Source: Anthoceros angustus
Lineage: Eukaryota; Plantae; Anthocerotophyta
Assembly: GCA_010909165.1 (NCBI GenBank)
Contig: VJWM01000116.1
Location: 620,001 to 684,000, forward strand
DNA: 64,000 bases
Reading direction: 5' to 3'
The first letter of the stretch is position 1. The number at the start of each line of letters is the position of its first letter. Of this stretch, positions 1 through 64,000 are shown piece by piece. The notes under the pieces were generated by a model, which saw only the letters and a list, made by a program, of their open reading frames with translations, made no database searches and was not told the DNA's origin. Both the position numbers and the translations under genes were made by a program.

Positions 1-3000
1 GTCGCTTCATGGCGGCGTAAGTATGATTGCCTCCCAAGACTCATAATATACTTCTTTGCGGAACTTTTTCCGCCTAATGTTTTGATATCCTCGCATGGAT
101 GGGTCAATCATACAAAGCAAAGGCAGCACACCTTCTTCAATACGACCCTTGAGATGACGCGAGCTGTAGTTCGCCCAAGCCTCATCCACTTGACGAACCC
201 GAGCATCCGAGTTAGAACGGCGCTCAAATTCTCCGACTTCTGTCATTTACGGCACCACCTTCTTCGCATATGCGACTCCGACTTTCTGCAAATAATCCTC
301 ATGCATCATAGACGCCTTTTCTCCATCTGTTGAGACATGCAATGTTGGAATCTCATTGTCCCTTGGACGCTTGAACTTTTTCCGCTGCTGGCAACGCCCG
401 CCCGGACCTCAGTGCCCACCACCTTCCTCATCATGCATGCTTTTCCGCTTCTCATGGCCCCCGACGCCTTCCAGCAAGCCTGAGGCCGGCATGCCGGCGC
501 CCTCCACCCGCTCGCCGCATGCCGCGCCTCTCAGACATGAGGGCGCCGCATGCCGGCGCCCTCCTCCTCTACAAGAGGCGCGGCATGCCGGCGCCCTCCT
601 CCTCTCGGGAGGCGCGGCATGCCGCGCCTCCTCCTCTCGGGAGGCGCGGCATGCCGGCGCCTCCTCCTCACCATAGTCGAGGGCGCATGCCGCCTCCGCA
701 TCATCAGATCAGGCGCCGGCATGCCGCCCTCTTCCTCCTCACCATAGTCGAGGGCGCCGGCATGCCGCCCCGGCCCCCTCTTCCATGTAGCAGGGACTCC
801 TCCCATGGTGCTTGGATGGCGACGACCTTGGAAGGAATCCGTCAGCTGCGGCAAACCTCCCTCCATCACCCTCGCCTCCCCATCATCCTCTTCAAATGCC
901 TCCGCATCCGAATGACCCAGAACTGGAATAGGCCCATCCTCCTCATCGGAAGGTCCGAACTGCCTCATTGTCTTCTACTTCCGGTCGAGTTTGAAGTCCC
1001 TGTCTTGTCCTCCTCACATCTCTCGCTACCACTTGGTATTTCACGATACACTCGTGGTTGGAACAAGAACGATCGCAGGCCTTCTTCCATGTCCATGTCC
1101 GCTAGGGTCCTTTGTTCGCTTCTCCGGACCCTTCCATGTGTGCACTTCCAAGAAAGCGGAAGTCCTCTAGTTTTTCAAATCGCACATCTTTCACTTGCCG
1201 CATGCCGCGCCCTCCTCCTCACCATAGTCGAGGGCGCCGCATGCCGGCCCCACCCCACTTGTTACAACCAAACGAAGGAAATGGTGGGAGAGGCGCGCAT
1301 GCCGCCCGCCCCCACTCCAATGAGTCTTAAAACAAATGACACGTACCTTTCCATCGAACTGCTTGAAACCGTGCAATAACATCATCCGAAGAGTGCATTG
1401 GGTCGCTAACCATCTCGAAGGAGTCACATCCTAAGTGTTTCGCCATCGCCACTTGGATGACATGAAGTTTCTTTCTAGATCACCTCCTTGGACATACCAT
1501 TCGGTCTAGTAAACTGTCAAAACCTTTTCTCACACACTAATCAGCATTTTCGACCTGCCTCTCCGTGGAATTCCTTGAACCGCGCCATGGTTTCCTTGCA
1601 TCTCTTTGGGCTTAACAAAACGCTACGCCTTCACCTCTTCTCCAACTTTGCGTTTGCCCTTGCTCTTCTTGCTAGTACTGCAACATGTTTGGCCCGCGAA
1701 GTTCCATCGCCTCCCACTTGGTGAAGATCATCACGTTTTCCCACACCTTTCCCTCCAGTTTTGCTATGCATAGTATATGTGTCCGTTGTTGTCCACTTTG
1801 TTTTGCTTGTATTGCTCATCTTCCCGACCTTCGTCATCCTCTATCACAAGCACCTTGTATAAATTGAACTTCCGTTCATGCTCATTGTCACACCATCCCG
1901 CTTTGCAATCAAGTTCATCCACGAGGTATCCGACCGCTTCGATAAAGTTCATCTTTTTCCTCTTGTCCGACATTGTGTTGTGGTCGTTGCAACTCGCATC
2001 TCTGTAGAGTTAGCCCGCAATAGACATGGGCCTCCATCCATTGGAACCTTGCCTTCCGGTGATATATCCGCAAGCCGCTTCATGGCGGCGTAAGTATGAT
2101 TGCCTCCCAAGACTTCATAATATACTTCTTTGCGGAACTTTTTCCGTCTAATGTTTTGATATCCCCGCAATGGATGGGTCAATCATACAAAGCAAAGGCA
2201 GCACACCTTCTTCAATACGACCTTCGAGATGACGCGAGCCCAAGCCTCATCCACTTGACGAACCCGAGCATCCGAGTTAGAAACGCCTCAAATTCTCGAA
2301 GTAATCGCTTCGCACCACCTTCTTCGCATGCAACTCACGACTTTCTGCAAATAATCCTCATGCATCATAGACGCTTCCAGTCTTTCTCCATCTGTTGAGA
2401 CATGCAATGTTGGAATCTCATTGTCCTTGGACGCTTGAACTTTTTCCCGCTGCTCAACGTTCCGCACTCCGGGACCAGTGCCCACCACCTTCCTCATCAT
2501 GCATGCTTTTCCGCTTCTCATGGCCCCCGACGCCTTCCAACCGCAAGCCTGAGCGGGCGCAGATGCCGCGCCCTCCTCCACTCCGGCGCATGCCGCGCCT
2601 CCTCCCCATGCTCAGACATGAGGGCGCATGCCTCCCTCCTCCTCTACATGCAAGAGGGCGCGCGCCTTCATCCACCCCTCTCGGGAGGCGCGGCATGCCG
2701 CGCCTCGCCGCGCTCTCGGCCGCATGCCGCCCCTCCGAGAGCCGCATGCCGGCGCCTCCTCCTCCGCATCAGACAGCGCTGCCGGCCCTCTTCCTCCTCA
2801 CCATAGTCGAGGGCGCCGCATGCCGGCCCCCGGCCGCCCCTCTTCCATGTAGCAGGGACTCCTCCCATGGTGCTTGGATGGCGACGACCTTGGAAGGAAT
2901 CCGTAGCCGCAGAAACCTCCCTCCATCACCCTCGCCTCCCATCATCCTCTTCAAATGCCTCCGCATCCGAATGACCCAGAACTCCGGAATAGGCCCATCC

Positions 3001-3088
3001 TCCTCATCGGAAGGTCCGAACTGCCTCATTGTCTTCTACTTCCAAAGTTTGGAAGTCCCTGTCTTGTCCTCCTCGGTGACATCTCTCG
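1..3088. repeat. About 2.06-kb tandem duplication inside the copy A cargo gene
   Basis: 1-1025 matches about 2070-3088. The junction carries the 10-bp shared sequence ACATCTCTCG (1016-1025 and 3079-3088). Confidence 0.85.
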
Positions 3089-3930
3089 ATGACGGATAAT
3101 GGAGCTCGTAATCACCTCACACAAGCACCAGAAATGTTCTCTCACTGTCCATCACAGGCAAGCACACCGTTAGTCGCATCAATGCAATCAACGCGGTGGC
3201 GAATGCTCGAATTAAGAAGTGTACTCACATTCTCAGCTCAACGCTCGAAAAGTCTTGGACAACTCCTTTGGCTCACATTTCTTCCTGTGCAAACATGCCA
3301 CTTTCAACAGACACAGTGTAATCATCGATGCGAATGCGTCCACTTCATAAGGCCTTGAAGTGCAAAGAATCCAGATTACGGGTCTCGCGCCCTCCATCCA
3401 AAGTTGCCCAGGACCCATCCCCTTGCTCTGGTTTGCGGTGCACCGTTGAACCCAAAACCCAAAGCTTGACATCGGCGTCCATAGCAGTTTCTTCATCCTC
3501 CTGTTTGTGTCAACAACCATTCCTGCTGCAGAAGCATAGTGTCCTCAAGCTGGTTCATGTGCCTCTGCAGCTGCACAGTCTCCTCATACGAGTATGGGGA
3601 GGGAATTGGATCTGGATTTCCCACCCTCAATCCTTTGGACAAGCCAGACTTCTCTCCACCACCAACCGTCTTTGTGGTGCTTGCCTTGTTGAGTGACCCG
3701 GACTTTATGCCCCTTCCGTTCCACCTCCACCTTGCTCAAGGTTGGAAAGCATGTCCAGCCCGGCGATCGGTATCGGCGGGAGGATCGTGGTTCTCGATTT
3801 CGCCTCCTTCTTGCTTTTAGATTTCTTCCTCCGCTTCTCCAACAAGTCTCCGTGGTTAGGCCACCTCGGAGGTCCTTCTTCATGCGGCGTCGCCGCCATC
3901 GTCTGTAGCACCCGCATAGGCATCAAACAC
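1..3930 (-). pseudogene. ParB/Srx-MTase fusion gene of copy A (N-terminal and ParB parts; MTase core not in window), frameshifted and internally duplicated
   Basis: EVLGGNHTYAAMKRLADISP at 2081-2116 and again near 7-40. RVRQVDEAW and GRIEEGVLPLLCMIDP present. Conserved GAAAG|GT donor at 1346. LEVHTWKG region near 1130-1150 matches copies B and C. Confidence 0.75.
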
Positions 3931-4999
3931 GCTCAATCCGGATTAGGCAAGCACCAATTCTATTTCGGACAAGGAATTTCTCACTGTCGTCCTCGGAAAG
4001 GATGGAGAGTGGCGCAGGGTCTGACGGCAAATTGTTGGGAAAACCACGCGCCTCGCTTGAATCGCAGACGCTCCGCGTTGGAAGAGCTCGTTACCACTGC
4101 TTGCAGCTCGGACCAGAAGAAGGACTCCACCGTTCGGGTTTATAAGGAGGCAGAAACCCCACTACCACCAGAATAAACGCTACCGTAACGAGGTCCGAGT
4201 TATTGTCCTTATCGCTATGTATGGAGGAACAAGGACCGAATATGGTGTGGCTTCGTTCTTTTAACCCATACCCAACATACCACACACCGCGCTGGCGTCC
4301 TTCGCATTGTCGATTGCACATCATTTTGCAAGGTAGTGTGACTGAACTACGTGTTTGTTTATCTACGCTGCATGCGGGCAAGCCTAATATGCAATTGGGT
4401 AAGTAAGAAAGCGTTTTTCATAACGTTCCAGATACCCTTTTTTTCCTGCCGCCGCTATTGATGGCTACCGGCCGTTCATTTTAACTGTATGGTAGCTGGC
4501 ATATGCGGCTGGCAGCATAGTAGCATAATAGCACCGCCCTCCATTACTCAAATCTATTTAGGATTTGGCAATCAAGTGATTTGTCCTCCACGGCTTCCCG
4601 CCTCCTCCGGGTCAAGTCATGTACCACACACCACCACCTTTTATCACACTTGTCGCGGTAGCCGTCGTAACCTTGAGCTACGAGTCCAACACAATGCTCC
4701 AGTTCACACACTCAAGACGCGATGGGTTTCCGTGTTATGTGCCCTTTCATTCCTTGACCGATACCAACGATTGCTATGTCATTGTAATGTAGATGTGCGG
4801 TCAAGAAGCGGACGAAGATTTCGGGCAAAATCAAGATGTTTCAGCCCAAAGAGTACGATCCTCAAGTGAAGGCAAGCGCTACTGGCCCTCCGCCTCGCCA
4901 GTAAATGCAAAGTCCTTGCCACTCTCCGCCACAAAGTATGTATTCTTTGGCCGATAGCTGAGTCGTCGAGTCTGCCTCGCCTCATACTCATTGGCATAG

Positions 5000-7900
5000 G
5001 TTTGTGTTAGTGGCTCGATCCTGTGATGTGCGTGTTGCAGTCCAGGTGGAGAAGAACTCACTCAGCCTCCTCGTATGCCCAGCTATGTTCCCCGACTTCT
5101 GTGAACCCGAACCTCTACTCGCCATAGATAGAAGCCCGTCTGGAAGGAGGAAAAGTTGGTGTGCATGGTGGTGTGGCGATGCCGAGGGATTGTTCACTAC
5201 TATTTCCAAAGATCAAGATGCGGGACGCCAATGCAGATGAGGACAATGTCTTCAGACACCCCAACCATTGAGAAGTTTGGACGGGCGCCACTTACTTTCC
5301 ATCCAAGCCTTTGGCCGATACCTTCATTTAGCACGATGTGGGCTGCAGTGGGAGCCGGCCGTGTGTCTTTGAGGAAAAGTGAAGGCGATTCCGTGGGAGA
5401 GGATTTCAAAGCCTTGTTGCAACAAATTGTGCATCCGCAAGTTCACAAAAGAAGCTTTTCATGAGCAACGGTACAGTTTCGAGAATGGGCAGACCCGAGC
5501 AAGAGACATTGCACAGCGGCCCGACGGTGTGCCACAACAAGGGATGTGGTTTTCACTCACCTCATGGGTCGATTCCTATGCAATGTTGTTTGAAAGCCTT
5601 CCGACGTGTATACTATAGGGTCCGCAAGGTACGAGGAGTTGAAGCGGAGGGTTATTCAACGCACCATGGGACGCTAATAAGGCCAGCCTCGTGTACAATC
5701 CTCCCATGCTTTGGCTGCAATTGCACGGATGGATGCGACTTTCCTTCACTTGGCCGAGCCGAATGTGGAGGTATACACCCCACCGACACTTTCACGAAGC
5801 ATGAGGTTTGGATACAATACAGAGTGGAATGGAGTCAAAAGGTGAACGCTTTGTGTCGTATGCATATTTCTGGGGGGTCAATTTCAAGCGGGTGAAGATA
5901 CCCAAGTCAAACAGATTCTCGACTTGTTCCATATGCTGTCAAGTTCAACATACGGATAATCATACCGGAGTTGACCAAGGTAGGCCTCCTCCCGCCTATT
6001 GTGTCACAGATGCATGGCATAAAAACATGTGGAGTAATGGAGGAGTTAGCAATGGCGCGGGCGCCAAGGGCCGGCGCCCTCGCTTGTGCCTGAGAGGCGG
6101 CCATGGCGGCGCATGCACTCATCGAGGGCGCCGCATGCCGGCGCCCAAATGTGGAGTGCACGATAGGCATGGCTGGCCCTAAAGCGTGAACTACGGTGCT
6201 TTGTTGTGCAGATGAGGAAGCTTGCGCCCGCCTTTGCACTTCGGCAGCTCGCATGCCCGCCCTCAACCTACTTATAAGGTTCACTCCCATGGAGGGGGGG
6301 CATGTTGGCGGCCGTGGTCCGGAAATGCATGGGTTGGGTTCTTGCCGTAACATTAACTTCGCAGGAGTGTCGATTGTATGCAAACTGTCACTATGCATTT
6401 GGACTGGAATAATAGGCAGTATGCGTATGTCCTAGTTTCGATCTCGCTTCAATGCACGACACTCGCCTTCCCAAATAGCTCTCGTATGCAAAGTTATTGA
6501 ATTTCGGTGCCCACAAGTCGACAATGGTGTTCCATGACATACGCTATGTATCAAGAGGCACTCAACAAGCATCGGATACGATTGATGGAGGAACGGAAGA
6601 AGTTAAGCATCAAGTCGTACAAGGAGCCGTAAATATATGTTGTTATCTATCGACGCATGGACCAAAAACTTCTCCGCATATTTTGCGGTGGCCAAAGGAC
6701 TTGAAGGAGGATAGTCGGATCACGGTGCATGTTGTTGGATGCATGATACATAATTACACGCTCGAGGCGGGCGATTCGCATTATGCCAATCTCGTGAATG
6801 ATGCAAATTTAACAATAACTATTATCCGTGACGTTATACACACGTATGAAGGATACTTCCCAAAGTCTTATACCGCATGGACAATACATGCCGAGAGAAC
6901 AAGAACCAGCTTCTATTTGCGATTGAACATGCTCGTTGAACTCGGACGCTCGAGAAGGTGAAGGTTGGATTCCTCCTCGTGGGGCATACGCACCAAGTGG
7001 ATCAAATGTTTTCATGTTTTCTAAGCATTTAAAACATAAGGAGGCCGAGGACATTGCCAACTATGGAGGACATATTGAAGTCCTCGCTCACGCCGAATCC
7101 GAGGTGAAAGTGTTGAGGTGGGCGACTTCCGGACATACGTATGGCCATTACGTTAGTGAACGGCGGAAGTATACCGCGGTTCGAAGTTGAACAACCTTTC
7201 ATTTCAGCACCAGTTCAAAATCACCATGAGGACAAAGTTGGGCGGGAAAGGTTACCGTTATTCGTAGAAGCAATACTCCACTTCCCCTTGTGGGAATCAA
7301 GATGGGCTCAATTCTTGACTTTTGTTCCAGACATCATTATCGGGCCCGCTCCTTTGATGGCGGCGGGCGAAGGACAAGAAAGCTAGTGATGGTGGTTTGA
7401 CCGAGAAGGCGTAGATCACTTGAAAAAGGATCGTGAAGCGCCAACATATTTGACTGTGGAGGAAGAATGGTGGATGGATTTGAATGATCAACACGAAATC
7501 GCAAATATTGTGGATCATAACATTGGGCTTGTTCTCGCAAAACCCCGGAGATGGTACGATAGGGCTGCCACCAGTCCCCTTTGCACATACCTAAGAAGTC
7601 ATCGACTCTTTGCGTGACATACCACAGTGGACATGTATCTAGGGGCCTACCAAACTATTGAACGCCAAGAAGAGGTGGCAAGAAGGATGGATGGCGATAT
7701 TATGGAGATACAGAAAGGAATGTTTATTGTGACACCGTGCGAGGGTGACACACACAATAGGGCGCCTGGTAGCGAAGGTTGTAAGTGTGCACCTTGGGGC
7801 CATGAACCGTATTGCTTGTGCACCGTGGCGAATCGAGCACACGGATGCTTATGAGGGCAAGTATGTTGGAGAATTTTTCAAAGGATCGACAATGGACCAC

Positions 7901-8153
7901 CAAAAGGTCGAAAGGGAAAGGGCCCCAACATCCAAAAGGTTTTGTGCGAAAACCATTATTATATACTACGGGTTTCACTCACTTCAGAAACATCTCAGAC
8001 GCAGCAGATAAGAAAGCTATAAAGGAAAAGTTGAGTGCCCGTCCTCACATTCAACCAAACACTTCGGATGAGGCAATGGAGAGTGATGAAGATGGAGATG
8101 AGGCCTGTGGACGGGACGAGGGTCTCGATTCAAAGAGTAATGACATGTGCTAA
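5000..8153 (+). pseudogene. Sola-like (DUF7869-type) DDD transposase of copy A, frameshifted, with intron
   Basis: CCNKLC; VKIPKSNRFSTCSIC (about 5893-5937); ID(G)MDQK (about 6648-6668); DNTCRENKNQ (6880-6909); KVGFLLVGHTH..DQMFS (6961-7014); C-terminal VAKVV..EHTDAYEGKY. GACCAAG|GT donor near 5979 is shared with copy C. Confidence 0.75.
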
Positions 8154-8844
8154 ATCGAAATAACAAGGGAACCTTATGTTTATCCCTAATTTCTCTTCAT
8201 GGCATAGGGTTTGAAAGTCGGACACCGAGTTGTGCATAAGTTTCATGTTCTTGTCATACATTGTTTTTAAGACATGCAGACCACCATGCCGTCGATGAGT
8301 ACATCTTAAATGTCACCTTGTAGCCTACCATGTTTTGTCATGCAATACACCGCAATACATTTCATGATTACACAATTGCACTAGTCATAACATTTGCCGT
8401 TATAAGAATCGTGACGGACATGGACGCTTGTGCTCCACTTTCCACCCTCTAGACGCCATATGCTCCCATCATGTTCGTTTCCGCCATCACGATGCATATA
8501 TCCGTTTCATGCGCGCCGTCAGAGAGCTCGGCATGCGCGCCCCATGCCACACCCAACAATCGCCGCATACATTTTGGGCCGATATGACAACCTCTACAAA
8601 ACCCATACCATAGTTGTCTCCATGTGTCTCCATGTGATTTTAAATGCTGATTTGTTTGGCCACAATGATTGCAACACAAGCCACCAAACTCGAACATTTT
8701 TTTCCCCAATGAGGGGAGAGAACATGGGTACTTTTCTACAAACGCATGATAAGCCGGAGAGCACCGCTTCCAATCAGATGGCACAACCGTCGGGATCTTC
8801 ACCCTTATTTTCGCCGTCACCGCCTAATCCCAAACATGCCGTTT

Positions 8845-11800
8845 AATAACCATCTTAAACCCGGATCCACGATATAGACTGCAATCATGCGTATATTCAA
8901 CCGCTTCAAATATTATATTGCCTCACCGAATTCGAGATGCGATATGCGAAGAAGGTGGTCCAGACCCGGCCGGTAAAAGTGGAGAATCGCTCGCCTCTTA
9001 TCTAACCCGGATGCGCAGAGTGTGTGTGGATGAAGCGTGGACTAATTATCCGCTCGCGTGATTGGAAAGGGCCGAGTTGAGGAGGGCGTATTGCCCTTTT
9101 GTGTGATTGATCCCAAGGAGTGTGATGATCTAGAGGACTGGACCGAAAAATTCAGGCAAAGAAATACATCATGGGTGTGTTAGGGAACCACACATTTGCG
9201 GCAATGCAACATTTGGCGGACATATCACCAAAGGAAAGAGCGTTTCAAATGGATAGAGGCACATGTCTATTGTGGGCGACCACTGTGAAATGAGGGTTTT
9301 GGCGATCGATCACAATACAATGTCTCGATAAACGAAGATGTCATTCATAGAGCAAGTAAGATATCTCTAGATGAACGCTTATAGCCAAGGGATGGCGTGC
9401 ATATGTCCATGAATTGGAAGTTCAACGTATAAGGTATTGGGTCTTATCAAGATGATGAAGGAAGGGAAGATGATGCCTACAAAGCGAACAAGGTTGACAA
9501 CAGGATTTACATCTTGTGCATAGCGAAGTTGGAAGGAAGGGTATGGGAGAATGTGGACAAAATTTTTGCAAAGTGGGAGGCTTGTGACTAATGTAAGAAA
9601 CATGTGGCAGGATTGAGCAAAAGAGCAAAGGCAAACGGAAAAAATGAAGAAACAAGTTGAGGGTATATTGGTGAAGCCCAAGGAGATGCGATAAAGCCAT
9701 GGCGTTGCTTTCAAGGTTCCTTCTAGGGAGAGCGGGCAGCAATGTTTATTAGTGCCAGAAAGTTCTCACCGGCCTTATGGATTTGAAGGAATGTCGGATG
9801 AAATTATATTGCGAAGAAATTGCATATCATCCAAGTGGCCATGGCGAAGCACTTAGGATGTTCATCTTTTGAGATGGTGAGGCAAGAGTACCCACAACAT
9901 TCCACCGACGTAGTCGCTGTTCCGTGCTCGCCGAGGGAAAGGTATGTTATCATACTCTCTTGTTTCTTAGAACTTTATAGTGCAGGCGGGAGGAGGAGGC
10001 AGGCATGCGCCCTCCTTCCTCACTCCCTCATGTTTAATCGCTTAGTGGCCGGCATGCGGCGCCTGCAGGGGGCATCCCTCACGAGGAGGGGGGCCGGCAT
10101 GTGGCGCCCCCCCCTGATGCCCAGGGTAAGTGGAGGCGCCAGGCCTCTGACTAATATTGACAAGCATCTGTTTTGTGCAGCAACAAAAGACATTGAAGTC
10201 CTTACCAAGTGCCGAAAACTTTCAGCGGTTCATTTATGAGGTCAACACTTGGAAGGGCTTGAGGATGGATGGGCGAGAGCTCATGAGAGACATAGAAGAG
10301 GATTGTTGCACCACGTCCCTACCGGAGAAAAAGTACAGACGATTCATGCTCGAGATGCGGATATGCGAGGTTTTGTGAGGAAGAGGAGTTACTCTTTGCT
10401 TGTGATGGATGTCCACGTGGATTCGAGAAGGGCCCAAAGGATGGAAGGTTTGATATTTGGCAAGTGGGTAATGTTTTGCATTCCTTCCATGACTTGACGA
10501 ATGCAGTCAGGATGATCATAATGCATGGTGTGGAAGATTCACATATTGTGCGGAGCCTATGAAGTGGTGCGGAGGGTGGTCTTGTTTCATTTGTGTGGAC
10601 AAGACAAATGTCAACAACGACAAGGGTGGGTTTGATACGGTGGAGTATGTCACCGGGTAAGAAAAGCTCCGAGTCTATGTCATGTTACCTAATGTGGCAC
10701 TTTCAATAATGGTCGGTGATTGCCCACCATACTTGTGCGGTTTATCATTCACTTGACAAACTTAGTCTACCTACCGCCTTTAGGTTTGATGATGAAGCTT
10801 ATCAAGACATTCTCCAAGGAAGGGATGGATATTGGATGCATGTGCGTAGTGGGTCATCTTTAATGTGCCTTGTTGTGGCGAAATTGTATTTCTATCGAGG
10901 CGGACAGAGGTGTCAATTCATTCCAGCGTGTACATGGATATAATCTTGCGGAGGAGGCGACACATGAGCCGCATCGTCGGTGGTCCATCTCAGTGCAGGC
11001 CAAGGAGGTTTGCGTCGTGAAGGATATTGGGAAGGCTCAAATTGTGCCTCTAGGGTGAGCGAATGAAAGAAAGGTGGAGACCACATCGATGAGGGAACAG
11101 CAGACACTAGAGGGGCACACAGCCTCCCGAAGTTAATGAGGAAGGAAGGGTATGGGAGAATGTGGACAAAATTTTTGCAAAGTGGGAGGCTTGTGACTTG
11201 CAAGAAGAAACATGTGGCAGGGATTGAGCAAAAGAGCAAAGGCAAGCGGAAGCGTGGAAGAAACGAAACAAGTTGAGGTATATTGGTGAAGCCCAAGGAG
11301 ATGCGTATAAAGCCATGGCGTTGCTTTCAAGGTATTCTGCGGGAGAGCGGGCAACAAATGCTTATTAGTGCCACGAGAAAGTTCTCACCGGCCTTATGGA
11401 TTTGAAGGAATGTCGATGAAATTATATTGCGAAGAAATTGCATATCATCCAAGTGGCCATGGCGAAGCACTTAGGATGTTCATCTTTTGAGATGGTGAGG
11501 CAAGAGTACCCACAACATTCCACCGACGAAGTCGCTGTGTTCATCGCTTTGAGGGAAAGGTATGTTATCATACTCTCTAGTTTCTTAGAACTTTATATGA
11601 GTGGCGGGAGGAGGAGGGCGGCATGCGCGCCTCCTCCTTCCTCACTCCCTCCGCCGCATGCCGGCGCCCCTGCCGGTTTGAGGGCCGATGCCTCACGCCC
11701 CGTAGGTTTGGAGGCAGATGGGCGCCTCACCCCCTCAGGTGTGAGGAGGCGCAGATGCGCTAATATTGACAAGCATCCTGTTTGTGCAGCAACAAAGACA

Positions 11801-12880
11801 TTGAAGTCCTTACCAAGTGCCCGAAAACTTTCAGCAGTTCATTTATGAGGTCAACACTTGGAAGGGCTTGAGGATGAGCACGAGAGCTCGCAGATAGAGA
11901 CATAGAAGAGGATTGTTGCACCAGTCCCTACCGGGAGAAAAACAGTCAGACGATTCATGCTCGAGATGTCGGGATATGCGAGGTTTTGTGAGGAAGAGGA
12001 GTTACTCTTTGCTTGTGATGGATGTCCACGTGGATTCGAGAAGGGCCCAAAGGATGGAAGGTTTGATATTTGGCAAGTGGTAATGTTTTGCATTCCTTCC
12101 ATGACTTGACGAATGCAGCGATTCAGGATGATCATAATGCATGGTGTGGAAGATTCACATATTGTGCGGAGCCTATGCGGAAGTGGTGCGGAGGGTGGTC
12201 TTGTTTCATTTGTGTGGGACAAGACAAATGTCAACAACGACAAGGGTGGGTTTGATACGGTGGAGTATGTCACGGGTAAATAAGAAAAGCTCGAGTTGCC
12301 GTCATGTTATGTTACCTAATGTTTTGGCACTTTCAATAATGGTCTTGGTGATTGCCCACCATATTGTGAAAAGTGGTTTATCATTCACTTGACAAACTTG
12401 TTGTTGTCCCTACCAGCCTTTAGGTTTGATGATGAAGCTTATCAAGACATTCTCCAAGGAAGGGACGGATATTGGATGCATGTGCGTAGTGGGTCATCTT
12501 TAATGGTCGCCTTGTTGTTGCCGAAATTGTATTTCTATCGAGGAGACAAGAGGTGTGCGTAATTCATTCCACGCTGCGGTACATGGATAAGCATCACGGA
12601 TGCGGAGGAGGAGCCGATGAGCCGCATCGCCGTGGTCCATCTCACCTGGGCCAAGGAGGTTTGCGCGCCGAGAAGGATATTGGGAAGGCTCAAATTGTGC
12701 CTCTAGGGTCGAAGCGAATGAAAGAAAGGACTGGAGACCCTATCGATGAGGGGCAACAGACACAAGAGGTCAGATGGCACACCGGGTTGACGGAAGGAAG
12801 ACGACGACGCCCAATGATGGTCGTTGACTCTTTCGGAGAGATGATGAAGAACGTCCGAGAACGCCACCGTAGTTCCCGAT
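8845..12880 (+). pseudogene. ParB/Srx + beta-class N4C/N6A DNA methyltransferase gene of copy B, MTase half duplicated
   Basis: G(G)NHTFAAM near 9180. Introns 9942-10180 and 11560-11789. MDV(P)RGFEKGP at 10405 and 12018. CPYQ.PLGLMMKLIKTFSKEG.WILDAC..SG at about 10770-10860 and 12410-12500. RNCISIEAD follows. Confidence 0.8.
9531..12800. repeat. About 1.61-kb tandem duplication of the MTase half of copy B
   Basis: 9531-11139 is repeated from 11140. GGAAGGAAG is shared at 9531, 11140 and 12792. Confidence 0.85.
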
Positions 12881-13281
12881 AGTGAAGCCGTGTGCGCTTG
12901 AATCTTCGCATGAACTTCCTTAGGTGGCTAGAACGTTTTCTGCCGTAATCATGTCGTATGGGCCGTTGTCTTTGGAGTGGATGACACGCCGGATCTTCTA
13001 GTAGCAAGTTGTTCTCTCCGCCATGAGGCCGCTTTTGAATACATCCGAGCAACGACTCTACTTATAATCGAGCATTGCCGCTGTCCGCAAGCATCCCCGC
13101 ACCTTGGCACCTTCATTGCACTTGACACGAATTCAAATCTCAATCACAATGATTGCTTGCACGGCGCATGTGTCAAGAGACGTGTTTGGAGTGAATTAGT
13201 AACTGTATGAAAAGTACCAAGTGGCGGCAATTTTTCCATAACCGGCGTACATTATTCCGCCGGTATGAATATTATCGTGTT

Positions 13282-13888
13282 TTTGTTCTAGCATGGAATC
13301 TGTCGTGCTTGGTCGGAGCAATGGCTACAGTATTGTCATAGCGCAGAATGGTAGGGTCACCTTGTGGGTGACCAAGGTCTTCGAGAAGCTACCTACAATG
13401 CAAAACTTCTTTGCCTTCCTTTGACATAGCACCGCATTCACTCTCGGTGCTCGATTTGGAAATGGTAGCAACCTTCTTGCTTGACCATGATACGGCTGAG
13501 CCTCCCAAGGTGAAGACATAAGCTGCAACACTTCGTCGGGCGTCAAGGTCGGATGCCTAGTTAGCATTTGACCAGTCCTCGAAGTTGAGCACTCCATTGC
13601 TTGACCTCTTGTAGGTGATTCCATGATGGGTTTTTCCCTTCAAGTACTTGTAAATCCTTTTGACATACATCCAATGTGGCCTACCACGGTTGGCCATGAA
13701 TTGTACAACACTCGAGGCAGCATACAATATGTCGTAGCGTGTCCAGCCATGTAGTAGACTGAGGAGCCGACCGCACTTATGTAGGGCACTTTGCCATGTC
13801 CTCTTTCTCTTCTTTGGTTGTGGGGTAGTCCTCTGGGGTGATCTTAACTCCCACTAGGAATGGAGTGGGTGCAGGACATGTGTGGGCT
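13282..13888 (-). pseudogene. Ty1/Copia reverse transcriptase C-terminus and RNase H fragment
   Basis: Minus strand reads MAKVPYISAVGS...DILYAASSVVQFMANRGRPHWMYVKRIYKYLKG, then D.DARRSVAAYVFTLGGSAVSWSSKK...SSTESE...YDN..AI...FHARTK, with in-frame stops. Confidence 0.92.
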
Positions 13889-13889
13889 A

Positions 13890-16800
13890 CGGACTTCCCT
13901 TGGGGGTTAGGAAATAAGTGGGGTTTTGTTTTTTTCGTAGGTCCGAAGAATAAAATAAGGCGGAAAAGGAGGAATAAGCGAGAATGATTACTCGGTGCCT
14001 GAGTATACTCCGGACTCGGATTGGGTAACGGACCTTGGTACCACTACTGACTACAATTGCCTTAGGGAGTATCGGGATAAGTCCGGACCCCACTCCGGGT
14101 CAAAGCAGGATAAATACGAGAAAGTAATTTAGAAGTTGAGTCGTGAGAGTGAGCGGCGCCCATGGGCGCCACAGTGGAGGTCGGGCATCATGAGCCAGGC
14201 CGTAGCCTTGCAGGCCGTTATAGCAGTATTCACGCCCGCGGATCACGCGGCGTAAGGCGGGTCTGTGGCGTAAGGTCGAGTAAGCCATGCGGACCTGGCG
14301 ATTACTGGACAGAAGAGCACCCTCGCCCATATTGCTAGCGCGGCCGAAGAGAGGTTTCTGCATGCGACCTCGACAATTCGCGGTCTCTTGCGCTGCAACC
14401 CGGCCCTCTGGCTATCTCTTGAGCGTCGGGCATCTTGGCGGCTCACCGTTGGGGTTGGAGCGTGCCCGAAGAGGCGCATCGTGCCGGCGATCTCGGGCAA
14501 TCGTCTGACGGCGAAAAGGAAGAAGCGATGGGACCCAAAGGCTGCGGAGGTATGGGAGAACCATGGCGCAACAGTAACGGCTATCCGGACTTTGGGCGGC
14601 TGGAGGCGGGAGGATTAGTCGAAGAGTGGCACTTAGGCGTGTTCGGGTACGGGCGTTTGTGATGTCACACAGTCAGGAGTTCGCCGGAAGATGTTGGCAA
14701 GGAGGTTCGTCCAAGAACCTCGGGAGGATCGAGGAGGTGGACCTTGGAGGTGTCTGAGGCGGCTTACAAGCGGAGGAGGTTGAGGCGTGGTCAGGCCCCT
14801 CAAGGCGAGGAAGATAGAAGGCAAGGCGGCGATCTTTGAAGCCGGGCAATGAAGACCGGTGGTTGATGCGGACCCAGGCGGAAGGGTGAGGCGTGCCGGA
14901 TCATTGTCCATGGAACTTGCTCACCAAGGTGGATCACCTTGGTGATAATTATTAGTGTTCTGCACGCATGCGTTGCGAGGCAAGGCGGGTGGAAGGATCA
15001 TCTTCGCAGGGTTCGGAGGCCTGTGAGGAGGCCAGCCTGTCCGGACTATGCATCCATGTATGGGGACATTACGACCTCTGAAGGATGGGGAGGTAGAGCT
15101 CGGAAGGGTTGGCGGCCCTACGAGGCGGAGGCGGCAAGGCGCAGGGTGAGGCCCGACCCCTAGGGCCAAGCAGGTCGGGAGGAGGGCAGGAGGGATCAGG
15201 ACTCCATCGTGCAGGCGGACCCCTCACCACCTAGGGAAGTGTGGGAAGATATCCCCGCTTCCCTCCTCTTCTTGGGGCGGCCCGGTCTGAGGAGAGCCCG
15301 GCTCAGCAACCCGGCCACTGGCGGAGGAGGCCCGGCGAACTCGCCGGGCAAGGCGGAAGGCGGTGCCACCCCATGCGGCCTCGGGTGCACTGCCTTGCCC
15401 TTGCAGGTAGCAAGAGGCGGTGAGAAGCGAGAAAGGGCGCTCAAGGAGGCGGGGAGGGCAGCAACCCAGGCCGGTCACATCGGCCGGGAGGCAAGGGTGG
15501 CTCGAACCCCCTCACCTCAGGGCCCCCCAGAAGAGAGGCGAATAGGGTGGCCAAGAGGGCCAAGGAGGTGAAGCTCCGGACCTCGGCAATCGGGACCTAA
15601 GGGACTGAGGTCGTCCGGAGAACCAGTCCGGACTTGCTCCTGCAGTATCAGAGGTCCTTGACCGTGAGATGCCCTCCTCTGGACTTTTGGGGCCTCACGA
15701 TTGGCGGCCGTGGAAGAGACCACAGGCGGGTCAGCACCGTCATGGGACGGTATGCTCAGGGTCTCTGGGACAGAGACCCGGGAAGTAGAAGCCACGGAGG
15801 CGCATGGTGCTCCTCCGAGGAGCAATTGGAGGCGGCCGAGGCGAGGAGGAAGGCAGCTCTCGAAGGAAGCGGAGGCGAAGGGAGTCTGGTCCATTAACGG
15901 ACTAAATTCTTCAGTGGGTGGCGGTGAGGCGAGCCTGAGGCCCAGCGGGTGAGACCTCTGCGGGCGGAGGGGTAGCGGAGGCGAGAGGAGGCCGGGCATA
16001 GCGAAGAAGGCTCGCGACGGCGGTGGACGGCCTGGTGGCCAGTGAAGGCGAGGAGGCGGGGCGTGCTAAGGCAACCGCGATCACTATCGGCGTGATCGGG
16101 CCGGTGGAGGAGGAGGCGGCGAGGATATGCGGCTAACACGAGGCGGAGGCGGCGGAGGCAGTGCGGCCGGCCATGCAGAGAGAAGAAGCCGCGAGGAGAT
16201 GGAGGATCTCCGGACTCGATTCGTGAGTGGAGCAACGGCGGGGAGATGGAAGGCGCAAGAGACCACAGGCTGCGGCTCAAGTTACCATTGAGCGGAATGG
16301 TGTCTGCGGGCGTGATCACGGATCACGAGCGAGATAAGCGGCTCCGGCTCTGTTGGGCAGACGGAGGAGGTAAGGCGATGGAGCAAGGAGGCGGGGCGTC
16401 GCGAAATGGAGGACTGGGCGAAACACGGCAGCGAGTTGCCCGGCCGTCTGGAGAGGAGATGGCGGAGCTAAGGCCGAGATGAGCAGGGGGAGGCGGAAAC
16501 CTTGGGCCTTGAGAAAAGCTGCTGGTCGATTAAGGAAGGCGGAAGGGGCTGCGCTATGGCGGAGTAAATGGCGGAGGCGGAAGCAGCGGGCTGGAGGCGG
16601 GCAACAGTGATTGCGAGGAGGTGGCCAGGCGGCCCTTGTGGCCTCGCTTCGGCCCGGCTCCGGTGACAGAACTGGCGAGGAGATGGTCAGCAAGCGGACG
16701 GCCGCTCGGCTCCGGAGCACCAATGGCGAAGGAGTATCGGGTGCTCGGGCACATGTGGAAGAGGCAATCCGACAAATTGACTCGGATTTTGCCTACTACC

Positions 16801-18600
16801 GAGCTCCTTAAGGCATTGGAAGCCTCTCGGCGCCCGCTACAAACGGACGGACCCGGAAGGCTCGAGAAGGGATGAAGGGCATGGGGACAGGGACCCTAGT
16901 GGCCTGTTTGGAGGCAGCAGTGAGGGAGAAGAGCCTCGGGAGGAGGCGGGGCCAGCCAAGCCTGGCGGACCTCGGGGTAAGTCCGCACGCTCGGGAGGAT
17001 AGGCGGGGCCACGAAGGCGGAAGGAGGAAGCAGGCCAAGACAAGGGTGGGTGGGTAGGGATGAGGGCCTAGCGGTGGAGGTCCCATGAGATAAAGTCGGA
17101 GCTTGGGGCCGGACCCGTGTAATAAGTTCGGACCACGAGGTCCGGAGATGAGCCGGACCCGTGACCGGACTCGAAATAAAGCGAGACTCAGTTCGGACTC
17201 GGGTCGAGGCCGGACCCCGGTGGGACTCGGGAAGCAGGTCCCTCAGGCTTATTTGAGGCGGTCGTCGGTGGCCCTAGGGAGGGACCCTTTGGGGGCAGGG
17301 GGAACGTTGTGTCGGTCGTCGGGCCGCCCGATGTGGCGGGATTAGGGAAGAGGAAGGGGTCCGCCTCGCGGATCATCCGATTAGGTGCGCATGGCCGGGA
17401 CGGAGATTGGACCACCTGTCTAGGCAGGAACCGGGACCTTCCGAGGCCACGGAAGGAGATAGGAGGGAGGAATAGGATGGTAGGCGATTAGGCGTCTTGG
17501 TGCCACCGGCTCGAATAGGGTAATAAAGGCACTTGGGCGTAGTATAAGAGAAATTTGAGGTCTCTGAATAAATCATCTTCTCTTGGTGTTGATGCGTTTC
17601 TTGCGGACCCTGTGTGTCTTCATGCTAACGTGAGTCCACGAGTCAACGCGCGGCCGGCTCGAGAGGCGATCAAGGTCCTCAGTGACGGACCCCTAGCGTG
17701 TGGTGGTGTGTGCGGGGAGGCGGGGACCGTGTTCGTCAGGCGGCCCGGCAGCCGACGGGCCGGGCAGTGAGGAGGAACTCGGGAGGTGTCTGAGCCAGGC
17801 GGAGGCCCGGTTGAGCACGGAGGAGGTCCGGATTGTGTAGCCGCCACTTGCGTTCTTTTCAAGGTTGATGGCGTGGTGAGTGATGAGAGGCGGACTAAAG
17901 GCAGTGACGTGCAGGGAGCAATCTGACGCACGGTCCTTAAGCGTTTAGCCTCACCTTGGGCTTTGAAGCGTTAGAGTAGTTAGGCGCAAAGCGACGATTG
18001 CGTGTGTGTTAAAGTTGAGCGGACGCCAAGTAAGGTGAGAATCGTGAAGCAAGCGGCGGAGCTTATCTTCTCTGAGAGCGGACTCTTACTACAGCGACAC
18101 TGCAGGATTATGCGGCGGTGGCGTCAGCGAAAGTCGCGCCACAACATGCATCTGATAGCTTAAACCTATCCAAGATCTCGAGTACATGGATTGAAGAAGA
18201 GTTCAATGTACTCGAGTTACTTGGATTGAAGAAGAGTTAGTGTACCAGCCTCCCTTATCTCGAAGGATTTGAACTCCGAGGCAGAATCCAAGAGGTCCTA
18301 AGTCTCTCATTTTAAATCGTGGCCGGATGACTGGCGTGGCACTTATGCTCCAAAGAGCTGGAGTGCGCCGGACGTCCGTCGCACTTATACTCCAAAGAGG
18401 TGCAGTGGGTTTGGAGAGGGTTAATCATTTTCAGCATGTAAACACTTTCGTTTGCTGTTGCCTATGCACACTTGCCACCGCAACAACACTCACCTCAATT
18501 CTCTTTTCAAACCCCATGATTCGTGAGCAATCCTGCAATGGCGAGCATACCTTCTGACCTATCCCTCTGCTTCGAGATAAGCCGCACTTAGATCTACAGC
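13890..18600. mobile_element. Unclassified GC-rich insertion, possibly an accessory region of a Gypsy-type retroelement
   Basis: Interrupts the Copia pol order. Broken Glu/Ala/Arg-rich coiled-coil-like frames on + (15700-16900), repeated GGAC(C/T)CG motifs, and a 34-bp tandem duplication near 18177-18245. No RT, integrase or recombinase motif recognised. Confidence 0.3.
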
Positions 18601-19044
18601 ATTAGGCCCACCAAAGCATAGCCCTTTAGAAAATTGCCAACAATATTTAAGTAGTACTCCGGCTCAAGATCCAAGAATCAATAGGGTGTGGCCCCGTCTG
18701 TGTTTTTGTAGAATGCATAGAGGGCTGTCATTTTTATATGTTTATTACAACCAAAAACTTTTACTTTCAAGTGGTGGAACACAATGAAAACAATCCTGTA
18801 CTAGCGGGAGTCTCATTTCAGTGGTCGTGAGAACATTGCAACAAACAAACTGCTAAAGGAGGAAGTGGTCATCAGGATCGACAATAGTCATTCAAGAGTG
18901 CGGCCGAGTGACTCATCTATGCTCTTAGCGCAATCTGAGTCAAGGACCACCACCAAATTCAAGGCGGTCCATATCCTCTCAAAGCCGCTATTCTCCTCCA
19001 ATGCTTGCTCGTATTCATTAGTATAATTCTTGAGGCTTGAGGTG

Positions 19045-19233
19045 TCATTGCCACACAACATTTAGGGTCTGCTGATCCTCGTCCAAAAGCTCGCCAATCG
19101 TGGTCTTCAACCTTCTGGCACTCAATGCAACCACTTGGGCTTTAAGGGCGAGAATTGGACAAGGTAAAAGATGGTGAGGCCTCCTCAACCTTTCTTGATC
19201 AAACTCTTCAGAGCTTATATTTCTTCTTGTCAA
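19045..19233 (-). pseudogene. Remnant (copy D) of the ParB-MTase gene C-terminus
   Basis: LKAQVVALSARR...GELLDEDQQTLNVVW matches copy C LKAQVVSLSAGR...SELLEDGQQTLDDVW (about 29390-29480). Confidence 0.6.
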
Positions 19234-19889
19234 GTCCGTACCGCTTTCAATCTTAGTCTACCCATGGGTGGCACATGGTGCAAGTCAGATCTTAAATTCA
19301 AAATCTCCTAGCGAAGCTTGGCTGTAGTTTGTCTCTGAACACCTAGCTGCGCCACACACATTGTGGAAGGCGTGTTGGATATAAACCGTCGTCCTTCGAG
19401 CCTCACCGAAATACTCGCCATTTGGTCAAAATCTCCATTAGGGCCATTTTCGGATACTCATTTGGCTCTCACTAGGGGTTTCGCAGTGGCAGGGAGAGAT
19501 GTTTATATTCGATTGCATCAAGCGGCTTCATTACTCAAGGATAAATCATCTATTCTATTTATTTTCTTGCTTCTCGCAAAATATTATGAAATATTATGTC
19601 TTCAAGCAGTTGGCCATTAGAAACCACCATCATACATGTCGAATTTTGGAAAATGAAGCTCATCTAGAAACCAAGGCCCATGCATCTATACATGCATCAA
19701 ACTCGAATGAGTGAACATTTTGGGCGCAATCGAAAAGATCGGTTGAAGTTATCGGCGGCACATAGAAAGTAAGGCCGAAAAGGTTTTCCATGTTGTATAC
19801 AAAGCGAATGTGGGAACATGACATCAACCAACAAATGATTTTCAAAAATAATATTCATGACTTTACGCCTAGATACCGGGATGATTTAC

Positions 19890-20499
19890 AAATTTTACCT
19901 GACTGAAACGAGGTTCTTGCCTACCTTTGGCACATAGAGCACAATTGTGAGGGTGATGATACCACCAGTCTTGCATGCTAGGGTGATAGTACCAGTGCCA
20001 CACACCCCAGCAGACTAGTTGTCGGCCATATAGATCAGCCCTCCTTCAGGTAATGGTCTGTAGGTTGAGAAGCAAGAACGGTCCTTGCAGATATGTGTAG
20101 AGGCGCCGTTGTCCAGGTACCATGACGAACAACTGCCATTGCCCATGGAGAGGGCAGCGATGAGAATTGTTGGTGCCCTCTGCACGACGTGAGCACTTTG
20201 GGGACCCTGTCTTCTTGGCTCCCCAGCTTGCTTGCCCCTACACTCTCATTCGAAGTGTACGGGACGCTGACACCAATGAAATTTTCCTTTCCGCCGAGGT
20301 TTAGAAGGTGCGGAGGAGGCTGACCCGTCGCCTGTCTTTCGCATACCTTGCCAATTCTTGTTTCTTGGATTCTTTGAATTCCTTTGACCAGGCTTGGAAG
20401 TGAATAACGCCTACGCGGGTGATACATTCTTGGAGGAAACTCTAGGGGAATCCTCCTCAATAAGAGCGATGATGGCCTCTGAGAGTGTCATGAATTCTC
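19890..20499 (-). pseudogene. Ty1/Copia gag C-terminus and aspartic protease fragment
   Basis: Minus strand reads EFMTLSEAIIALIEE, then WYLDNGASTHICKDRSCF...VCGTGTITL...VLYVPKVGKNLVSV. Confidence 0.9.
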
Positions 20500-20532
20500 A
20501 ACACCATATATCTTCAAGAGGGGGAATTTACA
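20500..20532 (+). repeat. Left terminal inverted repeat of copy C
   Basis: AACACCATATATCTTCAAGAGGGGGAATTTACA, preceded by TCTC. Confidence 0.92.
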
Positions 20533-21336
20533 TGATGGGGGTTTTCTTGAAAATATGCGCCAAAGGGGGTTACACATGGGTCTCAAAACGACGAATAGCA
20601 GGTTTTGGTGAAAGAACCACAAAAAAACAGGGTGTCCCATACACGTTGTCCCCCTTTTACAAAATGGGTACACGCCGTGGAAGGGTGCTCGAAATCCTTT
20701 ACCCATATGATGAAGGCAAATTAAGACCCACCGTCTTGCTAATGGGGAAAGGATGCCTGAACCTAGATTTGGGTCCGCACGGAAGAAAGTACGGTTGGCA
20801 TGCAAAACCCATAGTCTTCGCAAATTGCTTTGATGTCAAGGGTTTGGCAAAGGGTAGAGGTCATGCGATCGGGTCAAACCGACCGTATGCTTGGGGTTGG
20901 AGACAGTGGGCCGGCCGCCGCCTGCCTGTCTATGGAGGTCACGCCACGATTCTTGCCTCCGCAGCACCACAAATTGAAGAACAAACACCACCTACGGATC
21001 GAAGATGGTTGGGATCGCAACAACGCCTATCTATCATCCTCGACAAATTTGTCCAGCTATGGACAACACGCCACTATAATCTTGGGGCAGATAACCGCCC
21101 AAACACATACTTAATTTATTGCAAACCACATATACGGATACACGGTATTGTATTGCATTGAGGTGGTAATGGACCAAAAGCCAAACATGATTCACGCCGC
21201 TTACCCTAACAAAGGCTCGGACAAGGAGTAGGAATTTAGACCGGTGAAGCTAGAACCCTATATTTATCTCATGCGGAACCATTGCCTCCTCTCCCAATTC
21301 CTTCTCCATGGAAGCACGTTTACTCATCTCCGGAGG

Positions 21337-24300
21337 TCACTCCGTCATCGCCGCCGGACTGCCCCGCACCATGGTCATCACTATCCTCGGGGTACTTTCG
21401 GATGTCTGAATAAACCCACGCAATTCATTCAACTTATCCTTTATCGCTTTCTTGTCAACAACATATAAATGTTTTCGAGCATTCAAGACGAATCCATAAT
21501 AAAGGATTACCGTTGCGTTCACAAAGACTGTTGAATATTTTTGGTATACAAGGATTTGCTTCCTTTCTTCCCTACCTTGAAGCCATGTTCGGTACCGCCT
21601 AATTATATATTCCTCAACATATCTTCCCTCATATGCATCCGTATGCTCGGTCATATACCAATGAACGAGGAAGTGAGGTTTGGGCGACTCCAACTTCACA
21701 TCTATGACCTTTCCAATCCAAAATGGTCTCACATTGTGTGTCTCATGAACACGGACGCTATGAACATTCCTTTATTGATCTCCTAATATCGCCATTCAAA
21801 CGTGTCATATCTTCTTGTTGCTTGCCCAAATTTCTATATGCCCCCAAATACATATCGCGTTGTGGAAGTTCGCGCAGTAGCCGCTCAAAGAAAGCCGCAT
21901 CGGGCATGCATAAGGGCACTCAAGCGCCGCCCACTCTCGAAAACCACTTCCATGGTCGCGTAACCAACCCGATATGGTTGTCCACAATTACAGAATTTCT
22001 TCTGGTCAACCTAACTCCTCCCACCATGTGTACTCTTCCGCGTAACGTAAGGCCGGAGTCTGATAACCCTCGCTTCAAGTAAGCAACGCCTGCGTGAGAC
22101 AAGCGGCCTTTTTATCTCTAGCCCGCATAAGGCTAACAGGAGCAGGATTATCCTCCTGTGGCACAAACTTCAAAACTCCAAGCCTCCTTCGTTTCCCTCA
22201 AATATGTTGAGTAATCGCTTACTCCGATTCCACGACCGGCTTCCTGTTATCTTGAATTGATGCCGAACGATGATTATTCAATTTACTCACACAATACGCC
22301 CGCCCATCCCCGTCTTATTGGCCATACATACTTAAGTCGGGAACTTCCAAGATCTTCACCTCCGGCCTTGGAGTGTACGCTCCTCGATAATAGTTGCCAA
22401 TGCGGCGAGTGTGCGCTTCCTTGTGTTTCAAGCTTTTAGAGAAGCATGAAAACATCCGATCAATTTGATCATGGGTGTGCCCAACTAGCGAAGCCCACCT
22501 TCACTTTCTCAAATGTTCCATGTCTACCAACATGTTGAGATACGCAAAGAGTAGTTGGTTCTTGTTCTCCGGCAAGTGTTGTCCAAATTGTAAGTACAAC
22601 ACTTTAGGCACCCCATCATAATTGTGGATAACATCTTGAATGATGTTTATAGTCAAATTAGCGTCATTGCGGAGGTTGGCATAATGCAAATATGCCCTTG
22701 CTTTGTGAGTGTAATTGTGAATCATGCACCCCACAACGCAATCGAAATACATTCTTCATCCAAATTCGCCACCGCAAGAAATGCTAAGCTCTGCTTTCTT
22801 GGTCCATTCCATCGATGGCCAATAACATATATTTGTGGGGCTCCACGTAGCTCTTGCTGCGATGCTTTGTCATCTTCGCGCCACAGTACCGATCTCGATG
22901 GGCATCTAAGGCTGCGATATTTTTCTCGCAAACAATTGGTGTTAAAAGTGCTAGACATTCATGTGCATTGCGTATATAGGATCATTGCATCATGTCATCT
23001 GCGACTTTGGTGAAAGGCGCCGGCTCACGGGCGTCATCCTCATACCACTCCGCGGGCTATCCACTAACACCGCAAACCGCCACCACCTGACACCCGCATC
23101 TTGGTGGGAGATGAGAGGCGCCGGCCCGCCGCGCCTCTATCCGGAGGCGCCTCGACAAAGCCGATGTTCACTGCCGGCCATACCTCTTACTATGGAGTGC
23201 AATGCCATGAGGAGCATGGAAAACGTTCCTTCTTACTACCCTAACCTTCCCGACACACCTTTACCTTCCCACCCAAAGCTTCCTAGGTTGGCCAAGACAC
23301 TTCCTCCTCTTCCCTACACCGGGACGCCTCTTCCATAGAATGCACAAGCTGCGTAAACCCCGAGAGGTGCTAAGAGGAGTGGGCCACGCCCACTCATTGG
23401 TCGAACTCGACATGGTAGCCTACTTCAATGAGCACGTCCCTTTCAACATGCCACACTCAAATTACAGAACACGATGTACTAACCACCTCAAGACATGGAG
23501 AGTGTGCAGCCATAACAAAGGACATAGAAGGACACATAATGTACTCACCGAAAGGATTCGGAGAATACCTTGGTCGACTTTAGTGTGTTTCTAATTGTCG
23601 CTTTTAACTCAAGCGAGCACGGAGAACCTGTTGGACTTTGGAATCTTCACCGCTAAAGTTCTCCTCCAAAGTTTCAAAACCAAGCATAGGTGACAAACCG
23701 TTGATGGAACCCTCACATTGCCGCTTATATTTTGCCCAAATTTGAACTTTGTAAATGTGTCCGGAAGATTGAACACATCAACATTGGGGAGCCTTTCCGC
23801 CATGAACAGAATGCGCTGTCCATCCACGCGATTGCACCTCGCGATATGTAGACATGTTAGGGTTTGCTCTAAAGCCATCCCACTGCATGTGCAATAACCC
23901 TTCTTCAGCCTCCTCATACCTACTATGGCCAATGCAATATACCTGCGAAGGCTCGAGGCAGATCGATGACCGACCCCATAGATGAGTCACAACTTTATCA
24001 TTGTGGCCACGCGATCGACGTGAACAAGAGATTCCAAATGTCTCTCGCCTGCCCGCCCATTCAGAAACGTATCTCGCCTCGCAACCTTTCTATAGTCAAT
24101 TTCGAACACACATTTGGTTGCAACAGGCTTGGAAATCAAGAGACGCAGCCCCGCATTTCCTCATCGCACACCACCGGCCTTTTGACTTGAAACAAGAGCC
24201 TTTGTTGCTATCAAGCTTTCGCTCAATGGCTTGGGATGGTATGATTGCGGGCATGTCCACTCTGTTTGAAAGACGCCATCCTCCTCGTCGAAGTCACCGA

Positions 24301-25200
24301 CCGCCTGGAGGATACCTTTCCCACTCATCCATAGTAGGAAATAAGTCGCCTCAATGCTTGAGGCCCTCCTACTGGCGAGCAGTGTCCACTACTTTGTGCA
24401 TTCTCATGCAATGACGGGCTCCTATCTAAGGCGGCATACAAATTGAGGTTTTCTGTCCGAGGCACACCCCAATGATGGTGAAGATGAACCTGCGCCCATT
24501 GTGGCCACCATCGAACGAGCTGCAAATGCAAAGATTGGTATGTAGGAACGGAATTCAAGCAAGTAGGAATGACGCCTGATTCTCTCCTGGTTATACCTTC
24601 GGAATGCGTCCTTTTGGGAAGGCAGAGGTCCACACACCACATGCCGAGACCGTATTTGAGGCACGCTTAGTATCCTCCTCCTTTGTGCAACGCCCTCCTT
24701 GCGTTGTCTTGAATTGCGAATGCCGTCGCAAGACAAGCTCCGGAGGCGATGCACCCGACGGATGGAATAGAGTCCACAAGATCTAAAGAAGCCCAAAACT
24801 CGGCAAATTGAGAACAGGACAATCCATACCTCATCTCCATCCAAAGGATGAGTAGCATTCAACATGTTTGTGAAGGGTGGTAAACGAGCGACGACCTCAA
24901 GTGTCGGGTCAGGAACGAAACCCTTGCCGAGTGCAAGGTTAAGGCAAACTTGGGTCAATCATTCGGGACAAATGGACGTTAATAGCGTATCGCTTAGATA
25001 TGCGGCTTATGGGACAAGGAATGGCGGCTTTAACTACATTGCATTTATGCTCGGCATCCCACATGGAATGATTGTGGCGAATGGGGATTTTGATTACCAT
25101 GATGGTGATACTTGTGGTACTCCTACTTTGGTTTGGTGGAACTTGCTGCGAATGAAAAATAGTTCTACCTGCTCCATCCATACATACGAGTTTTCGAGCT
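21337..25200 (-). pseudogene. Sola-like (DUF7869-type) DDD transposase of copy C (frameshifts may be sequencing errors)
   Basis: ERLPNVDVFNLPDTFTK...KLWRRT.AVKIPKSNRFS; MLLAIDGMDQ (22798-22828); VVGCMIHN...DANLTINII...LYLQ(LDN)..ENKNQ; KVKVGF.LVGHTHDQIDRMFS (22459-22482); C-terminal RPFWIGKVIDV..FLVHWY. The 5' end is approximate. Confidence 0.8.
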
Positions 25201-25699
25201 GTGGTTAGGTTTTGCTGGTACCTTCATGTGGATACGCTGGACATGATGTTTGAGCATCCTTTCAACCCTAATGTCGATGGGGTTATTATTGCCCTAGGGA
25301 AGAAACAGGATTATCTCTTTTACTGGAGCAAATCAGTGTTTGTAAGTCGAGGTGTGCATCGAGACACCGTCTCGAAGGGAACACTTCACCAAGAGTGCGC
25401 CCTCCTGTGACGAGCGCCAAGGTCGAGCGTTGCGCCAGACCGCAGCCAGACTATCCGCCTGTGAAGCCGGAGCAATTGCGCACGCCATCGCCGCCACGCC
25501 CTCCCTTGCCAACATCCTCTAATCCAAGGTCGACACGGGTTTTGCTCTTCCATCTTCCACCTCTCGAGCAAGAATTGCGGTCGTCATCTGGTTTGGGTGG
25601 CCTTCCAGATGGCAATGGGTCGCAGGAGCAAGAAGGACCAGGCGATAGAATCGATCACCCCGACCCCTCTGTAAGGTGAGGAGATCAAAAGCGCTGTGG

Positions 25700-28600
25700 A
25701 AGGGAAGGCATCCGCGGGCGCCCATGGATGCACCTCAAGGGCGCGGAGGGTCGACCGAGCGATGGAACAAGTCGGGCCCCGCCTTATTGGGTCGCAATTG
25801 GTAGGAGCTGAATCGAACCGGAGCCTTACTTCCAGAAGGCTAGCACAACCAAAGGTCTTCCCATCGGTGACAAGGAGACAAAGCATGGCGCAGCCTATTC
25901 CATCCCCTTACGCCTTTGAGGAGACTGTCTACATACGAAGGCTTGGAGCCCGGATGGATTCCACACCTCTTTTGGATAAGGACCGGATGTTGGTTCAAGA
26001 ATCGGAGCCGTGATGAAGGTATTTTCTGGACACCACTCTTCAAGTTGTGGATCATGGGATACAAGGATGCCTTGCCTAATCACGAGCGAGGGTTGGGTTG
26101 TGTGGGCGAACCCGATATGTGTCAAGGAGACCCATCGCGCAATCGCTCAGATAACAAAGCCATGTGAGTTTGATGAAGTGCCACAAGGGCCCGAGCTATA
26201 CAGGGCATTTGATCTCAGGTTCAACAACCTGATCATCAAGAAATGCGAGCCTCAGAGGCTGGTGCAGATCTTTCGCGAATGTAGACGAGAACAAACGGTA
26301 ATTGTTCAGAAGGCATTTTGGGGGTAGAGAGACCTCTGTGTATGTTTTTTCGGTGCTTTCTGCTTGGTCTCTAACCACAAATGTTGTGTCAACTGCAGGG
26401 GCCTCAAATTGGAAATGCATACATCAGGGCCCTATGTGCAGAAATCACACAATCGGTTGTTCAGACAAGAGTCATGTCCCTAAGGCGCACTCGAGCACGG
26501 CTGGTTGAGGAGGAACATCTCGGCTCGATGATTGTGAAGAAGGAAGCGAGCTTGGACCGAAGATGAAGACGATGGCCCTATTCCCGATATTCACGGGATG
26601 ATGATCAATCGGATGCGCAGAGGTTCGAGATCCGCTGGAGACCGGGGGCCTGGGTAGGTGAGAGGAAGGGCGCTGCCACCGCCTGCAGGAAGAGGCAACT
26701 GATTTGGTGACCCCGATCCGGATTGGTTTGCGCTTCTGGGGCAGGGGCCGCCACCCGCGTTTGCATCATTCTGGAAGCACCACCGGGGCAGATCATGGTG
26801 ATCCTGAAGAGGCGCCGGCCGGCCCCCTCTCCTTCCCTCCATGCAGGATGTGAGTGGGAATAAGAGCAGCAAAGGAAAAAGGAAGGCAGTAGAGGGCCAT
26901 GCATCAGGCGAGAGGAGTCATTCAGAGAGCTTGGAGCTGGCTAGTGGACCAGGAAAAAAAACCAATAGTATGCAAAAGGCGCAGGAGTTGCTGGAGGACA
27001 TACCTTCTGTCCATGTATCAACGGACAAGGAGCGGTTAGCAGATGCTATTCGGGATGAAGACCCCCTAACGCGCATTAGGGAATCGGCCTATTCCAAAAA
27101 GGTTGTTTTGGAGACAGCTTGGTGAAGTTGGAGAACCTTCGCCAAGATCACACCTCACACCGATGCTCGACACGGAGGGTTGACGAAGCATGGACAAATT
27201 ACTTGGCACGCGTGATTTCAAGGGCGGATTGAGGAAGGCGTGTGCCTCTATTATGTATGATTGACCCGCAGAGTGTGAAGACCGAGCAAACTTGATTGGG
27301 ACAAGTTCGGGCAAAAAATACGTCATGGGGTTCTTGGAGGCAACCACACCTATGCGATGAAGCACTGGCGATATATGTCCCGGGAAGACTCGCCAAGACG
27401 TGGAGGCCCATGTGTATTGTAACATGAAATGCAATTCTGCAACAGATCACAATGTGTTGTCGAGAGGAAGAAAATGAATTTCATTGAGCAAGTCGATATT
27501 TGAGGGACGATGATTATCGCAAATGACGGAGTGATGACCATGGCATGGAAGTTTAATCATAAACCGCTAGGGTTGATTGACGGCGAGGGGCGAAGACGAT
27601 GTATATAAAGTACAAAGTGGACAACAGGACTCATATTTTGTGTATTGCAAAAGGTGAGGCGAGTATGGGAGAATGTGGATAAGATTTTTACAAAGTGGGA
27701 AGCCGGGAGCTTGAGCAAAAGAAACATGTCGCGGTGGGCACGAGCAAGAAAGGCAAAGGAAAACGGAAGGTCATCAAGAGTCAAAGAAAATCGATCGCAT
27801 ATGTGAAGTCAAGGATATGCTTGCAAAGCCTTGGAAATCGCTTCAAGGAATACACCGTGAATGCGCAATGATACTAATATCGAACGGAGAAGGTTCTTGC
27901 GGCTTATTGACCTAAAGGGCATGGATGATGATATCACCCTCCCAAGAAATTTCACATCATCCAAGTGGCGATGGCGAAACACCTTGGGTGCTCATCGCTC
28001 GAGGAGGTGCGGAAAGAGTATCCCCATCATGCAAGATAGTGTGCACGGTTCAAAAAGATTTGCCGGAAAGGTGAGAAACACTTTCTATTCAATAGTTCTG
28101 GAGTTGGGTGTGTGGCGTGTGGAGGGCGCGGGCCGGCGCCTCCACAAGGGAAGCTGCAGAGGGCGCCGGCGGCCGGCCACCAGTGCCGGTGGATGGCGCG
28201 CGCCCACCGCGCCGGCCATGTGGAGGCGCGGCCGCCCTCGGCGGAGGGCGGCGGGCCGCGCCCACCCAGAAGCTGGTGATGGAGGGCGGCGGGCGCCCCC
28301 ACAGGCGGATGGAGGGCCGGCGGCCGCCCACCCGTGAAGCTCGCCGGTGGATGGCGCGCGGGCGGCGCCTGAAGCCTCGCCGATGGAGGGCGCCGGCCGG
28401 CGCCTCACCTGAACGCAGAGGGGCGCCTCTTCATACCGAGCACGACGATGTGGTTTTGTTTTTAATTTGCAGCAACTAAAGGACGTTGAGGTTTTGGCGC
28501 TGGGATGACTTCCGCCATTTCATATTTGAAGTCAACAACTGGAAAGGACTTGAAAACGAGCAAAGGGCTTTAATGATAAGGACCGGAAGAAGGTCTTAAC

Positions 28601-29664
28601 ATTTTTACCGTGCCTTCCGGATACAAAGTGTTCAATACTGTGGAGGCAAGAAATATTCTTGACATGCGGGGTTTCGAGGACGAGGGGTACACGCTCGGTA
28701 ATGGACGTTCCACGAGGTTTGACATTGGCCCTATGGATAAGCGGGTGGACATGGCAATGATGCAGTTTTGAGCTTTGGAAAAGACAACAAGTGAAGAATT
28801 CCGCATTATAGTGATGCATGGGGTCAAGAAGCCCACACCGGGGAATCCATGCGAACATGGACAGGGAAAGGCGGATTGGTATCCTTCATATGGGATAAGA
28901 CCAACATGCATAATGACAGAGGCGGGTTTGAGACGTGGAGTACATCATCGGGATGGTGTCTCGAAAGACACAAGCACAAAGGATAGAGCTCCTATCTGCC
29001 GAATGCTATGCACGGACGTTCAACAATGGGAGGTCGGTTATAGGACACGCCATGGTGAAGAAACAGTGTACCGGCCAATGACAAACTTGTGGTATGCCCT
29101 TATCAACGCCCACGGGTCTTCTTATGAAATCGATAAGGACCTTCTCAAAGGAAGGGGACTGGGTTCTTGATGCATGTTCGGGCAGCGGGACCACCACACT
29201 TGCTGCAGTCCTGAGTGGACGCAACTGCATTGCAGTTGAGGCAGATTTGAGATGTGCAGGGTACATTCCTCAGCGAATACATGGTTATGAGGTGCTTCCG
29301 GATGCAGAGGAAGAGCTTACATTTCAACCGCATCGCCGAGGACCATCACAATTCTGGGCAAAGGAGGTATGTATCAGCGAAAAAGATAGTCTGAAGGCAC
29401 AAGTTGTTTCTTTGAGTGCGGGCAGACGACAGTGAACTTTTGGAAGATGGGCAGCAAACGTTGGATGATGTATGGCTGCACACATTGGACCCCAAGGGTG
29501 ATGTGAACGAAGACGAAGGCCTTGGAAGAAAACAGAATTTGAAGACGCAGAAGATGAGCGCATTAGAAACCTCGGCCGTTGTCTTAGACTCGACAGATGT
29601 GCGAGACGAGTCGCAGATGAGCCCTCCTAATGATCCTGTACGCCCGTATGTGGTCCAGTATTAA
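25700..29664 (+). pseudogene. ParB/Srx-like domain + beta-class N4C/N6A DNA methyltransferase fusion of copy C (possibly intact in vivo)
   Basis: VLGGNHTY at 27330-27353; GT-AG intron 28071-28472; MDVPRG at 28701-28718; SFIWDKTN; VEYII; (C)PYQRPTGLLMKSIRTFSKEGDWVLDACSGSGTTTLAAVLSGRNCIAVE (about 29090-29240); stop at 29662-29664. Motif IV precedes motif I, which is the beta-class order. Confidence 0.85.
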
Positions 29665-29976
29665 ACGATAAGTTTTGTGGTCGGATAGAGGTATACATGA
29701 AGGTTGGCCACTCCCATAGTTTGCGTGTAAAAACCTTCTTGAAGTGGCGGAATTTTAATTTTCTTTCCTCCGCTTTGGAGCATTGCTTTCATTTAGGGTT
29801 CAACTATCGCCGCCACCGCGATAGTTTACCACACGCACACATGGAACCGTGAAACCGTTGTTTCAAAATGGGATCTATCGGACAAGGGTGGACATACGTC
29901 ACCAACGTGAAAAAATCATAGTTTCCCGAAAGGTGCGATGTTTGTCAAGAGGGTCCACCAGCAACTGAAGAGGGTT

Positions 29977-30009
29977 TGTATATTCCCCCTCTTGAAGATA
30001 TATGGTGTT
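29977..30009 (-). repeat. Right terminal inverted repeat of copy C
   Basis: TGTATATTCCCCCTCTTGAAGATATATGGTGTT, followed by TCTC. Confidence 0.92.
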
Positions 30010-30568
30010 TCTCCTAGGTTCAGTTTCTTAGCCTAGACAGATTGCTTGATGAAACCGTTTTGAGTCGAGACGAACGTGCGCTAGCTTGAGGGCAGAGTCA
30101 TCGGGAGGGCATGGCCGCGTGGGCCTCTGTAAGCGTTGTCCCGCATAAGGCCAGTCTTGCTCTCAGTGTGTGGAAGGCGCTAAGGTGTGTGTGGATACTT
30201 TCACCATCCCTGTATTTAAGCATGTGAAAGTTCCTTGTGGTAGCAACAACGTGCTGCACGTCTGTGGCTTCATACATTTGGTTGAATCTCTCCCAAATGG
30301 CTTGAGCATATGCGGCACCAAAGGTGTCGTGTACCATGTCCTTATCGAGTCTGGCGATGAGCAGATTCTGGGCTCATCTGTCAGACTTCATCCATTGATC
30401 AAAGGCTAGGGTTCCTGAGGCAGGGCAGGACACAGACCCGACGACTATTGTCTAGAGGTCTGCGTCCGGGTCCTCAAGATGTCCCCTCATCCGGGTGGCC
30501 CATACATTGTAGTCCACACCCGTGAAACTGTCTTTTTCTTTGATCTCAATGATTGCGCAGACTACCAT
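30010..30568 (-). pseudogene. Ty1/Copia gag N-terminal part
   Basis: FTGVDYNVWATRMRGHL...W..SD..AQNLLI...AQAIWERFNQMY...FHMLKYRDGESIHTHLSAF...TLPSS*RTFV, with in-frame stops. Confidence 0.88.
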
Positions 30569-32039
30569 AATGTGCACTAGGGTTTACAGCACGATCGCTA
30601 GTGGCGCCTCCACTAGCACCACCACCACTAGCGGTGCCTCCAGATCCCGACATTTTGTTAGGGATTGCTCAGGTGGCTCTTGCAAGAGGTTTTTGTTTCT
30701 GTCGCTGGAAGATGAGGAGGCCTTCAATTAGAGCCGCCAGGTGGGTATACGCCTCCGTCAGTGTTGTCACATCTTGGAGTGTGGCAATCGCAAGGCTTTG
30801 CAGCAGGCGGGTCTTAGTGTGAACTTTGTTTTCGATCTGATGGAGCTTCTTCAGCCGGCTCTCCAACTCAGGGAGTCCTTTGTGAATTTCTTTATTTCGT
30901 GGTTTGGTATGTACTGCCCGTCATCCCTCTCACCATCCTACACTCGCAGCCACAATTGTGAAGGCTTGCAGGATCAAAGGGAAATTGCGGAGCCCGATGC
31001 TCATGTGTTAGGAGTAGGGTTGATTCTGCCCTCTATCGGGTTCTCCTATTCCGGCCATGGATGGCCTCCAAGAGTTTTACGTCTTGGGCCAGGCTATGGC
31101 GGGGTCCATCGAAGATACCATGGAAAAAGTACTAATGTCATTTGGAGCATTTAGCATGTCTTACAAGCGTATCTTACAATTACAGTCAATGAGTGTTCAT
31201 GGATGTCTTGTTTGTGGTAGGTGCTGTAATGAGGAGGTGCAATGGTTCATGATCCATTGAGGTAGAGCATAGAACTGTTTAGTGACAGTCCATCTGTGTG
31301 CCTTGGACAGTCCTTCATTAGAACCCACCGAATGCCCTCCTCAAAGTTCGGTCCAGGCAGGGACACTGCTGCCTGTACACTTGAAATGAGCTTAAAGTGT
31401 CAAGGCCAAATGTGTTTGATGCTTTCCTATCAGCAGCAAAAGCTTCATGGATCATCCGCCTAGGTACCTCAGGGTTGATGGCTTATTGACTCACCTCAGA
31501 TGTTGCTCTTTACTCATCAAATTCTTCACAAAAGGGTAAAGGCTTTCCAAGCCTCACACAATTCAGCAGGGGTAAGCTTCTTACAGCCTCAAAATCAAAC
31601 CAGAGCCGACGGCACTTCCATGCGCTTTCCCACAGCCAATTGTTGAGATTCAGCCTTGCACACAATGCTCCCAAGGCGCTTGCCTAGTGTTGCTCCCAAG
31701 GCGCTTCCCCACCGCCATAAGCGTCCCATCCTGCGTGCGCCACAAAACAATCCACATTGAAGACGGTAAAATCACTTGTGAGAACAGGTTTATTGCTCCG
31801 CATGCAGCTTTTTGACTATAGGGCTCAATGCCATCAGACCTTCCGTTCCGTTTTCGAGGCTCGTTGGCTTCGAGAGGGTGTCTGCATGACGAGGACGAGG
31901 AAGGGCTACCTGGGAAGGTGTGTGGCGGTCATCAGCCTAGGGTTATTTGTGTTTGGCGTCATGACTAGCTGCGTTGTGGAGAGGCAGTAGTTCTAGAGAT
32001 CATCAGCCGTTCATTCTGTATGTTCGTGAGAGGTTGTAA

Positions 32040-32362
32040 TGGAACCCAACATTGCGAACATGGCGGGGCATTTGCAACAAGCGGCAGCTTCCTTTCAGGG
32101 ATTGGCGGGGGAGACGCAACGACTTGGGAATCTTCTCCCCATGGAGTAGGTTAATCGAATATTGCAACAGAATGACCAAGTTGTGGGGGCCATCAATGAG
32201 ATCGTGCAATCAGGCTGGCAAGGCAACTTGGTTATAAATTAGATGCAGCAAGATGTGCAAGCGCTGCCAGCGAAACTGGAGTAGATACACCAATATGTGC
32301 AAGCATTGCAAGCGAAAGTGGAGCAGATGCATCAATATGTGCAAGCGTTGGGGCAAGAGTAA
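32040..32362 (+). pseudogene. Degenerate coiled-coil ORF with a 14-aa (42-bp) tandem repeat, probably TE-derived
   Basis: QDVQALPAKLE*IHQYVQALQAKVEQMHQYVQALGQE*, with stops and a frameshift. Confidence 0.35.
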
Positions 32363-32784
32363 GCTTGTGGCTTTACAATTTACCTATTTTATATTTTATA
32401 TTACCAGCATAAATTACAATGTAATTACTGATACTCCTCGATAAGGGTCGTGGAAGGTTACCTTTTGATTACACTTAAATTACACGCGGGAAAGAAGACT
32501 TTATTATAAAAAAGAGATGGGAAAAACCCATCCACCCGAAAACAAAAGGGGAAAAACCCAACGAAGGGCTCCATACAAGGGGACTAGCCCCCACCTTAAA
32601 TTACACCAAATTACAAGTTTATACCAATAAATTTGATAAAATTACGTGGCATATATATATATAATATCATATATTTGTATTTTTATTACTGTAAAATATT
32701 ATTTCACACTACAATAATAATTACCACCATAATTACTAGGGTGTTGGGTCTTACCTGTAATACTCACAAGCCCATGGATGGCAT

Positions 32785-33470
32785 AAAAAACGGGACTCGA
32801 CCACGGATGTCATCAAAAAAGGGACTCGACCATGGATTGCATCAAAAAAGGGGCTCTACTATGTCAGTTGGGTGTTCCTGCATAGGGGACATCGGAAACC
32901 ATAGCTACGTCACTTGGGTGTTTATGGGTGTTCATGCCTGATGGACATCGGAAACCATAGCTTTATCACTTGGGTGTTCGTGCCTAGAGGACATTTGGAA
33001 ACCAGACTTTAGCCTTTGTATCTTTGCAAAGAGTGTGCATGATACCTCGTTGGTCCAGCTCCTCTAGAGATTTTTTCGATCTTTAACTGTCTACCTGGGT
33101 GCAACTCAATATGGTGGGGGGTGGAACCCAGTATGACCCACCTAGGGGCCAGCTCCTCTAGAGATTTTTTCGATCTTTAACTGTCTACCTGGGTGCAACT
33201 CAATATGGTGGGGGGTGGAACCTAGTATGACCCACCTAGGTCTCTGTATGGCCCACCTAGGTCTCTGTCCAAATAGCTTAGGCCAAATCGACACATATTT
33301 ATAAGAACGCCGTGATTAACTGCGCTTAGATCGGCTTAGATGGGGTGACTAAAGAGAGTGGATGCCCTTGTGCTTAGATCGGTACTTAGATGGGGTGCCT
33401 AAAGAGAGTGGATGCCCTTGCGCTTAGATCGGTACTTAGATGGGGTGCCTAAAGGGAGTGGATGCCCTTA
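32785..33470. repeat. Cluster of short tandem repeats (about 29, about 50 and 94 bp units), likely a non-autonomous TE
   Basis: AAAAAAGGGACTCGACCA.GGAT units near 32785-32850; GACATCGGAAACCATAGCT twice; a 94-bp unit twice (about 33055-33240); GCTTAGATCGG..GGATGCCCTT three times (33324-33470). Confidence 0.8.
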
Positions 33471-33859
33471 GTGCAAGTAGCTTAGGCACACCATGGTACA
33501 AGTTGTTAAGTACCAAGTCCCATGACGGAAATCCGTCCTTAGTGGACTTCAATAAAATCCTTCTTCTCCTGTATGGCCCGAGATATCAATGAAGCTCTCT
33601 GCTGCGGCTCGCATTTGCTTCACCTACATATGAACCGAGACATAAGGCTTGTGCGGTTGGAGAAGACTTGAAGTCTGGTCAACAGGTGCACATTACAGCC
33701 CCAACATTGCACCTCTTTTCCCTATGGCCCTCATATGAACCCCCCGTTTTTCTCCATTAGCCTTTAAGCGTCAATTCGCTCCACAATTCCTCCTCTGCCC
33801 TTCAGCTTGTGCGCACAAGGGATCCATCAGATGTCGGCTAGCTCTGATCCCACAAGTCA

Positions 33860-34560
33860 CACCCCCGTCTCCTTGTCTTCAAGGTCCTGAGAGCTGGCTT
33901 GCACCTCCGTTGTTGCCGCGGTCGTCAGCACACCTGAGGCACTTGGTTCAGCATCCTGCATACTGATGGCCATGGGCACCTCTTCTACTTGCGTATCTCT
34001 GCCATCCGGTCTGCAGCTCCTTCGTTTCCGTCTCCAATTGTTACCGAGTCGGTCACATCACTTGACTGACCAGCTTGCACTAGGCTTCCCTCCTCCATCG
34101 TTTACGTCTCGGTCACCTCACCTCACTCACCAACTAGAACCGGCTTCGCCACTTCAGCAGTTTCTTCTGGGTTCTCGTCCGCTGGATCAGCTGGGGAAGG
34201 TTCTGCAGCTTCTACTTCAGACGGCTCTTCACACTGAAAACCTGGATCAGGGATCTCATCAGCATCAACTTGTCCATCTGCATAAGAGGTGGCAGGTGGA
34301 CCCATAGCATAGCTCTGCCTCCATCGCCTGCAATGTAATAACTTCAAGCCCCGAGACCTCCTTGCAATCCTCTACCTCATCCAGACAGACATACCCTTCA
34401 AGGAGGTCCCCAACTCACTAGTTACATTGCTCTCTTTGCCATCTTCAACCTCAGGAACACTTGCTTCATCATCCACAGGGTGCAGAGGCTCATCTTGTGG
34501 TGGAATCTGCTGTGTCTCCATTTCAGACAAATGCGTCTCTATTTCAGGCAGATGAAACAA
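33860..34560 (-). pseudogene. Diverged copy of the acidic last exon of the coiled-coil gene
   Basis: DGQVDADEIPDPGFQCEEPSEVEAAEP...AKPVLVGE and ETQQIPPQDEPLHPV..EASVPEVEDGKES match 38440-39230 with substitutions and a deletion. Confidence 0.75.
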
Positions 34561-35107
34561 GCAGAATGTATTTCCCTGCAAACCGCTGAACCTTTATGAC
34601 TCCGACCAGTCCAGAGAGCGAGCCATTCATTCGAGTCTTTGAAGGATAGTTGGACACAAACACCATCTCTTTGTTGTTGCACACTAACACCATCACTTCC
34701 CTTTGGCATACACGAATGAAGCGATGCACAAGGACAAGCTTCTGCGGCAAAAGAATCCGCATCGACGGCAGACCCGAAATCCATGCTGTAACCCCTCTTA
34801 CAGCTGGAACACAAACAGATCCTACTGTAAGAACGCTCCTTCAATGCCGCTTGCCGTTTAAGTAAAAATAAAGAAGACGACGAGGCACTGGTACCAAACT
34901 CAAACGGCCACTTCAAGCCTTTGAAGGCTATTTCCTCGCTTAGACCATCGCTTCTGTTCAGCATACCCAGATGATGCAGCGCACAATGACAAGACACTGC
35001 CGGAAAAGAATTCGTATCGCCGGCAGACGAGAATTCCCCCTCGTAAAGCCTCTCACACCTGGGGCATAAACAGATCCCGATGCCAAAACACGCTCATGAA
35101 GCGAACA

Positions 35108-35594
35108 ATGAAGGCTGCCTGGACGCTGCTGCGGCTGCTGGTCCTCACTCTGCACTTGCCTGTTCCTCACGCAACACGCGCCCGAGCTCCGGCTCCCGTC
35201 CGGTATGCCGGCACCAACTCCTTCGACTTCTCCATCTCAGAGTAGGACCAGAGCGGTTACATGCCGCCGAGCGGGGACCACGACGGTCATCACCTAGACG
35301 TAGACAGCCTCGTGTCCGCCATCACAAGGGACGTGGAGGCCCTGGACCTGGCCTTGGCCGATATCGCTGTGCGCAAACTCACCGCTTGGATCGACTACGA
35401 CGCAGGCCGGCACCAACGTGCGCCTGGCCAGGTATCCGGCTCCCAGGCGCGCCGCTACCCGCCTCTTCACCTACTCCGGGATCAACCTGGCGGACATGGT
35501 GAATAGGGCGTCCTGCGTCGGCTTCACTGGGGCCACCGGCATGGTAAGCGAGGAGAACTCCATCTACTCCTGGTCGTTTCAGAGCTGGCTGTAG
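35108..35594 (+). pseudogene. Legume-type (L-type) lectin pseudogene, copy 1
   Basis: Signal-peptide-like MKAAWTLLRLLVLTLHL, then TNSFDF and a premature TAG. HHLDVDSLVS...LTAWIDYDAG...INLADMV...CVGFTGATGMVSEENSIYSWSFQS matches the L-lectin C-terminal pattern (AWIDY...VGFSAATG...ILSWSF). The central part is deleted. Confidence 0.7.
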
Positions 35595-37099
35595 GACTCC
35601 TTACCACCTGTTGGACATCATTCGCAAATTGCAATGGAAACGCACCGTGAGCCTCGGCATAATAATTAACCAGCAAGCCCTCCTCCCTGAGGGGGAAAGA
35701 GAAGGAAGCCCTTAACTGAACCGAATGCACTTCTCAAAGTCCGGTCCAGGCAGGGGCACTGCTGCCTGTACACTTGGCACTGTGGAATGAGCTTGCAGTG
35801 TCAAGGCCAAATGTGTTTGATGCTTTCCTGTCAGCGGCAACAACTTCATGGATCATCCGCCTGGGAACTTCGGGGCTGATGGCCCACTGACTCGCTTTAG
35901 AGGGAACAGTCCTTTCCTGAACATAGAATGGATCCGAGCCAAGCTTTCGTCACGTTGGACGACCCTGCCATTCTTGTCGACCGTGTTCCGGAGTCCAGGG
36001 ACGTGATCCTCGGCTTCTCCAGGCGAGAGGTGTTCCCAACTTCCCGCGGTGGAGGTCCCCAACCACCACCAAACTGAAAGCTTTCTGCCGCATCCAAAAG
36101 GATGCCCAAGTACTGTTTCGGAAGCGACTTCACTCAGCTGCCGCTAGCTCTTCTGCTCTCACTTCAGATTCCTGGGCCCCATCCACGACACCATCACCAT
36201 GCATGACTATAGCTGCGATGTCTTCATCTACAAGCTCCAAAGCATGGGGCAATGCAGGGTCTTCGACAGGCTCCTCAACTTGTCCAGGTTCTCCAGCTTG
36301 CAGGGCCTGAGGACTTCCTTCGCTATCCACTGCAGCCGGTTGCCCCTCAGATGCCTCTTCGTCGGCTTCCAAGATGCCTGGACTGCCGTTAATATCAGCC
36401 AGACCTTCATCTGCGATTACTCCTGTGTTTGCAGCACTACTGTGCGCCTCCCCTGTCTCCTTGTCTTCACGGTCCTGAGAGCTGGCTTGCACCTCCGATG
36501 TTGCCGCGGTCGTCAGCTCACCTGGGGCACTTGGTTCAGCATCCTCCACGCTGATGGCCTTGGGCACCTCCTCTACTTGCGTATCTCTGTCATCGGAATC
36601 ACATTGCAATCCGGTCTGCAGCTCCTTTGTTTCCGTCTCCATTGTTACCGTGTCGGTCACATCACTTGACTGACCCGCTTCCACTAAGCTCCCCTCCTCC
36701 ATCGTTTCCGTCTCGGACAGATCACCTGACTCACCAACTAGAACCGGCTTCGCCACTTCAGCAGTTTCTTCTAGGTTCTCGTCCGCTGGATCAGCTGGAA
36801 CACAAACAGATCCTACTGTAAGAACGCTCCTTCAATGCCGCTTGCCGTTTAAGTAAAAATAAAGAAGACGACGAGGCACTGGTACCAAACTCAAACGGCC
36901 ACTTCAAGCCTTTGAAGGCTATTTCCTCGCTTAGACCATCGCTTCTGTTCAGCATACCCAGATGATGCAGCGCACAATGACAAGACACTGCCGGAAAAGA
37001 ATTCGTATCGCCGGCAGACGAGAATTCCCCTCGTAAAGCCTCTCCCACACCTGGGGCATAAACAGATCCTGATGCCAAAACACGCTCATGAAGCGAACA

Positions 37100-37576
37100 A
37101 TGAAGGCTGCCTGGACGCTGCTGCGGCTGCTGGTCCTCACTCTGCACTTGCCTGTTCCTCACGCAACACGCGCCCGAGCTCCGGCTCCCGTCCGGTATGC
37201 CGGCACCAACTCCTTCGACTTCTCCATCTCAGAGTAGGACCAGAGCGGTTACATGCCGCCGAGCGGGGACCACGGTCATCACCTAGACGTAGACAGCCTC
37301 GTGTCCGCCATCACAAGGGACGTGGAGGCCCTGACCTGGCCTTGGCCGATATCGCTGTGCGCAAACTCACCGCTTGATCGACTACGACGCAGGCCGGCAC
37401 CAACGTGCGCCTGGTATCCGGCTCCCAGGCGCGCCGCTACCCGCCTCTTCACCTACTCCGGGATCAACCTGGCGGACATGGTGAATAGGGCGTCCTGCGT
37501 CGGCTTCACTGGGGCCACCGGCATGGTAAGCGAGGAGAACTCCATCTACTCCTGGTCGTTTCAGAGCTGGCTGTAG
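37100..37576 (+). pseudogene. Legume-type lectin pseudogene, copy 2
   Basis: Tandem duplicate of 35108-35594. Confidence 0.7.
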
Positions 37577-38109
37577 GACTCCTTACCACCTGTTGGACAT
37601 CATTCGCAAATTGCAATGGAAACGCACCGTGAGCCTCGGCATAATAATTAACCAGCAAGCCCTCCTCCCTGAGGGGGAAAGAGAAGGAAGCCCTTAACTG
37701 AACTGAATGCACTTCTCAAAGTCCGGTCCAGGCAGGCACTGCTGCCTGTACACACTTGGCACTGTGGAATGAGCTTGCAGTGTCAAGGCCAAATGTGTTT
37801 GATGCTTTCCTGTCAGCGGCAACAACTTCATGGATCATCCGCCTGGGAACTTCGGGGCTGATGGCCCACTGACTCCTTTAGAGGGAACAGTCCTTTCCTG
37901 AACATAGAATGGATCCGAGCCAAGCTTTCGTCACGTTGGACGACCTGCCATTCTTGTCGACCGTGTTCCGGAGTCCAGGGACGTGATCCTCGGCTTCTCC
38001 AGGCGAGAGGTGTTCCCAACTTCCCGCGGTGGAGGTCCCCAACCACCACCAAACTGAAAGCTTTCTGCCGCATCCAAAAGGATGCCCAAGTACTGTTTCG
38101 GAAGCGACT

Positions 38110-41100
38110 TCACTCAGCTGCCGCTAGCTCTTCTGCTCTCACTTCAGATTCCTGGGCCCCATCCACGACACCATCACCATGCATGACTATAGCTGCGATG
38201 TCTTCATCTACAAGCTCCAAAGCATGGGGCAATGCAGGGTCTTCGACAGGCTCCTCAACTTGTCCAGGTTCTCCAGCTTGCAGGGCCTGAGGACTTCCTT
38301 CGCTATCCACTGCAGCCGGTTGCCCCTCAGATGCCTCTTCGTCGGCTTCCAAGATGCCTGGACTGCCGTTAATATCAGCCAGACCTTCATCTGCGATTAC
38401 TCCTGTGTTTGCAGCACTACTGTGCGCCTCCCCTGTCTCCTTGTCTTCACGGTCCTGAGAGCTGGCTTGCACCTCCGATGTTGCCGCGGTCGTCAGCTCA
38501 CCTGGGGCACTTGGTTCAGCATCCTCCACGCTGATGGCCTTGGGCACCTCCTCTACTTGCGTATCTCTGTCATCGGAATCACATTGCAATCCGGTCTGCA
38601 GCTCCTTTGTTTCCGTCTCCATTGTTACCGTGTCGGTCACATCACTTGACTGACCCGCTTCCACTAAGCTCCCCTCCTCCATCGTTTCCGTCTCGGACAG
38701 ATCACCTGACTCACCAACTAGAACCGGCTTCGCCACTTCAGCAGTTTCTTCTAGGTTCTCGTCCGCTGGATCAGCTGGGGAAGATTCTGCAGCTTCTACT
38801 TCAGACGGCTCTTCACTCTGAAAACCTGTATCAGGGACCTCATCAGCATCAACTTGTCCATCTGCATCAGAGGTGGCAGGTGGCGATGCGTCCTGGGTCA
38901 CAGCTTCTAAGATAAGAGGAGTATCCTCTCCGACTACGAGATCACCGTCAGGCAAGCCCTCAGCTGTGCAAGGACTTACAACTTCGGCCGATGTGGGCCC
39001 ACTGCATAGATCTGGCTCCATCGCCTGCAATGTACTATCTTCAAGCCCCGAGACCTCCTTACAATCCTCTGCTTCATCCAGACAGACATACCCTTTACGT
39101 GTCCCCAACTCACTTGTTAGATTGCTCTCTTTCCCATCTTCAACCTCAGGGACACTTGCTTCATCAACAACAGGGTGCAGAGGCTCATCTTGGAGTGGAA
39201 TCTGCTGTGTCTCTATTTCAGACAGATGACACCGACTAATGACAGGAGCTCCCTGAGTCTCTGCATCGTTCTGTGTGACATCATGCTTGCCTATTTCAGG
39301 CTCCCAGACGCTAGTCCCACAGCCTGATCTCACCCACTCCTCAAAAAGCTGTACACCGGCATCTACAGTGGGAGTTGAGGTAACATCCTCCCCTTCAGAC
39401 TCATCATCCAAGTCTCGAATGGACAACATTGGCAGTTGTACCAAATGTGGAATCGGTGCTCCTCTGTAAGGACCAACGGCTTGCACCGTTTCTTCCTCAT
39501 TAAGTCGAAACCACTCCTCGTTATCATTTCGAAGCTGGTTTACAGTGTTCATCTGCTCCTGTCAAATAAAACACCCACGAAACCACAAAAGTGAGTGTGC
39601 TTTGCATCGAACCAGATGCGTGTGGCACGTCCAGCTAGATATGAACCGAGACATAGCTAGTAGACATCAGCGCAGCAACAAGAAAAAAAAAAAAAGGTTA
39701 TGCTGCAATTCCACAATACCTTCAGCAAGAGCTGCAGAGACAACACCTCGGCACTGGTCTTTTCAAGACGTGCTTCGGACTCTCTTCGTCTTGCTAGGGC
39801 TGCAACTGTCTCTTGTCGGGAACGCTTTAACTGAGGGTAGAGAGAACATTCATCAGTCAGCGCTTGCATCCTCACCAAGAGGCACACATGCATCAGCAAT
39901 GATCAAGACCGAGCGAAAAAGCAGGATTGAGGTCACTGGGACAATCTTGCAACACTCAGGTCGCGGTACCTGCGCCTCCAGTTCTTCCACTCGGTGAACA
40001 GAAGCCTGTTCAGTACGAGCACGGAGCTCACGCTCTTGGTCAAGCATTTCCATTAGCTGGTACCTTAGCTCAGCCATTTCTTGAGCTAAGTCCTCAGCTT
40101 CCTCCTTTGCTCTTTCTTTTTCCTCCTTAAGTTCGGTCTGCATCAAAGCATGGGAGTCCAGCTTAGCTCTGAATACAACTACAGAGATGCACAAAACAAG
40201 ACATTCCAGAAATACGAACCTTCAACTGGGCAACAGCAGACTCCAGCTCACTCAGTTCCTTTGCCTTTTGCGCCAATTCCTCTGTGGCTGCATATTCTCG
40301 CCTCTCGACCTCTGCTAATTTTGATTTCCATGACTCAAGTTCTTCCTCGTCAACCGAATCCAGAGAAGCTTCCCCAATGTCTAGTAACGCTTGAATAAGG
40401 CCCTGGGTCCTCACTGGAGATAACTGCGGTGAAGAAAACCTGGGGGGAGATCGCTGAGGTGAAATATACCTAGCAGACGATCTATGTGGTGAAGGGAATC
40501 GAGCTGGAGATATCTGAGGGGAATAGAGAAATGCAGTATCTTTTCTTGAATCAAGCGAAAAACTTCTGTTCAGCTTTGATCTCCCGACACCACTGCACGC
40601 AAACATATCAAAAACGTTGGATGAATCAAAAGAAAATCTACAAAACCACTTCATACCAAGTGAAGAAACACATACAGTGGCCGGAATTCGAAGACGTCAT
40701 CAGCATCGGCAAATCCTTCAAATAACTCCTCTTCCTGTCCCTGGCTGTGAAGTTGCCTAACCTGCTCCTGCAACCCTCTCCTCTCCCTGTCCCATTCACT
40801 GATTCTTTTAGCGTGCACTTGCTCCAACTGACAAAACGATTCCACCCATGTCCCTTCAGACCTAGCCAGGTCTGTCTTCAGGTGCATAATCTCACCTTGT
40901 ATGTTAATCATCTTTTGCTGTGCCTTAGATACTTGGTTCTCCAAGAAGTTCACTAACTCTGTGAGCTTCCTGGCTTCTGCTGTTTTATCTTCCAAAGAAC
41001 GCTGCAGGTCAAAGCAATCAAATTCAGCTTTGGCGAGCTCTTCCTTCAGATGCATAATCTGGTCTTGATAGTCTGCTTTGCTCTGAGCAATTAACTGCTC

Positions 41101-42949
41101 AAGACGCTCCACAGTTTGAGACACTGTTGCAAACTCCATGTTCTTCTCCTCCAGGCGTTGCTGCATGCGTAGGCGGTCTGTTTCAGATTTGGCCAATTCA
41201 TCACGCAAATGATTGACTTTTTTCACATGCAACGCAACTAGCTGTTCTGAAACAGTGGTGCTCCCTTCAAGCTCCCGGACTTGCTCATTCAGACGCTTCA
41301 ACTCCCTATCTTTCTCACTCACGATTGCTGTTAGAGAGTCTGCACGACATTTGCAGAAGTTAAAACTCGCACTTCCAGCAGAATCATTGTGTAGCTGGCT
41401 GTCAGCAAACGAAACAGATAAGCATCATTGCTATAGATGAGTAGTAGCTAAAGGAGGCATGTACCACAACGTTGTGAGAAGGTTTGCAACTGCAGCTCCA
41501 GCCTCTGAAGTGCCGCATCTTGAGTTACATCATCCAATTGCACGCCTTCCAACTCCTGAGTACTGAACCTCTGCACTCTCAAATGCCAGCAAATGAGCCC
41601 CGAGGCCAGGGCTATGGGTTGCCAAGAGGCCACCCAACAGCACAACTTTCTTCAGATTCAAAACTGAATAGGAGACATTACCCGAACCATTCGCCGGTTT
41701 TTCTGCTGCTCAGCCACAAACATCTGCTCAAAGGTATCTCTTTCATCCTTCAGCTACAGACAGATAAACATGGATTAAAGTTCGCAACGAAATGCATCGG
41801 AGAACAGCATAAACAAAAGTGCGCCCAACAAAGCCCCTCTTCCCGCACCGACAATACACTTACCTGCTTACATCTGATCTCTAAAAACAGAAGATCTCCA
41901 TTTTGACCACCTGATGGGAGAGCTCCAGCACTATCACTTCTCGAGTGCAGATAACCCTGGAATCCAAATGACGTCACTTAGAAAGATGAGGAATCCCTTC
42001 ATCACCAATGTACGTCTCTACGAAGTCAACAACAACACAATCATCATCCTGTTCAAGCACCTTCTTCTCGGATGCCTCCTGAGTCTCCGTGTCAGCGGGA
42101 TACCTGCACGCCAAATATTTGGGTTAATAAACCACTCAATCCCTACAAAGCACCAAAACCCACAGGGCACCGCAAAATCCCACCTGATGTGCGCTGGATC
42201 CCCAGAAAACGCACCGGCATACGCACCCTGGTTTCGTTGCATCTGCAAACAATAAAGTAGGTTATACTCCCACCCTGCGAGTAGGTGGAGTGCTGAATCT
42301 AAGGCAAACGCTCCACAAAAACCTACCATCTTCACTTTGTAGTCCGCACCCACGGACCTTCCAGAGGACTGCGCTTCCGGCATATCCTTCACCTGCACAG
42401 CAAGCCCTTCCGGAACTCAGCTAAGAAAATTCCACCGAACCTTTGACAAACACAAACCAAAGCCCCGACTTTCCGACATACCCTGGATTTGAAGAACGAC
42501 AGAGCCCCGGGCTTCCACTTCTTCGAAGCCATCGAAACCCGGAAGAGAAAAACCCAACACTCCGCTTCACTCTAAAATCAATTAGCCACCACGAATCGCA
42601 TCCTCCAGAAGCTCAAGATCGCACCACAAGCTGCCAGGCCCCGACTCCCATCCAACGCTCCATCAGCTCCTCGTCCATTTCCCACCGGCGCCAAGTAGCA
42701 ACAACGTCACCTCGCATCTTCCCACCCTCCAATACAGAGTTCCCGCATCTCATCACCTACCTACCACCAACAGTACAATACAGTACCATACAGTACCTAC
42801 CGACCCCGCCCCCCGAGCCGGCGGAACCGCATCGGTGCCATCGCCACCACTACCATCGACACCTCAAAGATCCGCATTCCAGCCCTGACCTCCACCTCAA
42901 ATCCTTCCCCTGCCCCTGCAACCAGCCCTTCGCAGAATCCCTGCGCCAT
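38110..42949 (-). CDS. Multi-exon coiled-coil protein with long acidic disordered C-terminal exon
   Basis: GT-AG exons encoding LKDERDTFEQMF, KDRELKRLNEQVRELE..., ELKEEKERAKEEAEDLAQEMAELRYQ and LKRSRQETVAAL...; acceptor tttgacag|GAGCAG joins the 480-codon ORF 38110-39552. The start codon is uncertain. Confidence 0.75.
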
Positions 42950-45855
42950 CTCCGCCCTCTCCCAGCTCAGCAACCTGGCTACCCTGCTCCCCGCCCCCAA
43001 ACCCCTCCTCGCCCCCAATTCCCTCTCCACCCTGCTCCTGCTGCAGCAAGCCCGCAGCTCCGCAAACCTCCCCGCATTTTCCTCCCACGACCCAAGCCGC
43101 TCAATTCCACCGCTGCACAGCTCCAGAAACCCGCTCCTTCACCGCAATCCAGCTCCCAAGCACGCAAGCCGCGGAAAACCCACCCAGGCCCGCAAGCTTG
43201 CAGGCTCCGGGCAAGGATGGAAGGAAGTCACGATCGAGCACGTCGCGGAGGAAAGCGCACAGTTCAAACTTTAAGCGAGACGCCAGAGGAGGCACGGGAA
43301 TCAAGACCCCGAGTCGGTGCTGGACGATGGGACGTGAATCGCGCGTTTGAATTAACGATAGTATAACCGGGTTTGCCTTTTTCCCGCGTGCCCCGCCCGG
43401 CCAGAGCGCCACGTCCGGGCTGCGTGCATATTATTTGCTTACCACACTGGCCATGGAATTCGTTTCATACGCCGCCCCGATTCGAATTGCAGCAAAGAAG
43501 GAATGTGCGGCATGGCGATGGCATATGTAGATACCGGTACACTGTTCGTTTTTGTCGCTCCCATATTCGGGCTTCGAGGAAGCAGGTGCGCACGAAACCT
43601 CAGTTTCTTGCCTCACGAAATGCATTTTATTATTCGCAAAAGGTGACGACAGTAGGCGGGCATGTAGCGTGCACCGGTTGCCTGATGTACGGCCGGGACT
43701 GGGGGTCGCGGTGGAATTAAGAGCGCCCAGCAGTTGGTCGTTGGTCGGGACGGCGTGGCGGTTTTCGCGTGCCTCATTCGGCGGCTGGCTTCATGTCCCC
43801 CATCCGCTCATCTCATTCCGACGCAGCTCCCATCGCCCATCGCCCATCGCCCGTGGTCCACCCACATTCCACACCCTTCGCTGGAATTCCGCGATGCGTT
43901 CTTCGAGGCATCGTTTTGAGATATGTTTGTAAGCCTTATCACGTCCTACCTACATAGATATTCAGTCGTTTCAGGTCTTGATTCGTCTCACATTCACCAA
44001 TGAACTTAGAAGGAAAAATCTAGAAGCGTACATGTAACATTTAGTCGAAGTTCACTTTGGATATGAAGAAAGAGGAGTTATATGCTTGCTTAGTATCTCT
44101 CAAAATCAATTTAGATGGTAATGCTCTTGCCTTCACCTCATAAGGTTTGAGCTATTTTTCGGGCCTTGTGGATGAATTTGTCCTTATTTTGCTCTAACTA
44201 ATTATAAAAAACTATGATGGCTCTCTTCTCTCCACGAGAATTACCAACCTCTTCACCTCTACCTCCACATTTGTCGGAAAAAGTTTTAGCCGTCTCAAGC
44301 TTTCAACACCAATTTGCTAAGCACACGAAGCCACCGTGGCAAGAGGAACGGGGGTGGGCATCTTTAGAGAGATCGAGACTCCTGAGCAACATTATTAGCT
44401 GAACATCTTACCACCATGAACATCTTCAAAAAAATTGGGCCTCTATAGGCTCACAAGATTTTCCAAATAAACACTTTGAGACTTAAAACTAATCATCACT
44501 TCACGAGGGAAGCTCAAAGTTCCTCAATGAACAAGCTAAAATTGCTGGGTCCTTCCTTATCCTTCCTTATGGATGATGGCGAATGCGCTGTGCGAATTTG
44601 CGAGCAAAACCCTGGTCAAGGTAATGTGCGTACCAAGAGCGTGGATGAGGTAAGTTGGGCTACTGGAGTACCAATGCTGTGGTGGAAGCCCGTCAGAGGT
44701 GCCACTGTCGCAACAGTGGATAACCCTAAACCACATGTAAACCAACCAGGTTCTAGGGAATGTATGAGAATCTTTCCTTTGGGGTGCTAGCAAGGAACGA
44801 AGATGATCTTTGATTTTTTGGTTCAAAACTTATGCATTTGCAAGAGCCTAGCCAGAGCATTTGCTCAAACATCTAAGATCGAGAATCAATGTATACATAA
44901 TTCAAGGAGTGAAAATATATCGAAAACGACTCATTTTGAGTCGCTCACCCCTTATGGAGTTAAAGGCTTGAGATGTATTGAGACATGTCCATGCTCAAAT
45001 CTCAGGAAATATTTTGAACATCATGAATTTTGAGAAGATTTGGAGGTTTTTATAAATATTACGCTACGTTGAAATTACGTTGGACAACCGTTTCAGATAT
45101 TTCTCAGGAGGTGGTCAAAGGACTCAAATATTTGTTGCAAACTAGAGACTACCATATCCGATTGATGGATACTCGCTACCAAGGGATTGCCACCGCGTTG
45201 AAGGACAATGAACACCCGGCGGTGGAAGAAAATCGTAAAATTAGAAAGCAAAAGCCCGGTACTTAGCGTGCAAACATGATACTTTATCAAAATCCTCAAC
45301 TATCGCCCCACACGCGGTGACCCGCTTCCATTTCTATGCACTTTCAAGTTTCCTCTCTCGGTCTTTTTGCACGAGTGTCTTGACTCTTGTTGGTGTAGTT
45401 TCTGCTTTCCATTATCACATAGTTCCATCTGCTCCTCGTGACGGGAGCTGTAGTGGAGGACCGGTCGAACCAGCACCTGTTCCAGCTGCCTCCCCGGGGA
45501 GTTGTAGACCTCGATGTGGAGTCATCGGTTCGCCGTGCAGATTCAGCAGTTGGTTCTCTTCTACAGCATAATGAACACACAGAGGTGGTGAAAAAGGAAA
45601 ATTCCTTGATATGAAAGAATTCGTCTCGCACTAACACAACGGCTGCCTAATGGCACCTCCATCCTCGGGCGATCGGGCAATCCAGCAGCACCTAACCGCC
45701 CAGCTTATGATGCACTTTAGCCCCTGCAGTCCAGCGACGTCCTAGAGCAAGAGCAGGCTCTTGCCCACTCGTATGGGTTGGTCTCCTCTTCACAAATATG
45801 GGTTGGTCCACTGTTGACAAATATGGGTTGGTCTGCTGTTCACATCAGTGAGGCA

Positions 45856-47298
45856 CTACACGTTAAACAGAACCCAAATAACCGACAACAACACGAAAGT
45901 GGTAGCTTCCGTGGTTAGGATTCTCTCCCCCTTGCCATTGGCTGATACCGGAAGTTGAAGAAAGGGTTTAGGTGCAGGGGGAGGGGGAGGCGGAGGGGTG
46001 AGAAAGGCTAAGTCTGCTCCAGAGCACATGTCCAGTCCTAGCACCAAAGCCGTTCCACCCAGGGTCGGTGGGTAGCACAATCCAGCATTTTGGGTGAGAG
46101 CAAGGTCGTTCCCCATTCGCAATACAAACTCCAAAGTGAAGGGCAGAGCGCCAGTCAGGTTGTTCGAGCTGATGTTCAGCTTCTGGAGCTGAGACAGATC
46201 TCCCAAGGTTGGAGGAATGGCACCTGTGAAGTTGTTGCCGTCCAACGCCATGTATCTCACACCTGACAGGCTGCCGATGGATGCAGGAATATCCCCTGTG
46301 AAGCCTGCCTGTGATAGGTCCAAGGCGGCAAGATTCTTCAGTCCAGACCAGATGCTGTCAGGAAGAGGTACCTGCATTGCGTTTCTGCTCAGCACGAGGT
46401 CCTGCAATCTTGAGAGGGCTGTAAAAGTCTCTGGAATTCCACCTCTGAGGTTGTTTCCGCTGAGATCTAGCAGAAGCAAGTCGCCAAGCCCGCTGAGAGA
46501 CTCCGGAATCTGGCCTTGAAGGTTGTTGCCAGACAGGTCCAGCATCTGGAGATCGCGAAGCCTGCCAAGCTGAGAGGGGATGGGACCTTGGAAGCTGTTC
46601 TTGCTGAAGTCTAGCAAAACCAAGCTCTTCAGGTTGCCAAGACTGGGAGGAATGGTCCCTGCAAAATGGTTGTTGTAAACCTCTAGCTGAAAAAGGTTAG
46701 ACAAGCTTCCAAGTTCCGGAGGCAGTCTACCCTGAAGACCGTTCTGAAGCAAGATCAGGCGCTGCAGACCTCTAATGCTGCCTATCTGTGGAGGGAGCTT
46801 TCCAATCAATGCGGGATTTTTCTGGAAGGACAGGACTCTGAGGTTGGAGAGCCTGGAAATGTTGGAAGGGATGACAGCAGACACGTTGACAAAACAAGAG
46901 AGAAATTGAAGACTGGTTAGATGTACGAGGTTGAATAGAGAAGGATGTATATACGCTCTGCCTCCGCAGAAGATGTTCGTTGAGAAGTCGGACGTGGAGC
47001 CCAACTCCAATGACGTCACATAGTAGGTTCCGTTGATAGGATTACAGGTGATTCCCGTGGGACCATAACAAGGATCAGGATAATACGCAGGCCAGTCATA
47101 CTCATCGTTCACAGCTTTCCAGACATCAAACACGGCTTCCACCTCCAGAGGTGTCAAGGTTGGGACGAAGTAGTCATCAACCGGACCGGCTGCTGGAGAT
47201 GGAGAAGGGGGCAAAGACGGCTGCGGGGCTGTCAGTCCATAAGATCTACCAGTATAACAGAGAAGAATCCACCAAACCACGCTGAGAAAACGGGGCAT
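45856..47298 (-). CDS. LRR receptor-like protein, PII-2/TMM-like, single exon, signal peptide and hydrophobic C-terminal anchor
   Basis: MPRFLSVVWWILLCYTG signal (ATG at 47298); WPAYYPDPCYGPTGITC cap; LFNLVHLTSLQFLSCF; about 10 plant LRRs LxxLDLSxNxLxGxIP; LPFTLEFVLRMG...NAGLCY; Pro-rich stalk; no kinase domain. Confidence 0.9.
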   Translation of the reverse strand: MPRFLSVVWWILLCYTGRSYGLTAPQPSLPPSPSPAAGPVDDYFVPTLTPLEVEAVFDVWKAVNDEYDWPAYYPDPCYGPTGITCNPINGTYYVTSLELGSTSDFSTNIFCGGRAYIHPSLFNLVHLTSLQFLSCFVNVSAVIPSNISRLSNLRVLSFQKNPALIGKLPPQIGSIRGLQRLILLQNGLQGRLPPELGSLSNLFQLEVYNNHFAGTIPPSLGNLKSLVLLDFSKNSFQGPIPSQLGRLRDLQMLDLSGNNLQGQIPESLSGLGDLLLLDLSGNNLRGGIPETFTALSRLQDLVLSRNAMQVPLPDSIWSGLKNLAALDLSQAGFTGDIPASIGSLSGVRYMALDGNNFTGAIPPTLGDLSQLQKLNISSNNLTGALPFTLEFVLRMGNDLALTQNAGLCYPPTLGGTALVLGLDMCSGADLAFLTPPPPPPPAPKPFLQLPVSANGKGERILTTEATTFVLLSVIWVLFNV

Positions 47299-50200
47299 TG
47301 GCTGCAAGACAGTAAGCGTGGAGAAACAGGCGACAATCGAGAGCTCCTTGTACATGCTGAGATCACTGGAAGAAAGCACACTGTCAGAATCCAACCGAAC
47401 TTCGAAGACCACAAAAGCGCATGCCTAGCGGGAAAATCCACACTCGAGCCCACAGCAAGGCAGGGGCTCACATTTTTGGACAACCAACGGGGAGCTGCGC
47501 TGTAGCACGTCGCAGAGGAGACTATCAGTTCAGATACTGAGATTCCAAGCTCCAACACGACGCCAGAGTGACTTCGCAAGAGCAAATTCCTCCATCGCTG
47601 TGAAACAGAGAGAGCTTCGCCTTCGCTGGACGAAGCAGATAGAAAGCCGCAGACACCGCCTTCGCATGCTCGGAATCTCCTCCCCGCATAGGGAATCCAG
47701 GCAGCAAACGAGGAAAGCCCGGGAAAATTTTCTGCACACGGAAACCTTCAAGACAGAAGACTGCAGCCACTAGCCTTCCGACGGGGAACCACGACTCGCA
47801 AGCCTCAAGCGCTGGCAAAAGACTTCAACTGTCTGCAAGGGAAGGAATTGACGAGGCCCCAGAAAGCAGCGGGCCCGCTGACAGAGTAAAGCGAGCTGGG
47901 AGTCCCAGCAGAACCCATTCCGGAATCCGATTCATCCCTTCCTCACCCCGGCAAAGCGGGCACCAATTACCGAACCCAGAACTTGCTCCTTCCCGAGACC
48001 TCAGAGCAGCAAGCACTGGCAAGAGAAGTACAAAAATCCAGAGCTCTTGCGGCTAGAAGCTGCCAGCAGCCCCGCCCAAACCCACCTCTGACAAAAAGAC
48101 TTGAAGAACAGGGCTGCAGCTGGTTTTGGAAGAGCGACGAGGAGAAGGCAGTGATCAAAGGGAGCAGTGAGGCTGTGAACAGCGAGACGTGAGAGAGATG
48201 GAGGAGGCTGGGCAATGATGAGAAGTGGCGCGGGGCTCTAGAGAAGAAGTGGCCCAACACAGAGGAAATGAAGGCGAAGGCCAGGCGTACCTGATAGCCG
48301 CGGGAGGCCGAAAGCGACCACAGCGCACCACGCGGCGAAACCGGCGCAACCACAGCGCCCGCTCGAGTCCCGCAACGGGCCGAAGAGGCGCAAAGTACCT
48401 ACCTAACTTCATTGCCCACGCATACAAGGAGGCCACTCTGTACGACAACAGGCAGACGACATGCTTACAGGATGCAAAGTATCATGTTTGTGCAACCACC
48501 AGCCAGTTGAGCGTCGGGGACAGTGGGCGGTACATTAGCACCCTGAAATCTATGGATTAAGTCAATAGCTGCATAATTGTTGTGCAAGGACTGGCGCAAC
48601 GCAAGTAATGGTGGCAGGCTCCTTCTGTACATTGTACCCACTGACTGCAGTAAGGAAGGAAAGACTGTGAGGAATGAACTGAGACTGCTGTAAAACGCAC
48701 TACAGCTGGCCTGGGCATGCGAGCAACCTGCATACGGTCCAATGATATGAAGGCAGCAATTGCAAGAGTCACATAAAGAGGAGCTCCCCTGCCAGTGGCT
48801 TGATGGGAAACATTTAACAAAACAAAACCTGCGACAAGAGGAGGAGGAGGAGGAGGAGACGAGGTAGGAACTATGATCGCTGATGATGAAGGATAGTGGA
48901 ACTGCTAGCATGATGGGCCTATAAGCTCTCCCACTCATGCCCTCTGAGCACGTCCCAGCCCTCATAATGCGGTGCATCACCCACTGTCCTGCCACCCTTT
49001 CCCGAGGTGAATGTGTAAGCGGATGCAGTAATGTACTTACATAGTTACCTCCGCTAAAAGCTGATCATGTGCCGCTGGACGCATGCGGAATGGATGTTGC
49101 CTTGCTCCATCAAGCCTGCTCTGTTGAGCTGTGGGGGTCACGGGAAAGGAAGAAGCTCCAGTAAGCTTTGTGGTGCTAGCCCTTGCAGTTGCAGTTGCCT
49201 GGCCTGAACTGGCCTGCCGCTCTGACTGCTCATGCGCCACTACAGTAGTTTTTTGTTATGGTTGACTAGGCAGTGGCCCACAGATATGCACTTCCAAAAC
49301 GTGAGACAAAACACGGAAGAGAGGGAAAGGGAGGAAAAAGCATCCAGATAAGGTGAAGGCAGTACGCTGCGACATCGGCCATCCATCCCCCGTCCTTTCT
49401 CACGATCCACACGGGTGCTGAAGGTGATCCTAATCATGTCCGCTAATGCCATGTCTGTTGAGGTAAATCCAGATTAATGGAGCCGTGAACGTGGCCTCCC
49501 AGGTTGAGGTTGTAGCATTAGGTGCGCCCCGCCCGTGGGAGAGACCGCGGTTTAATGCGCTCGACCTTCCTCCTCTTAAGAGAAGATTCCACGGAGCAGG
49601 GTGCTTTACCACATTGATTGATGCTGATCCGGGTTGCCGCCATAGATGAGGACGCTCCATCCCATTGCGGCTGCATATGCTCTACGTTTCTCGGTAACCG
49701 TTGTCCCGGAAACCCAAACTTTACAGCAACTGTTGCGCAATCTTTGCTCCAGAGCATTGCCTAACAGATCTGATTTCTGCATTCCAATGATGTTGTTACA
49801 GATCTAAACCACCTCACTGACAAATCTCAGTGGCAGTCACAAACACAGACAGCTTGCGAAGTTGAAGCTGGCGCAGGCCGGAAAGCCTGCCATGGCTAGT
49901 GCTGCCTCCGGCGTGATGCCTTGCCTGCTTCACGCATCCAGACAGCCTGATTTGCCAGCCAATCCCTGCAACAGAGTGCGAAAGAAAGCCTGTAGCGGTG
50001 CGGACACAACACATCCACACTAATCAATAATATCTGCACAGACTGTGACGCACACACACGCCGGTTGTGCCCGTCGCAGAGCTCTACTGGTATGTACCAC
50101 TCACCATGGCAGAACCTCAACTCGTGTGCAAACAGACAAGCGCAACGGAAAACCTGAGGTGTGCATCTCACAATTCCCGCTCCTCTATCTTGATCTTTCC

Positions 50201-50918
50201 TCCCGCAAACTTCCATCGCCAGGGCAGGCAATCGGTGCAACCGGCAACGACAAGAGCTGGACCACGGATCCATGAATTCATGTTTTCGTTAACATTGATC
50301 CCGCTTACCGAACTTACCATGCCGATGTACATCCTGGACAGTGAAAAGCACAAGACAGTGGAGCTGGCTGGTCAGAGGGCATCCCGTTCGTGGGAGTGGA
50401 AATGAGGGGAGCGCAGTAAGTGGAGGTACAATGATTGTAGGAACTGACACAAGCAGCAGCTGCAGATCGGAAAAGGCAAAGCTCGGCCCGGTTCCAGAGT
50501 CCAGTGCGGGGGGCCCGGGAATGAAGCACACGGCTCTCCTGCTTCCCGTTGCGGTCTCTCCATAACGGAACTGCCCTACTGATCAATTGACTTGGCCTAT
50601 CCACCTGCATGCCATTGCCAGTCCGCCATTGAATGAATGTCCGCATGCTTGAATGTATGCTTCTGTTGAGCCCCGTTTTGCAGCAGAGGCCACAAGCAAC
50701 CGTGCGCCGTGCGGCGTGGGCGTTGCCTGCCCAGTCCGCAACCCCGTTACGAATGCCAAATGCGTAGGTATGTACAACGCCGTGGAAATGATATGATATT
50801 CGAGTATTGTAAGCCTGGACATGCAGTGAATCAATGCGAGATATGGTAGGGCCGTGGCCCCGCCATTCAATGTCATTTAACCCTAATTTATGGCCGGCCG
50901 GCGTCGCAGGTGGCCGAG

Positions 50919-52270
50919 TCTCCTCAAGTCATGCTTGGAGTGCCAATGCGATTGCACCGCGCACCTCGGCTTTTCCCTTATCCAGATATCTGCCCGTCTT
51001 TCAACTTTTCGTGCTGCATTCCTCGGTGATCTGATCAGGGGAGGGATCTCCGAGACGGAAGACGGATGGATGATGATAAGCTCATGTTGCGGATGCTTCC
51101 CCTCGAATCATGGTGAACTGGTCGTGTTGGGGGCAAGTTTACGGTAGGAGACGTATCTGGATTTCACATTTGATCAAGTATCTTTTGTCCGAAATTGCGA
51201 TGTATGGAGACTTTATGCCCGCAGTTCACTTCATCGGATTTGTGCAGGCCTATGGAGAGGTTGATAGCGGTCGTCTTGCGACACCTTATGATAAGCCTTC
51301 ACTACTAAGTTCTGAACTTTCCAGCAGCATGTCTGCAGCCACATGGCATTTTGTCCCACATGAATGCCACGGAAGCATATATGGTATATTATATCCACAT
51401 ATGGTAATAGGCACACACATGTAGCACAGTGGGGCTCGCTCGTGCTTACAACTATGTCCTACGTAGTCGCCACAGCCCTTTGGCCAGGAATCAACTGGCT
51501 CAGCGCTGCATCCGTCATAGCCTCGCGACTGGCTAGGATCAACTTGCTCAACCCCGCCCGTCTCGCGATCGCTAGGATCAACTTGCTCAACCCCGTCTCC
51601 TCAAGTCATGCTTGAGTGCCAATGCGATTGCACCGCGCACCTCGGCTTTTCCCTTATCCAGATATCTGCCCGTCTTTCAACTTTTCGTGCTGCATTCCTC
51701 GGTGATCTGATCAGGGGAGGGATCTCCGAGACGGAAGACGGATGGATGATGATAAGCTCATGTTGCGGATGCTTCCCCTCGAATCATGGTGAACTGGTCG
51801 TGTTGGGGGCAAGTTTACGGTAGGAGACGTATCTGGATTTCACATTTGATCAAGTATCTTTTGTCCGAAATTGCGATGTATGGAGACTTTATGCCCGCAG
51901 TTCACTTCATCGGATTTGTGCAGGCCTATGGAGAGGTTGATAGCGGTCGTCTTGCGACACCTTATGATAAGCCTTCACTACTAAGTTCTGAACTTTCCAG
52001 CAGCATGTCTGCAGCCACATGGCATTTTGTCCCACATGAATGCCACGGAAGCATATATGGTATATTATATCCACATATGGTAATAGGCACACACATGTAG
52101 CACAGTGGGGCTCGCTCGTGCTTACAACTATGTCCTACGTAGTCGCCCTTTGGCCAGGAATCAACTGGCTCAGCGCTGCATCCGTCATAGCCTCGCGACT
52201 GGCTAGGATCAACTTGCTCAACCCCGCGTCTGTCCTCGCGACTGGCTAGGATCAACCGGCTCAATGCTAC
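50919..52270. repeat. 676-bp tandem duplication ending in CTCGCGACTGGCTAGGATCAAC subrepeats
   Basis: 50919-51594 is repeated from 51595; identical ORF translations are offset by 676 bp. Confidence 0.9.
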
Positions 52271-52666
52271 GTCTATCATAGCATCCGTCATGGCCTCGTG
52301 ACTGGCTAAGATCAAGATTGCATCTGTCATGGCTTGCGACTAGTCGGCTATGCCTTTCACGACTATAGATTGCTCATGCTCCCATGACAATATGGGGCCA
52401 TTGTATCTATATGTATTAAATAAAATGATCTATTATTTAATGAGGCACATTCATAACCATGCAATATCTCATACCTCATAAAATTAGAATATTACTATCT
52501 AAAAACACATAAAGAATATATAATACATAGGTAATATATTTACGATGTTTATAAATAATATATTTACTATAAATATATATAAAAAACCCTAGATAGCGAG
52601 AAAGAGATAAGATGTAAGTCTATATATGTAACACCACAGGGAAGGTATTTGCAACCTTATTTCATC

Positions 52667-53947
52667 ATGGCTATAATTTGTGTTTCATCTTTGCTCTTGT
52701 TCTTACTCCTATCTGTTGATGTCATCAATGCAAATGATGAGGAGTGGGTACGTGTTTGTATCATGTTTGTTTATTTGAAAATATTGTTTGACGTCATTTA
52801 CTAATATATATGTGTTTTATCTATTCAAGTCCGCACTTGTGGTGCAAGATGGATCATTCTTCGGAGTACATGGCGCTATTGCTCCGCATCAAAATCATCT
52901 TGATCATGATGATGATTATGTAAGAGAATTTGTTGGCGTATATGCAGGAGAAGATGCCATAGAATTTGGTTTTGAGGTGAGTAGTTATTTGTGTCTTCGT
53001 AAGAGTATGTTTCTTGTCTTTTTCTTATGCAAGATGTTTCTTGACTTGAAGAAATCAATGTTACAACATGAACTATTTAGTTTTTCACATACGTTAATGT
53101 GTTTGGTTAATCATTTGATAGATAAATCCAGTGCAGTACTATGGTGACGAAACTCCTCATCTTTTTATACGTTGGACGGTATGGATAATGTGTTTTCTTA
53201 CTAATGTTTTTTAAAACTTTCTAAATATCCAAATGTATATTCTCACGTTGTTATTTATGTTTGTGCCTTCCTATTCTAGAGGGACAATTTTGTTCATACA
53301 GGAGGTAGAAATCTAGAAGGGTTGGCTTTCGTACAGGGTTCTCCATGGGTACCTGGTGCCCCCGTTGGAAACCATAATATTGGCCAGCGTGTAGACTTGC
53401 TTATAGCCAAGGTATATAACCTTTCTGAAACCTTTGTGTCTTACATTTCAATGCAAAGCAATACAATTTAAAGGCTTATAACACTACAAGGTTGGATGTT
53501 GGAACAATACATTGCACTAATATTTTGATTTTATTTGTCTTTCAGATTGATAATGGAATAAACCACTTGAGTGCAGATTGGAATCTATATGTTGACAATG
53601 CTCTCATTGGTGCATTGCCTGCTGCTAGATTTACTCAAGGGGATTTAGGGCGTCCACTAGGAGCAGGAGCCCGACAATCAGGTGGAGTAGCTACGGTAGC
53701 TAAATGGGGAGGGGATGCTGCTCGTGGAAGTGAGGACTCTGGAGTTGGACCGATGGGAACTGGTGTTCTCGGATCTTCTGATGGTGCTGCTTCCATTACT
53801 CGTTGTTATGTAATGCAAGAGAGGGATGATCAAATAATTTATGTTGGGGCAAATCCCAATAGAGATGAAGTCACTCACGAAGCTGATTTTGACATTCATT
53901 GGGATGAAAGATCTTCCACTTTACACTATGGAGGACCTGGAGAGTGA
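52667..53947 (+). CDS. Secreted neprosin (DUF239)-domain protein lacking the activation peptide, 5 exons, 272 aa
   Basis: Exons 52667-52747, 52830-52976, 53122-53178, 53280-53411 and 53546-53947, all phase 0 with GT-AG. Signal peptide; IEFGFE/INPVQYYGDETPHLFIRWT/..TGGRNL..FVQ; WNL..IG..P..F; WGGDA; MGTG; C-terminal YGGPG. Confidence 0.85.
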
Positions 53948-54448
53948 GAATTGCCTACTATATTGAGAGTTTGTAAACTTTGTGTTGTAGGTATTTACGG
54001 GCAGCATTTCATATCAAGCTAGGGAAGCATTTCTCACAATTTATGTTGTTCTTTTTTGAATAAAATAAAAATATATTCGAATATATAAGTGTGTGATGAA
54101 AGAGGCATGCAAGAAAAATAAAATAATAGAAATAATTAACTCAATAATTTAGTAATTTATAATGAGCTAACTAGATAGTATTGGAGTAGGAAAGTTTTGA
54201 TGTAATTTCTATTCTAGATCTATAATTATGTCTTGTCTTAGTTCGCTAAAAAAGAAGTCTAGGCTTTGGACATGTGCCAGTGTGGGACTATACGTACTAG
54301 TATGTATAGACTCGAAGTTGCCCCTCAGCTCATGAGTAGATCCAAAGCATTGTATGCTCTTAAACTTTTTATTGGTCTGTCCGTTGTAGCCGGGTAGCTA
54401 CAAGAATCGCATTCCTTGAAAGTTGAAGATAAACGTACTTGTGAATTG

Positions 54449-54836
54449 CTCTTGATCCAACCTTTCCTATATGCATTCATGAATGAGGCTGGCTGCAACA
54501 CGACGATGGCACTCCAAACGTACATACTTGGGGATCCCTCTTGATCCAACCTTACTTATATGCATTCATGAATGAGGCTGGCTGCAACACTATGATGGCA
54601 CTCCAAACGTAATTGGGAATCCCTCTTGATCCAACCTTTCCTATATGCATTAATGAATGAGGCTCATTGCAACACGAAGATGGCACTCCAATATTCCAGT
54701 TTTGAGAACGGTTTGGTGGGTTTGGACACACGTCGAATGTCCTTGTTTGGCTACATAAAGATGGCACTCCAAATATTCCAATTTTGAGAACGGTTTGGTG
54801 GGTTTGGATACACGTCGAATGTCCCTGTTTGGCAAC
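54449..54836. repeat. Short tandem arrays (about 90 bp x3 and about 80 bp x2)
   Basis: CTCTTGATCCAACCTT.CCTATATGCATT..TGAATGAGGCT occurs three times; GATGGCACTCCAA.TATTCCA.TTTTGAGAACGGTTTGG twice. Confidence 0.8.
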
Positions 54837-55588
54837 ACACTTGGAGGACTAGTATTGACGCAAAGGTAGCCTCTTATATAGACATTTTGTCAAAACACCA
54901 GCTCTACCCTTGTGATGCTCCCGCATGCACTTGGCATACATGTATACCATTAGATGTCCTTGGTCCTGGACAAGCAGGACCATTTGCTATCTATTTCATT
55001 AGTCCTCAGTCGAGGTGTTTTGAAAAGAGTACAGCAACGTCCATAACATTTGAGTAATAAGATGAACTTGTTGCGTGTTATATACATCGGTATTGCAGGC
55101 ATCCGATTCCTTCCTCTTACGCTGAAATCCTCTCCATTCACTGAATGGCACTCGGGAAGTCATGGACTGACAAATGACGTTATGGCTGGCAGCTGAGAAT
55201 GTTATAGCTGGCAGCTGAGAATGTTATAGCTTGAGAGGTGAGTGACGACAAGTTTGGCGGGGTGGCGAGCTTGAGCTAATTTTCTCAAATGTTTAACGCT
55301 GACGTCTCCCCGTCCCTGACTTGCTAGTAGCAGCAGTAGGAGGAGTTTGTCAGCCCAAGACTAAAATGTGTCACTCACTGACTTCCTAGTAGCAGGAGTA
55401 GGAGAAAATTGTCAGCCCTCTACTCATGTGCCCGAGAGCCTTATCAGTACCGACCGTGATGATAGGCCAACACACGAGTGTCTCATCCGCAAGCTGCAAC
55501 TCGGAGAGATGCACGAGCGGATGTGTAACCTGCTTGCTGAACAAGACGTGGTGCTGTGGCAGAAGATGTGCTACTTCGGGAGGCTCTG

Positions 55589-57921
55589 TTATTTGCCGGT
55601 ACCTCCCTCTGAAACGTCTGGGGTTATCCTAGACTTGACTAGCTTCTCGAACTCCAGCTCGCTCAGATAAATCAGATTCTTAGCCGCGTCAAATGTTGTG
55701 AGTCGAATGCTGCAAGCAATACAAACTCGAAATCATTTCCAAAGACCTCTCAAACAAGGCATGAAGAAATGCAGAACTCTAGTCGCATCGTCTCGACACG
55801 TACCTGTTGTTAGGTAGATTTTTCAAGGCATTTGGGACAAACCCCCTATACAAGCCACCAATACCGTCCCTCTTCACTATACCTGAAACGCGTCACCACA
55901 ATAGCTCATGCACTGCCTGCCATAGCTAGCAAAGACAAAAGCCGTTAGGATTAGGACACGTACCAGGTATGGCATCAAGGACGCTTGAAAATGGTGAACC
56001 CTTCATTTGCATCTGTCTCCGCACAGTATCTAATGGGTAACAGATGGTTGTTGCAAGGGTTGCAGAGACAAAAGCAGTGGCAAAGGCTGCAACCGGCTTC
56101 TTTCTGACATCTTCTGGAAGCGATTTCTTGATCCTATGAGGACAAAAGCTTTGCAGTTAGACCATCCGTCTTGAGTGTTGCAAAGGGAAGCCTAAGGGAA
56201 GACTGTCAACATATCCTTAAAGACCAGGACAACCGAATAGATAAAACTGGGGGAGGCTTACAGGTCAAATATGCAGAAGTTCAAGGCTATGTAAGGAGCT
56301 ATCCCAAGAAGAGATGGCCCCAAACCTCTGTAGAACGATAACAGCCCCTCCTCTTTGGCCATCAGTAATGCAACCTGCAGAATATAAGACCTGCTCAGCT
56401 CATCCAAAAGTCAACAACAGGCCAAACAAACGCCGTCAAAACGTATCTGCATACCTGTGTCATTGTTTTTGTTCCTGAATCCACAGCCATACGAAAGCGC
56501 AGCGTATCCAAGGGATATGTCACCTGCTCATCAAAACCCGTACAAGAGATCAAACAACCACAGACTAGTGTATAGGAAACATCCATAGGTTTCACCGTCG
56601 AGAGACACCGACCAGGGTCGAAGTCATGCCAGCGCAAGCTCCAGCTGCTAATCGGCCAAGCACAGACAACTCCGTACCGTTCCCTTTGAAAAACTTCTGC
56701 GGAATGACCATTAATCAAAATGTGAATGTTGGCTCCCTTTGGGTTCTTTCACAGCCTGGTGTATTCCATGAAGTGAACGTGTTTAGTACGTGCAGGTTAG
56801 GAAACAACCTTGTAGACTTCATATGAGAAAAGTTGCACAGCACTGTATGGTACTATCCTAATAACCTGCACACGCAAGGCGCATCCTTACAGACAGGTTC
56901 AAGAAGCTCCACATCAGATCAACACATCCAAAAAAAATCTGCTCACTGACCTGGGGAAGATTGCCTTTCCAGTATCCTCGTACTCCCTCCTCTGCTCCGA
57001 TCTTCATTACGGCCTGCCAAGGTTTTAACGCTCATGAGAAAAACGATGCCCAGGAAGAACAAGGGAACTCCTTGGCTTGCTAGGGTTTCTGATGCACACT
57101 CACCTCAAAGAACTGAATGCCACCCTTGGCCCCCATCCTAGCTCCACCAACCTGCAGTTAGACTTGCATCAGCGCTCACCACTAAACTCAGCAAGACACA
57201 GAGCTCCAGATCGAACAGAACCACAGGCAGGCTCATTCACCTGCATGAGAATTTTGACTCTGTCAAGCGGAGCAGTGAGTGACTTGGCAACAGCCCCAGC
57301 AAACGCCCCAGCAGCGAATAACAGAAAATCCTTCCGGGCCCAGCACACACCCAGCACCGGACGCTTGAGGACCTCAGCTACAGTAGGAGGTCGCTGCACA
57401 CTGCTACCTTCCCCTTCCTTCTCCACCTTCTCTACCTTCTCTACCTTCTCCACTTCCTGGCGCGTTGCTCTCTGGGAGTCGCCTGGCCTAAGCAATCTCC
57501 TGCCCACAGCCCACTCAACCTGAGGCACAGCAGAGGAGCTGGACACAAGCCGCACTCCACCAACTAGTCCCCTGGATCTGCGCCAGGCCATACATTCCCT
57601 CTCCATGCGAGCTCCACAGCTTCCCCTTCCATCTAGCCACTTGGAGCAATTCTGGACCAAATTTGGGTCAGTTGAGAGCCCAGGAAAATCCAGATCACTC
57701 CCGTAACTAGAAGATGCCAGACCTTCTTGGAGCTCAAATCCTGTCCGCACGCCAAATGGCAACGTCAACGATTGGACCAACCCCTCCAAAGCATTACCAG
57801 CGTCCCAATCCGCATGCTTCAAATCTCTCCCACCGGCTCCTTGCCGGCGGGACCTCTTGTCTGCAAGTTCAGAATTACTGACTCCATCGCTGCCCCTCAT
57901 CGGATGCAAGGAGGCTGCCAT
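55589..57921 (-). CDS. TAAC: Plastid ADP/ATP carrier (mitochondrial carrier family, TAAC/EAAC-like)
   Basis: AGAFAGAVAKSLTAPLDRVKILMQ; GYWKGNLPQVIRIVPYSAVQLFSYE; GRLAAGACAGMTSTLVTYPLDTLR; GLGPSLLGIAPYIALNF; CYPLDTVRRQMQMKG; last exon IRLTTFDAAK with TAA at 55589-55591. N-terminal transit-like extension. Confidence 0.92.
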
Positions 57922-58846
57922 GGAGCAGCTTCAGATGCAGATGAGATGCTTCACATTCAGGTATGATTCTCCCCTTCCGAACTCCCTGCTTTCGTTCAGT
58001 CTCGCAGAAAGGACAGTCTTTCAGGGAAGACACAACCAGACACCTCGACGGATCTAACTGTGGACCGTCTTGTTGAGCCCACTTTAGCAGACAGTTGGGT
58101 CCTACACACGTCCCTTGACCATGCAGGGAAAAAACCAAGCAGTTTCACCGTTTACGGGCTGTTGCTTCTACTCATTTGCACAGCATCTCCAGTCAAGTTA
58201 CCAGTGGCGGTAGGTTATATTCTGTACAACCTCGTTCTTCGTGTCATGCTTGACTGTGGGTCCAGGCGGGACCATATGTCGGGAGATCCAACTCACTCCA
58301 AATGATGGGGGAACTGGAAAGTCCCGAGGCAAGACAGATGGGAATGCAGAAGCTTTATAGGCTTGAGCAAGAAGCAAGCAGATCGAATGAACTATGTGTG
58401 GGCCGTGGGTACCTGGCTACAGTCCAGCCGGCTAAACGGGACAGGCATAAACAAGGAAGCTACCTAGTTAGTACCAGGCTGCTGTGAATATGCCCACTTA
58501 CAGGGGGTGCCTGTACTGGATCCACATCTTGCAAGTTGTACACAAACTGGAAGTCGTGGTACGTGGACAATGCCAAACTCTCCGGCAACGCTTCCTCGTC
58601 TTGGAACAGCCACAAGGCCCGTCCATGTGTCTCGTCGAGAGGAGGAAGGGATTATGCTATGGAAATCCGCAGCAGGCTTGCCTGGATGACCAAACCCTAA
58701 CCCTAAATCTGTTTCCTTTGCGATGATCCATGCGATCTGATTAATGGTGGAGCTATATGTGCATGGTACATGATGAAAGAATGAAAGGATAACTGAAGTG
58801 TCCCATCTGCAGGAAGTAGTAGGATCGGAGGCTTGAATTTGGACAA

Positions 58847-61800
58847 ATGCAATCCCGGTCACGGCTTGGCCATCTGCTACTGAGGAAGCAGCGAGCAAGA
58901 TGCTGCTCGCCCAATACCGGATCACAGGTCCATTCACAGAGGAGTCGGAAGGGTGGGCACAGCTCTAATGGCAGCAAGATTGGGCTGCCTCTTGCGCTGA
59001 AGCAAGCCAGGAGGGCCCCTGCGATTGGGCGTCTGCCATCGTCTCTGCAACCGTCTGCTTTGATTTCTGGTGGTGCTTCTCAGAGTCTGGTGCTGCAGGA
59101 TGGCGACAAATTGTGCCTTTCCAAGAAAATTTCTCCGGATGACGTTGCGTCTGGGTCAGACCTGTCCGGGGGTCTGTTGCATGCTACTGGAAGCAGTGAG
59201 CCGAGCTCCAATTCCAGGAAGCCGTGGAGCTATTTGCGGGGAGCAGGTGCAGCTGCGGTTGTGTTGTTGACAGCTGCAGTAGTAGCTTCTGCAGAGTCTG
59301 AAAATGGGTACATGCCTCAGGGGGATGAGTTGAGGGTGTGGTTGTGGTCGTTGAAGGCCTCGGTGGCGGATAATATTGAGGTTCTGAAAGGGAGGCTTGT
59401 TCTTGGCATGCGGGGGATGTTCGAGGCCGGATCTGCCACTTTAATTCTGGTGCAATTTCTTGCAGCTGTGCTCTTTCACACGAACGACCCTGCAACAGAT
59501 GGACTTAGTGCGTGGTGGCGGCCAAAGGTGGCATGCCTTATTGCGGACGTCGCTGCACACGAGAACCGCAGGAAGGCAGTTGTGGACGCTGGGAATGGGT
59601 CGGTGGTGGACTGGCTGCTCGATTCGGTGGCAGAATCAAGCTCGGTTCAAAATGAGGCAGCGAGGGCGTTGGCATATCTTCTCTCAGATGCTCGCACATC
59701 TGAAACTGTTTTAGGTAGACCGCAAGCGATGCCCCATCTTCTTCGTTTTGCAGCATCTCTGCATGCTGAAACGGTTGGTGCTCAAACATGATCTTCTTCC
59801 TGGAGTTTTCATCTACTTTCATCTGCTTGCTGGATCATGTTCCTGTAGACTGTTATCTGCAAGATAGCAGACTGGCAAAGAGTCCCCTCATCTTGTTTTG
59901 GGATGCTATCTGGCAAAGAGTCCCCTCATCTCTTTATGTGGATAGAATAGTTGCAGTGCCGGATATTTCCTGACGGTTTGTGCTACAAACCTTCCTGCAC
60001 CAGGTTCTGGCTGAATGTGTCTCTGATCTCGAGTGAGGATTTACGCTGACTCGGCCTGATGTATCTTGTTTTCTCTGGTTGTCTTGGATGGTTCCGCTCC
60101 TCAAGGACACAACACACGGATGGAAGTCAGAGTTTGCACACCCCAACAATGAATTATCAAGAGGGAGAAGTATGCTTGTAGCTGCAGTGATGGATATAAT
60201 AACATCCAGCTGCGATGTTGGAGGCTGGCCTTCGTTGAAGCTGCCAGTTAATGCAGACAGGAAAGACATGGAGGCCGTCCTAAGAGTGTTATGTGAAGGG
60301 TGCCCATTGCTTTATGATGACAACAGGGACGACGTCCATCATAGCACTAAATTCTCCGACAAGCAACCTGTTAGCACTGTTAGGGATCAGAGCTGGAGCA
60401 GGAAAGGGCACCGCCATGGCAGCTCAATGAAGTTTGGACTGTGGGATGATCTTAAAGGCCCACAAGTTTCTGTGCCCTTAGCGGCTTGGGCTCTTGCAGC
60501 CTGGGCTCAAGCATCTAACTCAAATTGTGCAAAAATAGCAGATCTGGACAAGCAAGGCGAAGGCCTTTTGGCTGCCCTACAAGCACAAGAGCGTACTGTT
60601 AAGTGGCATACTGCCTTAGCTATCAATTCACTTCTCAACTGTGAGGACAGGTGCCTCAGCACTGTTGCACATGCTTTCACTGAAGCATTGCTGTCTATGG
60701 CTGCACAAGCCGGTAAGATTCAGGATACAGCTTTGGCCAAAGCAGCAATGGATGCTCTCTGTGCCAGTGTTGGTTGCAATTTAAAGGCCCACAATATTGT
60801 ACTGGAAAGGGGTCTCCCAGTCATGCGAGAACTAGCAAAGCAGACATCCTCCAGAAGTCCTGTGCAAGTGCCTTTAGCTCGCACTCTTGACATGCTAGTC
60901 TGTACAGAATCAGGTCTTCCTTTGGATGAATGCAAAAAGTGGTCTGGCATTGTTTTACTTTGGGTTGGGAGTCCTGATTCAGAGAGGACAACTCGGACAG
61001 CTGCCTCTCGCATTCTTTCCAGAGTAGTTGATGCACTTGGGCCAAGTGGAATTCCAATCTCTCAGGCGTGGTTAGCCATGCTTCTGATGGACCTTGTTGC
61101 TGATAGGAAAAAAGGTGCTCTGGATATTAAAAGTAAAGCTCCAAAGGACGAGAAAACTATTGGCATAATCCAGGTAGTCTAGGGGTGGTGTTATAACATT
61201 GCAGTTATGCCTTTGGCGCAGTGACTTACATGTAGTCACTGGCGCCTTTTGGTTACCTGGCTGCTGATTCTGTTCCTTCTGCTGTGCATTGCAGAGTCAG
61301 GTAACTCAAGCTGCGACTGTGGCGGCTACCCAGCTTGCCAAGTTGGTAGCACAAGAGGCTGCAGCAACTCAAGTATCGGCTGAAATCTCAAATGCTCAGA
61401 AAGATCCTCCTTCTGAGCTGCCAGTGGCTGATCTTTTAGGTTTGGATGCACTTTCTAGTGCGACGACTAAAACCGCCCCTATTCCGAAGGTCACTTATGT
61501 TGAAGCGGCTTCTGCTGTTTTGAAGGGTGTGAAGGCTTTGACAGAGCTTTCGGCAGAGAATCCAGCTTATCAGCTAAGGATTATAGAGCTAGGAGGGTTA
61601 TATTTGATCCGGAAGTTTCTGATGGGTGATGATTATGATAAGTGGGCTGCTGTGGAGGCTGATCATTCTGCAAAACCTCCGGCAGTGGCTGGCCATGATG
61701 GGTCTGATGCTACGAAAAGTCAAGTAAAAGGAACAGACAAGCCTGTTGTTAAATTGCCCTCTACCGCTCGAATGCGGAAGCAAGCTGCTCGGCTTCTGTC

Positions 61801-63958
61801 TATTTTGTCCTTGCAAACAGAAGCAGCAGGGGTAATAGCAGGCGATGAGGACTTGTGCTCATGGTTGGAGGAATGTGCAGATGGTGGCATTCTTGGGAAT
61901 GGAGACCTGAAGACACAAAGTTATGCCCGCACAGTCCTGCTTAATGCACTGAATGTGAACACACTCGGGAACTCGTCCTCTCCTGTTAAGGATCAAGACC
62001 TGGACTTTAGGCAAGTGGAAGTTGGAGAAAGATATCCTCGGTTTGAGGATATGGTATATTTAATGAACCCAGATTCTACTCACTGGAAAATCCTATGCTC
62101 CAAGGGATGCAGCAGGACTCCTACTAGATCGTTCCCCTCACAGGGTTTATCTGCACCACCAGATTCATCAGAGGCCATACCCAATTCGAAGCTTGAAGGA
62201 TGCGAAGAACAGCCACTGTTGGACGTAGTCTTCGTACATGGGTTGTGTGGTGGCCCTTTTAAGACCTGGCGTGTTTCAGATGACAAAACGTCCACAACAG
62301 ACAAAAGCGGCCTTGTTGAATCTATTGACAAGGAAGCTGGTAAAGAGGGTACTTGCTGGCCCAGTGAGTGGCTCTCACATGATTTGCCTCACAGTCGTCT
62401 ATTCACCTTGAAGTATAAGGTACTACTCTTCCCTGGATGATCCTAGAAGCTGGGAAAGGCTGGGGCCAGAATCTAAAATCTATGGATGTGGTTGCCACAT
62501 ACAGACAAATCTATCCCAATGGTCAGGCGCAACTCTGCCTCTTCAGGTACTGCATGCTTTTTTCTCAAAAGGTGGCTTGTGAGGAGAGTGAGGAGATTGT
62601 ATTTTTGTGTATTGAGGAAACGTGAACTTGCAGGTAACATGCATGCATGGGACGCTTGCCCAACGTTTCTTTATTTCTTTGTATTTAGAGCCAAACAGCT
62701 GTCCTTAGTGGTATTTGTCACATTTGGCTGTGTATTAGAAAATAAATTTGGCTCTCTCACAAGCGTTCCAAATTCCTTAAACAGTTCCCAGTGAGTGATT
62801 AACAATCAGTAATGATGTATTTCTGTGCTTCAGGAAGTCAGCTCCATGCTCCTTGACAAGTTGCTTGCAGCAGGTGTGGGGGAGCGACCCACAGTATTTG
62901 TAACTCACAGGTTTGTTATGTCACAAACCAACTTCAGCAGCCCTTGTCGCTTTCTATGCTTCAGCAGCCGTTGTGGCTTTGTCTGCTGTTCATCAGGTGT
63001 GTTTTTCACCTGCTGAATCTGTTGTGCCAATGTATCCGTCTCCAGTATGGGGGGTCTTGTTGTCAAGCAAATGCTGTTGCAAGCTGGACAGGATAAGACG
63101 AGGGCTCATTTGGTGCATCAAACACGGGGCATTGTAAGCACCTTGGATATCATTTCTTGGCCTAGTGACCTGACTATTGAATACAATTATTTGGGGATTA
63201 CATGGAGGTGATTAGCTTCGTCCCGTTTTTTCATTGTAACAGGTCTTCTATAGTTGCCCGCATTTTGGCAGCAAACTGGCAGATATGCCGTGGCGCATGG
63301 GTTATGTTTTGCGTCCTGCTCCATCTGTAAGTTCTGCTGCTTCGTGCCTCTACGATTGTGTGCCCAGAGCAGTGAGTGCCGGTCTGTAGTTGAAGGTCTG
63401 TACCAGTGAAATATCTTAGTCACGAGTGGTGCTGGCTAAGGCACAAGTGACCTTATGGTTTCAGATTGGTGAGTTGCGAAGTGGCTCTCCGAGACTGGAA
63501 GAGTTGAATCGATGCATCAGGGTACTACATAGCAAGAACAACCTGGAAGTTCTGAACTTCAGTGAGGTACAACTACGGTTTTCATCACATAGAAAGTGGG
63601 CAAAGTTTGGGTTCTGAAGTCCGTCAAGTGGAGTAAATGTCAAAAGTGCACTGCAGACAAAGGTTACTCCCTTGGTCGAGGGCTACGGAGGGTTGGCACT
63701 TCGAATGGAAGTTGTACCAATCGAATCAGCGTTTCCTGGCTATGGGGAACTCGTGGTAGGGTGATCATGACCCCTCCTCCTCATGATCTCTCGAAGGTGT
63801 TCTTTCCTGTGTTAACAAAGCGCACCGGTGTGCCACAGGTCTTGGACGGTACCGATCATGTGAATTCTTGTAAGCCACTGAGCAGATCAGATCCTGCCTA
63901 TACCAAGACTCTGGAATTTTTGCAGAGGTTAGAAGAGTTAAGTCGGAAGGCACGTTGA
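58847..63958 (+). CDS. ARM-repeat + SERAC1-like alpha/beta hydrolase (putative lipid-remodelling enzyme)
   Basis: Long helical exons (59-62 kb); LDVVFVHGLCGGPFKTWR; CWPSEWLSHDLP..RL.TLKYK/TNLSQWSGATLPLQ/EVSSMLLDKL; VFVTHSMGGLVVKQML nucleophile elbow; C-terminal TDHVNSCKP. Confidence 0.88.
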
Positions 63959-64000
63959 CAACTTCAGCAAGTGATAGCACTGAGAATCTTTCATTTGTAA

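Follow-up and report, generated by a model that had tools for sequence, protein, structure and literature searches.

The stretch of DNA analysed here (the window; 64,000 nt) contains a 9.5-kb element that has terminal inverted repeats (TIRs) plus a target-site duplication (TSD) at its boundaries, with remnants of one gene on each strand. The ends and the insertion site comprise the following features:

20018–20245, minus strand: Ty1/copia Pol beta-barrel domain in the flank (Pfam Pol_BBD, E = 4.5e-9)
20496–20499, unstranded: left TSD copy, TCTC, read from the sequence and equal to 30010–30013
20500–20532, plus strand: left TIR, 33 nt
29977–30009, minus strand: right TIR, 33 nt, partner of the left TIR
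30010–30013, unstranded: right TSD copy, TCTC, 4 bp
30101–30373, minus strand: Ty1/copia gag in the flank (Pfam Retrotran_gag_2, E = 8.9e-10)

The TIRs are complementary at 32 of 33 positions, and no TIR-like match arose in 100 shuffles. Both flanks are parts of one minus-strand Ty1/copia element, the gag of which is split from pol by the transposon. Because the flanks are two parts of a single element, the 9.5 kb is a true insertion. The TIRs, the TCTC at both ends and the interrupted copia element together bear out the first-pass annotation, which had described a 9.5-kb element with 33-bp TIRs and a 4-bp TSD.

The minus strand carries the remnants of a transposase gene:

21340–23986, minus strand: transposase pseudogene (DUF7869, DDD type), located by Pfam DUF7869 and tblastn
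21382–21726, minus strand: barrel-like C-terminal part of the transposase
22459–22482, minus strand: third-Asp motif, GHTHDQID
22501–22503, minus strand: in-frame TGA, with frames and codons checked
about 22570–22640, minus strand: second-Asp motif, LDNTCR, which appears only when a different frame is read (codon check)
22799–22816, minus strand: first-Asp motif, IDGMDQ
24425–24958, minus strand: open frame of 178 codons, lying upstream of what is left of the transposase

Pieces of the gene match Pfam DUF7869 with E values of 1.8e-13 and 1.1e-9, and a tblastn alignment with the intact 619-aa transposase of a related contig, L005, gives E = 8e-31, with the stop codon and the garbled second-Asp motif visible. 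The N-terminal piece (23612–23986) matches a second copy in the window, copy A, at 5711–5930. The upstream open frame has no Pfam match and no counterpart in the other copies, and may be the transposase N-terminus. With a TGA in frame and the second-Asp motif out of frame, the transposase of the 9.5-kb copy is a pseudogene; what holds of the proposed DDD transposase is the DUF7869 homology with its three Asp motifs, whereas the gene itself is broken.

Divergently from the transposase, the plus strand carries the second gene:

26937–29432, plus strand: ParB-like and beta-class amino-methyltransferase pseudogene, pieces of which are conserved in three other copies in the window
27242–27500, plus strand: ParB-like domain remnant in two frames (VPLLCMIDP, VLGGNHTYAM, EAHVYC, DHN, RKKMNFIEQV)
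27628–28024, plus strand: helical middle region (VWENVDKIFTKWE, PWKSLQGI, LGCSSLEEVRKEYP), read across four frame changes
28037–28480, plus strand: GC-rich stretch without coding match, probable intron
28701–28721, plus strand: motif IV equivalent, MDVPRGL, non-canonical, with frameshifts on either side
28769–28771, plus strand: in-frame TGA within a conserved block, where relatives have QFARL and this copy QF*AL
29080–29112, plus strand: conserved PYQKP block, DKLVVCPYQRP
29118–29327, plus strand: motif I and SAM-binding region, with DACSGSGTT at 29169–29195

The motif I region matches Pfam N6_N4_Mtase (E = 4.4e-10; 40.3 bits, the cut-off being 26.7) and scores 98.8 bits with a family HMM, and a frameshift-aware profile alignment of the gene scores 169.9 over profile positions 503–829, with frame changes. 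The DKLVVCPYQRP block is 81.8% identical to DKLVVSPYQKP of L005, and its frame differs from that of motif I directly after it. The ParB-like remnant, which stops at the TGA at 27501–27503, is not significant alone (it scores 32.1, and the best shuffle 32.3). The family profile scores 92.9 in copy A (shuffle maximum 33.1) and 79.1 in copy 2 (shuffle maximum 28.1), and the GGNH piece shares 51% protein identity with copy A. As sequence, the ParB part of the 9.5-kb copy thus becomes apparent only by comparison with copy A, copy 2 and outside relatives. Among the ParB families of Pfam, no family member scores above threshold, a weak match to DUF6551 (E = 0.005–0.04) being the sole hit. Of the profiles proposed at first reading, N6_N4_Mtase and DUF7869 are matched, and no ParB family is matched above threshold.

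The methylase gene changes frame at least seven times (at about 27663, 27737, 27886, 27938, 28700, 28715–28733 and 29112–29118), in every listed case within conserved blocks that run on uninterrupted in homologues, and it contains two in-frame TGAs (27501 and 28769). In particular, the blocks of the middle region are unbroken in the fern, Ginkgo and L005 proteins. The methylase gene of the 9.5-kb copy is a pseudogene. Because of these frame changes and stops, much of the splicing previously supposed for this gene is frameshifting, although one intron is likely nonetheless. Specifically, the stretch at 28037–28480, which includes the palindromic sites GAGGGCGCGGGCCGGCGCCTC (28122) and GAGGGCGCCGGCCGGCGCCTC (28386), is probably an intron; at the equivalent position, about 400 nt of non-coding sequence separate the coding parts of L005. 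The divergent orientation, the N6_N4_Mtase domain and one likely intron thus survive from the original description, but intact splicing does not.

It is highly improbable that the 9.5-kb copy is intact and autonomous, its stops and frame changes being assembly errors or small introns and its cargo being expressed and spliced. The nearly perfect TIRs and the intron-like stretch at 28037–28480 fit such a reading, as does DNA run X2, where a G added after 28715 and six extra nucleotides at 28762–28776 in a related contig preserve the frame around motif IV where the 9.5-kb copy loses it. As the contigs of the DNA run are short, a few of the indels may be assembly errors. However, over 277 nt the X2 contig and the window are separated by 4 substitutions and 8 gaps, and the contig is therefore another copy, not the 9.5-kb locus. 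Furthermore, the frame changes inside homologue-contiguous blocks leave no space for introns, the two genes together contain three in-frame TGAs, and one of the catalytic motifs of the transposase has slipped out of frame. Nor was any RNA found for the stretch.

Related remnants occur elsewhere in the window:

1341–2485, minus strand: ParB-methylase gene of copy A, decayed, divergent from the copy A transposase
5711–7996, plus strand: transposase of copy A, decayed, of a diverged subfamily (E = 2e-20 against L005)
9026–12717, plus strand: two tandem decayed ParB-methylase fragments (9026–11052 and 11087–12717; period about 1.6 kb)

Copy A (about 1341–7996) is a related but rearranged transposase and ParB-methylase pair. 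Its transposase retains RMDNTCRENKN and GHTHQVDQMF, with the first-Asp motif mutated to IDAWTKN, and the 5′ part of its ParB-methylase gene forms a tandem duplication, the period being about 2.06 kb. The recurrence of the pairing in copy A, noted at first reading, is therefore confirmed, in a diverged subfamily.

The pairing also occurs in other organisms. In Riccia sorocarpa it is present at two loci (L002, with divergent genes, and L003). In contig L005, from run SRR33208241, the intact 619-aa DUF7869 transposase frame lies on the minus strand and a 488-aa ParB-like frame, LDLPRGL and motif I lie on the plus strand; this contig has no nucleotide similarity to the window. ParB-methylase relatives are present in ferns, Ginkgo and Riccia. 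Moreover, a transposon with an opposite-strand ParB-methylase gene, the Sola1 element Sola1-1_Ec32, has already been published for the brown alga Ectocarpus (Genome Biol 2025, PMC12477816), as the first-pass annotation had cautioned might be the case. Judged from these sequences and that description, the pairing is a stable feature of how the family is built and no isolated capture. Chance Pack-type capture of the methylase-like gene by one element is exceedingly improbable: acquisition of host gene fragments is known from other DNA transposons, and no termini were found for copy A, so that the boundaries of that element are unproven, but a single capture is contradicted by the same pair in the diverged subfamily within the window, in two Riccia loci, in the distant organism of L005 and, by description, in Ectocarpus.

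Like the 9.5-kb copy, Sola1-1_Ec32 is a large TIR DNA transposon with a transposase and an opposite-strand ParB-methylase gene. Compared by description, it differs in size and host (21.5 kb in Ectocarpus, 9.5 kb in a probable land-plant host here), and the 9.5-kb copy, unlike it, is dead and has D-V-P-R-G-L as motif IV. The Sola1 superfamily is described as a group of DDD transposons (Bao et al. 2009, cited through PMC3845634 and PMC5751038), and an AWWT target preference is reported as one of its hallmarks (PMC3845634). Our element shares the 4-bp TSD, the TIRs and three Asp motifs (IDGMDQ, LDNT..NKN, GHTH..IDQ), carried on an RNase H-like core, whereas its single TSD, TCTC, departs from AWWT and counts against Sola1 membership; the likeness is drawn from DUF7869, TSD length and the Ectocarpus description. 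We conclude that the 9.5-kb stretch is very probably a dead, non-autonomous, Sola1-like cut-and-paste transposon inside a Ty1/copia element, from a family in which a transposase is paired with an opposite-strand ParB-N6_N4 methyltransferase gene. Since its TIRs have stayed near-identical although both genes are wrecked, it most likely owed its movement to transposase that another, better preserved copy provided in trans. With both genes pseudogenes, it cannot mark anything, which removes the suggestion that it labels itself or its targets with 4mC or 6mA.

ParB-fused beta-class methyltransferases exist in phages and plasmids. The transposon gene resembles the bacterial beta-class N6_N4_Mtase enzymes CcrM, M.MboIIA, M.RsrI and M.BceJIV in that motif IV precedes motif I, its PYQKP block is the counterpart of bacterial HPTQKP, and motif I forms a SAM loop of the FxGxG type. 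Fold prediction agrees: the methyltransferase model of an intact relative, P0014 (pLDDT 87.9), has CcrM, MboIIA, BceJIV and RsrI as top matches (E = 1.5e-12), with bdelloid N4CMT at rank 11 (E = 1.2e-10). The ParB-part model of an intact relative (pLDDT 80.8) has ParB/Noc/KorB/sulfiredoxin as top PDB matches (E = 9.5e-6), and hhalign pairs the ParB part of L005 with the fern profile (probability 99.4%, E = 2.2e-21). These models support ParB/Noc and CcrM/MboIIA-type folds in intact relatives. In contrast to the prokaryotic enzymes, the transposon gene is eukaryotic, transposon-borne and probably intron-containing, and its ParB part is followed by a long helical linker.

The canonical (D/N/S)PP(Y/F/W) motif is absent from the methylase of the 9.5-kb copy. 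In its place, MDVPRGL aligns with LDLPRGL, ADVPYGF, ADAPYGF and VDIPHGY of relatives. Ferns and Riccia have D-x-P-Y-G-F, resembling the D-L-P-Y-G of many of the closest prokaryotic matches, whereas the clade of the window has D-V/L-P-R-G-L, with Arg in place of the catalytic-loop Tyr. This form is found in the window and in five intact frames (P0004, P0009, P0014, P0184 and L005), all from run SRR33208241, that is, paralogous transposon copies of one genome. The replacement of the aromatic residue makes methyl transfer in this clade doubtful.

In the clade of the window, the accessory protein could be a pseudo-enzyme comparable to METTL14 or the inactive DIRS1 methylase domain, its ParB and methyltransferase folds kept for binding DNA, SAM or both without methylation; it might then assist transposition as a cofactor, or bind DNA to counter silencing. 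We regard this as possible though rather unlikely. The Arg is shared by the window and all five frames, four of which (P0004, P0009, P0014 and P0184) are 36–55% identical to one another and retain PYQKP and the SAM-binding motif I, and the P0014 fold is confidently predicted. However, the Arg might still position the target base or a different substrate, the five frames come from a single sample, and D-x-P-Y-G-F is retained by ferns, Riccia and many presumably active prokaryotic relatives. Within the transposon family as we read it, the accessory protein of intact members would probably bind DNA through its ParB part, and that of the D-x-P-Y-G-F members in ferns and Riccia would probably methylate an exocyclic amino group. 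Going by the D-type motif and the nearest prokaryotic relatives, the target would be N6-adenine and not N4-cytosine. In the D-V/L-P-R-G-L clade, binding of DNA and SAM may take place with no methyl transfer by the protein. The idea of a mobile epigenetic module thus keeps, for the family, its regular ParB-methyltransferase second gene, but is weakened in the clade of the window by the Arg.

Liverwort MpDN4MT1a/b and bdelloid N4CMT share the beta-class N6_N4 fold, bacterial descent and eukaryotic setting, but have S-P-P-Y type motifs and are host genes with neither a ParB part nor a transposase partner. That the transposon family was the source of domesticated Marchantia DN4MT1-type 4mC writers, the reservoir role first envisaged for it, is very unlikely. 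Both are bacterial-type beta-class N6_N4 methyltransferases in bryophyte-grade plants, and the transposon family is present in the liverwort Riccia. On the other hand, MpDN4MT1 has TSPPY (bioRxiv 10.1101/2021.02.12.428880) where the transposon family has D-x-P-[Y/H/R]-G, and the text of that preprint does not mention 'ParB'. Moreover, 12 prokaryotic matches combine a D-x-P-[YF] domain with an SPPY domain, and in all 12 the window exon best matches the D-x-P-[YF] domain, grouping with D-type domains and not with the S-P-P-Y type of MpDN4MT1a/b and N4CMT.

Other mobile elements also carry DNA-modification-type domains. KDZ transposons carry TET/JBP. DNMT-carrying retrotransposons are found in dinoflagellates and charophytes (PMC5890265), and DIRS1 has a methylase domain. 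All three differ from the present family in transposition mechanism, in methyltransferase class and in having no ParB module. The methylase domain of DIRS1 is thought to be catalytically inactive (PMC4738411), a doubt about catalysis that it shares with the clade of the window.

An inverted-repeat scan of the window returned one outstanding pair of terminal inverted repeats (TIRs), 33 nt long and 97% complementary, at 20500–20532 and 29977–30009, which bounds the 9.5-kb element referred to as copy 4. At up to three mismatches, these are the only two TIR sites in the 64 kb, and none occurs in 100 shuffles. The tetranucleotide TCTC lies directly outside each TIR and forms a 4-bp target-site duplication. 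The flanks belong to a single minus-strand Ty1/copia retrotransposon: Retrotran_gag_2 lies at 30101–30373 (E 8.9e-10) on one side and a Pol beta-barrel domain at 20018–20245 (E 4.5e-9) on the other, so the 9.5 kb interrupts the copia element between gag and pol. Together, the copia interruption and the 4-bp duplication mark a genuine cut-and-paste insertion and confirm the TIR element with a 4-bp duplication that the first-pass annotation had described. The interrupted copia host (20018–20487 and 30101–30373, minus strand) is decayed too. At up to nine mismatches, no further copy of the TIR is present elsewhere in the window, so no ends were recovered for copy A, a related transposase and ParB-methylase pair in the same window. 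The features between the TIRs of copy 4 are as follows.

Features of copy 4 (window coordinates)
21340–23986, minus strand: transposase gene
22799–22816, minus strand: first-Asp motif of the transposase, present
Minus strand: second-Asp motif, readable in a different frame only, with LQFGQHLPENKN in its place in the open frame
22501–22503, minus strand: in-frame TGA of the transposase, just before the third motif
26937–29432, plus strand: ParB-methylase cargo gene
27501–27503, plus strand: TGA ending the ParB part
28769–28771, plus strand: in-frame TGA after motif IV (QF*AL, against QFARL in relatives)
29080–29112, plus strand: PYQKP block, reading DKLVVCPYQRP, in a frame that differs from that of motif I directly 3′

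The minus-strand gene carries two adjacent matches to Pfam DUF7869, at 22504–22755 (E 1.8e-13) and 22318–22500 (E 1.1e-9), and the two reach 51 and 38.6 bits, above the gathering cut-off of 26. The structure neighbours of DUF7869 are DDE_3/ISAzo13 transposases; no mention of DUF7869 was found in the literature searched. An intact DUF7869 protein of 619 aa (168.5 bits) is encoded on L005, a Logan contig of run SRR33208241, and aligns with the window transposase at 47% identity over 160 residues (E 8e-31). Comparison of copy 4, copy A, Riccia, and L005 reveals three conserved Asp motifs, IDGMDQ, (Q/R)MDNT..NKN, and GHTH..(I/V)DQ. Judged by conservation, these Asp residues may be catalytic, a pattern that fits the 'DDD' label originally given to the transposase. 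With its second motif out of frame and a stop before its third, the copy 4 transposase is dead.

The methylase part of the cargo is recognizable at 29082–29432 on the plus strand, which matches N6_N4_Mtase (PF01555) with an E value of 4.4e-10 and includes motif I, the SAM-binding loop, as DACSGSGTT; the Ginkgo relative P0003 scores 65.7 bits against the same profile. An exhaustive search with this piece returned no close relative. The same search did recover distant plant relatives: Gb_37443 of Ginkgo with its four paralogues, a pair of proteins from Riccia sorocarpa, and several more encoded on Logan contigs. Querying with the N-terminal half then extended the set by dozens of contigs and by numerous fern proteins (from Adiantum and Ceratopteris), and a further search contributed a Riccia protein of 693 aa that contains both halves.

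With these relatives as guides, the cargo gene can be traced over its length (~26937–29432, plus strand), not as a single reading frame. Specifically, the frame changes at ~27737, between VWENVDKIFTKWE and PWKSLQGI, and again at ~27886 and ~27938, between PWKSLQGI and LGCSSLEEVRKEYP, blocks that run on without a break in every relative, and the motif IV block of copy 4 has one frameshift on either side. The segment 28037–28480 has no coding match and coincides with a gap of ~400 nt in L005; it is probably a true intron. Of the spliced gene proposed in the first-pass annotation, one probable intron thus stands, and the frame changes and TGA codons mark the remainder as a pseudogene. All three in-frame stops of the two pseudogenes (22501–22503, 27501–27503, and 28769–28771) are TGA. 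A low-coverage DNA run of the same organism yielded short contigs of related copies, 90–99% alike, one of which has an additional G after 28715 and six extra nucleotides at 28762–28776 and keeps the frame through VMDVPRGFDIG, indicating that less damaged copies exist in the genome. No RNA for the stretch was found in sequencing-run searches, in which the one run listed as possible RNA matched almost none of the sampled words, and an Rfam search gave no RNA family in the window.

Profile searches separate the two halves of the cargo. The N6_N4_Mtase assignment expected from the first reading of the sequence held, at 40.3 bits versus a cut-off of 26.7; no Pfam ParB family scored above threshold, either with window pieces or with intact relatives, and only DUF6551 appeared below threshold (E 0.005–0.04). 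Individual pieces of the ParB region of the window have no Pfam match. A hidden Markov model built from 39 family proteins, searched against six-frame window pieces, detects the ParB part weakly in copy A and in copy 2, another ParB-methylase copy in the window, and not in copy 4. Frameshift-aware alignment to the family profile gives 92.9 for copy A (shuffle maximum 33.1) and 79.1 for copy 2 (shuffle maximum 28.1); the copy 4 ParB part, at 32.1 versus a shuffle maximum of 32.3, is no better than shuffles. Copy 4 and copy A share 51% protein identity over the VLGGNHTYA block. The ParB fold was tested on a fern member, P0161 (residues 205–521), modelled from a 29-sequence alignment with a pLDDT of 80.8. 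ParB or Noc structures take the first 17 places among the PDB matches of the model, and sulfiredoxin and KorB come next (top E 9.5e-6, probability 1.00), and the alignments span the Srx-like N-terminal domain and the helical part after it. Furthermore, the 488-aa ParB-like open reading frame (ORF) of L005 joins the fern profile in hhalign with 99.4% probability (E 2.2e-21).

The pairing of transposase and ParB-methylase is a family trait, as judged from gene arrangement in several lineages. The methylase gene of the Riccia locus L002 has a DUF7869-type gene (ISIDGMDQ) upstream of it in divergent orientation, and L003, also from Riccia, has a DUF7869 gene (104 bits), the methylase, and a ParB piece together within 7 kb. 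On L005, the minus-strand ORF for the 619-aa DUF7869 protein stands opposite a plus-strand series of ParB-like ORF, LDLPRGL, and motif I. In copy 4, the two genes lie on opposite strands between the TIRs. The pairing seen in copy A by the first-pass annotation was recovered, with the transposase at 5711–7996 (plus strand) and the ParB-methylase at 2485–1341 (minus strand), both decayed and rearranged, as are two tandem methylase fragments next to it at 9026–12717. The Logan contigs encoding DLPRGL proteins, L005 included, have no nucleotide similarity to the window and are therefore not copies from the same species. L005:56–6752 is a far better kept element of the same motif clade, with uninterrupted ORFs of 619 aa and 488 aa, LDLPRGL, motif I, and an apparent intron of ~400 nt. 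Another DLPRGL gene lies on L004, where an Ulp1-like protein (Peptidase_C48) and part of a RecQ-type helicase are encoded at 11918–12892 and 15394–15961; other plant DNA transposons typically carry both kinds of gene.

The cargo methylase has the motif order IV, target-recognition region, I, with MDVPRGL (28701) upstream of DACSGSGTT (29169), an order shared by its relatives. The fold was tested not on the damaged copy 4 but on residues 50–335 of P0014, which comes from run SRR33208241 and belongs to the motif clade of the window; its model reached a pLDDT of 87.9. Its top matches are CcrM, MboIIA, BceJIV, and RsrI (E 1.5e-12 to 6e-11), and the wider set, including M1.HpyAVI, the rotifer N4CMT, and M.PvuII, falls entirely within E 1.5e-12 to 2e-9. 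The canonical catalytic loop (D/N/S)PP(Y/F/W) is absent from every plus-strand frame of 26000–29900, and the family carries the following forms in its place.

Motif IV in the family
Ferns: D-A-P-Y-G-F
Riccia: D-V-P-Y-G-F
Ginkgo: D-I-P-H-G-Y
Window and five reading frames of run SRR33208241: D-L/V-P-R-G-L

D-L-P-Y-G occurs in many of the nearest prokaryotic matches, so D-x-P-Y-G is a natural motif variant and not a product of decay. Intact members with D-x-P-Y-G-F include R1sor_009704 of Riccia and GOP47_0025895 of Adiantum. A family-wide degeneration of motif IV was considered and rejected, since D-x-P-Y-G is common in the nearest prokaryotic relatives, in ferns, and in Riccia. The replacement of Tyr by Arg is a derived feature of the clade to which the window belongs. 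Eight prokaryotic proteins with two or three N6_N4 domains (P0005, P0016, P0018, P0026, P0034, P0039, P0100, and P0138) combine S-P-P-Y and D-L-P-Y-G in one chain, and the plant transposon methylase resembles their D-L-P-Y-G domain.

In 12 of the 12 prokaryotic matches containing both D-x-P-[YF] and S-P-P-Y domains, the best match to the window exon lies after the D-type motif. Since N6-adenine enzymes typically have D-type motifs, these matches favour an N6-adenine-type ancestry, as far as motif grouping can indicate. The first-pass annotation had viewed the element as a candidate reservoir of plant 4mC writers. The 4mC writers DN4MT1 and N4CMT have S-P-P-Y, whereas the window and the whole family have D-x-P-[Y/H/R]-G instead; in particular, MpDN4MT1 carries TSPPY (bioRxiv 10.1101/2021.02.12.428880), which, with the uniform D-type grouping, argues against such a reservoir. 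The accompanying proposal, that the element marks itself or its targets with 6mA or 4mC, is doubtful for the Arg-containing clade of the window.

The design itself has a precedent. Sola1-1_Ec32 of Ectocarpus, a 21.5-kb element, encodes a 1104-aa ParB-like and DNA methyltransferase protein on the strand opposite to the transposase (Genome Biol 2025, PMC12477816), and by this published description it is alike to copy 4 in having an opposite-strand ParB-methyltransferase gene inside TIRs. A preference for AWWT targets is given as a Sola1 hallmark in PMC3845634, citing Bao et al. 2009. On comparison with Sola1, copy 4 has a 4-bp duplication and the family a putative DDD pattern on an RNase H-like core; the target of copy 4 is TCTC and not AWWT, a single site that cannot establish a preference. 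Copy 4 is ordinary in kind, a dead copy of a published design, and the first-pass observation as a whole was largely correct. The locus itself adds little more than a clean case of an insertion whose ends are intact and whose genes are dead.

The remaining interest lies at the level of the family, in its spread through land plants and its series of motif IV variants. A 2016 survey of eukaryotic adenine methylases has few in land plants and is without a land-plant ParB fusion, and no report of a ParB-methylase transposon in land plants was found in the literature searched. The design known since 2025 for a brown alga is here spread through land plants, with paired elements in a liverwort and a contig of run SRR33208241 and the accessory gene in ferns and Ginkgo. 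Its catalytic loop has diverged into D-x-P-Y-G-F, D-I-P-H-G-Y, and D-L/V-P-R-G-L, a natural variant set with which to ask whether land plants hold transposon-encoded 6mA/4mC writers or inactive derivatives.

GC-rich palindromes differ between the two element subfamilies within a shared frame, GAGGGCGCC...GGCGCCCTC, and lie at the following positions.

Palindromes in the window
485–780, 1206–1316, 2570–2830, 6107–6148, 9995–10110, and 11610–11663: arrays of copy A, CGGCATGCCG-cored, with seven exact 10-mers
26809–26829, 28122–28143, and 28386–28407: palindromes of copy 4, few, GCCGGCCGGC-cored

Shuffles gave 0 matches, which places both the GCCGGCCGGC-cored and the CGGCATGCCG-cored palindromes above chance. 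L005, L004, and L001, contigs with relatives of the element, lack repeated palindromes of this kind, and the arrays are therefore not family-wide. Speculatively, the palindromes are candidate binding sites of the ParB part. A further-reaching reading, which we think unlikely, is that the D-V/L-P-R-G-L clade is a conserved, functionally shifted module, with Arg for the base-stacking Tyr, that would have been selected in transposon lineages as a non-methylating DNA/SAM sensor or a new-substrate enzyme, possibly co-opted by the host, with the palindromes as its binding sites.

Several other features of the window were observed. The decayed copy A cluster contains two tandem duplications (41–3043 and 9531–12505): one, with a period of ~2.06 kb, covers the 5′ portion of the methylase gene on the minus strand, and the other, with a period of ~1.6 kb, covers plus-strand methylase fragments and has copies that are 85–100% alike. 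The segment 14000–18000 has 62% G+C, a strong positive GC skew of 0.20–0.29, and long Pro/Ser/Arg-rich open frames on the minus strand. An identical 32-nt stretch occurs at 35399 and 37386, ~2 kb apart, which suggests a further direct repeat, for example LTRs or a tandem duplication.
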